Shown here in pieces: positions 1 through 64,000 of a stretch of 64,000 nt of DNA (position 1 is its first letter; the number at the start of each line of letters is the position of its first letter). Source of the DNA: a virus (lineage: Duplodnaviria > Caudoviricetes). Below the pieces are notes generated by a model. That model was not told the DNA's origin. It was given only the letters and a program-made list of their open reading frames with translations, and did no database searches. Both the position numbers and the translations under genes were made by a program. The DNA lies in the IMG/VR virus record IMGVR_UViG_3300037424_002485, positions 24,022-88,021 of that record; one strand, 5' to 3'.

Positions 1-2
1 GG

Positions 3-347
3 CGTGGACGATATAATGAAGACACTGATTTATCAATTCGCGCGCTTAAAGACGGGTATTGTACGATATTATTTAATGCATTTCTTGCATTTAAATCAAC
101 AACAATGACAATGTCGGGTGGAAATACTGATGAACTATATAAAGATGACGGTCGTCTAAAAATGGCGCAATCATTAGTCGATCAGCACCCGAGTATAGTA
201 AAAATAACGTGGAAATTTAATCGCTGGCAGCATAGCGTTAATTATAGTCTGTTCAAACGTAATAAATTAATACGAAAAAAAGGAATACGAATACCGGAAG
301 GCGTCGATAATTACGGTATGGTATTACGAAATATAAAAGGAGAATGA
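3..347 (+). CDS. 5'-truncated GREB1-like/TET-associated (TAGT) glycosyltransferase, C-terminal half
   Basis: Frame is open from nt 3, upstream of the ORF-track start at 105: RGRYNEDTDLSIRALKDGYCTILFNAFL..TMTMSGGNTDELY..HPSIVKITWKFNRWQHSVNY..GVDNYGM. The RYNEDTDL, GGNT, HP and RWxH motifs match my recollection of phage GREB1-like proteins. Confidence 0.6.
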   Translation, partial: RGRYNEDTDLSIRALKDGYCTILFNAFLAFKSTTMTMSGGNTDELYKDDGRLKMAQSLVDQHPSIVKITWKFNRWQHSVNYSLFKRNKLIRKKGIRIPEGVDNYGMVLRNIKGE

Positions 348-351
348 AACC

Positions 352-1380
352 GTGAAAATCAACCGCAAAGAATTACTCGCTGCACTCGAAGCCGTACGAC
401 CGGGATTAGCGGCACGAGATTTAATCGAACAATCGACCGCATTCGTATTCCAGGCAGGCCGCGTATACACGTATAACGACGTCGTCGCCGTCAGCCACCC
501 GTGCCCGGCGGGTCTCGCCGGTGCCGTGCAGTCGAAGGAACTCCATGCACTGCTCACGCGACTCGCCGACGACGACCTCGAAGTCGAAACGACGGCTGAC
601 GAAATGCTCGTCCGCGGTAAGCGCAGCAAAGCGGGAATTACCTTGCAAACAGAGATTACGCTGCCCCTCGGCGAAGTCGGTGCGCGGAAAACGTGGACTG
701 CCCTTCCTCAGGGTTTCGCCGCCGCCGTCAAATTTGTGCTGTTCTCGGCGGGAGCCGATATGACGAAGCCGTGGTCAACTGCCGTGCACGTAGCCGGCTC
801 GACGGTCGAGACCTGCGATAATTTCCGCCTGACCCGATACCTGCTGCCAGCGAAAAAAGGCGTCGTATCGAAGATTGATGCCGACCTACTCATTCCGGCG
901 GTGGCTTGCGCCGATCTCGTCAGCTACGCGCCAACCCACTATTCGGCAGACGATCAATGGGTACACTTCATGAACGCAGCCGGTACGGAATTCAGTTGCC
1001 GCACGGTCGCCGATAAGTTCCCCGACCTCAGCCCGTTCGTCAACCGCGAATGGCAGCACGAGGTTGAGTTCCCCGCAGATATGACGGAAATATTGGAACG
1101 TGCTAAGGTATTTCTCGTCGGCGATAAAAACGTACAGCCGGTAGTTAGCGTGAAGGCGTCATCGGGCCGACTGACGGTGTCGGCAAAAGGTGGAGCCGGT
1201 TGGTTCGAGGAAGTCGTGCGCGTAGTCGCGAGTAAAGAAGCCTTCGAGTTTCTCATAAACCCGAACGCGCTCGCCGACATGCTGGCGACGCTCAAAGACT
1301 GCGAACTCAGCGCCGACAAATCCGTGCTCAAATTTGAAGGCGATAATTTCATCCACTGCTGCGCGACGACAGTAGAATGA
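352..1380 (+). CDS. dnaN: DNA polymerase III beta-clamp-like sliding clamp
   Basis: 342 aa; three-domain size, DNFRL-type motif, FPDLSPF, MTEILERAKVF, INPNALADML; lies near a DnaX-like loader. Confidence 0.75.
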   Translation: MKINRKELLAALEAVRPGLAARDLIEQSTAFVFQAGRVYTYNDVVAVSHPCPAGLAGAVQSKELHALLTRLADDDLEVETTADEMLVRGKRSKAGITLQTEITLPLGEVGARKTWTALPQGFAAAVKFVLFSAGADMTKPWSTAVHVAGSTVETCDNFRLTRYLLPAKKGVVSKIDADLLIPAVACADLVSYAPTHYSADDQWVHFMNAAGTEFSCRTVADKFPDLSPFVNREWQHEVEFPADMTEILERAKVFLVGDKNVQPVVSVKASSGRLTVSAKGGAGWFEEVVRVVASKEAFEFLINPNALADMLATLKDCELSADKSVLKFEGDNFIHCCATTVE

Positions 1381-1736
1381 GGCGCGTATATGTAGCCGGT
1401 GCGTATAGCGCGGATAACGTCGTCGGCGTACTCAATAATATCCGTGAAGGTATACGATTATCGACCGAAGTGTTACTCGCCGGATACGCACCGTTCTGCC
1501 CGTGGCTGGATTTTCACTTTCAACTTATGCTGAGAGGCGACGAACGTCTCGCCGTCGTCGATTACTATCGCTACAGTTTGTCATGGCTCGACGTCTGCTC
1601 GGCTGTATTACTCGTGCCCGGTTGGGAGAATAGTCGGGGCACGTTGGCGGAGATCGAACGCGCACAGCAACTCGGTATCCCCATATTTAAATCAATAGCG
1701 GAATTGAAAGAGAGTCTACGAATTGAGAACGACTAA
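1377..1736 (+). CDS. DUF4406/nucleoside 2-deoxyribosyltransferase-like protein
   Basis: VYVAGAYS, PFCPWL, CSAVLLVPGWENSRGTLAEIERAQQLGIPIF. Confidence 0.55.
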   Translation: MRRVYVAGAYSADNVVGVLNNIREGIRLSTEVLLAGYAPFCPWLDFHFQLMLRGDERLAVVDYYRYSLSWLDVCSAVLLVPGWENSRGTLAEIERAQQLGIPIFKSIAELKESLRIEND

Positions 1737-3099
1737 TACATACGCTGATTTTTTACAGAGAAAAACGCATCTCGGGTCATTCGGCGGATTCGCGCCGTTG
1801 TCGATGCCCGATTTTCTTTTCGATTTCCAACGTGCGCTACTTGACTGGGGAATACGAAAGGGACGCGGAGCCTGGTTTGCCGATTGCGGACTCGGTAAAA
1901 CCCCTATGGAACTCGTGTGGGCGGATAACGTCGTACGTAAAACGAATAAGCGCGTGCTCATACTTACCCCTCTCGCCGTAGCCCATCAAACAATAAGTGA
2001 AGGCGAGAAATTCGGTATCGAATGCCGACGGTCCCACGCCGGTGAATTGTTTCCGGGTATCGTCGTAACGAATTATCAACGCCTACATATGTTCAACCCC
2101 GCCGATTTTATCGGCGTCGTATGCGATGAGAGTTCGATTTTAAAATCATTTGACGGTCAGACTAAAACAGCGGTGACCGAATTTATGCTTAAGCTACCCT
2201 ATCGTATGCTCGCTACGGCAACAGCTGCTCCTAATGATTATATAGAACTCGGTACGTCCAGCGAAGCTCTCGGCGAACTCGGTGCTATGGATATGCTCAA
2301 TCGTTTCTTCAAGAACGATCAAAATAACTCTAAAGTTGGCAGACATTACGGCGAGGTAGTGAAGTGGCGATTTAAGGGCCACGCAGAAACCGCGTTCTGG
2401 CAGTGGGTATGCTCGTGGGCGCGTGCCGTCAGAAAGCCGTCTGACTTGGGATTCGCCGACGACCGTTTCATACTACCCGCATTGACCGAATACGATCACG
2501 TCGTAAAAAATAAGCACGTGCCCAAAGGTATGTTTTTTGTCGAGGCTGCCGTCGGATTAAAAGAACAACGCGATGAACGCCGGCGAACAATTGTCGAACG
2601 CTGTGAGAAAGTAGTCGAATTAACTCAGCATAAAAAACCCGCGTTGATATGGTGTCATCTAAACGACGAAGGCGATATACTCGCAAAAGAAATACCGGGA
2701 GCCGTACAGATAAGCGGCAAAGACAGCGACGAAGAAAAAGAAGAAAAGTTCCTCGCGTTCACATCGGGGCAGATTAAAAAACTCGTGACTAAGCCTAAAA
2801 TAGGCGCGTGGGGTCTGAATTTTCAACACTGCAACCATATCGTCACTTTCGCCTCGCATTCCTATGAGCAATATTATCAGGGTGTGCGCCGCTGTTGGCG
2901 ATTCGGTCAGGAAAAACCGGTACGGGTAGATCGCGTGACAACTGAAGGCGAAGTTTTAGTTATGAAAAACCTTTCGCGTAAAGCCGCTGCCGCCGATAAA
3001 ATGTTTACCACGCTCGTCAGCTGTATGAACGATGCCGTACAGATTGATAAAAATAAATACTTTACCGAGAAAGAAAAGGTGCCCGCATGGCTGTCATAA
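1723..3099 (+). CDS. SNF2-like SF2 helicase
   Basis: DCGLGKT (Walker A-like), VVCDESS (Walker B), ATATAAPN, GLNFQ, QGVRRCWRFGQ. Confidence 0.85.
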   Translation: MRTTNTYADFLQRKTHLGSFGGFAPLSMPDFLFDFQRALLDWGIRKGRGAWFADCGLGKTPMELVWADNVVRKTNKRVLILTPLAVAHQTISEGEKFGIECRRSHAGELFPGIVVTNYQRLHMFNPADFIGVVCDESSILKSFDGQTKTAVTEFMLKLPYRMLATATAAPNDYIELGTSSEALGELGAMDMLNRFFKNDQNNSKVGRHYGEVVKWRFKGHAETAFWQWVCSWARAVRKPSDLGFADDRFILPALTEYDHVVKNKHVPKGMFFVEAAVGLKEQRDERRRTIVERCEKVVELTQHKKPALIWCHLNDEGDILAKEIPGAVQISGKDSDEEKEEKFLAFTSGQIKKLVTKPKIGAWGLNFQHCNHIVTFASHSYEQYYQGVRRCWRFGQEKPVRVDRVTTEGEVLVMKNLSRKAAAADKMFTTLVSCMNDAVQIDKNKYFTEKEKVPAWLS

Positions 3100-4082
3100 C
3101 GCAAAAAATAACCGAACAATACGCGCTATATAACGGTGACTGCATCGAAGTTATGGCGAAAATGCCGAATGAGTCCATTCATTTATCCGTATACTCGCCG
3201 CCATTCGGCGGATTATATCATTATTCGAGTAGCGAGCGCGATCTGTCTAATTGTAAAGACTACGATACGTTTTTTGAACACTACGCTTTTGTTGTCCGCG
3301 AACTCGCCCGGCTCACGATGCCCGGACGCATGACGGCGGTACACTGTATGGACGTACCGTCGAGCAACAGCGGAACCGATCATCTCAAAGATTTTCCCGG
3401 CGATATTATACGCTTGCACGAAAAAGAAGGCTGGAATTATATTGCCCGGTATTCGATATGGAAGGAACCGCTCGGCGTGCGCAATCGCACGATGGCAAAA
3501 AATCTTGCGCATAAAACTATTGTCGAAGACTCATCTCGTTGTAGCGTGGCGAGTGCTGATTACCTCCTCGTATTTCGGCGTAAGGGTCAGAATAAAATAC
3601 CGATCGCGCATCCGACTGGATTACTTGAATATGTTGGCGAACGAAAGATACCCGCGGATCTTATGAAATTTCGCGGTCATAAAGGCAACCAAATCGAAAA
3701 CAGATATTCGCATTGGATCTGGCGACAGTACGCATCCGCATTTTGGGATGATATTCGCTTGCAACGAGTGCTCCCGTTTAAGGCATCGCGTGAACAAGAC
3801 GATGAAAAGCACGTTCACCCGCTACAACTCGATGTAATCGACCGCACTATTGTGTTGTGGTCGAACCCAGGCGAAATAGTACTGACTCCGTTTATGGGTG
3901 TCGGCTCAGAGGTATACGCTGCCGTATGTGCGGGACGCAAGGGAGTCGGCATAGAATTAAAAACCGCATACTATCGGCAGTCGATAAAAAACGTTGAGGC
4001 TGCCGCCGAAGGTAAACGCGACGTAGAACAACGCGGGCTATTTGAAGACGCCGAGATAAACGAAAGCGAAATAGAGGGTTGA
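3087..4082 (+). CDS. beta-class N4-C/N6-A DNA methyltransferase
   Basis: SVYSPPF motif IV before HPLQL and TPFMGVGSE motif I; GIELK. Confidence 0.85.
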   Translation: MAVITQKITEQYALYNGDCIEVMAKMPNESIHLSVYSPPFGGLYHYSSSERDLSNCKDYDTFFEHYAFVVRELARLTMPGRMTAVHCMDVPSSNSGTDHLKDFPGDIIRLHEKEGWNYIARYSIWKEPLGVRNRTMAKNLAHKTIVEDSSRCSVASADYLLVFRRKGQNKIPIAHPTGLLEYVGERKIPADLMKFRGHKGNQIENRYSHWIWRQYASAFWDDIRLQRVLPFKASREQDDEKHVHPLQLDVIDRTIVLWSNPGEIVLTPFMGVGSEVYAAVCAGRKGVGIELKTAYYRQSIKNVEAAAEGKRDVEQRGLFEDAEINESEIEG

Positions 4083-4083
4083 G

Positions 4084-6030
4084 ATGGCAGGCCTCGGCTT
4101 CTTCACTAAACAACCGGTAACAAATAATACGGTGAAAACGACGACTGTGCTTCGCAAGGCTGCGTCGCGGCCCGCCCACGTCTTGCCGCCCGTGCTTGCC
4201 GTTGCCACGCCCGCCAGCCCGCCGGTATTGCCTAAGGCGAAGCCTGCCGCAGGCGGTAAGCCGCAGGCGGAACTCGACATCGAATGCTACTCGAATTATT
4301 TCCTCGTCAAATTTAGGCGGCCCTGCGGTACCTATATCGACTTCGAGATGGACAATAATTTCAGCGACGCCGTTCTCGATCGCGACGGCATCCGCAGACT
4401 GCTGGCGCGCTACGAAATCGTAACTTTCAACGGCACACGCTTCGACATACCCCTGCTGAAATATGCGCTGCAATACGACGGCTGCACGACTGCCGATCTG
4501 AAGGCATGCGCCGACGACCTCATAAAAAACGAACTCGCGGTATACCGGTTCGACGAAAAACACGGCTTGCGCGACCTCAACATCGATCATATCGATCTGA
4601 GTCCGTTGACGCCGATGATGACTGGCCTCAAGCTATGCGGAGCCCGCCTGCATAGTCCTCGCCTGCAAGACTTGCCGTATGCCGACGACACAGTACTCAC
4701 CGCCGACCAGATGGACGCCGTCTGCGAGTACTGCGGCAACGACCTCGAAGTTACAGCAGCGCTGAAAGCCGAATACGCTGAGGACATAGCGCTACGTCGC
4801 GATCTCGGCGCAAGGTATGGTGTTGACCTGCGCAGCCGCGGCGATGCTCAGTGTGCTGAGGATATTTTCCGAGTCGAGGCCGAGCGGCGCAGCGGAAAGC
4901 GCACGGTAAAGCCGAGGGAGTCGCACGCCAAAGAGTTTTATTACAAGATTCCCGACTTTATCAAATTTATCGATCCCCAGCTAAACGCGGTCCTCGACGT
5001 ACTGCGTGCCGAAAAATTCACGGCTAAGCCTGTCAACAAGGGCATAGCTGGCCCCGAGAAGTTAGCCAAGGCGAAAATCAATCTTGGCGGCATGACATAT
5101 GTTATGGGTATCGGCGGCCTGCACAGCACGGAAAAGTCGGCGTTTCACCTGGCTGACGACGACTTCGATTTATGGGATTTTGACGTTACCAGCTATTATC
5201 CGGCGATCATTCTGAACAGCGGTCTCTACCCGCCGAGCATCGGTCGCGTGTTTCTCGACATATACAGGGACATTGTCGACGAACGCATCGCCGCCAAAAA
5301 GGCCGGCGATAAGATTAAGGCCGACGGTATGAAGATTACGGCAAACGGAGCCTTCGGTAAACTTGGCAGCCCGTGGTCAATTCTATACGCTCCCGAGCTT
5401 ATGATACAAGTCACGCTTACCGGCCAGCTGTCGATCCTCATGCTTATCGATAGACTAACACATCACGGCCTACAGGTCGTATCCGGTAATACCGACGGGG
5501 TCGTCGTTAAACCGCGTCGCGATCAGGAAGACTTGATGCGAACTATCATAGCGAGATGGTCGCGTCAGACTGGGTTTGACGTTGAGTCAACTCACTACGC
5601 CGGCCTGTGGAGTCGTGACATTAACAATTATCTCGCTGTAGGCCATGACGGCCAGGTGAAGGCTAAGGGGACATTCGGTTACGCCGGCCGCAAGAAAAAT
5701 CCCGAATACGACGTCTGTACGGACGCGCTCATCGCTTACTTTAAACACGGCGTGCCCGTTGAGGAAACCGTGCGCGCGTGCGCCGACATCCGCAAGTTCA
5801 TCAGCGTCCGCCAGGTAAACGGCGGCGCGGTGAAAAACGGTGAGTACCTGGGCCGAGTCGTACGCTGGTATTACGGCGTCGGCGAGACCGGATTCATTGC
5901 GTATAAAACTAACGGTAACAAGGTTCCGCAGTCGGATGGCGCGCGGCCCGTCATGATGCTACCTGCCGAGCTGCCCGGCGATATAAACTATGACTGGTAC
6001 GTGAAGAAATGTTCGAGTTTATTTTACTAA
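4084..6030 (+). CDS. family-B-type DNA polymerase with 3'-5' exonuclease
   Basis: DIECY (ExoI), FNGTRFD (ExoII), YCGND (ExoIII), DFDVTSYYP (A), KITANGAFGK (B), GNTDG (C). Confidence 0.85.
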   Translation: MAGLGFFTKQPVTNNTVKTTTVLRKAASRPAHVLPPVLAVATPASPPVLPKAKPAAGGKPQAELDIECYSNYFLVKFRRPCGTYIDFEMDNNFSDAVLDRDGIRRLLARYEIVTFNGTRFDIPLLKYALQYDGCTTADLKACADDLIKNELAVYRFDEKHGLRDLNIDHIDLSPLTPMMTGLKLCGARLHSPRLQDLPYADDTVLTADQMDAVCEYCGNDLEVTAALKAEYAEDIALRRDLGARYGVDLRSRGDAQCAEDIFRVEAERRSGKRTVKPRESHAKEFYYKIPDFIKFIDPQLNAVLDVLRAEKFTAKPVNKGIAGPEKLAKAKINLGGMTYVMGIGGLHSTEKSAFHLADDDFDLWDFDVTSYYPAIILNSGLYPPSIGRVFLDIYRDIVDERIAAKKAGDKIKADGMKITANGAFGKLGSPWSILYAPELMIQVTLTGQLSILMLIDRLTHHGLQVVSGNTDGVVVKPRRDQEDLMRTIIARWSRQTGFDVESTHYAGLWSRDINNYLAVGHDGQVKAKGTFGYAGRKKNPEYDVCTDALIAYFKHGVPVEETVRACADIRKFISVRQVNGGAVKNGEYLGRVVRWYYGVGETGFIAYKTNGNKVPQSDGARPVMMLPAELPGDINYDWYVKKCSSLFY

Positions 6031-6044
6031 TAGGAGAATAACGG

Positions 6045-6962
6045 ATGCCATTACACCTTTCATATAGACCCGCTGAACTCAAGCAGATAGCCGGCAACCG
6101 AGAAACCGTCGCCGCTCTCGAAGCCGTACTCAGTCGCACGAAGGATTTCCCTCACGCCATGCTCTTCACCGGGCCGTCGGGTACGGGTAAGACGACGCTC
6201 GCGCGTATCGTAGCCGCACGCCTGGGTATAGCCGCAGGCGATCTCCGCGAGATGAATATCGCAAACCTACGCGGTATCGACAGCGCGCGTGAGATACAGG
6301 AACAAATGCGTTTGCGACCGATGAATGGCCGAGCACGCGGCTTCATCCTCGACGAAGTCCATATGGGGACGAAAGAGTTTTTTAACGCCATGTTAAAACC
6401 TATGGAAGATGCACCCGAACACGTATATTTCTTTCTGTGCACGACCGACCCGGCGAAGCTGCTCGCGACCATCAAGAACCGTTGTCACGAATTCAAAACA
6501 GAGGCGCTGGCGGCGAAGACAATAGCCGAGCTTTTACGCGGCGTGCTCACTGCCGAGAATATGAGCGTTCCCGACGAAGTGCTCGCGCAGATATGCGAAG
6601 ACGCTCAGGGCAGCGCACGCGCGGCGCTCGTCGTGCTCGATAAGATAATTGACATGAAACCCGCTGATATGCTCGAAGCCGCGCGTCGTACTGCTGCCGA
6701 ACAAAACCAGTCGATAGACCTCTGCCGTGCCCTTATTCGCGGCGACCGGTGGGAAGCCGTTGCGAAGATACTGGCAGGGCTCGGTGAATACGAGGTCGAG
6801 AATTTAAGGCTGGCCGTTCTCGGTTACTGCCAAGCTGTTCTGCTCAAAGGCGATACGCCGCGCGCGTGGACGGTACTCGATGCTTTTCGCGACCCCTTTG
6901 ATCGTATGGGTAGGCCGGGCGTCGTATGGGCGTGCTATATGTGCGCAAGCCAGCAGAAATAA
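6045..6962 (+). CDS. clamp-loader AAA+ subunit (DnaX gamma/tau-like)
   Basis: LSYRP, GPSGTGKTT, ILDEVH, LCTTDP, TIKNRC, GSARAAL. Confidence 0.85.
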   Translation: MPLHLSYRPAELKQIAGNRETVAALEAVLSRTKDFPHAMLFTGPSGTGKTTLARIVAARLGIAAGDLREMNIANLRGIDSAREIQEQMRLRPMNGRARGFILDEVHMGTKEFFNAMLKPMEDAPEHVYFFLCTTDPAKLLATIKNRCHEFKTEALAAKTIAELLRGVLTAENMSVPDEVLAQICEDAQGSARAALVVLDKIIDMKPADMLEAARRTAAEQNQSIDLCRALIRGDRWEAVAKILAGLGEYEVENLRLAVLGYCQAVLLKGDTPRAWTVLDAFRDPFDRMGRPGVVWACYMCASQQK

Positions 6963-7841
6963 ATGAATTCGCATTGGAGAAAAGGAATCAGCGCTTGGAA
7001 AATCAAAGGTGTTTTATACATCAGTGTCGTTTTTAGTTGGCAGCTTGCCGAAGCGAAAATTTTAGCCGTTCAGCATAAAGGAAAAACAATAATCGGAGGC
7101 CCGGCAGCGATAACCCATAAAAATAAAATAGACTGGGCGAATGTACAGGATGATTGTTCATACGACACTCTATCTATGCATAATCCATTTTGTACTTTCA
7201 CAAGTAGAGGGTGTATTAGAAAATGTCCTTTTTGTGTTGTACATAAAGTAGAAGGAGAGTTATTAGAACATACTGATTGGAAAATTGCGCCGATTATTTG
7301 TGATAATAATTTAACAGCGACTTCTAAAAAACATTTCGCGGCTGTTATAGAATCCGTGAAGCACTTTCCGTACATAGATATTAATCAAGGTATGGACGCA
7401 AGATTATTTACAAGTTGGCATGCTGATCAGTTACAAAAACTAAGCGCTGTGAAAATAAGATTTGCTTTTGATAATATCGACGAAGAGAATAAAGTGATCG
7501 ACGCTTTCAAATTATGCCGAGACAAAGGGTTTAATGATTTCGGTTGTTATGTTCTTATTGGGTATAATGATAATCCAGATGAAGCCCGTTATAAATTAGA
7601 ACTTTTGAAAAAAATAAAAGTGTATCCTATGCCGATGCGATACCAACCATGGGATACTAAAGTAAAAAATAGTTTCATAGCAGAGGGATGGACGCATCAA
7701 TTATTACAAGATACTATGCGCTATTATTCTAATTCTATTCGTTTTGGAGGTTTTGATTTCGATTCTTATAGAGACTTCACTCACGGAAGCAATAAACTCA
7801 CGGGAAAAATACAAAGTATTAAATCATTTTTTAATAAATAA
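6963..7841 (+). CDS. radical SAM protein (AT-rich gene)
   Basis: TSRGCIRKCPFC (CxxxCxxC), upstream IGGP, CDNN, YVLIGY. Confidence 0.75.
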   Translation: MNSHWRKGISAWKIKGVLYISVVFSWQLAEAKILAVQHKGKTIIGGPAAITHKNKIDWANVQDDCSYDTLSMHNPFCTFTSRGCIRKCPFCVVHKVEGELLEHTDWKIAPIICDNNLTATSKKHFAAVIESVKHFPYIDINQGMDARLFTSWHADQLQKLSAVKIRFAFDNIDEENKVIDAFKLCRDKGFNDFGCYVLIGYNDNPDEARYKLELLKKIKVYPMPMRYQPWDTKVKNSFIAEGWTHQLLQDTMRYYSNSIRFGGFDFDSYRDFTHGSNKLTGKIQSIKSFFNK

Positions 7842-7842
7842 A

Positions 7843-7877
7843 TCGCCGCTGGGCATAGCGAAAGCCGCTGCCGGCGA
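7843..7877 (+). terminator. GC-rich hairpin after the radical SAM gene
   Basis: tcgccg/cggcga stem with inner agcg/cgct; no U tract; TATAAT follows at 7879. Confidence 0.3.
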
Positions 7878-7906
7878 GTATAATAGAGTATACAGGAGAA
7901 CGGTGA

Positions 7907-8476
7907 ATGAATAAGCCTAAAATAATAGGTCTGGCCGGACGCGCGTACGCTGGTAAGACAACCGTTGCCGATCACCTTGTCAAGACCTACGGATTCGTTG
8001 CCGTCGCTAATGCGGACGCCCTCAAGACGATGCTCATCACAGCGGGCTTGTGTACGCATGACGAATGCTATGTTAAGAAGACCGAACGCAGCCGCGAACT
8101 CATGCAGAAAGTCGGCACGGAGATATTTCGTAAACAAATACATCCTGATTTCTGGATGCAGCGGACGGCGAAGCGTATTCACGAATTGATGGCGGCTGGT
8201 AAGTCAGTGGTTGTCCACGACATACGTTTTCCAAATGAGGCGAAGCTCGTCGGCGCATACCTGGGCGCGGGACTCGTCGTTAAGCTGGAGCGCATTAATA
8301 CCGACGGCAGCCCATATCGAGGTGCTCATGCCGAGGCGAACGAGCACGACAGCGAGCGCCTGGTCGATACCATTAACTGCGATTGCACGGTGACATGCGA
8401 GACCGGTGTTCCCGTGCTTATCGCCGCCGTCGAGACGCGGCTCCGGGAATACGGGTTTATAGGAGAACAGGAATGA
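7907..8476 (+). CDS. deoxynucleoside monophosphate kinase
   Basis: IIGLAGRAYAGKTT, ADALK, RELMQKVGTE, HDIRFPNE, HDSE. Confidence 0.8.
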   Translation: MNKPKIIGLAGRAYAGKTTVADHLVKTYGFVAVANADALKTMLITAGLCTHDECYVKKTERSRELMQKVGTEIFRKQIHPDFWMQRTAKRIHELMAAGKSVVVHDIRFPNEAKLVGAYLGAGLVVKLERINTDGSPYRGAHAEANEHDSERLVDTINCDCTVTCETGVPVLIAAVETRLREYGFIGEQE

Positions 8477-9138
8477 AGATAATCAGGCAAGGCTGGAGTT
8501 TTGAAGAGCCAGTAGACGGCGAGGCAATACTGGCAAAGATCGAACGCGCCGGTCGTACCTGCTACAAGAGCGAGGACAAGATCACATCCGAGTCAGCGCG
8601 TAAGTTCGTTGCCGGATGCATCAAGAGCGGTCACCATAGCGTTATCGAACACCATAATATCAGCGTGCGCATCGTAACTGATCGTGGCGTGACCCATGAG
8701 ATTGTCAGGCACCGGCTCGCCGCCTACAGTCAGGAAAGTACGCGGTATTGTAACTATAGTGGCGATAAGTTTGGCAACGAGATCACCGTAATCCTGCCGG
8801 TATATTTTTATAACGAAAGCAGTCCGCGTCTATTACGAGATACTCAGTGTCGATCACAATATTTATTATGGGAAGAAGCTATGCTTCAATCACAGGCACT
8901 TTATTTTAATCTGCTTGCAAACGGTCAAACCCCGCAACAAGCGCGCTCTGTGCTACCGAACAGTCTGAAGACTGAAATTGTAATGACGGCGAATATTCGT
9001 GAGTGGCGTCACTTCTTCACGCTACGTGCCGATAAGAAAAGTCATCCGCAGATGGTTGCACTTGCCGCCGATATGCTTACCGGTTTTCGCGACGCCGTTC
9101 CCGTGCTATTCGACGATATTCACCCGGAGGTAAAATAA
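8473..9138 (+). CDS. thyX: flavin-dependent thymidylate synthase
   Basis: GHHSVIEH, RGVTHEIVRHR, SQESTRY, ARSVLPN, HPQM; ATG 8473 overlaps the upstream stop. Confidence 0.9.
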   Translation: MKIIRQGWSFEEPVDGEAILAKIERAGRTCYKSEDKITSESARKFVAGCIKSGHHSVIEHHNISVRIVTDRGVTHEIVRHRLAAYSQESTRYCNYSGDKFGNEITVILPVYFYNESSPRLLRDTQCRSQYLLWEEAMLQSQALYFNLLANGQTPQQARSVLPNSLKTEIVMTANIREWRHFFTLRADKKSHPQMVALAADMLTGFRDAVPVLFDDIHPEVK

Positions 9139-9632
9139 TGTTGGACTACGAAAAAGACCTCGTCATAGATTTGTTGGCGCTGCACACCGAATGGAATAAT
9201 CAGCCGCGGGTCTTCATGCGATATAGCCGGGCACTTGCCGATAAACGTGATGAACTTGTCCGTGCCGAACAACGAGCTGATGTTGAACGCGCGGAAGCCG
9301 ATAAACGCGCGCGTCAGCGGCATGTTGCCGACGAAAAGAAACCCACAGAAGCTGTTATCAACTCCGAGATACTCACTGATACCGAGTGTAAGAAATTCAC
9401 CGAAATTGTATTCGTGCTCAAACATGAAACCGATATATTACAAGCAGCTGTACGCGCCTTCGATCAGCGCAAAGACGCTCTCGAAAATCTCGTCCGGCTA
9501 CACGGTCAGCAGTATTTCGCCGGTCCCGCCGTACCCTACGAAGTCGGCAGGCAGTTTGTCGAGGCTGCCGGCGAGGCCGAGCGCGGCGAATCCCGCGAAA
9601 AAGCGGTTGAGCGAACGCGGAGGCGGTCGTGA
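9138..9632 (+). CDS. UvsY-like recombination mediator (helical)
   Basis: Helical protein with KKPTEAVINSEI and AFDQRKDALENL; precedes the SSB. Confidence 0.5.
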   Translation: MLDYEKDLVIDLLALHTEWNNQPRVFMRYSRALADKRDELVRAEQRADVERAEADKRARQRHVADEKKPTEAVINSEILTDTECKKFTEIVFVLKHETDILQAAVRAFDQRKDALENLVRLHGQQYFAGPAVPYEVGRQFVEAAGEAERGESREKAVERTRRRS

Positions 9633-9811
9633 AAAATCAACCCGAGTATATTGAAATCTGGAAAACAGAAATGCGGATTTATCATGGCACTATCGCCTGG
9701 GGATGGCGGATGTACGGTATCGGATATAAAACGAAATGGTTCCTGGGATTTTCCATGCAAGTAATCCCTCGGATTATTGATGCAAAAATAATAAAATTTG
9801 AGAAACCATAA
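9629..9811 (+). CDS. small hypothetical protein
   Basis: 60 aa; overlaps both neighbours. Confidence 0.35.
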   Translation: MKNQPEYIEIWKTEMRIYHGTIAWGWRMYGIGYKTKWFLGFSMQVIPRIIDAKIIKFEKP

Positions 9812-9824
9812 AGGAGGCAGTACA

Positions 9825-10961
9825 ATGACCAGAGAAAGAGAATCATCGGCACGCGGTTCAATGCGCGACGCCGCCCGCAGGCGGGCGACTGAGACTTCAC
9901 ACGGAGGCGGTGGCTACAGCATCAACTTGCCGGAAGGCGTGGCTTTCTTCAAGAACGACGGCAAGAAGGTTGAATTCGACGTCATTCCGTACACGGTGAG
10001 CGACCGGCGTAACCCCGACGTAATCGCGGGACGCCTCAAAGTCGGCGACATGACCGACGCGCGTATGTACTGGCAGCATAGCGACATCGGCAGCGATCAG
10101 AAGCCGTATATATGCTTGAAGACCGTCGGCCAGCGGTGCCCGATATGCGAGGCGCATGCCGCCATGGCGAAGAATCCGAAAGCCGATCCGAAGGACGTGA
10201 AGGCGCTCAAACCGAAAATGCGTATGCTGTACAACGTGATCGACGCCGCCGACAACAGCGGTAAAGTTATGGTCTGGGATGTCAGCTATTACCTGTTCAC
10301 CAAACAGCTTGAACACGAGCAGCGCGAAGTCGAGGAGTACTACGGCTACGCCGACCCCGATGCCGGTTACACGCTGCGCATTCGCTTCGAGGAGAAGTTG
10401 TTGCCGGGCAGCAGCAAGCCGTTTTATGAAGCCGATCGCATTGACTTCGACAAGCGCAAAGCACTCAGCGACGCCGACCTCAAGGCCGCCGTCGATCTCG
10501 ACGCCGCGCTGAAGATACTCACATACGAACAGCTTGACGCCGTCTTCCTCGGCGTAGACGGCGAACCCGCCGGTGAAGCCGAGCCGACGCCAGCCGCTGA
10601 TCCCGCACCCCGCAGTACTCGTGGCGCCCGCGACGCCGCGCCGACCGCCGACGAAACCGAACAACCTGCACGCAGGCAGCGCGCTGCCGAGCCCGTAGGA
10701 CAACCGGCTCCGGCGCGCGGACGCCCGGCTGAAGACAAAATTCATAGCAAAGACCCGGACGTCGAGCGTGCTGCCGGCAAACATGCTGTCGATCCCGATC
10801 AGGATTGTCCGGGCGGCGGCGTATTCGGCCGCGACGAATCCCAGCTCGACCACTGCAACGATTGCAGCGAAGACAAGTGGAAGGCCTGCCGTAACGAGAA
10901 AGACAGGCTGGCAAAAGAGAAGACGAAGCCTGTTGAAGAACCGCGGCGCGGCCGGCGGTAG
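9825..10961 (+). CDS. T4 gp32-like ssDNA-binding protein with long C-terminal extension
   Basis: RBS aaggagg; FDVIPY, H..CLKTVGQRCPICE zinc site, LYNVID, GYTLRIRF, LTYEQL. Confidence 0.7.
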   Translation: MTRERESSARGSMRDAARRRATETSHGGGGYSINLPEGVAFFKNDGKKVEFDVIPYTVSDRRNPDVIAGRLKVGDMTDARMYWQHSDIGSDQKPYICLKTVGQRCPICEAHAAMAKNPKADPKDVKALKPKMRMLYNVIDAADNSGKVMVWDVSYYLFTKQLEHEQREVEEYYGYADPDAGYTLRIRFEEKLLPGSSKPFYEADRIDFDKRKALSDADLKAAVDLDAALKILTYEQLDAVFLGVDGEPAGEAEPTPAADPAPRSTRGARDAAPTADETEQPARRQRAAEPVGQPAPARGRPAEDKIHSKDPDVERAAGKHAVDPDQDCPGGGVFGRDESQLDHCNDCSEDKWKACRNEKDRLAKEKTKPVEEPRRGRR

Positions 10962-11001
10962 TTATGTATCTGTTAAGACTGATGTATAAAAGGAGGACAT
11001 C

Positions 11002-11355
11002 GTGGCACAAAAAGAAATCGAAACGATCACGCTAAATAACGTCGAGTACGTGCGTAAAGACAGCGTCCTGCCGTTACAAAATAACACGGAAACGTTCCCG
11101 TATGTAATCGGCAAGCTCTATTTTATCCGCACTGTTACATTTTATTACATCGGCAGATTGCTTGCGGTAACGTCGGCAGAACTTATAGTTGATCAATGCT
11201 CATGGGTAGCCGATACCGGCAGGTTTGCGGACGCGCTTAAAAACGGAACGATTAGTGAGAACGAACCGTTTCCGGATGGCCAGGTGATCATTGGTCGCGG
11301 TACGATTGTCGACGCCCACGTATGGGCAGGGTCTGCTATGAGGAGTCAAAAATGA
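11002..11355 (+). CDS. DUF6948-like small beta-barrel protein
   Basis: [31 protein letters not shown]; RBS aggagg. Confidence 0.5.
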
Positions 11356-11570
11356 CGGCGGCCGTACTTCGTATCGGATTGGAAAATAGCCGGAGCTGGA
11401 GCCGGAGCTGGAGCGGGAGCCGGAACTGGAGCTGGAGCCGGAGCCGGAGCCGGAGCTGGAGCTGGAGCCAGAGCTGGAGCCGGAGCCGGAGCTGGAGCCT
11501 GAGCCGGAGCCAGAGCTGGAGCCGGAGCTGGAGCTGGAGCGGGAGCCGGAACTGGAGCGGGGTAACATAG
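11352..11570 (+). CDS. 72-aa Ser-(Arg/Trp) dipeptide-repeat peptide
   Basis: RBS aggag at 11341; ATGA overlap with the upstream stop; [12 protein letters not shown] followed by 29 dipeptides. Confidence 0.6.
11388..11561 (+). repeat. tandem hexamer array (AGC-NGG) x29
   Basis: agccgg/agctgg/agcggg units with rare aactgg, agccag and agcctg variants. Confidence 0.95.
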
Positions 11571-11572
11571 CC

Positions 11573-11902
11573 TTGCCGCGACCCGTTGAAAAGACTTGCC
11601 TCACCTGCCGGCAGCCGACGCAGGCCATGATCAACTCAGCGCAATGCCTGGGTTATCGTAGCCGCGACGATATTATTTACCGGCTGCCGGCAGGTGCTGA
11701 TTGCTGGCGGGCTGCCGACGTCCAGTGGTCAGCGGCTCAGGCGAGCGCGTATGCGAAATTCATCGGCGTGCCGATGTCGAGGCCGACGCTGATAAAATTC
11801 GTACGTGACAATAACGCCGGCTGGCAACTCGGCACAGGACGCTGGGTAATATACCCGGACAAATTCAGACTGCTGTTAAGGATTAAAAATGCCCAGAACT
11901 AA
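11573..11902 (+). CDS. putative helix-turn-helix DNA-binding protein
   Basis: N-terminal CxxC; [25 protein letters not shown] resembles excisionase/MerR-type HTH. Confidence 0.4.
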
Positions 11903-13016
11903 CGAAACATCCGTCTGCGAACAGATAAAGCAGCACGCGCGCAAACCGGTGGAAATAAAAAGTAAGGTAATAGACCGGGCGCGTCTCGTGCCGTCGGGCA
12001 GCACAATGCTCAACCTCGCCTGTACCGATACTGTTCACGGCGCTTTTCTGCTCGGCGAGTTTACGAATATTGTCGGCGGCTTCAGCACAGGTAAAACCAG
12101 CGGCACTCTCGAAGTATTCGCGGCTTGCGCCCAGCAGAAACGTTTCGACAATCATCGATTTATATTTGATGAACCCGAACGCAGCAATGAATTCGATATG
12201 GAAAAGCAATACGGGAAGCGCGTGAGCTCCCGCATCGAACCGCCGGCTCGCGATAAAGACAGCGAATCCGTGTATTCGCGTACCGTCGAAGATTTTGAGA
12301 TCAACCTGCGACGCGCTATCAAAGGCAGCCGGCCGGTTATATACGTACTCGACAGTTTTGACGCACTGACCAGTGAGCAAGAAGTCAAAAAGTCTGACGC
12401 GCGCGTGGGCAAGGCTGACCGTAAAAAGCGCGGCGAAGAGACTGAGAAGGATAAACAAAAAATAGCCGGTAGTTATGGCATGGAGAAAGCCAAGGGATCG
12501 AGTTCGTTGTTCAGACTGGTAACACAAGACCTCAAGGATACGCAATCGCTGTTGATAATAATCAGCCAGACCCGCCAGGAAATTGACCCGATGAAGGCGA
12601 GTAAGTATCGACGTAACGGCGGCGACGCCCTCGACTTCTATGCGAGCCATGTCATCTGGTTATCGTGTATAGAACGTATTCGGGACACCGTGCATAAACG
12701 ACAGCTCGGCGATTGGGTACGCGCTAAGATTGACAAGAACAAGGCAACGGGTAAAAAACGCAGCGTGGACTATCCAACCTATGTTGGTTACGGCATAGAC
12801 GATATCGACTCGATGATTGAATTTCTTATTGCCGACGGCGAGCTGACGAGCACGTCGTTGTCGTGGGCAGGCGAACCCTTTCGTTCGCGCAAAGCACTCA
12901 TTGCTCATTTTGACGGCGACAAGAACGCGTTCACCGCTCTGCGCACTGCGGTTGCTGAACTCTGGATGAAGATCGAGGCCGACATCAAGTTAGACCGACG
13001 ACCGAAATACATATAA
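11889..13016 (+). CDS. RecA/UvsX-like recombinase
   Basis: [47 protein letters not shown]. Confidence 0.85.
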
Positions 13017-13046
13017 TGAGGATGGAACATATTGGAATAAAAATTA

Positions 13047-13262
13047 GTGAAGAAGAGGAGAAATAACAATATGTGGGTGCTTTTAGTCATTTTATTTACG
13101 CATAGTAATTTTACGCATTATAATGTTGGGCTCGTAACGACACAAGAATTTACATCAAAAGAAAAATGTGAAAGAGCTGTTATGATGATAAATTCTCAGC
13201 TTGTATCACACGACATTGGTTCTCCAATCAGAGTTATATCGGCAACTTGTATACAAAAATGA
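13047..13262 (+). CDS. small AT-rich hypothetical protein
   Basis: MWVLLVILF..EFTSKEKCERA..ATCIQK. Confidence 0.45.
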   Translation: MKKRRNNNMWVLLVILFTHSNFTHYNVGLVTTQEFTSKEKCERAVMMINSQLVSHDIGSPIRVISATCIQK

Positions 13263-13311
13263 GTCTAATATCGGCATGAGGCTGAGAAAGGGGAAGACTC
13301 TTGCAAGGCAA

Positions 13312-13338
13312 GCCGGGCGGCCTTAGCACCCGCCCGGC
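13312..13338 (+). terminator. 9-bp GC hairpin
   Basis: gccgggcgg/ccgcccggc, intergenic. Confidence 0.4.
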
Positions 13339-13349
13339 AACTATAAATT

Positions 13350-13607
13350 ATGATAAAATCAGCGGCGATAAAAAGAATAGCTGACGGTAAAATATGGACG
13401 GGACGAAACCACGGCGATATCATCCGAACTTTGATCATCGGCGAAGGCGTGGATTATGTAACGCGCGAAAACTTTATTAAAGGCTTCATTTCCGAAAGCC
13501 GAGGTTTTGTCGACAGGAGGCTTGCGATGGCCATAGCCATATGCAGCGGCCAAATAGCAGCCAAAAATTCTCGAGCCGAACTGTATTCAGAAATGCTCGT
13601 GCTATAA
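13350..13607 (+). CDS. phage hypothetical protein
   Basis: SAAIK..GRNHGDII..GFI..FVDRRLAM..GQI..LYSE pattern typical of phage small ORFs. Confidence 0.55.
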   Translation: MIKSAAIKRIADGKIWTGRNHGDIIRTLIIGEGVDYVTRENFIKGFISESRGFVDRRLAMAIAICSGQIAAKNSRAELYSEMLVL

Positions 13608-13718
13608 TGCCATCATACTTTTGCTGCGTGTGTGAGAAAATGATTACGATAACCGTTCACGTTAAAAATCCGGCAGCGGTTGTTTGCGAATCATGTCTGC
13701 CAAAAGAGGTGTATAACG

Positions 13719-14237
13719 ATGAAATTAAATCTAGCGAATTGTATAATACTAGCCGCAGTGATGTTGGTTGTTTCTGCACCCGCGTGGGCGGTTAATAAAG
13801 ACGCTGAGGAAAATATACGGTTAATAAAAGCCGTCGCCGAGCAAGTTGGTGTGGAGGCCGCGATCTGTTTGGCTATAGTCAAGACAGAAAACAGTCGGTT
13901 TAGCACGACCGCATTTAATGATAACAAAATCGGACGCGGCCACGCCGACATTAGACAAAGCCACGGCTTGTTCCAACTCACCTATGTTACCGGTAAATCG
14001 TTCGGCATAAAAAAACGCGGTGACTTATACGATAAAAAGAAAAACGCAGTGGCCGCCATTAAATTCATAAAATATCTGCTCAACAAATATCCGCATAGTA
14101 GCCTCGCTGATATAGCGCAACGTTATAACCTCGGCGAGACTCGATTCCGACGCGGTGCGACGGCACAGGCGTACGCAAAACGATTCATGATGTACTATCA
14201 CGGATATCGGGCCACGCCCGGCGGAGCGATTCGCTGA
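13719..14237 (+). CDS. secreted lytic transglycosylase (SLT domain)
   Basis: Signal peptide ending AWA; AIVKTENS (catalytic E), HGLFQL, YNLGE. Confidence 0.75.
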   Translation: MKLNLANCIILAAVMLVVSAPAWAVNKDAEENIRLIKAVAEQVGVEAAICLAIVKTENSRFSTTAFNDNKIGRGHADIRQSHGLFQLTYVTGKSFGIKKRGDLYDKKKNAVAAIKFIKYLLNKYPHSSLADIAQRYNLGETRFRRGATAQAYAKRFMMYYHGYRATPGGAIR

Positions 14238-14422
14238 TGCTAATTATAAAAATAGGCACGCTATGCATACCGATGGCGGGCAATACAACAACGAACGCCG
14301 CTATCAGAAAAGCGAAACGCATGAGTGCTCAGTCGTTTTCAATTTATCGTGCCGAAAAGATATTTACTTTCGCCGCACGTCGCGGTAAATATATCAACAC
14401 GACGCCGAAGGTGAATAAATGA
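14237..14422 (+). CDS. small hypothetical protein
   Basis: Translationally coupled to both neighbours. Confidence 0.35.
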   Translation: MLIIKIGTLCIPMAGNTTTNAAIRKAKRMSAQSFSIYRAEKIFTFAARRGKYINTTPKVNK

Positions 14423-14694
14423 AGCCTATAAAATTTCCGCAAGCGAATACTAACTTAATAAAACCGGACGACATGACGGATGAACAATGCGGAGAATTAC
14501 CGGTATATCGCGGTGCGGCCGAAAACGGTTTTCCCGTATACATCTCGTGTTTTGAACTAGACGAGCAGGAATTACTCGACGTGTTGCAAACAAAAAAGAT
14601 ATGGGTTCACGTATACGCGGCCAGTCATCCGCCGATCGCGTTAGATTGTGCCGACCCGTGGAGAAAGAATGATCGTGGAGAAAAGGAGGCGTGA
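14419..14694 (+). CDS. phage hypothetical protein
   Basis: MKPIKFPQAN..CGELPVY..ISCFEL..HPPIAL. Confidence 0.6.
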   Translation: MKPIKFPQANTNLIKPDDMTDEQCGELPVYRGAAENGFPVYISCFELDEQELLDVLQTKKIWVHVYAASHPPIALDCADPWRKNDRGEKEA

Positions 14695-14697
14695 TTA

Positions 14698-15228
14698 ATG
14701 TCTATTTGTGTGGGCATAGACCCTGGCATCACCGGCGGCGTCGCCGTACTATACACAACGCGCGGTAGGGCCGTCGTCGATACGGTGAGTCTGTACGACA
14801 CGCCCGTCGAGCAAAAAAAGAAATCGAATGGGAAGAATAAAACCGATTACCTGCCGTCTCAGATGGCCGGTATTTTATCAGATCATGTCAGCGGTCAGCA
14901 GGATGTGCACGCATTTATCGAACAGGTATCGGCTATGCCCGGCCAGGGTGTGACGTCGATGTTTGGTTTCGGTAAAGGCTACGGTATCTGGATAGGCATA
15001 CTCGCCGCTCTCGGCGTACCGTACACGTTTGTCACACCGCAGCGCTGGAAGAAAGAACTCATGCAGGGACAGCACGATAAGGAAGCCGCTGTAGGCCGCG
15101 CCCTTCAACTCTATCCGCAGTGCTCGGCAGAGCTAACGGTACGGCGGGGTGCGGTCACTAAACCGCAGGCGCTTGGCCGAGCCGATGCTCTGCTGATAGC
15201 CGAAGCCGGCAGGAGGTGGATGAAATGA
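14698..15228 (+). CDS. RuvC-like Holliday junction resolvase
   Basis: GIDPGITGG, FIEQV, FGFGKGYG, VTPQRWKK, RADALLIA. Confidence 0.85.
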   Translation: MSICVGIDPGITGGVAVLYTTRGRAVVDTVSLYDTPVEQKKKSNGKNKTDYLPSQMAGILSDHVSGQQDVHAFIEQVSAMPGQGVTSMFGFGKGYGIWIGILAALGVPYTFVTPQRWKKELMQGQHDKEAAVGRALQLYPQCSAELTVRRGAVTKPQALGRADALLIAEAGRRWMK

Positions 15229-15377
15229 CAGTTGATGAATTATTCGACGCATTGCAGAAAGCGCGAAATCTCGGCATGGGTTATCAGGTCGTCATTGTTT
15301 CCCATAACAGCGGTTGTGCAAAAGATGCAGTCGAAGACGTAGTTATAGAAGGCACGCGAGTGTATATTAAATGTTGA
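15225..15377 (+). CDS. 50-aa hypothetical protein (absent from ORF track)
   Basis: ATG 15225, MTVDELFDALQK..; overlaps both neighbours. Confidence 0.4.
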   Translation: MTVDELFDALQKARNLGMGYQVVIVSHNSGCAKDAVEDVVIEGTRVYIKC

Positions 15378-16447
15378 ATTCGATACAACTTCATAATTTC
15401 CAAAGCCATCGCGATACGCGTCTCGACTTCGCTGATGGCGTGAACGTGATTATTGGTTCCAGCGATTCGGGAAAGACTGCCGTTCTGCGCGCTCTCAACT
15501 GGGTCGTCAATAACAGGCCCGGCGGCGACGCATTTCGCAGCCGACGGGGCGGCGATACGATAGTTGAAGTCGAATTATCCGGTATGAGTGTTGTCCGAAA
15601 AAAAACAGATAGGGTAAACTCATATCAAATAAGTGCGGGCGGAAAGACAGTAACCGATACGGTCTTTAAAGCGATGGGAGCCGGTGTTCCTGCTGAGGTG
15701 GAAAAAGCACTTGGATTGACCGCTGTCAATATTCAGTATCAACTTGACAGTCCGTTTCTCCTATCCTCCGACTGGAGCCCCGGTCAGGTTGCCGAATACT
15801 TAAACGAAGTCGCCGGGCTCGATGTGATTGACCGCGCCGCCGCCGGTATAAACGCGGTTTGCCGGCGCGTGACGGCGGCGGCCGACGCCGAATGCACGCG
15901 GCTCGCCGACTTGGAAACGCGGCTGGCCGCTCTTGATTATATCGATGCCGCGGAGGCCGCTGTTGCCGACCTGGAAGCCGGTCAAGCTGAAGCCTCTCGC
16001 CAGCGCGGGCGTGAACAAGCCGTAAATAATGCCGTAGCTGATATAATTGGCGTCAGGCAGCAACTCGATGCGGTCGCCGATTACAGCGGAGCCGAGCAGG
16101 AGATCGACGCGCTAATAGCTATCAATCGGCAGGCCGCTGAATTAACAACAAGTGAATGCGAACTCCGAAAGATTGCAACCGAAGCAGGTCTCGTAGCGAT
16201 CGCCGTCGCCCAACTCCAGCGCACGACGCGAGCCGAACGTTTGGTCAATCATCTCCGGCAGATAGCGAACGAATGTGAGCAAATAAACAGCCACCGTCAA
16301 AGGATCGCGGACGCCCTAGCTGAGGTCGGCAGCGGCAAGCGGGTATTATCGGCCGCACAAAATGAGGTGGTGAGATTACAAGCTGACTGGCAACGGCTGG
16401 CGCCGGCAGTGTGTCCGCTATGCGCGGGTACGGGGAAACTGAAATGA
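15371..16447 (+). CDS. SbcC/Rad50-like ATPase, N-terminal half ending at the CxxC hook
   Basis: NFQSH, GSSDSGKT Walker A, Q-loop QYQLD, coiled coil, terminal CPLC; no Walker B. Confidence 0.8.
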   Translation: MLNSIQLHNFQSHRDTRLDFADGVNVIIGSSDSGKTAVLRALNWVVNNRPGGDAFRSRRGGDTIVEVELSGMSVVRKKTDRVNSYQISAGGKTVTDTVFKAMGAGVPAEVEKALGLTAVNIQYQLDSPFLLSSDWSPGQVAEYLNEVAGLDVIDRAAAGINAVCRRVTAAADAECTRLADLETRLAALDYIDAAEAAVADLEAGQAEASRQRGREQAVNNAVADIIGVRQQLDAVADYSGAEQEIDALIAINRQAAELTTSECELRKIATEAGLVAIAVAQLQRTTRAERLVNHLRQIANECEQINSHRQRIADALAEVGSGKRVLSAAQNEVVRLQADWQRLAPAVCPLCAGTGKLK

Positions 16448-16842
16448 GTGTCGAAGTCATCGCCGCGCCAGGTGTAATAGATACCGTGACATTGAAAAAA
16501 TTGAAGCTATCATTATCGCAGATGATCACGGAAGAGTTTGTCCGTGACGCTGAGGTCTGCGTAATCACCGCACATTTAGAACGATTAGTTGAATTGCGAT
16601 TACGCGGATTTTTATGGGCACAGCAAATAGAACAGTTTTCATACCGACAGCCGGAAGACTGGTGGCAAGCGGTCAAGGAAAGATGGATGCCGGCGTGGGC
16701 GCTCAGTCACTGGCCGGTAAAATATACCCGGCATACCGTCGACGTCAAAGCCGTGTACACGAAATTAAATTTATGCCGCCTGAACGAAGACGCCGTTGTG
16801 ATTGCAACGGCGGGGATGGTTTACGGGGAGATAAAATGTTAA
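16444..16842 (+). CDS. phage hypothetical protein
   Basis: PEDWWQAVKERW..WPVKY; ATGA overlap. Confidence 0.55.
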   Translation: MSVEVIAAPGVIDTVTLKKLKLSLSQMITEEFVRDAEVCVITAHLERLVELRLRGFLWAQQIEQFSYRQPEDWWQAVKERWMPAWALSHWPVKYTRHTVDVKAVYTKLNLCRLNEDAVVIATAGMVYGEIKC

Positions 16843-17027
16843 CACCATCGCATATTTTAGTAATGCTTTTCTTTTTTTTAATTTCGATACATATTTCATG
16901 GATAATACAAGGCTATCAATTAAACAAAAGATTTGATGCTGCTGAGGAAATAAATACGTTTTTTGCAGTGCACGCAATAATCGGTATGATGATTATGTTT
17001 ATTTCAATTCTTGATTGTGGTTGTTAA
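16836..17027 (+). CDS. small AT-rich membrane protein
   Basis: 63 aa with two hydrophobic segments. Confidence 0.45.
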   Translation: MLTPSHILVMLFFFLISIHISWIIQGYQLNKRFDAAEEINTFFAVHAIIGMMIMFISILDCGC

Positions 17028-17039
17028 AAGGAGGAGTAT

Positions 17040-17222
17040 ATGATAAAAAGAGCAATTGATGTAGGTACTATTTTGATTATTTTATGGGGTCTTAATAAAT
17101 TTGTAATCGTACCGCTCAATATTTCAGGTACACTGAGCAGCCCTGCTATCATAACCGCACTAATATGCGCGACGATAGCGTTTCTTACAATAACAATACC
17201 ATTTATTTTGAGGAGAAAATAA
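17040..17222 (+). CDS. small AT-rich membrane protein
   Basis: RBS aggagg; two hydrophobic segments. Confidence 0.5.
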   Translation: MIKRAIDVGTILIILWGLNKFVIVPLNISGTLSSPAIITALICATIAFLTITIPFILRRK

Positions 17223-17223
17223 T

Positions 17224-17370
17224 ATGAAAAAGATAGCAGAAAGATTAGAAGGCGTGATTGATGAGCAAATCACTGCGTTTGAAAACAATCCGGTTAAAAC
17301 AGGATTGAAGTTTGTGATTTTACTTTTCATTTTGATATGGGTTTGGAAGAAAGTTAAAGAAGCGATATGA
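17224..17370 (+). CDS. 48-aa membrane peptide (absent from ORF track)
   Basis: MKKIAERLEG..GLKFVILLFILIWVWKKVKEAI. Confidence 0.45.
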   Translation: MKKIAERLEGVIDEQITAFENNPVKTGLKFVILLFILIWVWKKVKEAI

Positions 17371-17597
17371 CAACGAGTAAAGATCAGAGTAAGAAAATCA
17401 GGCGAGCCGTTCACCAGCAAGCCGCTGCCGTCCGCCAGCAGGTAGCCGTGCAGATCGTAACCGATTTATGCGCGCTACCCTTCGCCCAGCGGTTAAAATG
17501 GGCGGTTAAAATTGTGCGCGGCTTGCGGCTGTCGCCGTGGGAACGCCTCAAACTTCATTTTGCCGGAAGGCGCTGCGATGCCAAGACAAACAAATAA
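17367..17597 (+). CDS. hypothetical protein
   Basis: 76 aa, basic; coupled start. Confidence 0.45.
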   Translation: MTTSKDQSKKIRRAVHQQAAAVRQQVAVQIVTDLCALPFAQRLKWAVKIVRGLRLSPWERLKLHFAGRRCDAKTNK

Positions 17598-18516
17598 ACG
17601 CGCCGACGCCATTCTGTCAGCGGACATCCATCTTCGCGACCGCGTGCCCGAATGCCGGCAGCCGGAGGAGTTCTGGGCGGCACGCGACCGCAAGATGGCG
17701 TTCCTCCGCGACTTGCAGGCCGAGCACGGCTGCCCGATACTGGATGCGGGCGACGTATTCGATCGCTGGCAGGTGAGTAGCGAGCTTGAAGGCTGGGCAC
17801 TACTCAACTTACCCGCCGGTATTATTACCGTCCCCGGTAATCACGACTTGCCTCAACACAATCTCAGCCTCTACCGCAAGTCGAGCCTGCACGTACTCGA
17901 AGCCGCAGGGCGGGTGAGAGTGTTGCGCGGAGACGCAGACGGCAAAGGTGATTGGGAAACTATTGCAGGCGGAGTCAAGGTAGTCGGCTTTCCCTACGGC
18001 GAACCGTTTCGAGAGATAACTGCTGAGGGTAAACAAATAGCCGTCGTCCACACGTATTGCGCGGAGGCCGTACCCGTGTTTATTGAAGGCTACACACCCG
18101 CGCAGCTTCTCACCGCGCTACCCGGTTACGACTTCATCGTAAGCGGACACAATCACGCCGCGTTTACCCGTGAAGTCGTTGGCCGCCGTGGTGACAAACG
18201 CCTCGTCGTCAATCCGGGCGGTATGATGAGGACGACCGCTGATCAAGCTGACGCGCGGCCCCGCGTATATCTCTGGTATGCCGACACGAACACAGTTGAC
18301 GCCGTATTCTATCCCATAGAGGCCGGTGTCGTCAGCCGCACGCACTTGGAGCGAGTCGAGGAACGCGACGCCCGTATGACGGCGTTTGTCAGCAGACTGG
18401 GTTCGGACATGGACATTTCGTTATCGTTTGAGGATAATGTCGAAAAGTTTCTCGCCGCGAATAAAATCAGACCAGAAGTCGGCAAACTCGTGCGGGAGGC
18501 AATGAATGTCAATTGA
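17578..18516 (+). CDS. SbcD/Mre11-like metallophosphoesterase nuclease
   Basis: ADIH, AGDVFD, GNHD, VVH, SGHNH, NPGG. Confidence 0.85.
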   Translation: MPRQTNKRADAILSADIHLRDRVPECRQPEEFWAARDRKMAFLRDLQAEHGCPILDAGDVFDRWQVSSELEGWALLNLPAGIITVPGNHDLPQHNLSLYRKSSLHVLEAAGRVRVLRGDADGKGDWETIAGGVKVVGFPYGEPFREITAEGKQIAVVHTYCAEAVPVFIEGYTPAQLLTALPGYDFIVSGHNHAAFTREVVGRRGDKRLVVNPGGMMRTTADQADARPRVYLWYADTNTVDAVFYPIEAGVVSRTHLERVEERDARMTAFVSRLGSDMDISLSFEDNVEKFLAANKIRPEVGKLVREAMNVN

Positions 18517-18688
18517 TGTAAAAGAAATGGTAAAAGCAGTAGATGATATGCGAGAAGCGTTGCCAATTATAACGAGATTTATGCGAGCGTATTATAACGA
18601 GCTCATCCTCGCCGGGTTTTGCAAACACGACGCGTTATTGATAGTGATAAATCACGGCGTGTTTCCGGGAGGTGCACTTGGCAAATGA
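18506..18688 (+). CDS. small hypothetical protein
   Basis: RAYYNELILAGF..AL pattern. Confidence 0.45.
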   Translation: MSIDVKEMVKAVDDMREALPIITRFMRAYYNELILAGFCKHDALLIVINHGVFPGGALGK

Positions 18689-18863
18689 TCGCAAGCGCAT
18701 AGAATGGCTCCTGCTCTGCATAACGTCTCCGGACGGCGTTGAGCTGAACGATTGGGAACACGGGTTCGTCGAGAACGTGGAGAAGCAATTCAAGCAGCGC
18801 GGCACGCTCACCGACGGCCAATACGAAAAACTCGAACAGGTTTATGAAAGGCTGACGCAATGA
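18672..18863 (+). CDS. small hypothetical protein
   Basis: LNDWEHGFVENV..LTDGQYEKLEQVY. Confidence 0.55.
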   Translation: MHLANDRKRIEWLLLCITSPDGVELNDWEHGFVENVEKQFKQRGTLTDGQYEKLEQVYERLTQ

Positions 18864-18964
18864 AAAATTGGAATTGGCCGGCAATCGCAACCCTGTTGTT
18901 TGTAGCAGCTTTTTGGGCTGCTGTTATTTATTTCATAGCTACACATTTATCGAAAGGATAGCGT

Positions 18965-19201
18965 ATGACCGCGACTATTGAACAGCTGACTAAAATGAAA
19001 GCCCGGATCGATGACGCCCGGCTCACGCAGGCCAAACTCGAAGGCGGTCTCGCCGATAAGATGAAGCGGCTCGCCGAACTCGGATTCGCCGACACCGACG
19101 CAGCCGAGGCCGAACTCGTTGTGCTCGCCGTCAAAATCGCCGAACTCGACGACCGAGTGGCGCGCGGCGTTGAAGAGTTGCGGGCAAAGTACGCGTTATG
19201 A
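18965..19201 (+). CDS. short coiled-coil protein, possibly a middle piece of the split SbcC
   Basis: Heptad-rich 78 aa between SbcD and the SbcC C-half. Confidence 0.5.
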   Translation: MTATIEQLTKMKARIDDARLTQAKLEGGLADKMKRLAELGFADTDAAEAELVVLAVKIAELDDRVARGVEELRAKYAL

Positions 19202-19370
19202 AAACCCCTGATCGACAAATAATAAAAGTACGTCCTCGTAAATGGTTATACGGGCATCATGCATCTACCGGCTGGATTGTGCTTGTTGATAATCGTGAAG
19301 TGGAGATCGGTTGTACGTTTGTTGAGGCATTACGTACCGTTATTCAATATTATCTCGGGATTAGAAAAAT

Positions 19371-19595
19371 ATGACAGCCCTGGAGAAATTAGAAATTCAA
19401 ATCAGAGAAACACCTCTACCCGCACGTCTCCGCTTGTGCTCGGCTATGATAGGCAAGATGTGCGCAGAAGGTAGACCGCCGCGTATGAGCATTCCGGTAC
19501 AATGGAATGACGAAGACGTTTTTATCAGCACAACTATCGCGGACGCATTAAAGGAACTCGATGACGACTCAGTCAGTTCAATCATTACGATATAA
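19371..19595 (+). CDS. phage hypothetical protein
   Basis: MCAEGRPPRMSIPVQWNDED. Confidence 0.5.
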   Translation: MTALEKLEIQIRETPLPARLRLCSAMIGKMCAEGRPPRMSIPVQWNDEDVFISTTIADALKELDDDSVSSIITI

Positions 19596-20244
19596 GCTCG
19601 AAAATTTGAAGGGGCAGCGCCAGCAGCTCGCTGCCGACTGCCGGGCGGCTGGCGACCGTATCGTCGGCCTCCAACAGGACGCCGTTGACAGTGAAGAGGC
19701 CCGCGTTATCATTCAAACAGTAGCACAGCAGACGCAACGCGAACTCGAATATCACATCAGCGAAATAGTCAGCCTTGCGCTCGCTGCTGTGTTCGACGAC
19801 CCCTATACGCTCCGCTTGGAATTCGTGCAGCGCCGCAACCGGACGGAAGCCGATATTCTCTTCGAGCGCGACGGCCAGACCTATCGACCAGCGGACGCCA
19901 GCGGAGGCGGGGCTGTAGACGTAGCCGCGCTCGCCTTGCGCATAGCCATGTGGAGTCTGCGCAGACCGCGGAGCCGAAACACGCTTGTCATGGACGAACC
20001 CATGAAAATGTTGAGCAAGGATATGATGCCGAAAGCCGCGGCCATGCTTGCCGAAGTCAGCCAGCGGCTCGGCTTGCAAATAATAATCGTTTCGCACTCA
20101 CAGGAATTAATCGAAGGCGCAGATAAATGGTTCACGGTTGCAATAAATAAGGGGGTGTCACATGTCAGTGAAGGCAGCGCGGCAAATAACAACAGCGGGA
20201 TTGAGAAGCAACAATCTATGATCGTCCCTCGTAGAAGAAATTAA
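19561..20244 (+). CDS. SbcC/Rad50-like ATPase, C-terminal half
   Basis: Coiled coil, ASGGG signature, LVMDEP Walker B, IIVSH. Confidence 0.8.
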   Translation: MTTQSVQSLRYKLENLKGQRQQLAADCRAAGDRIVGLQQDAVDSEEARVIIQTVAQQTQRELEYHISEIVSLALAAVFDDPYTLRLEFVQRRNRTEADILFERDGQTYRPADASGGGAVDVAALALRIAMWSLRRPRSRNTLVMDEPMKMLSKDMMPKAAAMLAEVSQRLGLQIIIVSHSQELIEGADKWFTVAINKGVSHVSEGSAANNNSGIEKQQSMIVPRRRN

Positions 20245-20868
20245 ATGAAAAAGAAAAGAAACGTTAAGCGGGCCCATGCGGTATGGAATAAACATAATCC
20301 TGAAAATCCTATTATAAAAGGTGACGGTTATTGTATTCACCATAAAGATGAGAATCCAGAAAATGATTCTCCTGATAACTTACAAAAAATGATTCACGGA
20401 GAACATAACTCGTTTCATAATAAAGGTAAACAATATTCCCTCGGCATAAAACACACAATGGCAACTCGTAATAAAATGAGTGCCTCTATGAAAAAACTAT
20501 GTGTGGGTAAAGGTAATGGGTTTTATGGGAAGCGTCATACTATAGAAACAAAATTAAAAATGTCCAAAATAAGAACTGGTAAAATAATGACTGAAGAAAC
20601 AAAACAAAAATTATCTATCGTATTAACAGGGAAAAAACGAACAGACGAAACAAAACAAAAAATAAGTGAGATGCGTAAGAAAACAGGTAGCCCGTGGTTG
20701 TTGGGCACTCATCATACTATGGAAACAAAATTAAAAATATCACTTGCGACTAAAGGGCGTATGCCTTGGAATAAAGGAGAAAAATTATGCAACGAAGAAG
20801 TAAGAAAAAAGATGTCGATATCAGCAAAAGCACGATGTCTAAGAATGAAGTTATTATCAAACAAATAA
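20245..20868 (+). mobile_element. free-standing HNH homing endonuclease with NUMOD3 repeats
   Basis: IHHKDENPENDSPDNL..HNSFH plus about six H/xT-x-ET[KR]xK[MIL]S repeats; strongly AT-rich. Confidence 0.85.
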
Positions 20869-21032
20869 CTGAAATAAGAACTAAAAATAATATTGCATGG
20901 ATGGGTATACTTGCTCTTGCCATAAATAAAGCGCCACGAGAAGCACGGCGACTGATGACGCAGATAACCAAGAACGACATGGCCGTCAGCAAGTTGTCGG
21001 CGCGCCTCGGCGCCGGCGGACGTAAGAAATGA
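20835..21032 (+). CDS. small hypothetical protein
   Basis: RTKNNIAWMGILALA; ATGA overlap with the spsF-like gene. Confidence 0.55.
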   Translation: MSKNEVIIKQITEIRTKNNIAWMGILALAINKAPREARRLMTQITKNDMAVSKLSARLGAGGRKK

Positions 21033-21844
21033 GCGGAGTTGTAGCCATAATTTGCGCACGCATGGGAAGTTCTCGCCTGCCCGGTAAAGTACTGAAGCCG
21101 TTGCCCGGCGGCCCCGTACTCGGCGTCGTAGTCGATCGGGTTGCCAGCGCGCAGACTGTTGACCGCGTCGTCGTAGCAACTACGCTGAGGAAAGCCGACG
21201 ATCCTATTGTAAACTTTTGCCGCGGACGCGGTATAGACTGCTACAAGGGCAGCGAAGATGATGTTCTCGACCGCGTCTATCAGGCCGCCGTCGAGTACGG
21301 CGCGGAAATCATCGTAGATATAACTGCGGACTGCCCGCTTGTTGACGGCCGACACATCGACCGAATAGTCAGGGAGTTGCGCGGCGAGCACGACACCTTC
21401 GCCGAAGCCGGTGATTTCAGAGGTTATCCGGATTACGTGTCTAATTGCTGGCAGCGCGAATGGCCGGACGGCTTAGACATTCAAGCCTATACTTTCGCCG
21501 CGCTCAAGGCGGTTTGGGACAGCCCTGATAGCGTACGCGAACACGTCGGCTGGAATATCGCCCAGCAAGCCGAGAGCCTGGGTTTTTACCTGCGCCAGAT
21601 ATGCGCGCCGCGTAAATACGCGCATCCCGAGTGGGGTCTCACCCTCGACGAAGCCGCCGACTACGAACTCCTTAAAAAATTATTTACAGAAGGCGTACTT
21701 GCCGGCGGCGATCATTTGTTTCCCGTCGAGTATATCATTGAATATCTGCTCGAACACCCAGAGATGCTCGACATAAATGCAGGCATTCGTCGCCACGTGA
21801 ATTCAAATAACAGGGCCGCACAATTTATAGAGGATACCAGATGA
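21029..21844 (+). CDS. SpsF/PseF-type nonulosonate cytidylyltransferase
   Basis: ICARMGSSRLPGKVL, VATT..DD, GSEDDVLDR, ITADCPL. Confidence 0.9.
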   Translation: MSGVVAIICARMGSSRLPGKVLKPLPGGPVLGVVVDRVASAQTVDRVVVATTLRKADDPIVNFCRGRGIDCYKGSEDDVLDRVYQAAVEYGAEIIVDITADCPLVDGRHIDRIVRELRGEHDTFAEAGDFRGYPDYVSNCWQREWPDGLDIQAYTFAALKAVWDSPDSVREHVGWNIAQQAESLGFYLRQICAPRKYAHPEWGLTLDEAADYELLKKLFTEGVLAGGDHLFPVEYIIEYLLEHPEMLDINAGIRRHVNSNNRAAQFIEDTR

Positions 21845-22011
21845 TAAAAATAATCGCGGCTTTATTGTGTATGGGCGGGTTAGTCGGGGTATTGCTGCTT
21901 ATTGTCCGCTGGAAAGTGCGTTATGAAATCCGAAGGCTTGAACGCCACAACGAAGCGCTCAGGCAAGACGACGAGCAAACACAACGAATGATCGATCAGG
22001 GCATGCGATGA
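21841..22011 (+). CDS. 56-aa membrane peptide (absent from ORF track)
   Basis: MIKIIAALLCMGGLVGVLLLIVRW; ATGA overlaps at both ends. Confidence 0.45.
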   Translation: MIKIIAALLCMGGLVGVLLLIVRWKVRYEIRRLERHNEALRQDDEQTQRMIDQGMR

Positions 22012-22337
22012 ATATTTGGGCTGTCATAAAAGAGGCGCTTAAAATCGTCACCGCCGAACGGGTTAAGAAAGCCGAGCAGGCCGAACGCAAGGCTGTCGCC
22101 CGAGCGTTTAATGACCGCTACACCTTTCGCCGCGAATGGATAAAGGGTATGCCGGATCTGCCCGGCGAGGGATTGTTTGGGTTGAAATGCCGGTCGGGTT
22201 ACGCGTGGATGTGTCCCGACTGTAATAAAATTTATCATCCCTATGAAATAAACGTATTCACCGGATTGCAGTACCCGGCGTGTTGCGGCACATTTAAAGG
22301 CTGCCGATATGAAGCTGGTATAAAGGAGCGCGACTGA
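22008..22337 (+). CDS. hypothetical Cys-rich protein
   Basis: WMCPDC..YPACC. Confidence 0.5.
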   Translation: MNIWAVIKEALKIVTAERVKKAEQAERKAVARAFNDRYTFRREWIKGMPDLPGEGLFGLKCRSGYAWMCPDCNKIYHPYEINVFTGLQYPACCGTFKGCRYEAGIKERD

Positions 22338-22338
22338 A

Positions 22339-23415
22339 ATGAACGAAGACATAAATATAATTAAAGAAGTCGATTGCACACGCTTCGCTCCACAGCCTAT
22401 AATTTATAACGTGGTCATCATCGGCTGCGGGAGCATCGGTAGCAGTAAATCAGACGCCTACGATAGCCCGACTACCGATGCCGTACTCACCCATGCTCAC
22501 GCGTTTTACCGGCACCCGAATACCGAGATCACTGGGTTCGTTGATCGCGATGTGGAGAAATCGGCGGCTGCGTTTCGTAAATGGGGTACGGCGAAAACTA
22601 TAGTCGGGAACTATACCGATGCGGGCACGTTCTTTTTAGCAGCGCGTCCGGACATCGTTGTCGTGAGTAGTCCGACGGAAACGCATAAGGATGTATTGAT
22701 GGATTTGCTCAAATTAAAAGATTATAACGGCTGGCAGCCGCGACTCGTTGTCGCCGAGAAACCGTTTTGCTCATCGCTGGCAGAAGCCCAAGAGGTTGCA
22801 GCGGCCTACGCCGCTGCCGGTATTCCCGTCCTCGTGAACTACACACGGCGCTTCGACCCAGTCGGTATGATTACGCTTAACCAATTACGTGCGGGTGAAT
22901 ACGGCAGTATATATCACGCGCGCTGCCTGTACGGTCGCGGACTTCGGCGCGACGGTTGTCACGGCGTAGACATTCTCAACTACGTACTCGGCAGAGTACA
23001 AGGACTATCATTTAACCACAGCTGCATCGACGACTACATACCCGACGATCCGTCATACACGTTACGCCTCGAATATGAACGCTGCGGCGAAACATATATG
23101 ATCGCTGCCGACAGCCGGGAGTGGGGTGCATTTGAACTCGAATTTGTTTGCGCGGAAGGCATTGTCGCGTTTTATAACTGGGGCAAGCAAGTGAGGATTT
23201 ACCGGCCTGAAGAGGAGAGTACATACGGCCAGTATAAGTCGTTGTCGCGTGTCGGCTGCCGAGTAGAGCATATCGAGACCGCGCTGCCCAAAGCACTTTT
23301 ATATATGGCCGACGCTTGCATACGCCACCTGCGCGACGGCGAGCCGTTGCCGTGCACGCCTGTCGACGCACTGCGCGTATGGGAAGTACTGGTGGCGGTC
23401 GGAGATAAGCGATGA
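22339..23415 (+). CDS. Gfo/Idh/MocA family NAD-dependent oxidoreductase
   Basis: IIGCGSIG, H..A, AEKPF, VNYTRRF, GCHGVD. Confidence 0.9.
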   Translation: MNEDINIIKEVDCTRFAPQPIIYNVVIIGCGSIGSSKSDAYDSPTTDAVLTHAHAFYRHPNTEITGFVDRDVEKSAAAFRKWGTAKTIVGNYTDAGTFFLAARPDIVVVSSPTETHKDVLMDLLKLKDYNGWQPRLVVAEKPFCSSLAEAQEVAAAYAAAGIPVLVNYTRRFDPVGMITLNQLRAGEYGSIYHARCLYGRGLRRDGCHGVDILNYVLGRVQGLSFNHSCIDDYIPDDPSYTLRLEYERCGETYMIAADSREWGAFELEFVCAEGIVAFYNWGKQVRIYRPEEESTYGQYKSLSRVGCRVEHIETALPKALLYMADACIRHLRDGEPLPCTPVDALRVWEVLVAVGDKR

Positions 23416-23585
23416 AAGCATCAGAATTGATTTGTCGATTAACGGAAATAATGAAAACGTGCGGCGACTTACCGGTATACGGACAGGCGGATTGGCAGTG
23501 GGAATTGGAGACATGCAAGATAGACGAAGGCCCGCACAATCAATATGACGACACCGTAGAACCCAAACGAGTTATATTAAATTGA
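23412..23585 (+). CDS. 57-aa hypothetical protein (absent from ORF track)
   Basis: MKASELICRL..GDLPV; ATGA overlap. Confidence 0.45.
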   Translation: MKASELICRLTEIMKTCGDLPVYGQADWQWELETCKIDEGPHNQYDDTVEPKRVILN

Positions 23586-23935
23586 GAATATTTGGCGATA
23601 AAGGACCGGTGATGACCGCGCTCGAATTTATAAAATATGTACGCGGAAAATTCCCTTGTATACCGGGTGACCCGCATAAACGCGGGCAACCTGCGAGCAA
23701 CGGGCAACTTCGTAGATGGTGTGATATGGGAGCCGTGAGTATAAATGAAAAAACATCGAGATGGAACGATATGGTTGAATTTCCAATTTGGGAGTTTACG
23801 TTCTTTCCCAGTAGTAAAAATAAAATACGACTGCATTATTCGGAAAAGGATAAGAAATTTCATGAGTTCTGGGATTCATTAGAACGGCAATATAAAAATG
23901 GAACGTTGACTGTTATTCAAATAGAGGAGGAATAA
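23582..23935 (+). CDS. AT-rich hypothetical protein
   Basis: SNGQLRRWC..FFPS. Confidence 0.5.
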   Translation: MRIFGDKGPVMTALEFIKYVRGKFPCIPGDPHKRGQPASNGQLRRWCDMGAVSINEKTSRWNDMVEFPIWEFTFFPSSKNKIRLHYSEKDKKFHEFWDSLERQYKNGTLTVIQIEEE

Positions 23936-23936
23936 A

Positions 23937-24191
23937 ATGTTTACAATCGAATTGGGCGTACAGGCAGAAAGCAATATCACGGGACTCAAAGGCACGGTCA
24001 CATCACGGTCGGAACATCTCAATGGTTGCAATCGGTACTGGGTACAGCCAAAGATAGGAAAAGACGGCAAAGTGCCCGAAGGCATGTGGCACGATGAAGC
24101 CGAACTCGTCGTCAAAAAGAAACCTATCTTCGAGCGAGTCTTCGAGCGAGCGAATAACGATCGCGGCGGCTTTCCGAGCGCGATAAAATAA
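23937..24191 (+). CDS. phage hypothetical protein
   Basis: IELG..ITGLKGTVTSRSEHLNGCNRYWVQP..WHDE. Confidence 0.65.
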   Translation: MFTIELGVQAESNITGLKGTVTSRSEHLNGCNRYWVQPKIGKDGKVPEGMWHDEAELVVKKKPIFERVFERANNDRGGFPSAIK

Positions 24192-24199
24192 AGGAGAGT

Positions 24200-24388
24200 G
24201 TGATGCCCGGTAAAAAGAGAACAAAGAAATCAAAGAAAAAAGAATCCGCAACAGACGTCCGACGTAAAGCTATAGACGCTTTGCTTGCCAATAATGATAA
24301 CGGAGGAATAACCCCGGCTGATCTTCGTGCATGCTTCACGTTTGTATTAGACGCTATCGAACAGGAGACAAAACAATGGCAAAATTAG
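24200..24388 (+). CDS. small hypothetical protein
   Basis: Basic N-terminus; overlaps the next start. Confidence 0.4.
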   Translation: MMPGKKRTKKSKKKESATDVRRKAIDALLANNDNGGITPADLRACFTFVLDAIEQETKQWQN

Positions 24389-25755
24389 CTCTGTTCGGCG
24401 GCACCCCGGTTCGTGCCGAACTCTTCCCGAGTCAAAATACGATCGGGCCTCTGGAAATCGAAGCCGCGAACCGCGTCCTCGCCAGCGGAAAACTAACCGG
24501 CTATCAGGGTAACGGCGGCGAGAACTTCCGGGGTGGCGTAAAAGTCCGTGCCCTCGAAGAGGAATGGGCGGCTAAGTTCGGCGTACGCCACGCCATCGCT
24601 TGCAACTCGGCGACAAGCGGATTGTTTATCGCCTGCGGCGCCGCCGGTATGGACCGCGCCGACGCCGGTGACGTCGTCGTCACGCCGTTCTCAATGTCGT
24701 GCTCAGCCAGCGTCCCGCTCGGCTGGAAACACGGCGTACGCTTCGGCGACATCGAACGCGACTACTATTGCCTGAGCGCGGAGAGCGTCGGCAAGCACGT
24801 ACTCAACACGTTTCAGAAATACTCAGCAGTCATCCCTGTCAGCTTGTTCGGGCAACCCTATGATTGCGAGGCGATAAACGCCGTCGCCAAGGAGAAGGGC
24901 GTATACGTTATCGAAGACGCTGCGCAGGCGCTCGGCAGTATGTGGTACGACAAACAAGATGTCGGCCACTACGCCGGTACGCTCGGCGACATCGGTGTGT
25001 ATTCATTCAATTTGGGCAAGCATCTGACGTGCGGCGAAGGCGGAATGATTGTTACCGATAACGATGAACTCGCAATGCGCTGCCGCCTGATTATGAATCA
25101 TGCCGAAGCCGTTGTGCACGACCTGGCGAAATCGCCGTGGGTAGACGTTAAATCGAGCGCAGGATTACCTCTATGTACAAGTATACCGACTGAAAACTTC
25201 AAGACCGTGTACGGCTTCAATCTTCGCATGACTGAAATATGCGCGGCTATCGTTAGGGTACAACTGGCTCGGATGGATGCGATGATTCAGCAGCGCGTGG
25301 ATAACGTCACGCACATCATCAACCGGCTCAAGCATATTCCCTGCCTGGGTATGCCTGCTGTGAGGCCCGGCTGCACGCATACATATTACGTACTCCCCTT
25401 GAAGTACGATCCTCTTCTCGGCTGGAAAGAAGGCCAGGGCATCGCCGAGACTTCGCCGATGCCTATCTCCCGCGATCTATTCGTTGACGCCGTCCGTGCC
25501 GAATTAAAGCCAACTAAGGACAGGGAAAGCGAAGGCGTAACCGTTGGCGGCGGCTACTGCCGGCCCATTCAAAACATGCCGTTGTTCGACCGCAGTCTCG
25601 ACGAAACGCCTGAGTGCCAGCGGCAGTGGGCGGACGAATTGATTATTGTCCACCGCATGTTTGGGCCTAATGCCAGCAGGCGCGATCTCGACGATATTTG
25701 CAACGCCTTCGAGAAAGTCTGGGATTACCGGGAAGAATTGATGACGGCGAAATGA
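24376..25755 (+). CDS. DegT/DnrJ/PseC-like PLP sugar aminotransferase
   Basis: [32 protein letters not shown] (PLP lysine), GFNLRMTE. Confidence 0.9.
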
Positions 25756-25964
25756 TTGAGTTCAACAAGCGGCGCGACCGCTTCTCGCACGGATTCATTT
25801 TCATTTCACACGCCGAACTCGAAGAACGAGGAATCGTGTTCGACGAAACCCTACATCGTATCGGCAGCGGCGTTATGTATAACGGCAGCAGGCATTCGAT
25901 ATACGGTTTGGGTACGGCAGGGCTACTGATTTGGCCGCTCGGCAGACGTGCACCGAGAGAATAG
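25752..25964 (+). CDS. small hypothetical protein
   Basis: ATGA overlap with the aminotransferase stop. Confidence 0.4.
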
Positions 25965-25972
25965 GAGACGAT

Positions 25973-26308
25973 ATGGCATGGAAAGTTGCTATAAATCAAC
26001 ACTGGAATAATCCGGGCGCAGCGGACGTCATTATTTATCGAGAAGCAGGCGGCGATAAAATTCAAGTCCTCTACATTGAAGACGCCAAGACGTGGACGGT
26101 GAGCGTGAAGGAATTCTCGGCGGCAGCCGTCGTCGAACCCTCGCTGCGCTTACCCGCAGGCGTTCTCGAAGCGCTTATGGCCGGCTTGCAGGAGCACGGG
26201 ATCAAACCGCCCGGCGAGCATAAAATCGCCGGGCTATACGAGGCTACGAAATATCACCTTGAGGATTTACGCGGCCTGCTTAAACTTAACGGAGGCGTGA
26301 AGAAATGA
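25973..26308 (+). CDS. hypothetical protein
   Basis: RBS aggag; ATKYHLEDLRGLL C-terminus. Confidence 0.55.
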   Translation: MAWKVAINQHWNNPGAADVIIYREAGGDKIQVLYIEDAKTWTVSVKEFSAAAVVEPSLRLPAGVLEALMAGLQEHGIKPPGEHKIAGLYEATKYHLEDLRGLLKLNGGVKK

Positions 26309-27372
26309 TAACAAGTACTGCGAATTTGGAAGTGGATAAGATGGGCGCGCAAATCGGTGATAAGCAGCCCGGCTTTTACGACGGTAAGGAGATTTTAATT
26401 ACCGGCGGCACAGGTTCATTGGGAAAAGCGCTCGTCAGGCAATTACTCGCTGAGCACCGCCCGAAAGGGATACGCATCTTCAGCCGAGACGAATTAAAAC
26501 AATATCACATGCACAACGACATCAAACAATGGCCGTCACCGTCGAAATGTCCGGTCGCCTTTCTTGTTGGCGACGTTCGCTGCTACGACCGGCTGCGGCG
26601 CGCGTTCAAGAGTGTCGATGTTATAATTCACGCAGCCGCAATGAAGCAGGTGCCCGCTTGCGAACAAAACCCACTCGAAGCCATTCAGACGAATGTGCTG
26701 GGTGCCGTGAACGTACTCAACGCAGCCATAGATTGCGGCGTCGAGCGGGTGATGAACGTATCGACCGATAAGGCAGCGAAGCCCGTCAACCTATACGGGG
26801 CGACGAAAATGTCGGCGGAGAAATTATTTATCGACGGTAACGTGTACACAGGCGGACACGGCACGCGGTTCGCCAGCTGTCGTTACGGTAACGTGCTCGG
26901 CAGCCGGGGAAGCGTCGCCCATGTTTTCCGCGCGCAGGTAGACGCCGGCCTGCCGATCACGCTCACGCATAAAGCCATGACGAGGTTCTGGATTACGCTG
27001 CCCGATGCTGCGCGCTTCGTCCTCGCCCGTACCGCAGAAATGCAGGGCGGCGAAACGTTCGTACCGCGAATGAAGAGCATGGGTATATATGAGATGGCAA
27101 GAGCGATATTGGTGGATAGTAAAAAAGCACTCATAGAAACTACTGATTTTAAAGATATAGGCATCCGACAAGGAGAGAAACTGCACGAGATTCTATTCAC
27201 TCGGGAAGACTACGTGTACGAATTCGGAGATCACTACCGCGTATTCGCAGCGCCGCGCATAGGCGAGGGTTACGGCAGAGCCGAACAATGGGAACTCGCG
27301 TCAAATCGAAATCCAAACGGGAACATTGGCGGCGATGAATTGCTGGCGATGATTACCGAGACCGGATTATGA
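26305..27372 (+). CDS. pseB: UDP-GlcNAc 4,6-dehydratase (inverting), PseB/FlaA1 family
   Basis: TGGTGSLG, SRDELKQ, HAAAMKQVPACE, STDKA, YGATK, RYGNVLGSRGSV, MTRFWIT. Confidence 0.9.
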   Translation: MITSTANLEVDKMGAQIGDKQPGFYDGKEILITGGTGSLGKALVRQLLAEHRPKGIRIFSRDELKQYHMHNDIKQWPSPSKCPVAFLVGDVRCYDRLRRAFKSVDVIIHAAAMKQVPACEQNPLEAIQTNVLGAVNVLNAAIDCGVERVMNVSTDKAAKPVNLYGATKMSAEKLFIDGNVYTGGHGTRFASCRYGNVLGSRGSVAHVFRAQVDAGLPITLTHKAMTRFWITLPDAARFVLARTAEMQGGETFVPRMKSMGIYEMARAILVDSKKALIETTDFKDIGIRQGEKLHEILFTREDYVYEFGDHYRVFAAPRIGEGYGRAEQWELASNRNPNGNIGGDELLAMITETGL

Positions 27373-27580
27373 ACAGGAGATCACACTGGGCGTGACGAGT
27401 CCGGGGAATACCGCTATAAGAGTCGCTAAAGCAGCGAGGCGGGCGAAAGAAAGTCGCTAACTAAACTCGTGTCCGGTTCATCGTCTGATTCTGTCAGGTC
27501 GAACTACTGACAACTCAGTAAAGCCGGAAAATTTATAATGAGGTCTACAATTTTAATCTAATTTCACAGGAGGGTGCCTG

Positions 27581-27841
27581 ATGTTCGGATTAGAGTATAT
27601 CTTAACATTCATCAAAATAGCATTCAATGTCGCATTCGCAATCGTGTCGGCATGGCCGATGTACTACGCCTGGAATTGTATCGCTCCGAAGTATCTGGCG
27701 GCGTACATTCCTCAGGTCTTCATCGCAATACCATACTGGCATATCGTCGGAATTTTTTTGGTCTGCACCTTCATCGGAGAGCAGATACAGAAATTGACCC
27801 CAAAAATAATCTCTATCGAACAGAAGAACGAAAACAAGTAG
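27581..27841 (+). CDS. small membrane protein
   Basis: RBS aggagg; two hydrophobic segments. Confidence 0.55.
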   Translation: MFGLEYILTFIKIAFNVAFAIVSAWPMYYAWNCIAPKYLAAYIPQVFIAIPYWHIVGIFLVCTFIGEQIQKLTPKIISIEQKNENK

Positions 27842-27882
27842 ACGATACATAGTTGAACAATTTGATAAAGGAAGGATTATAA

Positions 27883-28413
27883 ATGACGGTGTGGACGGAG
27901 CGCCTGATAGGCCGATGCCTTGCCCGGCAGATATTTAATAATAAATGCCTTGTCGTCGTACCCAACTGCAATTTCACCGGCGACGAAATTGACATTCTCG
28001 GCATAACCCGAGACCTGCGCATCATCGACGTCGAGATAAAAATAAGCCGAGCTGATTTAAAAGCGGACAGGCGAAAAGATAAATGGTTCACGCATTACGA
28101 CTGGCGCACAGACCGTGCGGCGTTCGGCAGGCGCGACCGCCAGCCCGTGCAATGGCCGCATCGCGTCTGGAAGCATTATTTTGCGCTGCCCGAAAAGATT
28201 TACATGCAGGAGCTGTTAGCCGAACTGCCGGCGGCAAGCGGGGTGCTTTTACTCCGCGATAACTATGCCGGCATCCGTTGCTTACGCCGAGCACAGCCGT
28301 GTCGCAGCGCCGACAGACTCAGCGCAGAAGACGCCGTCAATATCGCCCGCCTCGCCAGCCTGCGGATGTGGGATGCCTACAAAGAATTGGATGCCGCGAA
28401 TGATCGCGTATGA
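27883..28413 (+). CDS. MmcB-like PD-(D/E)xK nuclease-fold protein
   Basis: EIDILG..DVEIKISRADLKAD, HYFALP. Confidence 0.65.
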   Translation: MTVWTERLIGRCLARQIFNNKCLVVVPNCNFTGDEIDILGITRDLRIIDVEIKISRADLKADRRKDKWFTHYDWRTDRAAFGRRDRQPVQWPHRVWKHYFALPEKIYMQELLAELPAASGVLLLRDNYAGIRCLRRAQPCRSADRLSAEDAVNIARLASLRMWDAYKELDAANDRV

Positions 28414-28705
28414 TATGTTCGGCGTAAAGCAGCTCGCCTGCGCGGTCATTCGGGAAGCCGTCGAGGACTACACAGGCAGGGAGTGGAACGACAAACACGA
28501 GCGATTCAAAGAAAAGAAGGTTAGCGATAGACGCTGGCGATCGGCAACCGCGTTTCTCCACGGCAAGACCAGGCACGCCGCGTATACATCCATGCTTGAA
28601 TTTTGTTGCGAACTCGCTGGCGTGCCGGTATCCATAATTCAGAAAGGAGCGTTTGCAGATGACGTACACCAGCGAAGAGAAAGGCTTGAGGATTACCCCG
28701 TTTGA
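28400..28705 (+). CDS. hypothetical protein
   Basis: LACAVIREAVEDY..SATAFL..FCCEL. Confidence 0.5.
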   Translation: MIAYDMFGVKQLACAVIREAVEDYTGREWNDKHERFKEKKVSDRRWRSATAFLHGKTRHAAYTSMLEFCCELAGVPVSIIQKGAFADDVHQRRERLEDYPV

Positions 28706-29273
28706 CGCCAGCGTGCATGCGACTGAAATCAGTCGACAGTGGCTGAACGACGGCGAGACCTGCCGTTTTAACTCCTGGGGCGTGTTTCCGTATACGCGAA
28801 GCCAACAGGCTGCCTACGTCAAAACCATCGAAGACGGCGACCCGTCTAAAATTGTATGGGCGATAGAAATGATTGAAGGAGAAAAAATAATCCCGACCGA
28901 CCCGCCCACTCCGGGTGGTATATTGGTACAAAAAGTACCTCGTTGGCGACACGTCGGTAACTGTAGCCTTCAATCCATCGATATGCATAATCGAAGCGCC
29001 GAATTCGCCGTCGTCATCGGCTGCGCTAAGGCGCGCGGCAAAGACTATGGGAAAACGGTACTCGGCTTCGCTCTCGACCACGCATTCAAACGGCTGGGAT
29101 TGCACCGCGTATGGCTGGGTACATCGGCGGATAACGTCGGCATGCAAAAATGCGCAGCTGCCAACGATATGCCCAGGGATGGTATAATCAAAGACGGAAT
29201 GTGGAGTTGCGGGAAATTTGTAGACGTATATATTTATAATATAACTGAGGAGGATTATCGTGGCAGCCGATAA
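28659..29273 (+). CDS. GNAT N-acetyltransferase (PseH/RimJ-like)
   Basis: HVGNCSL..SAEFAVVIG, RGKDYGK, GLHRVWL; RBS aaggag. Confidence 0.8.
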   Translation: MTYTSEEKGLRITPFDASVHATEISRQWLNDGETCRFNSWGVFPYTRSQQAAYVKTIEDGDPSKIVWAIEMIEGEKIIPTDPPTPGGILVQKVPRWRHVGNCSLQSIDMHNRSAEFAVVIGCAKARGKDYGKTVLGFALDHAFKRLGLHRVWLGTSADNVGMQKCAAANDMPRDGIIKDGMWSCGKFVDVYIYNITEEDYRGSR

Positions 29274-30030
29274 AAACGCAGTACTCAATTTCTGGAACGA
29301 ATGCGCGTCGCTCAAGGAACGCGCGGGTACAAACGACCTTATCGCCAAGCAGTTGGAAATCGAAGCCATTGCCAAATATGTCGGCGACGGCCAGCGCATA
29401 CTCGAAGTCGGCTGCGGTAACGGTATCACGGCAGCAGAATTAGCCGCTCGCTTCGCTGTAGACATAATCGCCGTCGATTATGCTGGCGAGATGATTGCTG
29501 AAGCCCAAGAGCTTCACGCCACCCGCCCGCTCAAGGGCCAACTCGCCTTCGGGGAATGCGGCATAGAAAATCTGGCTGCGGTCAACGGGGAGTTCGACCT
29601 CGTATATACCGAACGCGTACTCATCAACCTGCCCGATTGGAACAGCCAGCGGCAGGCGATAGAAGCCGTCGGCGATAAGCTGAGGCCTGGCGGCAAGTAT
29701 ATTATGTGCGAGAACAGCCAGGACGGACTCGACGGAATAAATGCTGTGCGCGCAGCCAATGATTTACCGGTCATAGTCGCGCCCTGGCATAACCGATACA
29801 TGATCGACGCTGAACTCCAGCAGGACGTAAGAGGTCTTATGTTGATCGATATCGATTACTACAGCTCAACTTATTATTTCCTCAGCCGCATCGTCAATGC
29901 AGCTGTTGCCCGGCAAGAGGGACGCGAACCCGCCTACGACTCGGCCATAAATAAGCTCGCGCTGAGCACGCCGGCTCTCGGCAGTTTCGGACAGGGGAGG
30001 ATTTGGGTATGGGAAAAACAATCCACATAG
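29260..30030 (+). CDS. class I SAM-dependent methyltransferase
   Basis: ILEVGCGNG, AVDYA, FDLVYTERVLINL, LRPGG. Confidence 0.85.
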   Translation: MAADKNAVLNFWNECASLKERAGTNDLIAKQLEIEAIAKYVGDGQRILEVGCGNGITAAELAARFAVDIIAVDYAGEMIAEAQELHATRPLKGQLAFGECGIENLAAVNGEFDLVYTERVLINLPDWNSQRQAIEAVGDKLRPGGKYIMCENSQDGLDGINAVRAANDLPVIVAPWHNRYMIDAELQQDVRGLMLIDIDYYSSTYYFLSRIVNAAVARQEGREPAYDSAINKLALSTPALGSFGQGRIWVWEKQST

Positions 30031-31061
30031 GCAGCCGTGAAATAGGTGCAGGTCAGCCGCCGTTTGTCGTCGCCGAAATGTCGGGCAATCATAATCAGTC
30101 GTTGGGTACAGCGATCGATATAATACGTGCTGCCGCACAATGCGGAGCGCATGCCGTAAAACTGCAAACGTACACTGCCGACGTACTGACGATAAATGAA
30201 TGGCATAACGAATTCTTTATCGACAATAAAAAAAGCCCGTGGAAAGGACAGTCGCTACACACCCTTTATCAACGTGCGTGTACGCCGTATGAATGGCACG
30301 AAGTCCTATTCAAAGAAGCCAGTGCTTGCGAACTGCCTGTATTCAGCACTCCGTTTGACGAAACCGCCGTCGATTTTTTGGAGGCGCTCGGCGCGCCCGC
30401 GTATAAAATTGCCTCGTTTGAAAACAATCACCTGGCGTTAATCCGGCGGGCAGCGGCTACCGGGAAGCCTCTGATTATATCCACGGGTATGGCGACGCTC
30501 GCCGAACTTGATGATGCCGTTACAGCGGCCCGGCAGGCCGGGTGCCGAGACCTCATCCTGTTGAAATGCGTGAGCGCGTATCCGGCTGCGGCTGCCGACA
30601 TGAATCTCGCAACCATACCGCACTTGCGCCAGTTATTCGATTGCGAAGTCGGCTTGTCCGATCACACAAGAGGCTCAGAAATCGCCGTGGCCGCTGTAGC
30701 ACTCGGCGCGTGCATGATTGAAAAACACATAACGTTGAGCCGGGCTCTCGGCGGCGTCGACGCCAGCTTCTCGGTGGAGCCCAACGAACTCGACGAGCTG
30801 GTTACACGAACCCTGCGCGCGTGGCAGGCGGTCGGCAGCGTACATTACGGTATCACCGAGGCCGAAAAGTCATCGGCTGTCTACCGGCGTTCGGTTTACG
30901 CCGTCGTCGACATACGCGCGGGCGAAGTGCTGACTACGGCGAATATCCGCGTCATCCGACCTGGCCTCGGACTGGCACCGAAATATTATGACGTGCTCGT
31001 TGGCAAGACGGCGGCTGTCGATATCAGCCGCGGTACGCCCATAAATTGGGATATGATATAA
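30009..31061 (+). CDS. pseI: pseudaminic acid synthase (NeuB family) with SAF domain
   Basis: AEMSGNHNQSL (PseI-type), KLQTYT, STPFD, KIASFE, ISTGMA, GLSDHT, EKHITL, RPGLGLAP. Confidence 0.9.
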   Translation: MGKTIHIGSREIGAGQPPFVVAEMSGNHNQSLGTAIDIIRAAAQCGAHAVKLQTYTADVLTINEWHNEFFIDNKKSPWKGQSLHTLYQRACTPYEWHEVLFKEASACELPVFSTPFDETAVDFLEALGAPAYKIASFENNHLALIRRAAATGKPLIISTGMATLAELDDAVTAARQAGCRDLILLKCVSAYPAAAADMNLATIPHLRQLFDCEVGLSDHTRGSEIAVAAVALGACMIEKHITLSRALGGVDASFSVEPNELDELVTRTLRAWQAVGSVHYGITEAEKSSAVYRRSVYAVVDIRAGEVLTTANIRVIRPGLGLAPKYYDVLVGKTAAVDISRGTPINWDMI

Positions 31062-31076
31062 ATTTGGATTGAAAGG

Positions 31077-33677
31077 ATGAGAATGACAACTGAACTCTAC
31101 GAAAAGAACATGGCGGTCATCGCAGAAACTTACCCGGACTTTCACCGGTGGATACTCGACCAAAAGGATCAGGACTGGATAATCGCTGACGGCAATCAGC
31201 TGCACGTATCCGTCGGCGCGGTGTCACGTCCCGTATACGACGTCGTCGATCCCCTCAAGGAACTGAGTACAATAGACACGCTGCCCCTGCACAAAGAAAA
31301 CGTCAGCGTGTTCATCGGCCTCGGCCTCGGCCATACGGTAGTGCGCGCCTGTGAGAAAATGGAAAAGGGCCATCACGTCGTCATCATAGAACCCGTTGGC
31401 CAAATGTACCGGCTTGCGTTTGAACGCTATGACTTCTGCGAGCACATCAAATCGCACGCCCTTTTATTCGCGCCGGGGAAAGCCGAAGTCGATATGGTCA
31501 CCAATTATCTGGAAGCCGCTAAGGTTGTCACCGACTGGCTAGTGTTTATGGACAGCACGTGCGCGCGTCGCCGAGAATACACGGTTCTCGGCGAACACGC
31601 TATGGACATTCTCAATCAAATACAGTGTAACACGGGAACGGTCATGTCGGCAGGCGGTAAGATAGCCGACAATGACGTCGCCACGCTCCCCTATGTCATC
31701 CGACACCGCGGTGTCGCCGAACTGACAAACCTATTTGCCGGCAAGCCTGCCGTCTGCGTATGTACGGGGCCGAGTCTCGCCCGTAATATTCACCTGCTCC
31801 GCGCCGTGCAGGATAAGGTTGTTATCATAGCCGTCGGTCAAGCCCTGCGCCCGCTCCTCGCCTACGACATCCGTCCGGATTTTATCTGTACCGTTGATTT
31901 CGGCGACGTCAATATGACGCATTACGCCGGCCTCTGCGATGAAACTGTACCCCTCGTCACCATCAACAAAACCTACGCGCCACTGCTCACCGCGTATCGC
32001 GGGCCGAAATTTATATCGGCGGGCGCGTACAGCGTGGAGACAACGCACAGTCTGCTCAAGGATATGGGCGAACTTCCGCAAGGCGGTAGCGTCGCGCACA
32101 TGGCGTTCGGGTTGGCCGCAAATCTCGGCTGCTCGCCGGTGATGATAATCGGGCAGGATCTCGCGCTGGGCACGACCAGCCATTTCAATCAAGCCGACAG
32201 CATGGGCAAAATCGAAGTTGTAGACGGATCCATAAAATGGCGCATCGACGACCCGCGCAGCGACAAACTACACGGCCGCGATGACATCGGCATGGGTCCC
32301 GCTCAGTACGTACCCGGTTGGTGGGGAGAGCCTGTGCTCACTAACACCGGATTGATGTCGTTTATCACGGCGATGCAACGGCTGATAGAACAGTGCCCGG
32401 CAGCCGTCATAAACTGCACGGAAGGCGGTGCTCACCTTGTTGGCAGCCGGCGTATGTTTTTCGCCGACGCCCTCGCCAAGTACTGCGAACAGGCCGTCGA
32501 TAAATCTGTGCTAACGCCGCTGCTAACACTGCACCCCGACGCCAGCGCGCGAATAGCTGCTGCTCTACCGCTTCTCGTCAAGGACATAAAGACGCTGGAC
32601 ATAATTATCGAGCACGCCGGCAAAGCATTGGCTACCGTATTCCGCGCGCGCAATACAAAGACTCCGGAAAAACTCAAGAAGATACTCGAAGAAAATCTCC
32701 GCCATTCAGAAGTGGCTGCGGAAGCCGCTCGCCGCCTGCCGCCGATAAACTTGGCGATATACGGAGCCCGACGGCAGATACAAAGCCGGGAACTGAACGT
32801 GGACGGTAAAATGGAGCACGTGGTCGACAAGAAAAATAGAAAGGATTTATTGACGCGACTCAGTCGCAACGAACTCGTGCTCAAAGCCGCCAGGGATGCC
32901 GCTGTCGAAATGAAGAAGACGTATACGGAATGCCAGCGCTTACTGACGGCTGGCGCCGACAACCCTGCCGTGCTCGACCCGACGGGCGAGACGACGCCTG
33001 CTGATTTAAGCGACGCCTGCTATTATCTCGACATCGGCAATTTTGCGCGACCGCTGCTCGAAGCCAAGCGGGTATTAGCGGATGCGCTGTACGGTGACTT
33101 GAGCAGAGAAAAGGCCGCTAACGTCGTCGAACGCGCGATATGCGTTCGCGCCAATAAAATAGTTGCTGCCGAAGCCGCGCAAACCGCCGATCGTGATGCC
33201 GGTAAAAACTTATGGCCGCAATACTTCGACTTCATCGAAGACAGCCGACGCATGGGCCGTGACGACGATGACATGGACGCTGCCCTGGCGAAGATACGCG
33301 AAGCCATCGAATTAATACCCAGCCGTGAGGAAGCCCGGTGGGGTCTCGCCTCGGTGTTAATGCACCTCTGCCGATACGATGAGGCCGTTGCGGCCTACGC
33401 TGACCTCGTTAAGCTGTTTCCGGACAAGCCGCGCTATACATTTGAGTACGGTCAGACGCTGGTACTCGCTGGCAGGCAGCAGGACGGCTTGGAGAAAATA
33501 CGGGCGGCGATGACGGCGAGCGAGGAGTTCGATCACTTCTTCGGTGCGCTGGCCTCGCTGTATGCGGGCGCGGGGATGCGTGATGAGGCGCTGGCCGTTG
33601 CCGACAAACACCTGGAGCGATTCCCGCACGACCGCGAAGTGCTGGCGTTGAAGGCACGACTCAGTGCAAGCGAATAA
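31077..33677 (+). CDS. Maf (DUF115) family protein glycosyltransferase with C-terminal TPRs
   Basis: GPSLARN, IRPDF..VD, GGSVAHMAFGLAANLGCSPVMIIGQDLA, INCTEGGA; helical bundle followed by TPR-like repeats. Confidence 0.85.
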   Translation: MRMTTELYEKNMAVIAETYPDFHRWILDQKDQDWIIADGNQLHVSVGAVSRPVYDVVDPLKELSTIDTLPLHKENVSVFIGLGLGHTVVRACEKMEKGHHVVIIEPVGQMYRLAFERYDFCEHIKSHALLFAPGKAEVDMVTNYLEAAKVVTDWLVFMDSTCARRREYTVLGEHAMDILNQIQCNTGTVMSAGGKIADNDVATLPYVIRHRGVAELTNLFAGKPAVCVCTGPSLARNIHLLRAVQDKVVIIAVGQALRPLLAYDIRPDFICTVDFGDVNMTHYAGLCDETVPLVTINKTYAPLLTAYRGPKFISAGAYSVETTHSLLKDMGELPQGGSVAHMAFGLAANLGCSPVMIIGQDLALGTTSHFNQADSMGKIEVVDGSIKWRIDDPRSDKLHGRDDIGMGPAQYVPGWWGEPVLTNTGLMSFITAMQRLIEQCPAAVINCTEGGAHLVGSRRMFFADALAKYCEQAVDKSVLTPLLTLHPDASARIAAALPLLVKDIKTLDIIIEHAGKALATVFRARNTKTPEKLKKILEENLRHSEVAAEAARRLPPINLAIYGARRQIQSRELNVDGKMEHVVDKKNRKDLLTRLSRNELVLKAARDAAVEMKKTYTECQRLLTAGADNPAVLDPTGETTPADLSDACYYLDIGNFARPLLEAKRVLADALYGDLSREKAANVVERAICVRANKIVAAEAAQTADRDAGKNLWPQYFDFIEDSRRMGRDDDDMDAALAKIREAIELIPSREEARWGLASVLMHLCRYDEAVAAYADLVKLFPDKPRYTFEYGQTLVLAGRQQDGLEKIRAAMTASEEFDHFFGALASLYAGAGMRDEALAVADKHLERFPHDREVLALKARLSASE

Positions 33678-33907
33678 TGGGGCTTATAAAAGGACAGCGA
33701 CAGCATCGAAAATTCGAGCAAGGCCTCGCGCTTACCCGGCGCGAGGCTATACTTGCCATGTGTTATCAATGCTCCGGGGCAGATCAAGCGGATTGCGGAA
33801 ACGCCAGTTGTCCGCTGCATCAGTGGCACCCCAAAAACCCGATGGCAAACGCGCGAAAACCTCGCGGCTGCGGTCGTAGATTTGCAGCAAACCCTCGACC
33901 CGCATAA
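33677..33907 (+). CDS. small Cys-rich protein
   Basis: AILAMCYQC..DC..CPL. Confidence 0.55.
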   Translation: MGLIKGQRQHRKFEQGLALTRREAILAMCYQCSGADQADCGNASCPLHQWHPKNPMANARKPRGCGRRFAANPRPA

Positions 33908-33908
33908 A

Positions 33909-33958
33909 GCCGCACCTACCCCGTTTAAACTCAAAAACTACTAAAAGTAGGTCGCGGC
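33909..33958 (+). terminator. imperfect inverted repeat ending the long + strand operon
   Basis: gccgcacctac ... gtaggt(c)gcggc. Confidence 0.4.
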
Positions 33959-33998
33959 TAATTTAATTAGTTCTGTAGAAAATAGTTGAAAATACTTC

Positions 33999-34028
33999 TT
34001 GACATTATTATAGAATACTATATATAAT
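33999..34028 (+). promoter_or_regulatory. consensus sigma70 promoter
   Basis: TTGACA (33999) - 18 nt - TATAAT (34023), AT-rich upstream; palindrome atactat-N5-atagtat (34015-34033) covers the -10. Confidence 0.7.
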
Positions 34029-34063
34029 AGTATCAGATAGTAAATACGAGAACGGAGGCCAAA

Positions 34064-34309
34064 ATGAACGCGATAGAATTTGTACAGGCATACCCGAACA
34101 TACTGTCGGCAATATCCATGGTTTGCGATCCTCGGTTCGCCGCGGTCGTCGAAGAACTGGAAGCCGTCGATCCCCATGACCTGATAACGCCAGCCGCTTA
34201 TTTTACCGGCACCGATCATGCGTATGGATTCGTGTTCTGCCTATTCTTCAACCGAGCCATTGCATGGGAAGCCGTGCAAGCCGCCGCGTTTAAAGAGGAG
34301 CTGAAATGA
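34064..34309 (+). CDS. small putative early protein
   Basis: RBS ggagg; first ORF after the promoter. Confidence 0.55.
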   Translation: MNAIEFVQAYPNILSAISMVCDPRFAAVVEELEAVDPHDLITPAAYFTGTDHAYGFVFCLFFNRAIAWEAVQAAAFKEELK

Positions 34310-34548
34310 GTTACTGTCAAGGGAAGAAAGATGATGAAATTTTCGTAGGCAACACAAGACTCGATAAAGGCATACCTGATTATTTATCCTGTCTTAAAAC
34401 GGTAAGGCTTGGCGATCAAGCGTTAGACATTTACGGCAGAGAACTTGATCCGAGCTATATGCTCCCGGTATTTATTGGTCGCAGTGAATCCGATAAATAC
34501 GAACAGATAATGGCACATCAAACCGCTCTAATTAGGCGGTCGAAATGA
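34306..34548 (+). CDS. small putative early protein
   Basis: EIFVGNT..LKTVRLGDQALD..PVFI. Confidence 0.55.
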   Translation: MSYCQGKKDDEIFVGNTRLDKGIPDYLSCLKTVRLGDQALDIYGRELDPSYMLPVFIGRSESDKYEQIMAHQTALIRRSK

Positions 34549-34775
34549 CGTCGAAATACGCCAGCGATCAGTTCCCGGCGGTGTGTGAATGCGGCCGCAT
34601 TCACACAGCCGCCGACTGGCAGCAGCTGGTCTACGTCGGCATTATGTCGGGTATGTGCGCGGGCCGGCGCTTTTACTGGGACTGCGAGATGCGGAATTGC
34701 GCGTGCGAGTCCACAATAGCGGTTAAATTAAAGGGTACGCAGCCAATAAATGGTGACGGGATTCAGCGCAGCTGA
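34545..34775 (+). CDS. small Cys-rich protein
   Basis: CECGR..WQQL..EMRNCACESTI. Confidence 0.55.
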   Translation: MTSKYASDQFPAVCECGRIHTAADWQQLVYVGIMSGMCAGRRFYWDCEMRNCACESTIAVKLKGTQPINGDGIQRS

Positions 34776-34802
34776 TCACCAGACCGGCAGGGGAGAAATA
34801 AA

Positions 34803-35306
34803 ATGCAAGCGACGGAGAAAAATCAAGATGTATTTTACACCGGGTGCCGTAACGGATTTATCGTGCTCGCACTCATATTTACGCTGCTCATGGTAATTTT
34901 TTGGCTGCCTGGATGCGCCTGGGCGGGAGGGAAAATTGACTGGACGCGTGGCTGGGATAAAACCGATACCGCCCTTCAGACTATGACCACAGCGGCCATC
35001 GGCTGGGACTGGATGCAAACCTATCAAGCACAAGCCCGTCATCAGCGCAATGATAAAGGCCAACTGTATCAAGAAGTAGGCTCCGCAAAGATATTCATCG
35101 GAGAGCATCCTTCCGGCGGACGTATAAACGGTTATTTCACAGCGTGCGTATTAGGACACGCCGCCGTCGCCTATCTACTGCCTAAAAAAATAGATATATT
35201 CGATTTTCGTATCCCCGCCCGTAATCTTTGGCAGGCTTTTTGGATAGGCGCTGAGGTAAATCAAGGCGTCCGAAATTATCAAGCCGGAGTGCGGTTGAAA
35301 TTTTAA
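34803..35306 (+). CDS. exported or envelope protein
   Basis: Hydrophobic leader ending AWA; DWMQT, GEHPS, C-terminal GVRLKF. Confidence 0.55.
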   Translation: MQATEKNQDVFYTGCRNGFIVLALIFTLLMVIFWLPGCAWAGGKIDWTRGWDKTDTALQTMTTAAIGWDWMQTYQAQARHQRNDKGQLYQEVGSAKIFIGEHPSGGRINGYFTACVLGHAAVAYLLPKKIDIFDFRIPARNLWQAFWIGAEVNQGVRNYQAGVRLKF

Positions 35307-35320
35307 TTGCGAATAAACAC

Positions 35321-35363
35321 ACGCGCCCACGAATAATAACGAGCTGCCTGTTCGTGGGCGCGT
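35321..35363. terminator. 13-bp inverted repeat at the convergence of the two arms (bidirectional terminator candidate)
   Basis: acgcgcccacgaa-N17-ttcgtgggcgcgt. Confidence 0.6.
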
Positions 35364-35404
35364 ATTCAGAGCATACCGATAGTGCTGCGCTTTAAAATAT
35401 AAGA

Positions 35405-35989
35405 CTATTCTTCACCTAAAATAAAAGAACGCATGCCGTTAAGATAACTATTGCCGCTACCGCCCGTTTGATTTATTGTACTATTCCATATCAGAGTACC
35501 CGATGTGCTTATTTTACATATTCCAAAAGCAGTACCGTCTGCTTGAGTCGCGGTGATAAAAATAAGAGGATTTACTAAATTACCCATAGCACTGAGTGTG
35601 AAAAATAACCCTGCTGTTCCTGAATTGAATACAGATTGATACGGATATGTAGGAGCTACCCCGTTAAACAATTCGGCGATAGCTGATAAACACACGTACG
35701 TACCGGCATATACATATCCCATATCCATGGTAATATTTGTCAAACCACTCGAAACAGAGTTCTCCGTCGTTATTAAAAGACCGCCCGCATTCGTTTTTCC
35801 TAATGCCTGTAATAACTGCGTATTATCATTTACCGATGGCGTAATCCCTGCATTCTCCATCACCTTTATAATTTCTTCCTGCACACCAGTTAGCCACGTC
35901 GCAGGTACAGTAGTGGCAGGAGGACCGTCCGTGAATATCCGCCGTCCATATCCATCATAAATCCAATTTGCGCCCGCTATTCTATCCAC
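35405..35989 (-). CDS. short tail-fibre-like protein
   Basis: Mu-like fibre N-terminus (MDRI..FTDG..PAT..ATWLTGVQEEI..QLLQAL); only 194 aa. Confidence 0.65.
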   Translation of the reverse strand: MDRIAGANWIYDGYGRRIFTDGPPATTVPATWLTGVQEEIIKVMENAGITPSVNDNTQLLQALGKTNAGGLLITTENSVSSGLTNITMDMGYVYAGTYVCLSAIAELFNGVAPTYPYQSVFNSGTAGLFFTLSAMGNLVNPLIFITATQADGTAFGICKISTSGTLIWNSTINQTGGSGNSYLNGMRSFILGEE

Positions 35990-36022
35990 TTTGAAGCCCT
36001 CCTGCCAAAATAGTTTAAGATT

Positions 36023-36601
36023 CTATGCACCTGCCACAGCCCAGCTCGGATCAAAACGCCATTTACCCGATGTCACATCCGACCACGCGCTCAGTTCCAC
36101 CATGCCAACAATGCGATTGCTACCCGTGTTGAATGTTACCGACACACTCCCTGGGTATCCGCTGACGAGCACCATGTATCTGCCAACGAATCCGCTAACG
36201 CGTGCCGACAACGCGCTGTCATAAATGAGGCCGCGTCGGAGCATATGCGCCTGGCTGTATGCCGCTGCGTAACTATCTGCGGCTACAGCGAGTAACTGAT
36301 TCGCCGTGCTACCCAGTGCTGACGCCGGCGCCCAGCCCGACGGTGTCAGATAGCAGACGCGGCCAAAGCTGCAATCGCTGAGCATGAGCTGACTGTATTC
36401 AACCCAACCCTTCACTGTCTTGTCGGACATCGTGGACTGCGGGCCGCTGCGCGGCTCCGTCCAGAAGTCGCCGACGTAGGCGAAGTCTGCGTCCATAACC
36501 GTGACCATGAAATCACGAAAATCTTGCGCGCTTATCTGTCCCGTTGTATTGTCTGCCATCAAAGCCAGAAGTGCTGCTCGTGTTCTCGGTGTATCTGCCA
36601 T
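36023..36601 (-). CDS. putative virion fibre or accessory protein (Ser-rich)
   Basis: RT..LLALMADNTTGQISAQDFRD N-terminus; inside the tail operon. Confidence 0.5.
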   Translation of the reverse strand: MADTPRTRAALLALMADNTTGQISAQDFRDFMVTVMDADFAYVGDFWTEPRSGPQSTMSDKTVKGWVEYSQLMLSDCSFGRVCYLTPSGWAPASALGSTANQLLAVAADSYAAAYSQAHMLRRGLIYDSALSARVSGFVGRYMVLVSGYPGSVSVTFNTGSNRIVGMVELSAWSDVTSGKWRFDPSWAVAGA

Positions 36602-36617
36602 TTCGTCCTCCTCTGTA

Positions 36618-37400
36618 TTAACTGCTCAAATTAAATGCCACATATATTTTGTTGAACGACAGGCTGAATGCCGCGCCGTCGAACGCACCGCCGTAACATA
36701 CTTTAAATGCTTCGCCGAACTCCGGGCTGAACGCGCCGTCGAGCCCACCTGCGGGCACGAAATCGAAAGCTGATGAGAATGCCGTTCCGAACGCCGCCAT
36801 CGATTGATTGAGGCCGGGCATAGCGGCGAACGCTGTGCTGAAAGCATAGGAATACTCGGGTCCGTATATCTGATAGAGTACATGCGTATGCGCAGGTTTT
36901 ATCTGCTCCAACAAAGCGATTAAATCTGCGTACGTAACAAACGCCGGCGCTTCGGCTACTGTATACGCGATATTCACCGTCCAATAAAATAGATTATTTT
37001 GGTCGCCGCACGGTTGGCCAGCCTGCCAGATCCCCGCCCACGCCGGTCGGTATTCGTCTATGGTTATCGTATAGCCGAGCGTCGCGGCGAGACCGATGTA
37101 ATAGGACTTCATCAGCGAACCGGTAGCGCGTAACTTCGTTGTCAGCGCGGCTTGCCGCTCAGCGGTTGTCAGTATACCTGCGGTGAGGCCATAGTCGAGT
37201 TCGTGCTCGCCGAGCAATTCGACGGCAGTGCGCGTATCGCGTTCGTCGACGAGATCGTCAACCCTGGCATCAACCCTGGCCAATTCGACCGCCATGCCAG
37301 CGAGTAGCTGCGACAGTACGGGATCGCTGTGATTCCAAGCGCGGCCACGTGGTAGCAAGCTCTTCAACTGTTGCAGGTATGCGTCGGCGTCGTATGCCAT
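36618..37400 (-). CDS. baseplate wedge protein, Mu gp48/YmfQ-like
   Basis: LKSLLPRGRAW, ELARVD, GYTITIDE, KPAHT. Confidence 0.85.
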   Translation of the reverse strand: MAYDADAYLQQLKSLLPRGRAWNHSDPVLSQLLAGMAVELARVDARVDDLVDERDTRTAVELLGEHELDYGLTAGILTTAERQAALTTKLRATGSLMKSYYIGLAATLGYTITIDEYRPAWAGIWQAGQPCGDQNNLFYWTVNIAYTVAEAPAFVTYADLIALLEQIKPAHTHVLYQIYGPEYSYAFSTAFAAMPGLNQSMAAFGTAFSSAFDFVPAGGLDGAFSPEFGEAFKVCYGGAFDGAAFSLSFNKIYVAFNLSS

Positions 37401-38491
37401 TAGTAATCCACCCATGTTATGGCCCCAGGTACGGCAAGCTCATTATATGCAAGGCCGACGTCGGCTGCCGGTAGCGTTATCGCACTATGGTCTTCACCAG
37501 CGGCTTTACTTATCGCCTCGCCCAAATTCGACAAGTACAGCGTGCCGCCGGGCTCGCCTTCGCGCAAGTAGAGGTCAGCGAGTTGCGCCCCGACTTCAGC
37601 CTGCACATCGGCTGTATTCGGTGACAGCCTGACGGTCATATTAACTGCAACTATAGAGGGTGCCGCTATGAATAAGCCAGGCAGCATGGTAACAGGTATG
37701 CCTATCGTCTGTCCACCGCTGTCCGTATGACTGGTTACGTGAGCGAGAACAGCGGCTATTTGTGCGGCCGTCGGCGTTATCGGCGTCTGACCGTCGCAGA
37801 CAAAATATAGGGCGACCGTACCGATACCATTCCATTCAGGCACCGCCCACGCCCGCGTGACACCTGCGACTTCAAGCGTCCATTGTTCGAGATCGTTAGT
37901 GTTACCGCTGTGCGGGGCCAAACGCTTACGCGCGAGTATACGCGCACTATACGCGGTATCAGACTCTTCGTCAACGCCGCCGGCTAAACCCGCTGCTGAT
38001 ATCGCCGTGGAATTTACGAAAGCAATAGGCGACGTAAACGTCAGGACGATACCCGCGCTGTCATTACCCGCACTGCCGACCGCCGTACACGTCACGGCTA
38101 CGTCAATGCTACCCGTCAGGCCTATTGTGGCGTCGGCGTCAGTTGTGTACGTGTTGCCAGCCGCTGACGTCAATTCATTCGCCGCCGGTATCAGTGTGCC
38201 CGCCGTACCCGTTACCGTGATAACGCCATCCGCCGCGGCAGCCGCCTGCCTGATGACGCCGAGTTCAGAACCTATGCGGTCGAGATAAGCGGCGGTCGCC
38301 GACTTCGCAAATAGCTGCCGCGTTATATTGTCAAGATAACCGTAGAGTAGGTGAACGGCGGCGGCGTAAACACGAGCCATAACTTGCAGCACGGATCGCA
38401 TGGCGAGCGTCGTGGCCCCACTTATCTTCGCTACAAAATCCCCGCTAATTCTGTCTATAATATTTTGAAGGCTGGGTCTGTTAAGAGCCAT
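37400..38491 (-). CDS. baseplate J-like protein (Mu gp47)
   Basis: RPSLQ, GTAGTLIP, GGVDEESD, GVTRAW, GTVALY. Confidence 0.9.
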   Translation of the reverse strand: MALNRPSLQNIIDRISGDFVAKISGATTLAMRSVLQVMARVYAAAVHLLYGYLDNITRQLFAKSATAAYLDRIGSELGVIRQAAAAADGVITVTGTAGTLIPAANELTSAAGNTYTTDADATIGLTGSIDVAVTCTAVGSAGNDSAGIVLTFTSPIAFVNSTAISAAGLAGGVDEESDTAYSARILARKRLAPHSGNTNDLEQWTLEVAGVTRAWAVPEWNGIGTVALYFVCDGQTPITPTAAQIAAVLAHVTSHTDSGGQTIGIPVTMLPGLFIAAPSIVAVNMTVRLSPNTADVQAEVGAQLADLYLREGEPGGTLYLSNLGEAISKAAGEDHSAITLPAADVGLAYNELAVPGAITWVDY

Positions 38492-38966
38492 CGATTGTCT
38501 CCTCCCACTCCTGCGCGAACTTATATGTTTCCGTTGTACCGCTTGGCTTCGTTACGACTACGGACAACGTTAACGCCCACGTCTGCGAAGCCAAGAGAAC
38601 GGATTCAACGCTCACCTTAACCGACGCCGCGATACCTTCGTCCACGAGCCATTGCAGAGCCTCTTCGGCGTATCGCTTGGCGGCCGGTACAGTAGCTGCC
38701 GTAGTCTTAGCACGTTCGAGCAACCACAGCCGTGAGCCTATTTGATCACCACGCTTCGCCGTGTTCGTTGCATCCGCCCACCAACCGCGTCGGTCTGTAC
38801 TCCGCGGATCGGGCAGCACGTCGTCGTCTTTGGCGCGGGCGTCGGTAAACAACGATACGATTATCGGCGTCAGCAGTGACCGGTCGGCGACGATGTCATT
38901 GTCGGCAAATGCGAGTTGCGCGTATTCCTCGACGGCATTCCACGTCAGTTTTAAATCAAGGCCCAT
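38481..38966 (-). CDS. baseplate protein Mu gp46-like
   Basis: IVSLFTDARA, RGWWAD, GSRLWLLER, EEALQWLVDEG. Confidence 0.9.
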   Translation of the reverse strand: MGLDLKLTWNAVEEYAQLAFADNDIVADRSLLTPIIVSLFTDARAKDDDVLPDPRSTDRRGWWADATNTAKRGDQIGSRLWLLERAKTTAATVPAAKRYAEEALQWLVDEGIAASVKVSVESVLLASQTWALTLSVVVTKPSGTTETYKFAQEWEETIDGS

Positions 38967-38969
38967 AAT

Positions 38970-39551
38970 TTATCCTATCTGCGCCTTTACATTAGCCGCG
39001 CTATCAACACCAACGGTTAATTGTAAATCCGGTATAAGATTAGGAGCGGGGTGTTTGTGCCCATTGTATTTCACGATCATAGATTCCACCATAACAGCGA
39101 GGCCGCCGACATCTTTTAAATTAACGTTACCCGTAAGTGTTATATCCGATCCTGTAATTTGCACTGAATTCGCTCCTGCGTCAATTAAAACGCTGCCGTC
39201 GGCTTTTAAATATATTTTCTGGCCGAATTTAGAGTACATCTGCGTTTCACCGGCTTGCAAATCCTTCGGTCTTAATTCCCGATTATGTACGCAAGCGATC
39301 AATCCTGTGTTTTTATTCCCGCTTATGCTCAGTACAAGGCATTCGTTATTTGTATCGCCGGGGTCCGGGTATGTTTCAAAACCGTACTCCTGCATACGCG
39401 GCATATCGTCATAGGTTTCATCAAATATTTGAATTTGGAGTTTCTGTGTCTTCTCATTATTATTGATTGCCGTGAGTATGGCCACGCCTATTAATAATGA
39501 AATTTTATCCTGCAAAGGTTTTAAAAATCGAAACAATTCCGATATGTTCAT
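38970..39551 (-). CDS. baseplate spike (Mu gp45/gpV-like)
   Basis: MQEYGF, LQAGETQMY, KYNGHKH iron-binding tip. Confidence 0.85.
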   Translation of the reverse strand: MNISELFRFLKPLQDKISLLIGVAILTAINNNEKTQKLQIQIFDETYDDMPRMQEYGFETYPDPGDTNNECLVLSISGNKNTGLIACVHNRELRPKDLQAGETQMYSKFGQKIYLKADGSVLIDAGANSVQITGSDITLTGNVNLKDVGGLAVMVESMIVKYNGHKHPAPNLIPDLQLTVGVDSAANVKAQIG

Positions 39552-40654
39552 TCTTTCCTCGTATCGAATATAGTCTTCATTTTTTCGAGCTGGGCGAACG
39601 CCTTGTACTTCTCCGGGCTGCATACTTGTAAAATGGATACCGTACCCTGCGACGTCTGCTTATACTCGACAGCGTTAATTAAAAACGTGCCCTTTATATT
39701 AAGTTTGACATTAGGTATACCAAACGTCGGGTCGTCTATCTGTACGAGAGTATTTGGCTTCCACAACGTTTTGCCATCAGACTGCGTCCACCCCTGCACG
39801 GTGTATCCGTAGAGCCGAGAATTAGCAGCTCTGTATTTCGCCTCCCATTGTGCGCGGCCTTTACACCCGGCTATATCAACGTCGGTCTGAGCCACTGACG
39901 CCATCGGTCTATATCTCAATTCGTTTATTTCGGGATCGACAAACCTGCTGTTATTTTTCACCCAATCGTTAGGGGTTTTAGAATCATTAACTATACCAAT
40001 ACCTTTGACGTAATAATGACTGAAACGTTCTTTATTCGACTGTTTAAGAGCCCCTGTTAATATATTCACGCCGCGTTTTAGCACGTCAATATTCACTATA
40101 GTTCCTGTTTGAGTAAGTAATAAATTACCGTCTTCAGTAGACATAGGGAACACTTCAAAAATCTTAGTGAGCATCAAAATCTTCTCGATTATAGGCGAGC
40201 CGACGTCAAACTTAATTGCTTTATGTAAACCCCTACCCATCGCAGCTGTCGCGTTAGGCGACACCGAAACAGTTATTCCGTGTGGACGGCATAATTCTTT
40301 TATCACGCTAAGGACTGATACATCAGACCAAGACGTAGCCCCTGACACCCGCGAGCAATCTACGAGGTCTGCGGTTTTATCGCGACCGGCGACCGTAACC
40401 GTATGACTGTCTTTATTGTAGTCGATATTTATGTCTTCAATATAACCGGTACTAACGAGCGTATCGGCTACGTACACCGTACACTCAGCGCCCATCTGTA
40501 TCGGCCACGCCTGCGGGTCAAACGGGGTGTCTTGTGTCGTCGTAAAATCAAATGACGAACACATCTGATCAAGGCTGCGAGTAACTTTAATGTTATCCCA
40601 GTCTTTGTTAAAATCTTTACCGTTTATTTTTAGTGAAATCAAATCTTTACTCAC
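39548..40654 (-). CDS. baseplate hub (Mu gpP/gp44-like)
   Basis: WDNIKVTRSLD, AGRDKTADLVDCS, ERFSHY, VQGWTQ, LWKPN. Confidence 0.9.
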   Translation of the reverse strand: MSKDLISLKINGKDFNKDWDNIKVTRSLDQMCSSFDFTTTQDTPFDPQAWPIQMGAECTVYVADTLVSTGYIEDINIDYNKDSHTVTVAGRDKTADLVDCSRVSGATSWSDVSVLSVIKELCRPHGITVSVSPNATAAMGRGLHKAIKFDVGSPIIEKILMLTKIFEVFPMSTEDGNLLLTQTGTIVNIDVLKRGVNILTGALKQSNKERFSHYYVKGIGIVNDSKTPNDWVKNNSRFVDPEINELRYRPMASVAQTDVDIAGCKGRAQWEAKYRAANSRLYGYTVQGWTQSDGKTLWKPNTLVQIDDPTFGIPNVKLNIKGTFLINAVEYKQTSQGTVSILQVCSPEKYKAFAQLEKMKTIFDTRKE

Positions 40655-41975
40655 TGAGCACCTTTAGCTGACCGCCTGCTGTCGGAAAGCCGGGGTGAAG
40701 CATCGCCGCCGGGTTCCTGTCGATTATTTCCTGCTCCCTGCCGATATCTTTGTAGACAGCGTATGCTATCTTCACGCTCGGGTTTACGTCACCGGTGAGC
40801 GCGTAGTCACGGACTACGGGGAGATTAGCGCCTTTCGCCAACATCATCTGCGCGATAAATGGCTTCATTGTTTTCACGAGATCGAATAGCACGTCATCTT
40901 TTGAATTCGATCCTATCCAATCAAGCGTATCATCAGCTGCCGTCATCAAATCCATAAGCATGGCAAACGCGTCCTCGTAGCTGGCGTAATCCGCGTATGC
41001 CGCCAACCGTACGGCCTCGGCGAGACTGCCGACACGAACGGCCCCGATTAACGCGTTACGACTGACGAGTTGTGCGGCGCGCGTATCCGTTGTCGCCGGA
41101 ATAATCGGAAGGTCGTCGCCAAACGTCTTTAGGCTGAGAACCGCCTTGACATGGGACGTATTATACTTGCTCATGTTCGGAATGAAATTTGTATACGTCC
41201 GCAATGTGTTTTTGATGGCCGCCGCCAGTTCGAGCGGAAAATTTATAATACGCTGTGCGGTTCCGCTGATTACGGCGACCGCCGTCTGTACTTGCGATAT
41301 ATCGGCGATAACTTCGGTTTGAATAGCGGTGAATGTCGAGTATACTTTGTCAAAAAGCGATTTGGCGTCATCATACTTACCAACCATATAATTAACGGCT
41401 TCCGTCAACCAACTGTCTGCGAGTTCTTGTTCGAGTTCGTCGCCAACGTCGTCGGCGAGGCTGTCTGCTGCGCCTTCTTGATCAACAACTGCGGTCGGTT
41501 GCGCGGATTGACCGGCATCCACGAACGTCATGGTGAACCGAGCAACGCCGCCTTCAGCGAAAGATTCATCTACCTTATACTTACCGAGCAGGCCGACATT
41601 CAGCTCATCATAAAACGGATGGATAAGCGTACCCGAACCATATGCATCAAGTGCCGCGATGAGTGCGTCGCGCTCATCAAAATAATCAAAATCATTATCG
41701 TAATTTTGAACGATGTATCCGCTGATATGAAACACGCCGGCTTCGCTACCCATATCTTCGAGGTAAGGTATTTCACTAAACGGGTATTGATGGAGAACTG
41801 CCCGCCGTCCGCCTTCAACCCCGGATGTTAGCAGATGGAATTTGGCACCGCGAAATGAAGCCGGTTGCAATCGGTCGCGCCAATTTCCCCACACGACAGG
41901 ATTAGCTACCATCCGAACGGCGCCTTCTTTTATTTGCTGATTTTTATTTCCTGATTTTGGCGATAGTATTGACAT
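40647..41975 (-). CDS. DNA circularisation/tail protein (Mu gpN-like)
   Basis: WRDRLQPASFRGAKF, HQYP..EDMG, GSGTLIHP, N..MLHPGF. Confidence 0.9.
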   Translation of the reverse strand: MSILSPKSGNKNQQIKEGAVRMVANPVVWGNWRDRLQPASFRGAKFHLLTSGVEGGRRAVLHQYPFSEIPYLEDMGSEAGVFHISGYIVQNYDNDFDYFDERDALIAALDAYGSGTLIHPFYDELNVGLLGKYKVDESFAEGGVARFTMTFVDAGQSAQPTAVVDQEGAADSLADDVGDELEQELADSWLTEAVNYMVGKYDDAKSLFDKVYSTFTAIQTEVIADISQVQTAVAVISGTAQRIINFPLELAAAIKNTLRTYTNFIPNMSKYNTSHVKAVLSLKTFGDDLPIIPATTDTRAAQLVSRNALIGAVRVGSLAEAVRLAAYADYASYEDAFAMLMDLMTAADDTLDWIGSNSKDDVLFDLVKTMKPFIAQMMLAKGANLPVVRDYALTGDVNPSVKIAYAVYKDIGREQEIIDRNPAAMLHPGFPTAGGQLKVLSE

Positions 41976-41978
41976 AAT

Positions 41979-43598
41979 TTAATATGCGAATTGCCCCATG
42001 TATGCGTCATTATTTACATCCACCTTGGCGTTACCTTCTTTATTATTCACGCCGCCCGCTCTCAATCCCTTATCTAATTTAATGAGCACTTCGGTTGAAT
42101 TACGCGTCTGCATCATACCTGGCGCTTGTGACGAATGCGTGGTGTCGTACAGCCAGTTACCGAGACCCCCTTTTTCACCAAACCCTTTATCGATTAATGA
42201 ATTCAAATATGAGCCGAGCGCGTACGCAGCTGTTGCAACAGCCATAACTTTAGCGAGCGGTGATAATATCGACATGATAACTTTCGCAAAACCAATAAAC
42301 AACCCGCTCAGAGCAGGCAGCGCCCCGCCTATCCCCGCTAATATCGGTCCTATCTTTCCGATGAGTATGAGTAACGGCCCGAGCGTAGCGACAAGAGCGA
42401 GCACAGAAACGACCGTAGCGCTCATCCAAGCCGGCATTTGTGCGACCGTGGCGAGTAAACTATTCAACACATCAAGAATAAATTTCGCCGCCGGAGCAAG
42501 CACGGATCCTAATACCGTGGATACTTTGTTTAAATTTATCCCGAAATTTGACCACTTAGTGTCAAGGGTCTCCATTTTCTCCGCGTATTCTTTTTGAATC
42601 GACCCGCCGTGTTCCAACTCGTTATGTACTATTTTCTGCATCCTCGCATATACTTCCGCGGCGTTTGCGCTTTTTCCGAGAAAACCCAAAATCTTATTCG
42701 AATCTAAGCCGAGCCATGCCAATTCTTTTGCTCCGGTAAACCCGCCGACTTTATCTTTATACTCTTTCATACCCTTCAACCACTTCATGAACGCTTCTTC
42801 GGGATGCGATTTAAACATATCGGCGAATTGACCGCCGGTCATACCCGCGCGTTCACCGAGTAGACCTAATTCCGGCCCCATCTCACCCACTATACTCGCC
42901 ATTTTTTGAAGAGTGTTAGTTACTACGGGGCCGTTACTCTGCCCAAATGAAAGCGCAAAAGCGCCGAGCGTATATAAACCTTGATTTGTAAATTCGGTAG
43001 TAAACGTCAACTGACCGAGTTGACGTACCATCTCGGCAATCTCAGCTCCCGTAGCGTTCGTGTTATCATGGACTGCGTTGAGCATAGCCACATGCATACC
43101 GAATTCTTTTTCCGAAGCGCCCACTGCTCTCGTTAGTTCAAAAAAGTTTTTCACACCCTCCGCGCCGGTAAGTGATGGCATAAGTACACCCATTTTTGCC
43201 ATGAGTTTGGTTACGCCTTCAATGTCCTTTACGCCGCCCTTTGATACCGCCGTCCCTAATTCGAGCATTGCTTCGACGCCTACCGCAGCGCCCGTACCGG
43301 CGAAAGCCGTAAACTCTTTCGTTAATCTACTCAACTCATCCGCTGTTCCAGAAAACGAATGTTTAAACTCCAGAGCAGCATCTTCAAACTTAGCAGCCGA
43401 GTGCAGAGACGCAACGCCTAAAGCAGTGAGAGGTATAGTCACATACTTAGTCATAGACGCACCGACTTCGCGTAAACCCTTTGTCGAAGCCATCGCCTTA
43501 TCGTGCACTTTCGTAAAAGCGTCGGACACTTTATTCAGCGGTGCGCTGAGTTCGTCAACCAGCTTTAGCAAAACACTTAGGCTAAATTGCTCACCCAT
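41979..43598 (-). CDS. tape measure protein
   Basis: 539 aa, helical, hydrophobic C-terminal third; follows the chaperone. Confidence 0.85.
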   Translation of the reverse strand: MGEQFSLSVLLKLVDELSAPLNKVSDAFTKVHDKAMASTKGLREVGASMTKYVTIPLTALGVASLHSAAKFEDAALEFKHSFSGTADELSRLTKEFTAFAGTGAAVGVEAMLELGTAVSKGGVKDIEGVTKLMAKMGVLMPSLTGAEGVKNFFELTRAVGASEKEFGMHVAMLNAVHDNTNATGAEIAEMVRQLGQLTFTTEFTNQGLYTLGAFALSFGQSNGPVVTNTLQKMASIVGEMGPELGLLGERAGMTGGQFADMFKSHPEEAFMKWLKGMKEYKDKVGGFTGAKELAWLGLDSNKILGFLGKSANAAEVYARMQKIVHNELEHGGSIQKEYAEKMETLDTKWSNFGINLNKVSTVLGSVLAPAAKFILDVLNSLLATVAQMPAWMSATVVSVLALVATLGPLLILIGKIGPILAGIGGALPALSGLFIGFAKVIMSILSPLAKVMAVATAAYALGSYLNSLIDKGFGEKGGLGNWLYDTTHSSQAPGMMQTRNSTEVLIKLDKGLRAGGVNNKEGNAKVDVNNDAYMGQFAY

Positions 43599-43752
43599 TG
43601 TTCATCTGCTCCCGGAGCCAACCGGCCCCTTCATCCCAAAATAATAATTCGTCGGCCGTCATATTCATGAGTTCCGACGGCGGGAAGTGGTAAGCGGCTG
43701 CGATTCCCCAGACGAGATGCCGCCAGTTCCCAGGAATCCGCTCAAGAAATTT
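43591..43752 (-). CDS. -1 frameshift extension of the tail assembly chaperone (P2 gpE'-like)
   Basis: -1 frame open from the slippery site to TGA 43591: ..WRHLVWGIAAAYHFPPSELMNMTADELLFWD.. Confidence 0.8.
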   Translation of the reverse strand, partial: KFLERIPGNWRHLVWGIAAAYHFPPSELMNMTADELLFWDEGAGWLREQMNNG

Positions 43753-44009
43753 GCAAGCTCCTTCACAATGTTCATTAAGTCTTCGGCGTCAATCTCATCC
43801 GTCTGTTCTTTCGTCAGCCCCGTCAGCGAAGCTACAAGCGGCAACATAATCGTTGCGTTTTTCCGCGCCTCCGCTTCATCGCTGGGTAAAAATTGAAAAT
43901 CCTTGGCACGCATACGGCGCAACGTGACCGACGTGATTTGTTGTCGTGCGCCGCCAGCGCCTTCCACGTCGATCGGATACTGTAACAGTATTTCTTTTAG
44001 CGTTTGCAT
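43665..44009 (-). CDS. tail assembly chaperone (Mu gp41/P2 gpE-like)
   Basis: LQYPI, VTLRRMRAKD, DEIDAEDL; contains A-AAT-TTC. Confidence 0.85.
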   Translation of the reverse strand: MQTLKEILLQYPIDVEGAGGARQQITSVTLRRMRAKDFQFLPSDEAEARKNATIMLPLVASLTGLTKEQTDEIDAEDLMNIVKELANFLSGFLGTGGISSGESQPLTTSRRRNS

Positions 44010-44021
44010 TCTATTCTCCCC

Positions 44022-44417
44022 TTACGTACTCGAAGTCGTTTCCGTCCAGAATGGTCCAATGAAAGCAACGTCTACGTCACCTTCACCTGCCGTCAGCTTG
44101 AGCGCACCCTCACACGTCGCGTTGTGCATAGTGTAAACTTTGCCGCCGTTTGCCGCTCGAAACACCACAGTGCCGTCACTGTTAATAGCAGCCATCGTTG
44201 ACAGGTTTATGTCATCGCGGTCAGTTATTTTCCCCGAACACCGTGCCGGCTGAATCTCTTCTTTGTAACCGTGGAGACCACCGTCTCCTACGATAGGCGT
44301 GCGCTTCACGGCGGGCTTACCGGACTCGCCGATATTTTCCGCCGTCCACCCCGACTTGTTCAAAACAGTCACGCCGTTGACAAGCACTTCTACGCGGCCC
44401 GTAACTTTCGTCGCCAT
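44022..44417 (-). CDS. tail tube protein (Mu gpM-like)
   Basis: VTGRVEV, G..GYKE, NGGKVYT, GEGDVDVAF. Confidence 0.85.
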   Translation of the reverse strand: MATKVTGRVEVLVNGVTVLNKSGWTAENIGESGKPAVKRTPIVGDGGLHGYKEEIQPARCSGKITDRDDINLSTMAAINSDGTVVFRAANGGKVYTMHNATCEGALKLTAGEGDVDVAFIGPFWTETTSST

Positions 44418-44471
44418 TTTCTGTCCTCCTTTTTCAAACTGTGATTACATCTGTACCCATATCCTCACGTA

Positions 44472-45974
44472 TCAAAGCAAAAATTGTAATGTTCCTGCAA
44501 GGATGCGGAATTGGTTCACGAGGTCGGGCGGCAGCAACACGTTTACTCGATTCACGTCGACGGCATCGCGCTCGACAACGATATTCGTAATGAAGTCGTC
44601 GAGATTCTCAATGAGGCCGGCATCGCGGAGCAAAGTGAATACTGCGATCGACTCCGATCGGACGTCCTTCGGCCTGGCGATCTTCGCACCCGGTGCTATC
44701 GGCGTACTGTCGTCCGCCAATTTAAAGCGGGGCAGTATAAATCGCGTAACCATGCGAGACTTATACTGATAGCGTATTTCCAAAATAGTGAACATCGTTT
44801 CGATGTCCAGATATGAAGGATCAGCGATACCCGCTGCATTCGTCCGATACGTCGTTATACTTCGCTCGATCACTGCGTTACCGTTAGCGTCTACCAGCCA
44901 CGTCGCTATTCCGTCGTACAGCAGCAAATCGCGCTCGGCCCGCGTAAAGCGACTCGCCGATTTTGCCGACGGCGGTATAACACCGGCGAGCGTGAGATAA
45001 TGAACGGGGCGCGCCGGATCGTTGTTGAGATTGTATGAGCACTGTGCCGCCCATGCAGCTGCCCATTCCTCGGGAGGTGTCGGGCTGTCATAAGCACCGG
45101 CGATAGTCTGAAACGGGCTATTACGAGACAGCCCGACGGCGGCGCAACTCGCAAACGTGCCCTTAGCAGCCGTATAAGCGTAGCCCTGTAAATCCACCTG
45201 CGGGCTATATCTCGTATTGAGTTCGCCTTCGACGGCCGCAAGATTTGTGGCATCGGTATACGGATGCACGACGTGATGATACTGTTCGCCATCTATGACC
45301 GCCCACACGTCGGCTGTCGTCGGGTTATTTGTGCCGCCCGCGAGGGTTGATAACACATACGTGACGCCTGCCGGGTTCGTTTGACCCTCGTAAAAGTTTG
45401 TGCGTACGTCCAGATAATTTCCGAACTCGCCGCTGCCGACCGCGTACAAAAATAACCGCGTCGATAGAGTCAGAACGGACATGGTGCCCGTGCTACCGGA
45501 CATACGTACGCAAAGGTTGGTGTTTGCGTTCACATCACTTTTTACCGCGCTGCAAATATCGACTGCCGACCATCCGCTGGTAACGGGTGTTTGAATCTGC
45601 ACGCCGCCGATCATCAAATATACGGTACCGTTTGTCGTCGCCGAACCGGCCACACTCAACGCACCGGATGCCCGCGTAGCTGCTGCGGCTTCGCTGACAG
45701 CAATCGCCCACATTTCGGTATTCGGATTACCGCGTCTGAATGCATTTACCATACGCGTGAGATTTGCGCCCGGCGCGAAGTAACCCTCGGCGAGGCCGTC
45801 GCGCGTAATCTGTTGCAGCGTGAGAGCGGACGCTGTACCCGTCGATTCTTTCTGACCGATGATCAGTACCCTGTGCGGATTCGGCAGCAACCCTTTCAGC
45901 GCCTTCGAGTTGTCCACTTCCAGATAAACGCCTGGCGTCCGCTGGGTAGTGGGGATGTTATTGAACGTTATCAT
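44472..45974 (-). CDS. contractile tail sheath (Mu gpL-like)
   Basis: ITFNNIP..RTPGVYLEVD, LLYDGIAT, YLDIET, PPDLVNQFRI. Confidence 0.92.
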   Translation of the reverse strand: MITFNNIPTTQRTPGVYLEVDNSKALKGLLPNPHRVLIIGQKESTGTASALTLQQITRDGLAEGYFAPGANLTRMVNAFRRGNPNTEMWAIAVSEAAAATRASGALSVAGSATTNGTVYLMIGGVQIQTPVTSGWSAVDICSAVKSDVNANTNLCVRMSGSTGTMSVLTLSTRLFLYAVGSGEFGNYLDVRTNFYEGQTNPAGVTYVLSTLAGGTNNPTTADVWAVIDGEQYHHVVHPYTDATNLAAVEGELNTRYSPQVDLQGYAYTAAKGTFASCAAVGLSRNSPFQTIAGAYDSPTPPEEWAAAWAAQCSYNLNNDPARPVHYLTLAGVIPPSAKSASRFTRAERDLLLYDGIATWLVDANGNAVIERSITTYRTNAAGIADPSYLDIETMFTILEIRYQYKSRMVTRFILPRFKLADDSTPIAPGAKIARPKDVRSESIAVFTLLRDAGLIENLDDFITNIVVERDAVDVNRVNVLLPPDLVNQFRILAGTLQFLL

Positions 45975-45977
45975 TCT

Positions 45978-46190
45978 TTACGCCCTCCTTGTCGTGGCCC
46001 TTACTACAGGCTCCGTATTTTCTTCACTCGCCGCGGCAACGCCCGCCTTCACCGAACCGTCGGCGAGTCGGCGTCGCCAATATGTATCCAAAACCACATC
46101 GGCCCCGGCAGGCGGTAAATGCGTGTTTGTCCCCGGCATCCTGACGAGACTGCCGTCCACCGGAATTATATGTACTATTTGATTCGCCAT
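45978..46190 (-). CDS. DUF2635/Mu gp38-like protein
   Basis: PVDGSLVRMP, YWRRRLADGSV. Confidence 0.8.
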   Translation of the reverse strand: MANQIVHIIPVDGSLVRMPGTNTHLPPAGADVVLDTYWRRRLADGSVKAGVAAASEENTEPVVRATTRRA

Positions 46191-46201
46191 TACATCCTCC
46201 T

Positions 46202-46873
46202 TTATTCGGCTTCTGTTTCCAGCGTATCGTACGGCAGGCCAAAGCCAGAGCCGAACGGATAGTGTAAATCTATGACGTCAGCGAGCCGCGGAGCGACAAG
46301 CGCCGTTGGCAGCTGCGGGGCCGTTCCCGTCAACGGTAGTATAGCCTTCTCTTCGCTGCCGACGAGCCACTGTGTATATACCTTGAGGAAGTCATCGTAC
46401 GGACCGAGCGCGGGCGATACGCCGTCGGCGTCGCTTATATCGGTCTCGCATTGAAACTCGTAGAGATACCAGAGATAGGCGGGATTCGCATCCACCAGTC
46501 TGCCGCCCATATAATATACGGGCATCGACGTGGACGGTATCAACCAGCCGAGTACAGCCGCGAATAATTCGGCGCGCACGCTGTCGTGAACATCAAACGC
46601 AGCCGTCCCTAATTTCTCTGTTGCCGCGCCGTCATTTTTTATCGCCGTCAATATGCCAAACCGCTCCATCACCTTCTGATTGATACCGTTGTCATAAGTA
46701 TTCGGCGCACAGCCTTCGGCCAACGGTATGACAAATGCCGACTCAGCTTTCAACGGGCTACCGTTCTCCTGTGTGAATTCCATGGCGAGAGGCAGTTCGG
46801 CCGTGCCGAATACTCTGTTGGCGAAGCGAGTATTCGCTGCGCGTATTTTTATTGCAACTGGGCCTAAAATCAT
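46202..46873 (-). CDS. tail terminator (Mu gp37-like)
   Basis: FANRVFG, ESAFVIP, GGRLVD..LWYLYEF. Confidence 0.7.
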   Translation of the reverse strand: MILGPVAIKIRAANTRFANRVFGTAELPLAMEFTQENGSPLKAESAFVIPLAEGCAPNTYDNGINQKVMERFGILTAIKNDGAATEKLGTAAFDVHDSVRAELFAAVLGWLIPSTSMPVYYMGGRLVDANPAYLWYLYEFQCETDISDADGVSPALGPYDDFLKVYTQWLVGSEEKAILPLTGTAPQLPTALVAPRLADVIDLHYPFGSGFGLPYDTLETEAE

Positions 46874-47388
46874 CTGTGCATCTCCTCAGCGATATCATTC
46901 AAAACCCGCCTGACATTATCGCGTATACCGGGTTCGTGCTTCTTAAACGCGGGTTCAAGCCAGGGACGCGCTTCCAACCTAGTTTTCGGCGAACCCTTCT
47001 CCAGAAATATCGGATACGGCGGATTCGTTATAATGCTTCCGACTTCGACTTCAGTGAAACGAGCGTCTGCGATAATCGATCGCAGTAGAGCGCCGGTATC
47101 GACGGCTGGCGGATTACCCGGCGATGACGCACGGTACATCACCGGTTTACCTTTTTTACTATACCCGCGCGAATACAACCGGCCCGACTTCGGCGTGTTC
47201 CGCGTGTTCCGCATGGACAAAATAATCTCATTGCGTATTTCGTTGGCGCCAGCCACCAGCTCTGCCATTATACGGTGCCCAGCTTCGCGCCCGTATTTGC
47301 CGACGATATTTTTACCGGCCTCGCCGAATGTGATTTCTCTGCCGGCAAAATCTTGTATGCGTGATGTCAGCGGCATTAAATTACTCAC
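46870..47388 (-). CDS. HK97 gp10-like tail completion protein
   Basis: ASSPGNPPAVDTGALLRSI, LEKGS, ARPWLEPA. Confidence 0.8.
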   Translation of the reverse strand: MSNLMPLTSRIQDFAGREITFGEAGKNIVGKYGREAGHRIMAELVAGANEIRNEIILSMRNTRNTPKSGRLYSRGYSKKGKPVMYRASSPGNPPAVDTGALLRSIIADARFTEVEVGSIITNPPYPIFLEKGSPKTRLEARPWLEPAFKKHEPGIRDNVRRVLNDIAEEMHR

Positions 47389-47798
47389 GAGACGACTCCC
47401 TTCAGCGTGTCGAGCTGGCCCATTTCCTTCGCCAGTATCTCGACGTACTCATCGGCTTCCCTGACGTTACGCGCCGTTATTATCTTGAACAGCCTGCCGA
47501 CCGAATCCGAATTTCGGCTGAGCAAAAATATGAAATTGTCAGCGCGCACATAGCCTCCGCCTTCACTTGTCATGCCGATCATCAGGCAATAGCGTACGGT
47601 GAACTTATGCGTGGGCGTGTCCTTAATCTGCACGTTGCGGATATATGCGGCAGCCGCTGATTCACTCAGCTGCGCGACGCCCGCCCAAACCTTAACGAGC
47701 GGTTTATACGTTTGCGTGCTGCCGCCCGCCGAGTTCGGTATTTGTTCGCCGCGCATAAACTGTATGCGTCTCGATAATTTGTCCACCAGCCACGTCAT
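47385..47798 (-). CDS. head closure/head-tail adaptor
   Basis: LSRRIQF, VWAGV, THKFTVRY, GRLFKI. Confidence 0.8.
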   Translation of the reverse strand: MTWLVDKLSRRIQFMRGEQIPNSAGGSTQTYKPLVKVWAGVAQLSESAAAAYIRNVQIKDTPTHKFTVRYCLMIGMTSEGGGYVRADNFIFLLSRNSDSVGRLFKIITARNVREADEYVEILAKEMGQLDTLKGVVS

Positions 47799-48490
47799 AT
47801 CCGTATCACCTTATAGGGATTGAAAAGCAGCTTCGCGTCGGGCGGCGGATCGCCGGCATCGGCTCTACCGCGAGCCGCATACATCGTATTTGCCCATAAC
47901 ATTATACCCATTTTAATAGGGGCCGGGACGGCTGCGCGCTGCGCTGTCGTCGTCGCACCGCTGGCACCGTATCCGGCGACGTACTCGACCTCGAAACCGC
48001 TGCGATAGCGCTCCACATTTATAGGCGGCACGCTACCCTTCCTGATTACAAGCCTGCCGTCGTCACCGGCCATCCAGTAGGCGTTCGCCAAATCCCAGTT
48101 CTCAAGTGTTGTGCCGTCCTCGTTGAGCGTTCGCATTGCCGTCACCGCAACAAGCGGGAGCCTGGGCAGCGGTATGGGAGCTGCCGACGTCGCGAGGAAA
48201 CGCGGGAGCAGCGCTACTATGCCCGGAAAGAAATCCATGGACATGACGACGGTCTGCTGCATAATCGCCCGGCCCATATATTCCTCGGCGGCTTGCGTAG
48301 CTGCCGTCACGAATAGCTCAATGAGGCCATCTTCGTCCATGCTATCCAAGCGGCCAAACGTTTTGACGTCGTCAAGCGATACGCAGGCTGTCGTAGCCGG
48401 TGTCTTCACGCGGAACGTCCACGTCCACGGCAGCTCCTGCGGATTGATTAAGCGATCGTTAAAACTGGGATCTGGAAATTGCTCGTACAT
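47795..48490 (-). CDS. head-tail connector (gp6-like)
   Basis: VSLDDVK, EEYMGRAIMQQT, YVAGYG, VPAPIK. Confidence 0.85.
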   Translation of the reverse strand: MYEQFPDPSFNDRLINPQELPWTWTFRVKTPATTACVSLDDVKTFGRLDSMDEDGLIELFVTAATQAAEEYMGRAIMQQTVVMSMDFFPGIVALLPRFLATSAAPIPLPRLPLVAVTAMRTLNEDGTTLENWDLANAYWMAGDDGRLVIRKGSVPPINVERYRSGFEVEYVAGYGASGATTTAQRAAVPAPIKMGIMLWANTMYAARGRADAGDPPPDAKLLFNPYKVIRI

Positions 48491-48817
48491 TTACGCTCTC
48501 CTGCCCTTTTTGGCGGCGAACGGTTCTTCGACGACAGCAACGGTTTCCACCGGCTCCTCGACAGCCGCCACAACCTCTGCGGATGCCACAACAGCCTTGT
48601 TTTCGTAGGCGGCCTTCTGCATCTTCTGCGCGGGCACGGTAAGCGGTACGGCGTGATCCACGGGCGGCGCATCAACTGCGTCGGCCACCTTCATATCAAT
48701 AACAAACGCCTTGGCGAGAGCCGCGGGTATATCGTAGGTCTCTCCCATCCGATACGTATTCACATGGATGCCATCCGGACTTCCCGGCGTTGTTTCCTTC
48801 ATTATTACCTTCGGCAT
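48491..48817 (-). CDS. hypothetical head-region protein
   Basis: GSPDGIHVNTY; Ala/Val/Glu-rich tail. Confidence 0.55.
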   Translation of the reverse strand: MPKVIMKETTPGSPDGIHVNTYRMGETYDIPAALAKAFVIDMKVADAVDAPPVDHAVPLTVPAQKMQKAAYENKAVVASAEVVAAVEEPVETVAVVEEPFAAKKGRRA

Positions 48818-48842
48818 TTTATTTCCTCCGTTTCATTGTATA

Positions 48843-49364
48843 TTACGAACTCGCCTGTTCGACGATGCCCGTTCTATTGCTGTAACTAACAACTGACCAC
48901 TCGCCGTCGGTGAAGCAATTCAGCTCTACCCACGCGCTGTTCGCACTGCCGTTCACGATGTCGATACGCGAAAGATCGGAGTTGCGGATACCGGCAAGCG
49001 ACATTCCGCTCGCGACTATCTGCAACGTACTCTGCACGCCCGCGCATACGAGATAAAGCGTTGCACCTGTGCTTGCCGTCGGCAGCTTCAGCGAAGCTGA
49101 ATTGTACGTCACCGACTGCGTGATGAAAATGTAGCCGTAAGCAGGCGTAATAACGCTCGCCGTATACGGCACGCTTGTCAACACAATAGACGTTTTCGTC
49201 ATCGGCGACAACAGCGCCAGCTGAAGTGTTCTGCCGTCAACCTGGGTTCCGTTTGCGCCACCGGCTACGTCACCGACGTCGAAGAAACCGCCGGAAGTGA
49301 TGAATAGCGTTGTTCCGCCCTGTCCTCTTCCTACTGCTGCCTGATATGTGTCGTATCTTGCCAT
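48843..49364 (-). CDS. putative head decoration/fibre protein, paralogue A (23% Ser+Thr)
   Basis: Downstream of the MCP; about 71% identical to 49399-49917. Confidence 0.6.
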   Translation of the reverse strand: MARYDTYQAAVGRGQGGTTLFITSGGFFDVGDVAGGANGTQVDGRTLQLALLSPMTKTSIVLTSVPYTASVITPAYGYIFITQSVTYNSASLKLPTASTGATLYLVCAGVQSTLQIVASGMSLAGIRNSDLSRIDIVNGSANSAWVELNCFTDGEWSVVSYSNRTGIVEQASS

Positions 49365-49398
49365 TGAATATCTCCTCTCTATTTAATTTATCACGTCG

Positions 49399-49917
49399 TT
49401 ATGCCGGTGACTCGCCAACCCCTGTTCGGTTACTATAGCGAACCACTGACCACTCGCCATCGGTGAAACAGTTCAGTTGCACCCATGCACTATTCACACT
49501 CGCATTGGTGAAACTGAGCCGTGATAAATTACTGTTGCGTATGCCGACAAGAGATACTCCACTCGCAACTATTTGCATATCACTCTGTACGCCTGCTGCG
49601 TTGATAAAGAGTATGGCACCCGCGCTCGCCGTCGGCAAATACAACGAAGCCGATGGCCAGGCCGAATCGGCGGTAATGAAAATGTAGCCGTAAGCCGGTG
49701 AAATCACGCTCACCCCAACCGTCGCACTCAAGACGACGACGGATGTTTTTACCGCTGGCGACAGCATCTGGAGCTGCAACTTTCTACCGTCTATTTGCGT
49801 ACCGTTGGCTCCGCCGGCAACATCGCCGACGTCAAAGAATCCGCCAGCGGTAACAAACAAGGTTGTTCCACCCTGACCTCTACCTACTGCGGCTTGATGC
49901 GTATCGTATCTCGACAT
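49399..49917 (-). CDS. putative head decoration/fibre protein, paralogue B (19% Ser+Thr)
   Basis: Collinear paralogue of 48843-49364. Confidence 0.6.
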   Translation of the reverse strand: MSRYDTHQAAVGRGQGGTTLFVTAGGFFDVGDVAGGANGTQIDGRKLQLQMLSPAVKTSVVVLSATVGVSVISPAYGYIFITADSAWPSASLYLPTASAGAILFINAAGVQSDMQIVASGVSLVGIRNSNLSRLSFTNASVNSAWVQLNCFTDGEWSVVRYSNRTGVGESPA

Positions 49918-49985
49918 GCTCGCCTTTCTTAAAAACAGGGGCCGTATAACCGGCGGCCCCGTTCCGGTATTTTACCGCAGACGCA

Positions 49986-50480
49986 TTACGCGTCGAGATT
50001 TGGTGTGGTCACCGGCCAGTTTTCGGCGTGACCGAGCTGGGCTTCGATGAACATATACCCCGACGTGTTATTGGCCATTGCACCGGTGGTCGAGATGTTT
50101 ACGCGGACGTACTGCTTGTTGCCGACGTAACCGACTCTGAGGCAGGCGCCGCTATACGTGCTGGCGACAACCGGGATAATCCCCGATGTCATTACGCCCG
50201 ACGCCTCGCGGATTACATCAATGCTACCGCAAACCGCGTAATCGCTGGGGCCAAGGCCGAGCGCGCTGGCGTCGGTGTGCTCGACGCGAAGGTACCAGTA
50301 CGAAGTGGCGGGCACCACTGCGGTGCTCGTTGCCAGCAGGTAGCAGTTGAAGGTCAGGCTATCGTAGCCCTGCCGGTCAACGGCCTGCCCGGTATTGCTT
50401 GTGGCAAGCAATGCGGTAACGGCGGCCGCACCGTCGCAACGAGCATTGCTGAAATACGTAAATGTTTCTCTGGTGTTCAT
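49986..50480 (-). CDS. putative head decoration protein (20% Ser+Thr)
   Basis: Directly after the MCP; GQAVDRQGYDS, RVGYVGNKQYVRV, QLGH. Confidence 0.65.
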   Translation of the reverse strand: MNTRETFTYFSNARCDGAAAVTALLATSNTGQAVDRQGYDSLTFNCYLLATSTAVVPATSYWYLRVEHTDASALGLGPSDYAVCGSIDVIREASGVMTSGIIPVVASTYSGACLRVGYVGNKQYVRVNISTTGAMANNTSGYMFIEAQLGHAENWPVTTPNLDA

Positions 50481-50526
50481 GTATTCTTTTCCTCCTCTTT
50501 AAAATATCCGCGACGGTCGTAAAGAC

Positions 50527-51993
50527 TTACGCGCCAAGCGTAGGCGTCCCGATATACAGGAGCTTGATTGCCTGGAAATTAACAACATCGCCACCGACCC
50601 GGCGTCTCGTGTAGAACTCAACAAACGGTTTCTTGGTGTAGGGATCACGCTGAACAGTGATGCCCTGCCTGTCAACGATCTGATAAGCCTCGCGGAAATC
50701 GGCGAGTGCGCCGGCGAGTGCATTCGCGGCCACCGTCGGCATGCTGGTGCTCATACGAAGAGGCAGACCGAGCAAAGTGCTGGGCTGACCTTCGGTGATA
50801 CCCGGTCTCCAGATATACTGACTGTCGCCGTCTTTGAGCTGCATGATAGTCGCGATAGTCAGGCGGTTAAACAGCCAGGTGCCCCGCATAAGCAAGTCTT
50901 CGACCAAGCTGTATTTCAGCCGGATGAGACCGTCTGTGGTAATCGTTGCCGCTGCGCCAGACCCGCGCTGCTCGATCTGACCGAGGGTTACGCCGCCGTC
51001 GCCTTTGGTGCCGGCATAATCGGCGTAGGTCAAGAAGCCTCTGGGTTTATTGATACCGCTGCCCGATACGAACGCAGCCGCTTCTGCCCGGCCGAACTTC
51101 TCGCTGACTTTCTTGGCAATCCATTCTTCGAGATTGATGCTGGCATCGTCGATCATGGACTGAGTTGCGTAAGGCCGCGCCGACTGAATGTGCACGGGAA
51201 TACGCTTTTTGTTAAACTGGCTGCTGCCGCTGATAGTCGTCGAAACCGTCTCGCCTTCCCAATCGCTGGCGAACTGACCGAGGTCTTCGAGCATTTCCAG
51301 AGCATCGGTGCCGATCGCCTCAACTGCGGCGAGCTGCCGAATCGGATCCATCTCCCAGATACGCTCGACAACGCGTGCGCTCATTACCGGCGTTACGAGG
51401 ATACCGCCGTCGGGATCACTACCGGTCGTCAAGTACTTGAAGGCTTCCGGATGACTGATGGGAATGTTTTTCTCGTCGATGCGCAAGTAAATACCCATAG
51501 CCTGCTGATAGTTTTTGTATTCCTCGACGCTCACCATATCGTCGGGGATACCAGTCTTCGGCAGGTTCTTGTGGGCGACCATCTGGTGAATCTTGAACTG
51601 CCGGGCCATATCGAATTCTTTGGCCTCGGACTCGGACATATGACGACCGCCGCCTGCTGCCATCATACGTTTTACACTGACCTCAACGTCATCCAGCCGT
51701 TTGGTGACTGCGTCTTCCAACTTCTCCTGGCGCGTGGTGATGTCCTCACTGAGCTTGGTCATCTTCTCGCGGTCGAGAGCGTCCACTTTGCCGTCCGTCT
51801 TCGTGCACAAATCGCGCATTTCCTTCACGCTCTTCTGAAGCGATTCGGATAACGCCTTTGTGTTGCCGCCCAACTTCTTGACCTCTTCCGCAACGGCTGC
51901 GAAGATTTCCGGCTGTATTGTCTGCCGGTCAGTATCATTGCCGTCCGCGTCTTTGATCGAGTAGAGGGGTCTTCCCTTCATTTCTACTTTCAT
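50527..51993 (-). CDS. HK97-fold major capsid protein with delta domain
   Basis: N-terminal coiled coil, DPDGG.LV, AEAAAFVSG.G..KPRGFL, ADFREAY, RRVGGDV. Confidence 0.95.
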   Translation of the reverse strand: MKVEMKGRPLYSIKDADGNDTDRQTIQPEIFAAVAEEVKKLGGNTKALSESLQKSVKEMRDLCTKTDGKVDALDREKMTKLSEDITTRQEKLEDAVTKRLDDVEVSVKRMMAAGGGRHMSESEAKEFDMARQFKIHQMVAHKNLPKTGIPDDMVSVEEYKNYQQAMGIYLRIDEKNIPISHPEAFKYLTTGSDPDGGILVTPVMSARVVERIWEMDPIRQLAAVEAIGTDALEMLEDLGQFASDWEGETVSTTISGSSQFNKKRIPVHIQSARPYATQSMIDDASINLEEWIAKKVSEKFGRAEAAAFVSGSGINKPRGFLTYADYAGTKGDGGVTLGQIEQRGSGAAATITTDGLIRLKYSLVEDLLMRGTWLFNRLTIATIMQLKDGDSQYIWRPGITEGQPSTLLGLPLRMSTSMPTVAANALAGALADFREAYQIVDRQGITVQRDPYTKKPFVEFYTRRRVGGDVVNFQAIKLLYIGTPTLGA

Positions 51994-52028
51994 TGACTTT
52001 CCTCCTTATCGAAATTATGCTGCGCGTG

Positions 52029-52730
52029 TTAAATTTTTATCGCTGCGTTTGCCTTCTTAAGCTCGTCGAGCACCGCCTGCCAATCCTGTCCGCTGTCTAT
52101 GTGCTGTTGTCTCCCTGCGTCCCGCAGTCCCGACTTACACAATGCGACAAGATATTTGGAAACCTCGTGATCTATACCTGCATCCCGCAGTGACCGTTCG
52201 AGTTCCCTGGGTGTCTTCGCGCCAAGAATTTCTTTAACGGACGTCACCGATGCGCGCGTGTTCATCGGAAACGTCACGAGAGAAATTTCCCATAATTCTG
52301 CTTCTTTGATTGTCCGCACCCGCTTCTTTTCGTCCATATCGGACAACACCGTCGAATAGCCAATCGACAGCCCTTTTATGCCGCCCATACGCATGATCTT
52401 ATGCACGGGGATACCGTCGGGCATTGCCGTCGGTTCTACGCAGCCCTCGACGTACAGCCCTTTTTTGTCTTCTTGCAGACTCGTCCATATTCCGATAGGC
52501 GCACGAGCGTCATGCGACCACAGCAGCGCGATACCGTTACCGTTGCGCCCATTGCTCTTAAGCGTCTTCGCGAAACAACCCGTCGCTATAACATCGCCGC
52601 CGCTATCCGCCGGCCCGCCGAACGTACTCGCATATCCTTTAAAATGGCCGTCTACGTTGACGTCGTCTGTTTTGATCTCAAGACTGAAACTCAGTGTTTC
52701 GTCTCCGCGTCGTGCAAATTTTGTCATCAT
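52029..52730 (-). CDS. HK97-type prohead protease
   Basis: FKGYASTFG, DVIATGCF, LLWSHD, GLSIGY, LWEISLVTFPMN; RBS aggagg. Confidence 0.92.
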   Translation of the reverse strand: MMTKFARRGDETLSFSLEIKTDDVNVDGHFKGYASTFGGPADSGGDVIATGCFAKTLKSNGRNGNGIALLWSHDARAPIGIWTSLQEDKKGLYVEGCVEPTAMPDGIPVHKIMRMGGIKGLSIGYSTVLSDMDEKKRVRTIKEAELWEISLVTFPMNTRASVTSVKEILGAKTPRELERSLRDAGIDHEVSKYLVALCKSGLRDAGRQQHIDSGQDWQAVLDELKKANAAIKI

Positions 52731-52741
52731 TTCCGTCCTCC

Positions 52742-53548
52742 TCAAACCCATTGAACTCGTCCGCCTACGCGTACCGTATGATATAAGACCACACATCTGC
52801 AATTTATAGTTGTGCCTGCGCTACCCTTTGGATCGCCTGGATTCATAAGTTTCTCACCGCCGACATCAAAGGGTTCGTCCATACCGCGACGCTGTCCGTT
52901 CGCCTTCTGGTGATCGACGCGCGTACGCTCATCCGCCATGCTCACCCATTCACGCTCGAATTTAACGCGGGTACTGCGAACGGATTCATTCACCGCATAC
53001 GTGGACGCCGCGTGTACTTCCGTCCGCGCTATTCTAAAAGCCCGTTTTAAGTTCACACCGGCTCCCGTGCTCGCCCATATATTCTCTGCCGTCACCGCGT
53101 AACTGTCGCCGTTGTTTGCTCCCGCCGAAATTATCGCCCGCAATCCTTTTATCGTCACCGTATCCATCAACTTCACTTTTGCCAGAGCCTGGGCCAGTGT
53201 CCACCGGTGAAACGCCTGCCAAAACTCCTCGGCCATACCCTTCTGTTCCTTTGGCCCGAAACTCCCTTTCTGACGGCTGGCGAATGATGATTCCGTCGAT
53301 AAAAAGAATGTCTGGCCGACGCGCGTGTACTGTTCGCTCAACGCTTTTATCAACAGGCCGCGCAAGCTGTTGACGACGTGCTCGACATCGAAGACTCCCT
53401 GCTTGGCGTGAGCAGCGGCCACCCGCCACTGATGGTCGAGTAGCGCCTTTACGTGCCGTCTGAACGCGCGCTCCAGCAGTATCTGCTGCCTGACTACGGC
53501 AGCCTGCGCCCTGACTTTTGCCGGCGCTGTATTTACGTCGAAGTACAT
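52742..53548 (-). CDS. head morphogenesis protein (SPP1 gp7/MuF)
   Basis: RIARTE, EWVSMADERTR..H, PGDP, INCRC. Confidence 0.9.
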   Translation of the reverse strand: MYFDVNTAPAKVRAQAAVVRQQILLERAFRRHVKALLDHQWRVAAAHAKQGVFDVEHVVNSLRGLLIKALSEQYTRVGQTFFLSTESSFASRQKGSFGPKEQKGMAEEFWQAFHRWTLAQALAKVKLMDTVTIKGLRAIISAGANNGDSYAVTAENIWASTGAGVNLKRAFRIARTEVHAASTYAVNESVRSTRVKFEREWVSMADERTRVDHQKANGQRRGMDEPFDVGGEKLMNPGDPKGSAGTTINCRCVVLYHTVRVGGRVQWV

Positions 53549-53578
53549 TTAAATATTATCCTTTACCTTCTCAAATCA

Positions 53579-54031
53579 CTAAACCCTTACACCAGCGAAA
53601 ACTATCCAATCAATAATCTCATGCGCTGTCATACGTTTACGTTTTCCTGTATCGGTACGTTCGATCAAATACGAAGTCTCCGTACCGTGTCGTGTTGAAT
53701 TAGCAACTATACTATATCCTAACTTCGCCAATGCAGTAGTAGTTTGATCAATTGTTAATTTGGGTCGTTTCGACGCTGTCAACTTAGGTGGTTTTTTGCC
53801 GTCTTTAGAAATACCAAAACCCTCGCCTCCGGGTTTGTTTCCTCCGCCACCTTCACCAAATCTACCGATTTCATCACGGGGATGATCTGCCTCGTCCCAT
53901 TTAAAATCTGTCGGATGTGCGGTGAAATCCAGCCGCGCGCCGGGTATAATCGAAATCCGATTATTTAACTCCCGCTCTTCCGCCGTCAACTTTGCAGGAA
54001 ACAGCGGTATATATTTCTCACCAAGCGGCAT
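53579..54031 (-). CDS. hypothetical protein with WDEADHPRDEIGRF motif
   Basis: Likely start MPLGEK at 54031; more AT-rich than its neighbours. Confidence 0.55.
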   Translation of the reverse strand: MPLGEKYIPLFPAKLTAEERELNNRISIIPGARLDFTAHPTDFKWDEADHPRDEIGRFGEGGGGNKPGGEGFGISKDGKKPPKLTASKRPKLTIDQTTTALAKLGYSIVANSTRHGTETSYLIERTDTGKRKRMTAHEIIDWIVFAGVRV

Positions 54032-54032
54032 T

Positions 54033-54704
54033 TTATTCCCCGCACATCTCGGCGAGTGCCTTCGCAGCTGCCGCAATATCTTTGTTGTCGTCGCCCGCAC
54101 AGGCGTCGAGCGCCTTCTTGTATACCATGCCGTCCTTTACGACAGGATGCGTATACGCCATACGTGTATCCGCTGGCTTGCTCATATCCACTCCGAGGTG
54201 ATGGCTGCCGTAAACGGCCCAATTGTCGCCCTTCTCGCCGAGCATCTTCTGCCTGTCGGCCTCGCCGAACTTGAGGCGGTCGGCGGTATTCACGCGGCCC
54301 GCTCGGATACACGCCTTCACGTTTTCAACGGCTTTCGTGTGTACGCCAACCGCTTTTTCTTCAAGGCTCGGCTCTATCCACGCCGTCTCTCCGCTGGCCG
54401 CTGCAAAGCTACCACCATGCGCGCGGCAATGATCGCGAGCCGCCGCAGCCTCCCACTCGACTTGCGGATACCGATACGCTTGTATTTCGGACTTACCGTC
54501 CCGGGTCACGCCGAATATCACGTCAATTTTCTTATCGGCTGCCGTGAGATAGGCGTTCTTGCGTACGAACTTCACGTACTTACTGGCCGCGTTAAATCTT
54601 CCGCTGTGCTCGGCAGCCGACGGCGCCATTTCCGCGCGAGAATCAACGTCCGACTTCTCCCTGTTGACGCCAACCGATTCGTTTTCTACTTGTGTGAGTT
54701 TCAT
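54033..54704 (-). CDS. hypothetical head-assembly-region protein
   Basis: EHSGR, QAYRYP..W, YGSHHLG, YTHPVVKDG.VY..AL. Confidence 0.55.
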   Translation of the reverse strand: MKLTQVENESVGVNREKSDVDSRAEMAPSAAEHSGRFNAASKYVKFVRKNAYLTAADKKIDVIFGVTRDGKSEIQAYRYPQVEWEAAAARDHCRAHGGSFAAASGETAWIEPSLEEKAVGVHTKAVENVKACIRAGRVNTADRLKFGEADRQKMLGEKGDNWAVYGSHHLGVDMSKPADTRMAYTHPVVKDGMVYKKALDACAGDDNKDIAAAAKALAEMCGE

Positions 54705-56170
54705 TTTCCGTCCTCCTCAGTGCCGGGCTTCGCAGCGCCAGCAGGTTTCTTTTTTGGGGTCGTGTCGTTCTCGTCGGTGTCTTCATCGGCCGGCAGTATC
54801 TCTTCCTCGCCGTCAACTATATCCGTCAAGTCTCCGCTCGCATTTGGGTCTTCCTGCGGATTCTCGCCGAGCGGCATCATCATAGCCTGCTGATATATTT
54901 TATCGGCGGGATCGCGGCCGTCGGCGGCGTCGAGCACATTCTGATAGTCCTCGTGACCGGTCATCCGCCGCTTTTCGTTAATCGTCAAGAAGTCCGCACC
55001 CTCTGCCTTTTCATACTGCGATTTGCGCCGAGGCTCTAGCGCGGGCAATTTATCGTAATCGGGAACGAGCGCCATACGGTCGCCGCTGGCAAACATCCAG
55101 TGAGAGAAGCCGCCGCCGAACCGCTTGAGATAAAAGAATATGGTATTCTCCCAGAACGCGAGCAGCGCGCTTTCATAATTGCTGTACGTGTTGTCTCCGG
55201 GTATACCAAGTATCATCGGCGGCACGCCAAAGCCCAGCGCGATACGCCTCGACATCTCCCGATTGCTCTCTATGTAATCCATCTCCAGCGGGCTCCAACC
55301 GTACGGCGTTACCGTCGCGCCCTCGCCCTCGACGATAAGATGCTTACCCGTGTTCTTCGGCCCGCCGTACTTCTCGCGGAGTTTCTTTTCGAGCCGATTG
55401 TATTCGGTGTCGCCGATGTTACCTTTGAAGCTGACAATCATTCCCGGCCGGCCCTGATTCTGGAGGAGATTCTTATTCCACTCCATGGCTTCATTCGCCG
55501 TGTCGATTTCACGACTTGTCGGCTCAACGGGGCCGGCTCCATACCAATCGTGAAGGGGATGAAAAAATTTCATGTGCCAGATATTCGACTGCCCACTTAT
55601 CGGGTCAATCGGCCACGAGCACTCTCTGCCGCTCGGCCCCGTGTACTTATAACCGCGACGCACACCGGTATCCGGATTAACGTCCACCGTCATACGATCA
55701 GGGCGGTGGCTCCACAGCTCACGGGCAACGCCAGCATTCTTTCCCGTAGTCGGGCCGATGCGCTCCATGTAGGCGTTTCCTGATATTACGGCGAACGCCG
55801 TATGCCTACCGATGAGTTCACCCCACGTATACTCAGGGTTTGGCCGATACATAAGGTCGACAACAGGATGGTCGGTTACCTCTTCGACGGCTCCGTCTTT
55901 GCGCTTCCGCTCAATTCGCCACGGCGTCGATTCGACGGCCCGCGCTATTTCGTCGGCACACCGATAGGCGACGACATTCGTCAGATAGGCTTCCTTGGCA
56001 AACACGTCGTAACGCCGTGGCCGCCATACGGCGCCGCTGCCGCCGGGAATGAGAACCTGCTGCACCGGACTCCACTTCTCCTCTTTACCGGAAGCGCGTC
56101 GCGCTCGGGCCGGAGCGGATAGCGGAAAATTTATTATTTGCGGATCGCGTCTCGGCATTGTTGTCCTCAT
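54701..56170 (-). CDS. HK97-family portal protein
   Basis: VAYRC, GNAYM, HRPDRM, NQGRPG, FGVPPMILG..NTYSN, TINEKRRMTG. Confidence 0.95.
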   Translation of the reverse strand: MRTTMPRRDPQIINFPLSAPARARRASGKEEKWSPVQQVLIPGGSGAVWRPRRYDVFAKEAYLTNVVAYRCADEIARAVESTPWRIERKRKDGAVEEVTDHPVVDLMYRPNPEYTWGELIGRHTAFAVISGNAYMERIGPTTGKNAGVARELWSHRPDRMTVDVNPDTGVRRGYKYTGPSGRECSWPIDPISGQSNIWHMKFFHPLHDWYGAGPVEPTSREIDTANEAMEWNKNLLQNQGRPGMIVSFKGNIGDTEYNRLEKKLREKYGGPKNTGKHLIVEGEGATVTPYGWSPLEMDYIESNREMSRRIALGFGVPPMILGIPGDNTYSNYESALLAFWENTIFFYLKRFGGGFSHWMFASGDRMALVPDYDKLPALEPRRKSQYEKAEGADFLTINEKRRMTGHEDYQNVLDAADGRDPADKIYQQAMMMPLGENPQEDPNASGDLTDIVDGEEEILPADEDTDENDTTPKKKPAGAAKPGTEEDGK

Positions 56171-56172
56171 CC

Positions 56173-56544
56173 CTATTCAGCGGGAATTGTATTGTATATA
56201 TCCTCAACTATCACCTTAGCGACTTCGTTGCGCGGCAATGCGAAATTTCCGTTTGCTGTGACAAATAAAAAAGCAGCCGAATATTCTCCTACAGTGGCTG
56301 TATCAACAGCCGCCCATCTATACTCAACAGATCCGTTAGACAAATCGGTCATATTTGCTAATGTACTGGTCACAGTTGACCCGACAATAACAGAACCGTA
56401 CGCGCCTGATAAAAGTGTGGCCATGCAAAAATACACAGCAGTGACCCCAACTACACTTAAATCCACCACGCCGTCCTTATCGCGCACCTGTATCGGATAA
56501 TACGGCAACCTCATGTTCTGTCCAATGCGAAATACTTCTATCAC
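56173..56544 (-). CDS. BppU-N-like Ig-fold virion protein
   Basis: VDLS, NGSVEYRW..DT..GEY..F..G..P. Confidence 0.55.
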   Translation of the reverse strand: MIEVFRIGQNMRLPYYPIQVRDKDGVVDLSVVGVTAVYFCMATLLSGAYGSVIVGSTVTSTLANMTDLSNGSVEYRWAAVDTATVGEYSAAFLFVTANGNFALPRNEVAKVIVEDIYNTIPAE

Positions 56545-56728
56545 GGCAGCGTCCTTTCAAAATTTATTCCACAACAAAAATACGCACCTGGGCGTCATAT
56601 ATCAACACCCTGACTATATTATCCTGATAAACTATCATACGCTCATCGACTCCGTCCTAACGCAGCATCGAATATCAGCAAAGATGATACACAGGCGCGT
56701 AAAGGTTAAAGTCTTTGGCATAATATCC

Positions 56729-57247
56729 TTAAACTCCGGTGAAAGTGTGGTTAATGTATACCGTCAGCGTATCCGTCAGCGTCTTATCAAACGCAGCCGC
56801 AAATAACGCATGAGTAACTGCCTGCGTCGGTGCCGCCGTGCTATCGCATATCGCGACTTCGCGCACGCCTACCTGAGAAAATGTCGCCGCACTAAACGTT
56901 GTCCTCCATGTGATTATATTCGACCCTCTGCCGGTATTATTTGCGTCGGTATCACTTTGCATCGGGTACGAGGCGTCTATGCTCAAACACGCACTGACTA
57001 TCGACGTGGTGACGTCAATATCCGCGGCGGATACTGCTACCGAGGCTGTCCCCAAACGCATACCGTTTGCGAGGAAAAGAGACCCTGCTACAGCTTTATA
57101 GGCATAATACTTATTACCGCTCGTACCCACGAGATTTGATCCGTAAATATACTTTTTGCGGCCGTCCTGTGATTCAATTAGCGCGATGACGTTCCCTTGA
57201 ATTTTAACGTCATCAAAAAATCCATTTGTTAAAAAATCCTGTTTCAT
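56729..57247 (-). CDS. putative virion structural protein (Ser/Thr-rich)
   Basis: NLVGTSG..GT..D..TWRTTF..GVREVA..KTLTDTLTV. Confidence 0.55.
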   Translation of the reverse strand: MKQDFLTNGFFDDVKIQGNVIALIESQDGRKKYIYGSNLVGTSGNKYYAYKAVAGSLFLANGMRLGTASVAVSAADIDVTTSIVSACLSIDASYPMQSDTDANNTGRGSNIITWRTTFSAATFSQVGVREVAICDSTAAPTQAVTHALFAAAFDKTLTDTLTVYINHTFTGV

Positions 57248-57453
57248 CCTATTACCTCCTTATTTTTCTGAAACCATTTTTTATCTGATCGCGTTAATAC
57301 CGCGACTACTTTTTCATTCACCGCCACTTTAACGTCTGTTCCTTGTCTTTTGGATAACGTATCCGTTTTCGTTATGACGCGATATGTAGCAACCCCAAAT
57401 ACACTAAATACCGTCGCCAATATAATAACGATTAGATACAAAAAAATTATCAT
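57244..57453 (-). CDS. small membrane protein
   Basis: Hydrophobic N-terminus. Confidence 0.4.
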   Translation of the reverse strand: MIIFLYLIVIILATVFSVFGVATYRVITKTDTLSKRQGTDVKVAVNEKVVAVLTRSDKKWFQKNKEVIG

Positions 57454-59276
57454 TGCGAACCTCCTCTAAAAAAGAATATTCTTCTGCGTGCAGCGAGTAG
57501 CGATCGTATTACAGTGGTGATGAGGGTTGAGAACATTGATTCGGATATACTTATCGCTTCATTTATTATTTGTATGAGGGGTCTTATATTCCAAATAGAT
57601 TCCGTAATTTGTACGGTCTCGGCCAATACTCTACGAATCGATAATGATATCAACGATCCGCCGCTACCGCTTCCCCAAAATTCTTGTACCTGTACCAACT
57701 CGTTTACTATCTTTTGATAAATCCATTTATTCCAAAAAGATTCGGTGATCTGAACAGACTCATTTATAAACCTACTCATATCCCGCCATTTAAAAACCAC
57801 CTCGGCTATTTGCACTGATTCTGTTACCACCAAATACAAAAAACGAGTTATTATTTTTAATGTATTCTCCGCTATCTGAACCGACTCGGAAACTAATCTC
57901 AGCATAACGCGCACACGGACTATCGACTCCGCTATCTGTATCGATTCTATGAATATACGATAGATTAATGTTCGCTTTAATAACGCCTCGCCTATTTGGA
58001 CGGTCTCGTTCAAAGGACGAGTCATACCCATCGCCCTCAGCGTGACCTCAATGATCTGTACGCTCTCATTCACGAACTTTAATAAAAATCGCTGTATTAA
58101 AGTGGATAAATTCTCGGCTATTTGAACGATTTCGTTTATAAATCTATAGATACCCAACCGTCCGAGCAACGATTCAGCAACCTGAATAGATTCTACGATC
58201 AAACGAACCATCATTCTCAAACGATAAATTGATTCGCTCACCTGCACGCTTTCAGTGGCTATTCTACCCATTATCATAGTCCGTGATACAGTCTCACTAG
58301 TTTGCAGGGACTCCGAAATCGCTTTATATACAACAGCACCACTCGCTACATACTCATCGGCCCCAATATCCCATGATCCGCTGCGCGTCTGGCCGTCGAT
58401 GTCATAGTTAAACGCGTAACGAGAATCGCCGCTCAGGTCGGAACCGTGATCTTTGGCATACGTATCACCAGATGCCAAGTGAAAATCATCATTAGCCGCA
58501 TCGACAAACGAGACTGTTGTTGCCAGCCCTTGCCGATAGCTTGGTGAGATATTTGCATCGGTATCGCCAGCAACATTTGATATGTTGTAGTCGCCGGTCT
58601 GCCAACAGTCGTACCCGTCCGTACAACCCTGCGCGATATTGTTATGATGGAATCCTGATTCAGACCTAGACCCATAGGTACAATCGACTAAAGTATTATT
58701 TGCAACAAGGCCCGAAGCTCTGTTGGTATCCCAATTGAGAGCAAGTCCACTGCAACCAGTTCCAATAAAATCATAAATGATATTATTTATGATGTGGTTA
58801 TATCCTGTGCAAGAAGAGTTAAAAGTGATTCCACCGCAATCACTTATTGTTCTGGAATTCCCCTTCTTTATGACGTTGTTTCGGATGATGCAACCAGTTA
58901 CTGCAACACCAGAAATAGCATTAGCATAACTGGTCCGATTGGCATGGTCGGGCATTGTTACTTGCAGAAACTCAATAACCGTGTAACTTGCAAGTTTTAG
59001 TGTGAATCCCTCGTCAGCCGTTGAGGAAAGTCGGTATTTATTCGCATTCCACTTACCGTCGTGTCGTTCTGCTGGTGGAACGGTAATAGTTATGTACCGC
59101 GTAGCATCCGTCGTCCAGCCATCAATTGCAACCGGCGTCGTATCCTGCATGGCATAACACTCAATGACAAGCTGCCTGTCGAGCGCAACAAGGTCTCCCT
59201 GCTCCCCGGCCTCTGCTGCCGCCAGACTGGTATAATCGCCGCCACTTGGCTTGACTGTTACTGTGCGTAATGCCAT
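57450..59276 (-). CDS. beta-helix (pectin-lyase-like) protein fused to 13 ES[VI]Q[IV]xE repeats
   Basis: GDYTSL, IRNN/IINN/VANN stacks, DFHL, DIDGQTRSGSWDIGADEY, then repeats of about 20 aa. Confidence 0.7.
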   Translation of the reverse strand: MALRTVTVKPSGGDYTSLAAAEAGEQGDLVALDRQLVIECYAMQDTTPVAIDGWTTDATRYITITVPPAERHDGKWNANKYRLSSTADEGFTLKLASYTVIEFLQVTMPDHANRTSYANAISGVAVTGCIIRNNVIKKGNSRTISDCGGITFNSSCTGYNHIINNIIYDFIGTGCSGLALNWDTNRASGLVANNTLVDCTYGSRSESGFHHNNIAQGCTDGYDCWQTGDYNISNVAGDTDANISPSYRQGLATTVSFVDAANDDFHLASGDTYAKDHGSDLSGDSRYAFNYDIDGQTRSGSWDIGADEYVASGAVVYKAISESLQTSETVSRTMIMGRIATESVQVSESIYRLRMMVRLIVESIQVAESLLGRLGIYRFINEIVQIAENLSTLIQRFLLKFVNESVQIIEVTLRAMGMTRPLNETVQIGEALLKRTLIYRIFIESIQIAESIVRVRVMLRLVSESVQIAENTLKIITRFLYLVVTESVQIAEVVFKWRDMSRFINESVQITESFWNKWIYQKIVNELVQVQEFWGSGSGGSLISLSIRRVLAETVQITESIWNIRPLIQIINEAISISESMFSTLITTVIRSLLAARRRIFFFRGGSQ

Positions 59277-59720
59277 TTACAATGCTCCCGTTTCGTCAAG
59301 CCCGGTTTCCTGATTGCGAAAATAATTTCTAACCTGCGCCCAGGTATAATCTGCCGTACCTGAATATGTTCCGGCCTTGATTGTAAGTACCCCGGTATTC
59401 GTCAATTTTGTTCTGGCTGCTGCTGGAAGATCGGCCCAACGGATAATCCAATTACGACGGCGATACGTTACCATGTGAGGGGTGAGACCATCCTCCATGA
59501 ATCCATCTTGCACCATATGGGGCTGCATATACTTCTGCGCTTTTTCAACAGGGATAGTTGGTATTTTTATAACTACAAACTTTGGCGGACGCTCCAGCGC
59601 ACCCCACGGATGACCGTCTGGCATAACCACGACAACCATCCCGTGCTTATAGCAACCGCGCCGGTCTTTATCTGGGTCCGCATTTACAGCATCTATAGCT
59701 TTTACGAGTAGTTCACACAT
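59277..59720 (-). CDS. phage hypothetical protein
   Basis: ELLVKA..GCYKHG.VVVV.PDGHPWG..E. Confidence 0.6.
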   Translation of the reverse strand: MCELLVKAIDAVNADPDKDRRGCYKHGMVVVVMPDGHPWGALERPPKFVVIKIPTIPVEKAQKYMQPHMVQDGFMEDGLTPHMVTYRRRNWIIRWADLPAAARTKLTNTGVLTIKAGTYSGTADYTWAQVRNYFRNQETGLDETGAL

Positions 59721-59724
59721 AGTT

Positions 59725-59859
59725 TTACGATGGGTCTGCTATCTCAATGTCCCATGCCGGCACAGTCACGGTATTTCCCGCCGTCAATGCTTGCGACGTG
59801 CAGGTCGTGACGTACAGCAGGGCAGACGCTAAGTATTGGTCATGGGTCAATATTGACAT
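59725..59859 (-). CDS. 44-aa ORF, probable shortened virion-protein remnant (absent from ORF track)
   Basis: RBS ggag; MSILTHDQYLASALLYVTTCTSQALTAGNTVTVPAWDIEIADPS. Confidence 0.45.
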   Translation of the reverse strand: MSILTHDQYLASALLYVTTCTSQALTAGNTVTVPAWDIEIADPS

Positions 59860-59873
59860 TACACACGCTCCAT

Positions 59874-60293
59874 TTAAATTTTAGTCCACGGAATATAGTA
59901 TGTCGGACTCGTTCGGTTGTCCGTGGTGGTCAGATACAACGTAATCGTGCCAGTTGATCCCGATACCAAGGCCGGATCAAAAGAGATATTTACAATGTTC
60001 CATGGAGTGATTGTATTCCCTACGCCTACCGCCTGTGAGGTTAACGTGATGTACCCCAATCCGATCACGGCAGTCACGGTTTGACAATGCGTCCCGGATA
60101 CAGTTGCTGATGCATCGAATGTATTGGTATGACCGCTTACCAAGGATAGATGCGTCGGGGTAAGACCGGACATCAGCAGGGGATCAGTTGAGCCGCAGTC
60201 CGATTGTGCGTTCTGGGTAACTGAAACAGGGGGTCCACATCCCGCCATCGCGATCAGCAGCAACAGCACCGATCCAATAAAAAGTTTTCTCAT
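59874..60293 (-). CDS. Ser/Thr-rich lipoprotein
   Basis: RBS aaggag; MRKLFIGSVLLLLIAMAG-C lipobox; 27% Ser+Thr. Confidence 0.65.
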   Translation of the reverse strand: MRKLFIGSVLLLLIAMAGCGPPVSVTQNAQSDCGSTDPLLMSGLTPTHLSLVSGHTNTFDASATVSGTHCQTVTAVIGLGYITLTSQAVGVGNTITPWNIVNISFDPALVSGSTGTITLYLTTTDNRTSPTYYIPWTKI

Positions 60294-60487
60294 GCGATTA
60301 ATCTCCTTTATGGGTGTGTGCCTTTTTAATCGTACCCGCGCTTCTTCTCTTGAGGCAAACGGTCCGTGGATACAATGCCAAAATTCGCCATTTGCCTCAT
60401 AAAACTTCTTGCAACTGTTCGGGGCCTTGATCTTTGCTGACTGAAAAACCACCAGTCCTATCTCGACATGGTTTCCGTAATACCACA

Positions 60488-60952
60488 CTACGGCCTGCAA
60501 TGTTGCCCGTCCGGGGCCAGCGGATCGAGCAGGTTATATGCCAGCCAATGAGCGACGCCGATGCGCCATCCGTTCAAAAAATGACTCGGCTGAGAATGAT
60601 ACAAGTATCGTTCAAGCCGCTGCGTGGCCAGCCATTCATTATTGATTTTGATATTCCCGCTTTTCAACATGACGATCTTCGGCATTTCCAGAAAGAGCAG
60701 AGTACAAACGGTAAAATTGAACACGGCGTCCATGATAATAAACACGGCGAGCAAGGGATAGCCGAGCACTTTGGCCGGAGTGGTCAAACTACCGGCGTCA
60801 CGCGCGCGCTGGAGCGCCATCATCAGGCCGAAGCCGATCCAGAGGATATAGGCAAACAAAAAGGCATAGAGCAAGATTTTCCAGATGCTGAATACCGTGA
60901 CGGCATTCAGCCACATCTTTATGCTTGACCAAATCGAAAACAATTCCATCAC
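60488..60952 (-). CDS. phage membrane protein
   Basis: Two to three hydrophobic segments; DAVFN, TQRLERY, LLDPL..HC. Confidence 0.6.
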   Translation of the reverse strand: MMELFSIWSSIKMWLNAVTVFSIWKILLYAFLFAYILWIGFGLMMALQRARDAGSLTTPAKVLGYPLLAVFIIMDAVFNFTVCTLLFLEMPKIVMLKSGNIKINNEWLATQRLERYLYHSQPSHFLNGWRIGVAHWLAYNLLDPLAPDGQHCRP

Positions 60953-60958
60953 GTTCTC

Positions 60959-61510
60959 CTATTTCTGAAAGCTCTTGAGCACGGCTTCCATCTCGGCCTC
61001 GCGGCCGTCGTGCAGGGCTTTGTTGTAGAGATAATTCAAAACGTCTTGCTTGGAACTGAAACAATACAGAACGTCACCGGGCTGTCCTGGACCGCTGCCG
61101 GAGGCGCCGGGACCGCTTGCTTTACATATTCCACCTTGATAACCTGCTTTGCGGGACACCCCGTTAAGAGCATCAAGCACAGCATTGCCGCTGCTGATAG
61201 TATCACCCGCATTGGTAAGCCCTCCTTCGGTCAACGCGCTGGTTTCCCTGAGCGCGGCTATGATATTTTCTTTTATGGCCAGGCGGGAATCGCACAGTTG
61301 TAAAGCACGACCGGCGTCGGCCCTCATCGCATCGATGGTCTTCACGTTCTCCGCGTTGGCCGCGCGCGCTTCATCGATCTGCATAACAAGAGTCTTGTTC
61401 ACGTTTTTATAATGAGACGCCGAGGCATACAACACGGCAATAGCGATTACCACCGAGGCGATTAATCCGAGTTTTATATAAGCCATGTATGGTGCGAGAA
61501 ACTTGAACAT
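60959..61510 (-). CDS. i-spanin (Rz-like)
   Basis: N-terminal TM, coiled coil, contains an embedded lipoprotein gene. Confidence 0.75.
   Translation of the reverse strand: MFKFLAPYMAYIKLGLIASVVIAIAVLYASASHYKNVNKTLVMQIDEARAANAENVKTIDAMRADAGRALQLCDSRLAIKENIIAALRETSALTEGGLTNAGDTISSGNAVLDALNGVSRKAGYQGGICKASGPGASGSGPGQPGDVLYCFSSKQDVLNYLYNKALHDGREAEMEAVLKSFQK
61036..61212 (-). CDS. o-spanin (Rz1-like), embedded out of frame (absent from ORF track)
   Basis: RBS aaggagg; MRVILSAAAMLCLMLLTG-C lipobox; Pro-rich; 58 aa. Confidence 0.8.
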   Translation of the reverse strand: MRVILSAAAMLCLMLLTGCPAKQVIKVEYVKQAVPAPPAAVQDSPVTFCIVSVPSKTF

Positions 61511-61774
61511 TTAATCCACCCCTCCGCCCGCCGGTCCGGTGATCGTCGGCAGACCGGAATTCTTTTGCGCGTGATAGAACTCGTACCCCTTCGAACCGAC
61601 ATAAGCCGTGAGGGCCGCCATGTACATCGCGGGGATGCTGCTGTCGATCTTCACCTCATTCAACGTCGCGTACCAGGAGAGTACAATCATGTTGATGGTG
61701 TACGCCCACATAATCAACTTTCCCTTGGCAAGGAAGAGTGTGGTTTTGATGATAATTTCTTTTGTGCTTTGCAT
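61511..61774 (-). CDS. putative holin
   Basis: 87 aa, two TM segments, between endolysin and spanin. Confidence 0.55.
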   Translation of the reverse strand: MQSTKEIIIKTTLFLAKGKLIMWAYTINMIVLSWYATLNEVKIDSSIPAMYMAALTAYVGSKGYEFYHAQKNSGLPTITGPAGGGVD

Positions 61775-61788
61775 CCATGTACTCCTGG

Positions 61789-62370
61789 CTACTGGTTCTG
61801 CATCACTTTCAAAATATTCATATACCGTCGCTTACAGTCCCCATCATGTGCCTGCCCATACGGCGTGTGCTCAAGTTTGAAATCCAAAACATCGATAGCC
61901 TTGAACGGCTGGCCGAGCGTGCCGAGATGCGCGATCAGTTTGTCCACGGTACGCGGGCTGTACTGATTCGCCATATCAGCGACCGCCAGAAACGCCGTGT
62001 CATCCGCCGGGGATATCCCCGCGCCTTCAAGCAACTCGGTTGCCCGGTCCAGGCAACCTTCGAGCTGATGCTGATCGTACCGCTCGACCACGTCCGCATG
62101 CGCCGCGAGTTTTGCTTCAAGCGGCTTCGGGTCGATGGTCTGCGTGATCAGACCATGAATCTCGTCCTCCGTGAATTCGCACTCGCGCAAGCATGCCGCG
62201 GCGAGCGCGTTATTCGACAGATCGAACTGAACCACTCCGAAAGACCATCCGCTCTTCCCGCTGCGCACGCCGTCCGCATCCGAGAACTGGAGCACGTATT
62301 TCATGTTCCCGCCGAGTTCGTTCAGAATAATGACCTTTCGGAAAAGTTCAGGAAGTTGTTCATTCATCAT
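61789..62370 (-). CDS. putative lysozyme-fold endolysin
   Basis: NELGG, SGWSFGVVQFD, DMANQY; lysis-cassette position. Confidence 0.6.
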   Translation of the reverse strand: MMNEQLPELFRKVIILNELGGNMKYVLQFSDADGVRSGKSGWSFGVVQFDLSNNALAAACLRECEFTEDEIHGLITQTIDPKPLEAKLAAHADVVERYDQHQLEGCLDRATELLEGAGISPADDTAFLAVADMANQYSPRTVDKLIAHLGTLGQPFKAIDVLDFKLEHTPYGQAHDGDCKRRYMNILKVMQNQ

Positions 62371-62377
62371 TCACCTC

Positions 62378-62809
62378 TCATCCCCTGTGGGCGTGCGGTT
62401 TATATTCGACATCTATGCTTCGACAAATCGGGCATAATTGACTATGATCTAATTTGTCATGGTTTGCCGTTGTCAATACCTTCTCGTGGAATTCAAATAT
62501 TTTACGCACGTTACCCTTGATTCCGGAGACCACGTAGATGATAAATCCCTGGCCCAATATGGATACGAGGCCGAGCAACCCGGCGATTATCCACCACTGT
62601 GCTTTGACTAGATCGCCTTGCGTGAGAACAGGAGGAGACACGGCCGAGTCATAAGGTGGCGCGAGTGAAAGCGCTTTGGTTTGCGTATCGGGGAGCGTAG
62701 TAGCCACGGCAACGCTCATGCCCATCCATGCGATCGCATACAGCAGCACCAACAGGACGGCATAAACTATAGGTCTGTTCCGACGATCTACAATCGAATT
62801 GAATTTCAT
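62378..62809 (-). CDS. membrane protein
   Basis: Two hydrophobic segments; C-terminal CxxC. Confidence 0.5.
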   Translation of the reverse strand: MKFNSIVDRRNRPIVYAVLLVLLYAIAWMGMSVAVATTLPDTQTKALSLAPPYDSAVSPPVLTQGDLVKAQWWIIAGLLGLVSILGQGFIIYVVSGIKGNVRKIFEFHEKVLTTANHDKLDHSQLCPICRSIDVEYKPHAHRG

Positions 62810-63138
62810 CGTTCTCCGCCGCCCGCCCCTTGAGGTTCCATCTTTGGCCGCTTCATTGTGTACGTATTATACGAACTCCGATAGACGTAATTTACTTCGG
62901 CCTTCTTACCGCTCATATCAACGACAAACGGCGTACCCGATGCCAGGTAATCGCTGAACACACTCTTCGCCGACGCCGACAGCCCGCGTTCGTACTGCAC
63001 GCCCATCGAATGGCCGACCATGTACACGGCGAAACACGATACCGCGTTCAGTGCTGTCATTATGGCGACGACGACGAATAACTGAGTTATCTGAGCGCGC
63101 CAAAAATAGCCGCGCAATAATCGCTTCGCGTTTCTCAC
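62806..63138 (-). CDS. membrane protein
   Basis: One TM segment; probable GTG start at 63138. Confidence 0.4.
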   Translation of the reverse strand: MRNAKRLLRGYFWRAQITQLFVVVAIMTALNAVSCFAVYMVGHSMGVQYERGLSASAKSVFSDYLASGTPFVVDMSGKKAEVNYVYRSSYNTYTMKRPKMEPQGAGGGER

Positions 63139-63149
63139 AGCGCCTCCTG

Positions 63150-63494
63150 TTAGCCTTCCCACAACCGGGCCTGGCAAATACCCGAGGTAAACGACTTAAC
63201 GAGCACCCTGGCGTCCACGCCGGATTCGGGTACGAGATACGCGTAATCGGTACCGCGCATCGATTCCGTACCGACAACCGCCCACGTCTGTACATCGCAC
63301 CACATATTATCGTCGCCGCCCTGCAATTTGGTCTGAAGCGCAATCGTCATGCTCATCGTAGACAACACTACGCTGGGGTTACTGATTGCACTGCCGACAC
63401 GAAATTGCATGTGGATATAGCCGCGTCCGCGTGTAGTAATTGTTGACGTGACATCGCTCACTTGGCTGAATTGTGTGAGTACAGTTACGTTCAT
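63150..63494 (-). CDS. small beta-rich putative virion protein (22% Ser+Thr)
   Basis: TQFSQVSDVTSTITT, SAISNPSVVLSTMSMT. Confidence 0.5.
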   Translation of the reverse strand: MNVTVLTQFSQVSDVTSTITTRGRGYIHMQFRVGSAISNPSVVLSTMSMTIALQTKLQGGDDNMWCDVQTWAVVGTESMRGTDYAYLVPESGVDARVLVKSFTSGICQARLWEG

Positions 63495-63504
63495 AAATAC
63501 CCCC

Positions 63505-63999
63505 TCAAAAATCTATAAGTTTCGTAAAAGGCCGCGTCTTCTCTTGCGTAAGAAAACCATCGGTTTCTACATGCAAATCGATGAAATCTAAAAACGCAGT
63601 GCCTGCGAACGTGTCGTTTACATCAGTTGGGTCGCGAAACACGGTTATTTTAACAAGCGAATCCGGTTCTGCATTGACAAACGGTATAGCCTGCGCATCA
63701 CTCGCCTCGATTATATGATGAGTGTATTGAGCGAGCGCTGTCTGTTGTAAATAAATAGTAGTAGGCGCTGGGTACGCCTGTACGTTATGACCTCGTGCTA
63801 TTGAAAACATAAGCCCCCAAACCACGTTACCCGCGGGAACGGCTTCGCTATGCGACCAGTGAATGTGAGGGTAAATAAGCGTTCCCATTTTATAATCATG
63901 TAGTATATGTATATTGGCATAGGTCTCTTTGCGTATAGCGCCGTCAACAAACCCGAGGGCGTATAAGCCGTTACGAAATTCTGATATCACCGGTGGATT
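63505..63999 (-). CDS. 5'-truncated putative virion jelly-roll protein
   Basis: Frame is open to the window edge; HDYKMGT.IYPHIHW, GNVVW, FRDPTD..DT, DLH. Confidence 0.55.
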   Translation of the reverse strand, partial: NPPVISEFRNGLYALGFVDGAIRKETYANIHILHDYKMGTLIYPHIHWSHSEAVPAGNVVWGLMFSIARGHNVQAYPAPTTIYLQQTALAQYTHHIIEASDAQAIPFVNAEPDSLVKITVFRDPTDVNDTFAGTAFLDFIDLHVETDGFLTQEKTRPFTKLIDF

Positions 64000-64000
64000 C

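Follow-up and report, generated by a model that had tools for sequence, protein, structure and literature searches.

In bacteria, genes for nonulosonate synthesis and transfer to protein are clustered in flagellin glycosylation islands that combine PseB, C, H, G, I, and F with a Maf transferase (Campylobacter, Helicobacter, Aeromonas, and Magnetospirillum magneticum). To our knowledge, nonulosonate protein transferases, Maf and FlmG alike, are known only for flagellins, and mycobacteriophage virion glycosylation is the sole established precedent for a phage modifying its own virion proteins in the way considered here. The mycobacteriophages of Freeman et al. 2023 reportedly encode glycosyltransferases that modify their own capsid and tail proteins; these are said to be conventional enzymes using host sugar nucleotides, with neither a nonulosonate pathway nor a Maf. 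Maf modifies flagellin before chaperone binding and export, as outlined by Parker et al. 2014, and Caulobacter FlmG, which joins TPR and GT-B domains, moves pseudaminic acid onto flagellins, the TPR mediating acceptor binding (PMC7591256). In Acinetobacter KL49, ElaB, ElaA, and ElaC are a CMP-legionaminic acid synthetase, a Gfo/Idh/MocA C8-oxidase, and an SDR reductase, respectively (PMC13656337). Giant eukaryotic viruses have their own sugar-nucleotide pathways and autonomous glycosylation, as outlined in a review (PMC4691112).

The locus described here lies in a complete virus genome of 88,021 bp with a 127-bp direct terminal repeat, from which a stretch of 64,000 nucleotides (the window) was analyzed. 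At 21029-33677 on the + strand, the window carries a cassette of eight recognised families, flanked on one side by the replication module and on the other by the baseplate module. Upstream, in the same orientation, are genes for a polymerase, a clamp loader, a helicase, SSB, and UvsX; downstream, on the opposite strand, the late structural arm has genes for baseplate, tape measure, sheath, capsid, and portal proteins. These neighbors and the terminal repeat bore out the phage setting claimed in the original prediction, and profile matches recovered the eight families on the + strand where it had placed them. A tyrosine integrase was not found in the phage genome, and the widespread clade to which it belongs apparently consists of virulent, uncultured myoviruses with 70-120-kb genomes. 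The conserved module begins before the cytidylyltransferase gene, with a small ORF whose stop overlaps the next gene's ATG and whose actual start codon probably lies within it, near 20835. The features are as follows:

20787 to 21032, + strand: small helical protein, ~60-80 aa; conserved accessory gene of no Pfam or PHROG family
21029 to 21844, + strand: SpsF-like cytidylyltransferase, predicted CMP-nonulosonate synthetase (CTP_transf_3, PF02348, 100 bits)
22339 to 23415, + strand: Gfo/Idh/MocA NAD(P)-dependent sugar oxidoreductase (GFO_IDH_MocA, PF01408, 57 bits)
24331 to 25755, + strand: DegT/DnrJ/EryC1 PLP-dependent sugar aminotransferase, PseC-like step (PF01041, 206 bits)
26305 to 27372, + strand: PseB-like UDP-GlcNAc inverting 4,6-dehydratase (Polysacc_synt_2; TIGR03589, 351 bits)
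28653 to 29273, + strand: GNAT N-acyltransferase, PseH-like step (Acetyltransf_3, PF13302, 51 bits)
29260 to 30030, + strand: class-I SAM methyltransferase (Methyltransf_25/11)
30003 to 31061, + strand: PseI pseudaminic acid synthase with NeuB and SAF domains (TIGR03586, 473 bits)
31077 to 33677, + strand: Maf-TPR, 866 aa, predicted nonulosonate protein O-glycosyltransferase (MptE-like/Maf PF01973 and TPR families)

Profile searches upheld the proposed assignments at family level for all eight proteins, but only PseI passed its equivalog cut-off; PseB, PseC, PseH, and PseF did not. For the dehydratase, PseB (TIGR03589, cut-off 407.75) was by far the best model, with LegB scoring just 57 bits, and the top solved match was H. 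pylori FlaA1/PseB, the UDP-GlcNAc C6 dehydratase 2GN4 (E 2e-72). This enzyme keeps the catalytic stretch STDK...YGATK (D-K and Y-x-x-x-K), and its identity across the clade is 40-63%. The aminotransferase clearly belongs to the DegT family and had PseC as its best NCBIfam match, below the equivalog cut-off (TIGR03588, 173 bits against 423.5), and H. pylori PseC was absent among its solved matches at E<=1e-20. Its gene is conserved in the clade, and a lysine, which we take to be the Schiff-base lysine, aligned within a conserved S-F-x-x-x-K stretch. The GNAT, found in 49/50 related loci, is a generic Acetyltransf_3 protein that scored 27 bits with the PseH equivalog TIGR03585 (cut-off 93.1). 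The cytidylyltransferase, kept across the clade, is closest among solved structures to 6OEW (E 1.9e-27) and scored 22 bits with the PseF equivalog TIGR03584 (cut-off 205.7); it shares 39% identity with its counterpart in a chromosomal Desulfarculia glycosylation island (L116). The original prediction had also counted the methyltransferase as a member of the set. Homologs were present in 0/50 related loci, and the protein is unrelated to the methyltransferase of the Desulfarculia island; it is a lineage-specific add-on outside the conserved module.

The synthase scored well above the PseI equivalog cut-off (TIGR03586, 473 bits against 340) and is 62-67% identical to bacterial PseI, including that of Pseudomonas, but shares only ~30% identity with NeuB of related phages, which is 271-297 aa long. 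The usual synthase of the clade is this short NeuB, which has no SAF domain and which the NeuB and PseI models score equally. The canonical PseI is a sub-lineage-specific replacement of the clade's SAF-less NeuB, and this exchange for a bacterial-type enzyme argues for a hexose precursor of the Pse type. A sugar of the pseudaminic-acid type is the most likely product predicted for the cassette, although its exact identity is uncertain because PseB, PseC, PseH, and PseF scored under their equivalog cut-offs and clade NeuB does not separate the NeuB and PseI models.

The original prediction spoke of a full synthesis set, which did not hold. In searches whose controls matched, PseG (TIGR03590) was not found in the 88-kb genome (E<=1), nor in five further clade records (E<=0.1), four of which are complete or nearly so and one of which is 80% complete; likewise, no NeuC-type hydrolase (PF02350) was matched in this genome or in four other complete clade genomes. 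By homology, the pathway is therefore near-complete, without a recognised UDP-sugar hydrolase step. The Gfo/Idh/MocA gene, which invariably follows the cytidylyltransferase gene in the clade, encodes a protein with GxGxxG, EKP, Y198, and H208 invariant in 30 clade members, and 84/84 of its homologs are on contigs <=86 kb. It is only weakly similar in sequence to solved relatives. Its AlphaFold2 model (pLDDT 90.6) has sugar 3-dehydrogenases and an NAD-dependent glycoside hydrolase as fold neighbors, and the protein could modify the CMP-sugar or replace the missing UDP-release step. As in KL49, a cytidylyltransferase stands beside a Gfo/Idh/MocA enzyme in a nonulosonate cluster, and the KL49 case illustrates that such an oxidoreductase can use a CMP-sugar; in contrast to KL49, the phage cassette has no ElaC-type reductase and is Pse-like rather than Leg-like. 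A PseG bypass in which the Gfo/Idh/MocA protein would free UDP by NAD-dependent oxidation-elimination, with the SAF-less NeuB as synthase, strikes us as improbable.

Maf-TPR matched PF01973 at 135 bits (cut-off 34.6), which identifies an MptE-like/Maf catalytic domain, and the NCBIfam PseD domain at 83 bits, under the full-length cut-off. The Maf domain is followed by a helical domain and by C-terminal TPR repeats at ~730-862. Its AlphaFold2 model (pLDDT 91.8) had M. magneticum Maf 5MU5 as the top Foldseek PDB match (E 2.8e-15 over 721 columns), with TPR domains of O-GlcNAc transferase next. At least 120 full-length homologs were found, all on contigs <=123 kb among the matches listed, and at >=32% identity the family occurred only on phage-sized contigs among the matches listed; 55 residues are invariant across 42 sequences. 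Here and in the clade, the gene adjoins nonulosonate biosynthesis genes. Together with the fold model, these data make Maf-TPR most likely a Maf-family nonulosonate O-glycosyltransferase predicted to act on protein Ser/Thr. Like FlmG, it would join a TPR arm for the acceptor to a cytoplasmic nonulosonate O-glycosyltransferase; however, FlmG is a cellular enzyme with a GT-B-like catalytic domain, an N-terminal TPR, and a known acceptor, whereas the phage enzyme is a Maf with a C-terminal TPR.

Maf-TPR and six pathway families recur, with order and genome location kept, in at least 46 further contigs of uncultured phages, and full-length Maf-TPR was found in 47 IMG/VR contigs as well as in ENA, JGI, and Logan contigs. 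Among non-redundant loci having a 10-kb upstream flank (n = 33), all six pathway families were present in 26 and in identical order in 22. Where downstream sequence is present, the cassette adjoins tail-fiber and baseplate genes, and ~40 metagenomes supplied dozens of independent assemblies in which the cassette has the same phage genes on either side. The search for the gene set in related phages that had been proposed earlier thus found it, syntenically and across the clade, and such recurrence across independent phage contigs identifies the cassette as a core module and rules out a chimera. Core-gene behavior, maintained down to 32% Maf identity, better fits an intrinsic phage function than accessory host conversion. 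Neither 50,697 deposited phage genomes nor PHROGs yielded a Maf homolog, and we did not find a published description of a phage nonulosonate synthesis-and-transfer gene set, in agreement with the earlier statement that no phage system of this kind had been described.

The phage set resembles the bacterial flagellin islands in its clustering, in the families used for dehydration, amination, N-acylation, PEP condensation, and CMP activation, and in the Maf fold. Unlike these islands, it is a clade core module without a flagellin gene or PseG, the cytidylyltransferase has an obligatory Gfo/Idh/MocA partner, and the clade NeuB is SAF-less. The Desulfarculia island encodes a Maf-TPR homologous to the phage protein over its full length (30% identity in the catalytic part and 38% in the TPR part), with a flagellin-type gene ~17.5 kb distant; hence, the ancestral acceptor was probably flagellin. 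As in giant viruses, synthesis and transfer of the sugar would be virus-encoded and not host-reliant; giant viruses, however, have eukaryotic hosts and other sugars and transferases, with no Maf.

That the phage makes a sialic-acid-like sugar and O-links it to protein, as originally predicted, fits the homology, the Maf fold model, and the strict conservation in the clade. We propose that the product of the cassette is a CMP-activated 5,7-diamino nonulosonate, which would be O-linked to protein within the cytoplasm of infected cells, and we give a virion protein about an even chance of being the acceptor. The gene families, folds, synteny, conservation, and absences are observed here, and the chemistry and the acceptor are predicted. 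The PseB-like enzyme would dehydrate and invert UDP-GlcNAc, the DegT enzyme would aminate the product at C4, and the GNAT would N-acylate the aminated sugar. Host PseG or the clade-specific Gfo/Idh/MocA protein are candidates for UDP release, after which PseI would condense the hexose with PEP and the SpsF-like enzyme would form the CMP-sugar; in the present sub-lineage, the methyltransferase may add a methyl group. Finally, Maf-TPR would place the sugar on Ser/Thr of an acceptor brought in by the TPR arm, in our view most likely at least one of the virion proteins that the phage assembles in the cytoplasm.

Flagellin (Flagellin_N) was absent from five clade genomes, this whole genome included, which extends the earlier observation made for the window; this absence and the syntenic core module count in favor of a virion acceptor. 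Maf action before export, as outlined for flagellin, would also suit virion proteins, given that their synthesis is cytoplasmic. Counting against it, no virion protein is conspicuously rich in Ser/Thr, and the cassette is on the strand of the replication arm. The flagellin-linked Desulfarculia homolog and the missing UDP-release enzyme also count against our best explanation. On balance, we favor virion proteins, with the evidence about evenly poised, over host flagellin, which we regard as unlikely though plausible. Somewhat more tentatively, a cosmopolitan clade of virulent myoviruses may coat its own virions with a self-made sugar of the pseudaminic-acid type.

If Maf-TPR instead glycosylated host flagellin or another surface protein, e.g., pilin, the outcome could be superinfection exclusion, less trapping of progeny, or a change in motility. 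Every characterized Maf acts on flagellin, according to the account of these enzymes in PMC7591256, the chromosomal Maf-TPR of the same architecture belongs to a nonulosonate island with a flagellin-type gene nearby and is most similar to the phage protein in its TPR part, and transcription of the cassette runs with that of the early/middle arm. However, the phage looks virulent, having its own replisome and no tyrosine integrase found, and new flagellin joins only growing filament tips, so masking would be weak within one lytic cycle. Host-conversion genes are usually patchy, whereas the cassette is syntenic and near-universal across deep clade divergence. Mis-binned contigs carry MAG labels from unrelated phyla, some of them non-flagellated groups, and so point to no flagellated host.

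Still less probable is another target, be it a phage protein outside the virion structure, a cytoplasmic protein of the host (e.g., a defense or regulatory factor), or a non-protein acceptor, or else mainly a boost to the host's CMP-nonulosonate pool that would serve host glycoconjugates. No acceptor was found, the absence of PseG is compatible with a host already running the pathway, and TPR arms, such as that of OGT, can bring in diverse proteins. Yet five or six pathway enzymes of its own argue against reliance on a host pathway, protein O-glycosylation is the only activity known for Maf enzymes, the cassette has no polysaccharide glycosyltransferase, and the families go unmentioned in a DNA-glycosylation paper. 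An artifact, through a contig that joins host and phage DNA or through misassembly of a bacterial island into the viral record, has negligible likelihood: several homologous contigs carry bacterial or archaeal MAG labels, but these contradict each other and belong to contigs with phage baseplate genes, and the genome is complete with its terminal repeat, with the same cassette and phage neighbors in dozens of assemblies.

If true, a near-complete pathway and Maf in a phage core module would extend nonulosonate chemistry to viruses, and protein glycosylation directed by phages would gain a second case with a chemistry of its own. The likeness to mycobacteriophage glycosylation would be phage-directed virion modification, which is our favored reading and here is predicted in silico. 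With a virion acceptor, Maf-TPR would be the first enzyme known to transfer a nonulosonate to a viral protein rather than to flagellin. Phage-directed glycosylation of this kind may affect adsorption and the stability of the particle, as well as receptor masking and recognition by other organisms. New enzymology to test includes a route to a Pse-type sugar that lacks PseG, a Gfo/Idh/MocA protein dedicated to the CMP-sugar synthetase, a synthase of the NeuB type that has no SAF domain, and a TPR-armed Maf potentially useful in glyco-engineering.

The small-ORF protein that opens the module matched no Pfam or PHROG family. It had blastp matches in 36 related loci, mostly between GNAT and Maf, and is joined to the GNAT C-terminus in four (L007, L081, L086, and L090). 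As a lead only, its structural look-alikes (Atlas) include C-termini of viral GNAT and formyltransferase clusters.

The IMG/VR record, of which the window covers bases 24022-88021, spans 88,021 bp and carries a 127-bp direct terminal repeat, so the phage genome is complete. The cassette is located on the + strand, between a replication arm and a structural arm organized in the window as follows:

1-20 kb (+): replication/recombination module encoding a sliding clamp, helicase, DNA methyltransferase, family-B polymerase, clamp loader, SSB, UvsX-like recombinase and split SbcC/SbcD
35-60 kb (-): tail and baseplate genes (tail fibre, Mu-like baseplate, tape measure, sheath)
35-60 kb (-): head genes (head-tail adaptors, major capsid protein, portal, head-morphogenesis proteins)

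Neither a tyrosine integrase nor tRNA genes were found in this phage. By capsid protein, Azospirillum phage Cd comes closest among deposited phages (43.5% identity), and the lineage is thus uncultured. Neither the MAG labels of homologous contigs, which conflict with one another (Alphaproteobacteria, WWE3, Melioribacteraceae, Desulforudis, Woesearchaeota), nor the PseI relatives, which come from many phyla, supported a host assignment. The SbcC/Rad50-like ATPase is apparently split between 15371-16447 and 19561-20244 (+), about 3 kb apart, and in 18 related loci its C-terminal half is conserved just ahead of the cassette. An HNH/NUMOD3 homing-endonuclease gene (20245-20868, +) lies between this half and the cassette, and on the related phage contig carrying P0007 an HNH/NUMOD3-type gene separates Gfo from DegT; mobile endonucleases therefore move within the module. 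Right after the cassette is a perfect sigma-70 consensus (33999-34028, +; TTGACA, 18 nt, TATAAT), 3' of which four small + strand ORFs of unknown function (34064-35306) converge on the tail-fibre genes.

All eight enzyme families of the original prediction were recovered within 21029-33677 (+), PseI being the sole cassette enzyme above a curated equivalog cut-off (473 vs 340 bits). By sequence, the dehydratase is clearly PseB-like (PseB 351 bits, FnlA 216, LegB 57); among solved structures it is closest to H. pylori FlaA1/PseB, and it retains the catalytic D-K and Y-x-x-x-K. The DegT aminotransferase, the GNAT (Acetyltransf_3) and the cytidylyltransferase (CTP_transf_3) matched at family level only. 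The module also includes a small ORF, 20787-21032, that is conserved and whose translation is coupled to that of the cytidylyltransferase; the original prediction had left it out. Six further small ORFs without a Pfam family are interleaved, with PHROG matches of unknown function or none:

22008-22337: small ORF
23582-23935: small ORF
23937-24191: small ORF, present in seven related loci
25931-26308: small ORF
27574-27852: small ORF
27883-28413: small ORF

Because all but 23937-24191 were not found in related loci, they were rejected as parts of the pathway.

The same gene set, sought in related phages, was widespread among them. All four genomic contexts of Maf homologues that were inspected, one of them on a contig labelled in the database as a "candidate division WWE3" MAG, contained the cassette beside Mu-like baseplate genes. 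An alignment-based IMG/VR scan with Maf found 47 viral contigs, drawn from about 40 metagenomes; groundwater and sediment were among the sampled sources. A 10-kb upstream flank was available for 33 non-redundant loci: 26 of these encoded all six pathway families, and 22 had them arranged as cytidylyltransferase, Gfo, DegT, NeuB, PseB, GNAT, Maf. Seven loci lacked one to three families, mostly at the far end, as expected if the cassette extends beyond the flank. Where a downstream flank was available, a variable stretch was followed by the same two small tail-fibre/baseplate-proximal proteins and then by Gp48 and baseplate J. Phages related more remotely through baseplate J (at most 36% identity) lacked the cassette. 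This distribution marks the cassette as an ancient core module of a single phage clade, and the objection that the contig is a host/phage chimera falls, given the terminal repeat and synteny in independent assemblies. Variation within the clade was also observed. In eight related phages a gene for a BNR_2 (sialidase-like beta-propeller) protein of 350-375 aa, possibly nonulosonate-binding or -cleaving, lies between NeuB and PseB, for example:

L070:6844-7947 (+): BNR_2 gene in a related phage locus

Locus L074 (IMGVR_UViG_3300032516_000039) seemingly lacks a PseB-like gene and encodes, upstream of GNAT, a TIM-barrel protein resembling xylose isomerase (8705-9376); this locus may represent a variant pathway.

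The usual synthase of the clade is a NeuB of 271-297 aa without a SAF domain, encoded between DegT and PseB and scoring equally with NeuB and PseI models. The window synthase, at only about 30% identity to it, is of the canonical PseI type: it has a SAF domain, matches bacterial PseI proteins of many phyla at 62-67% identity and is encoded just upstream of Maf. No remnant of the short NeuB was found in the window. A 23.6-kb contig belongs to the same sub-lineage (Maf 95% identity, PseI 89%), in which a cellular PseI has replaced the ancestral synthase. Since the upstream enzymes stayed unchanged across this swap, the replacement is the best argument that the cassette's sugar would be of the pseudaminic type. 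The methyltransferase had no counterpart in any related locus and perhaps came in together with PseI; kinship to the methyltransferase of L116, a bacterial glycosylation island, was rejected, as the two are unrelated.

The original prediction of a full synthesis, activation and transfer set did not hold for synthesis. Neither PseG (TIGR03590) nor NeuC-type hydrolysing epimerases (PF02350) were found in the whole phage genome, whereas control genomes matched. The same enzymes were not found in four other complete or near-complete clade genomes (71-122 kb), nor was PseG in one 80%-complete record. The synthase requires a free hexose, yet no such enzyme is encoded; UDP could be released by a host-supplied PseG or by a conserved cassette protein. 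The Gfo/Idh/MocA protein is the only conserved cassette enzyme without an assigned step, and its gene always comes next after the cytidylyltransferase. GxGxxG, EKP, Y198 and H208 are invariant. None of its 84 detectable homologues was on a contig longer than 86 kb, and it is therefore clade-specific within the reach of the search. Fold neighbours included sugar 3-dehydrogenases (GnnA, glucuronide 3-dehydrogenase, GenD2, KijD10) and the NAD-dependent glycoside hydrolase 8QC5, and dehydrogenase, ketoreductase and NAD-dependent glycosidase roles were not told apart. The protein might modify the CMP-sugar or release UDP in an NAD-dependent manner. The same cytidylyltransferase/Gfo pairing has a documented precedent in ElaB/ElaA, where a Gfo-type enzyme oxidises C8 of CMP-legionaminic acid (PMC13656337); unlike the Ela system, the phage has no ElaC-type reductase.

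The predicted transferase, Maf-TPR (31077-33677, +; 866 aa), combines an MptE-like/Maf domain (residues 204-364) with C-terminal TPRs. Its AlphaFold2 model (pLDDT 91.8, pTM 0.84) best matched the Magnetospirillum Maf glycosyltransferase 5MU5 in Foldseek (E 2.8e-15), with O-GlcNAc transferase TPR arms ranking next. Among 5.8 billion proteins searched, 368 matched, and the best 120 of these were full-length Maf-TPR proteins (about 850-1000 aa, 35-95% identity), all on contigs of at most 123 kb. In the related phage locus L004, the gene directly before Maf-TPR encodes a TROVE/Ro60 and vWA protein (526 aa; 8387-9967, +).

By analogy, the TPR arm favours a protein as the acceptor: the TPR domain of FlmG binds flagellins (PMC7591256), and OGT shares the TPR-armed architecture of the phage protein. 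We give roughly an even chance to virion proteins as that acceptor. The module behaves like core genes of a clade that looks virulent, and does so across deep divergence; it also adjoins tail-fibre and baseplate genes. Maf is reported to act on flagellin ahead of chaperone binding and export (Parker et al. 2014), and virion proteins, too, are products of the cytoplasm. Candidates for the virion acceptor include the capsid protein (50527-51993), sheath (44472-45974), tail fibre (35405-35989) and the protein at 36023-36601. Nor is flagellin encoded: as already noted for the window, PF00669 was not found in the whole genome (control genomes matched), nor was flagellin in the four other clade genomes and the 80%-complete record. 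No Ser/Thr-rich virion protein stood out among the ORFs; the best scorers were antisense or spurious ORFs and one repeat region. At 11322-11570 (+), an 82-aa ORF is composed nearly entirely of Ser-Trp/Ser-Arg dipeptide repeats, with a Ser/Gly-rich ORF on the opposite strand; the stretch is of note because the O-glycosyltransferase gene is not far off, but instead of a gene it may be a non-coding repeat.

A less likely acceptor is a surface protein of the host, flagellin or another. Flagellin is the acceptor of every characterised Maf, and a Desulfarculia chromosome encodes a Maf-TPR (1002 aa), homologous over its full length, within a nonulosonate island, about 17.5 kb from a flagellin-type gene. 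The TPR is the part best conserved between the two proteins (38% vs 30%, the former inflated by TPR consensus residues), and the cassette shares its orientation with the early/middle arm. However, masking of flagellin within one lytic cycle seems of little use. Other targets are improbable. DNA, which phages do glycosylate, was rejected, as a paper on DNA glycosylation that was checked makes no mention of these families and Maf with TPR points to protein.

Modification of virion proteins has its nearest published precedent in mycobacteriophage virion glycosylation, which reportedly uses different enzymes. In agreement with the prediction that no such phage system had been described, full-text literature searches found no description of a phage-encoded nonulosonate pathway with a Maf transferase, and Maf-TPR matched no PHROG family. 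Among 50,697 deposited phages, neither megablast with the cassette nor tblastn with Maf found any match, and PseI gave three weak matches only. The parts of the cassette are all from known families, and its chemistry is deduced from sequence and modelled structure; the viral carrier, PseG-less route, Gfo partner, SAF-less synthase and TPR-armed Maf without flagellin would be the new features. Outside the cassette, a radical-SAM gene lies in the replication arm (window 6963-7841, +), Mom-like and radical-SAM genes lie directly upstream of the cassette in L004 (1-868), and the phage polymerase has its nearest relatives in Seurat-, CAjan- and JG054-like phages, which may indicate DNA base modification in this clade.
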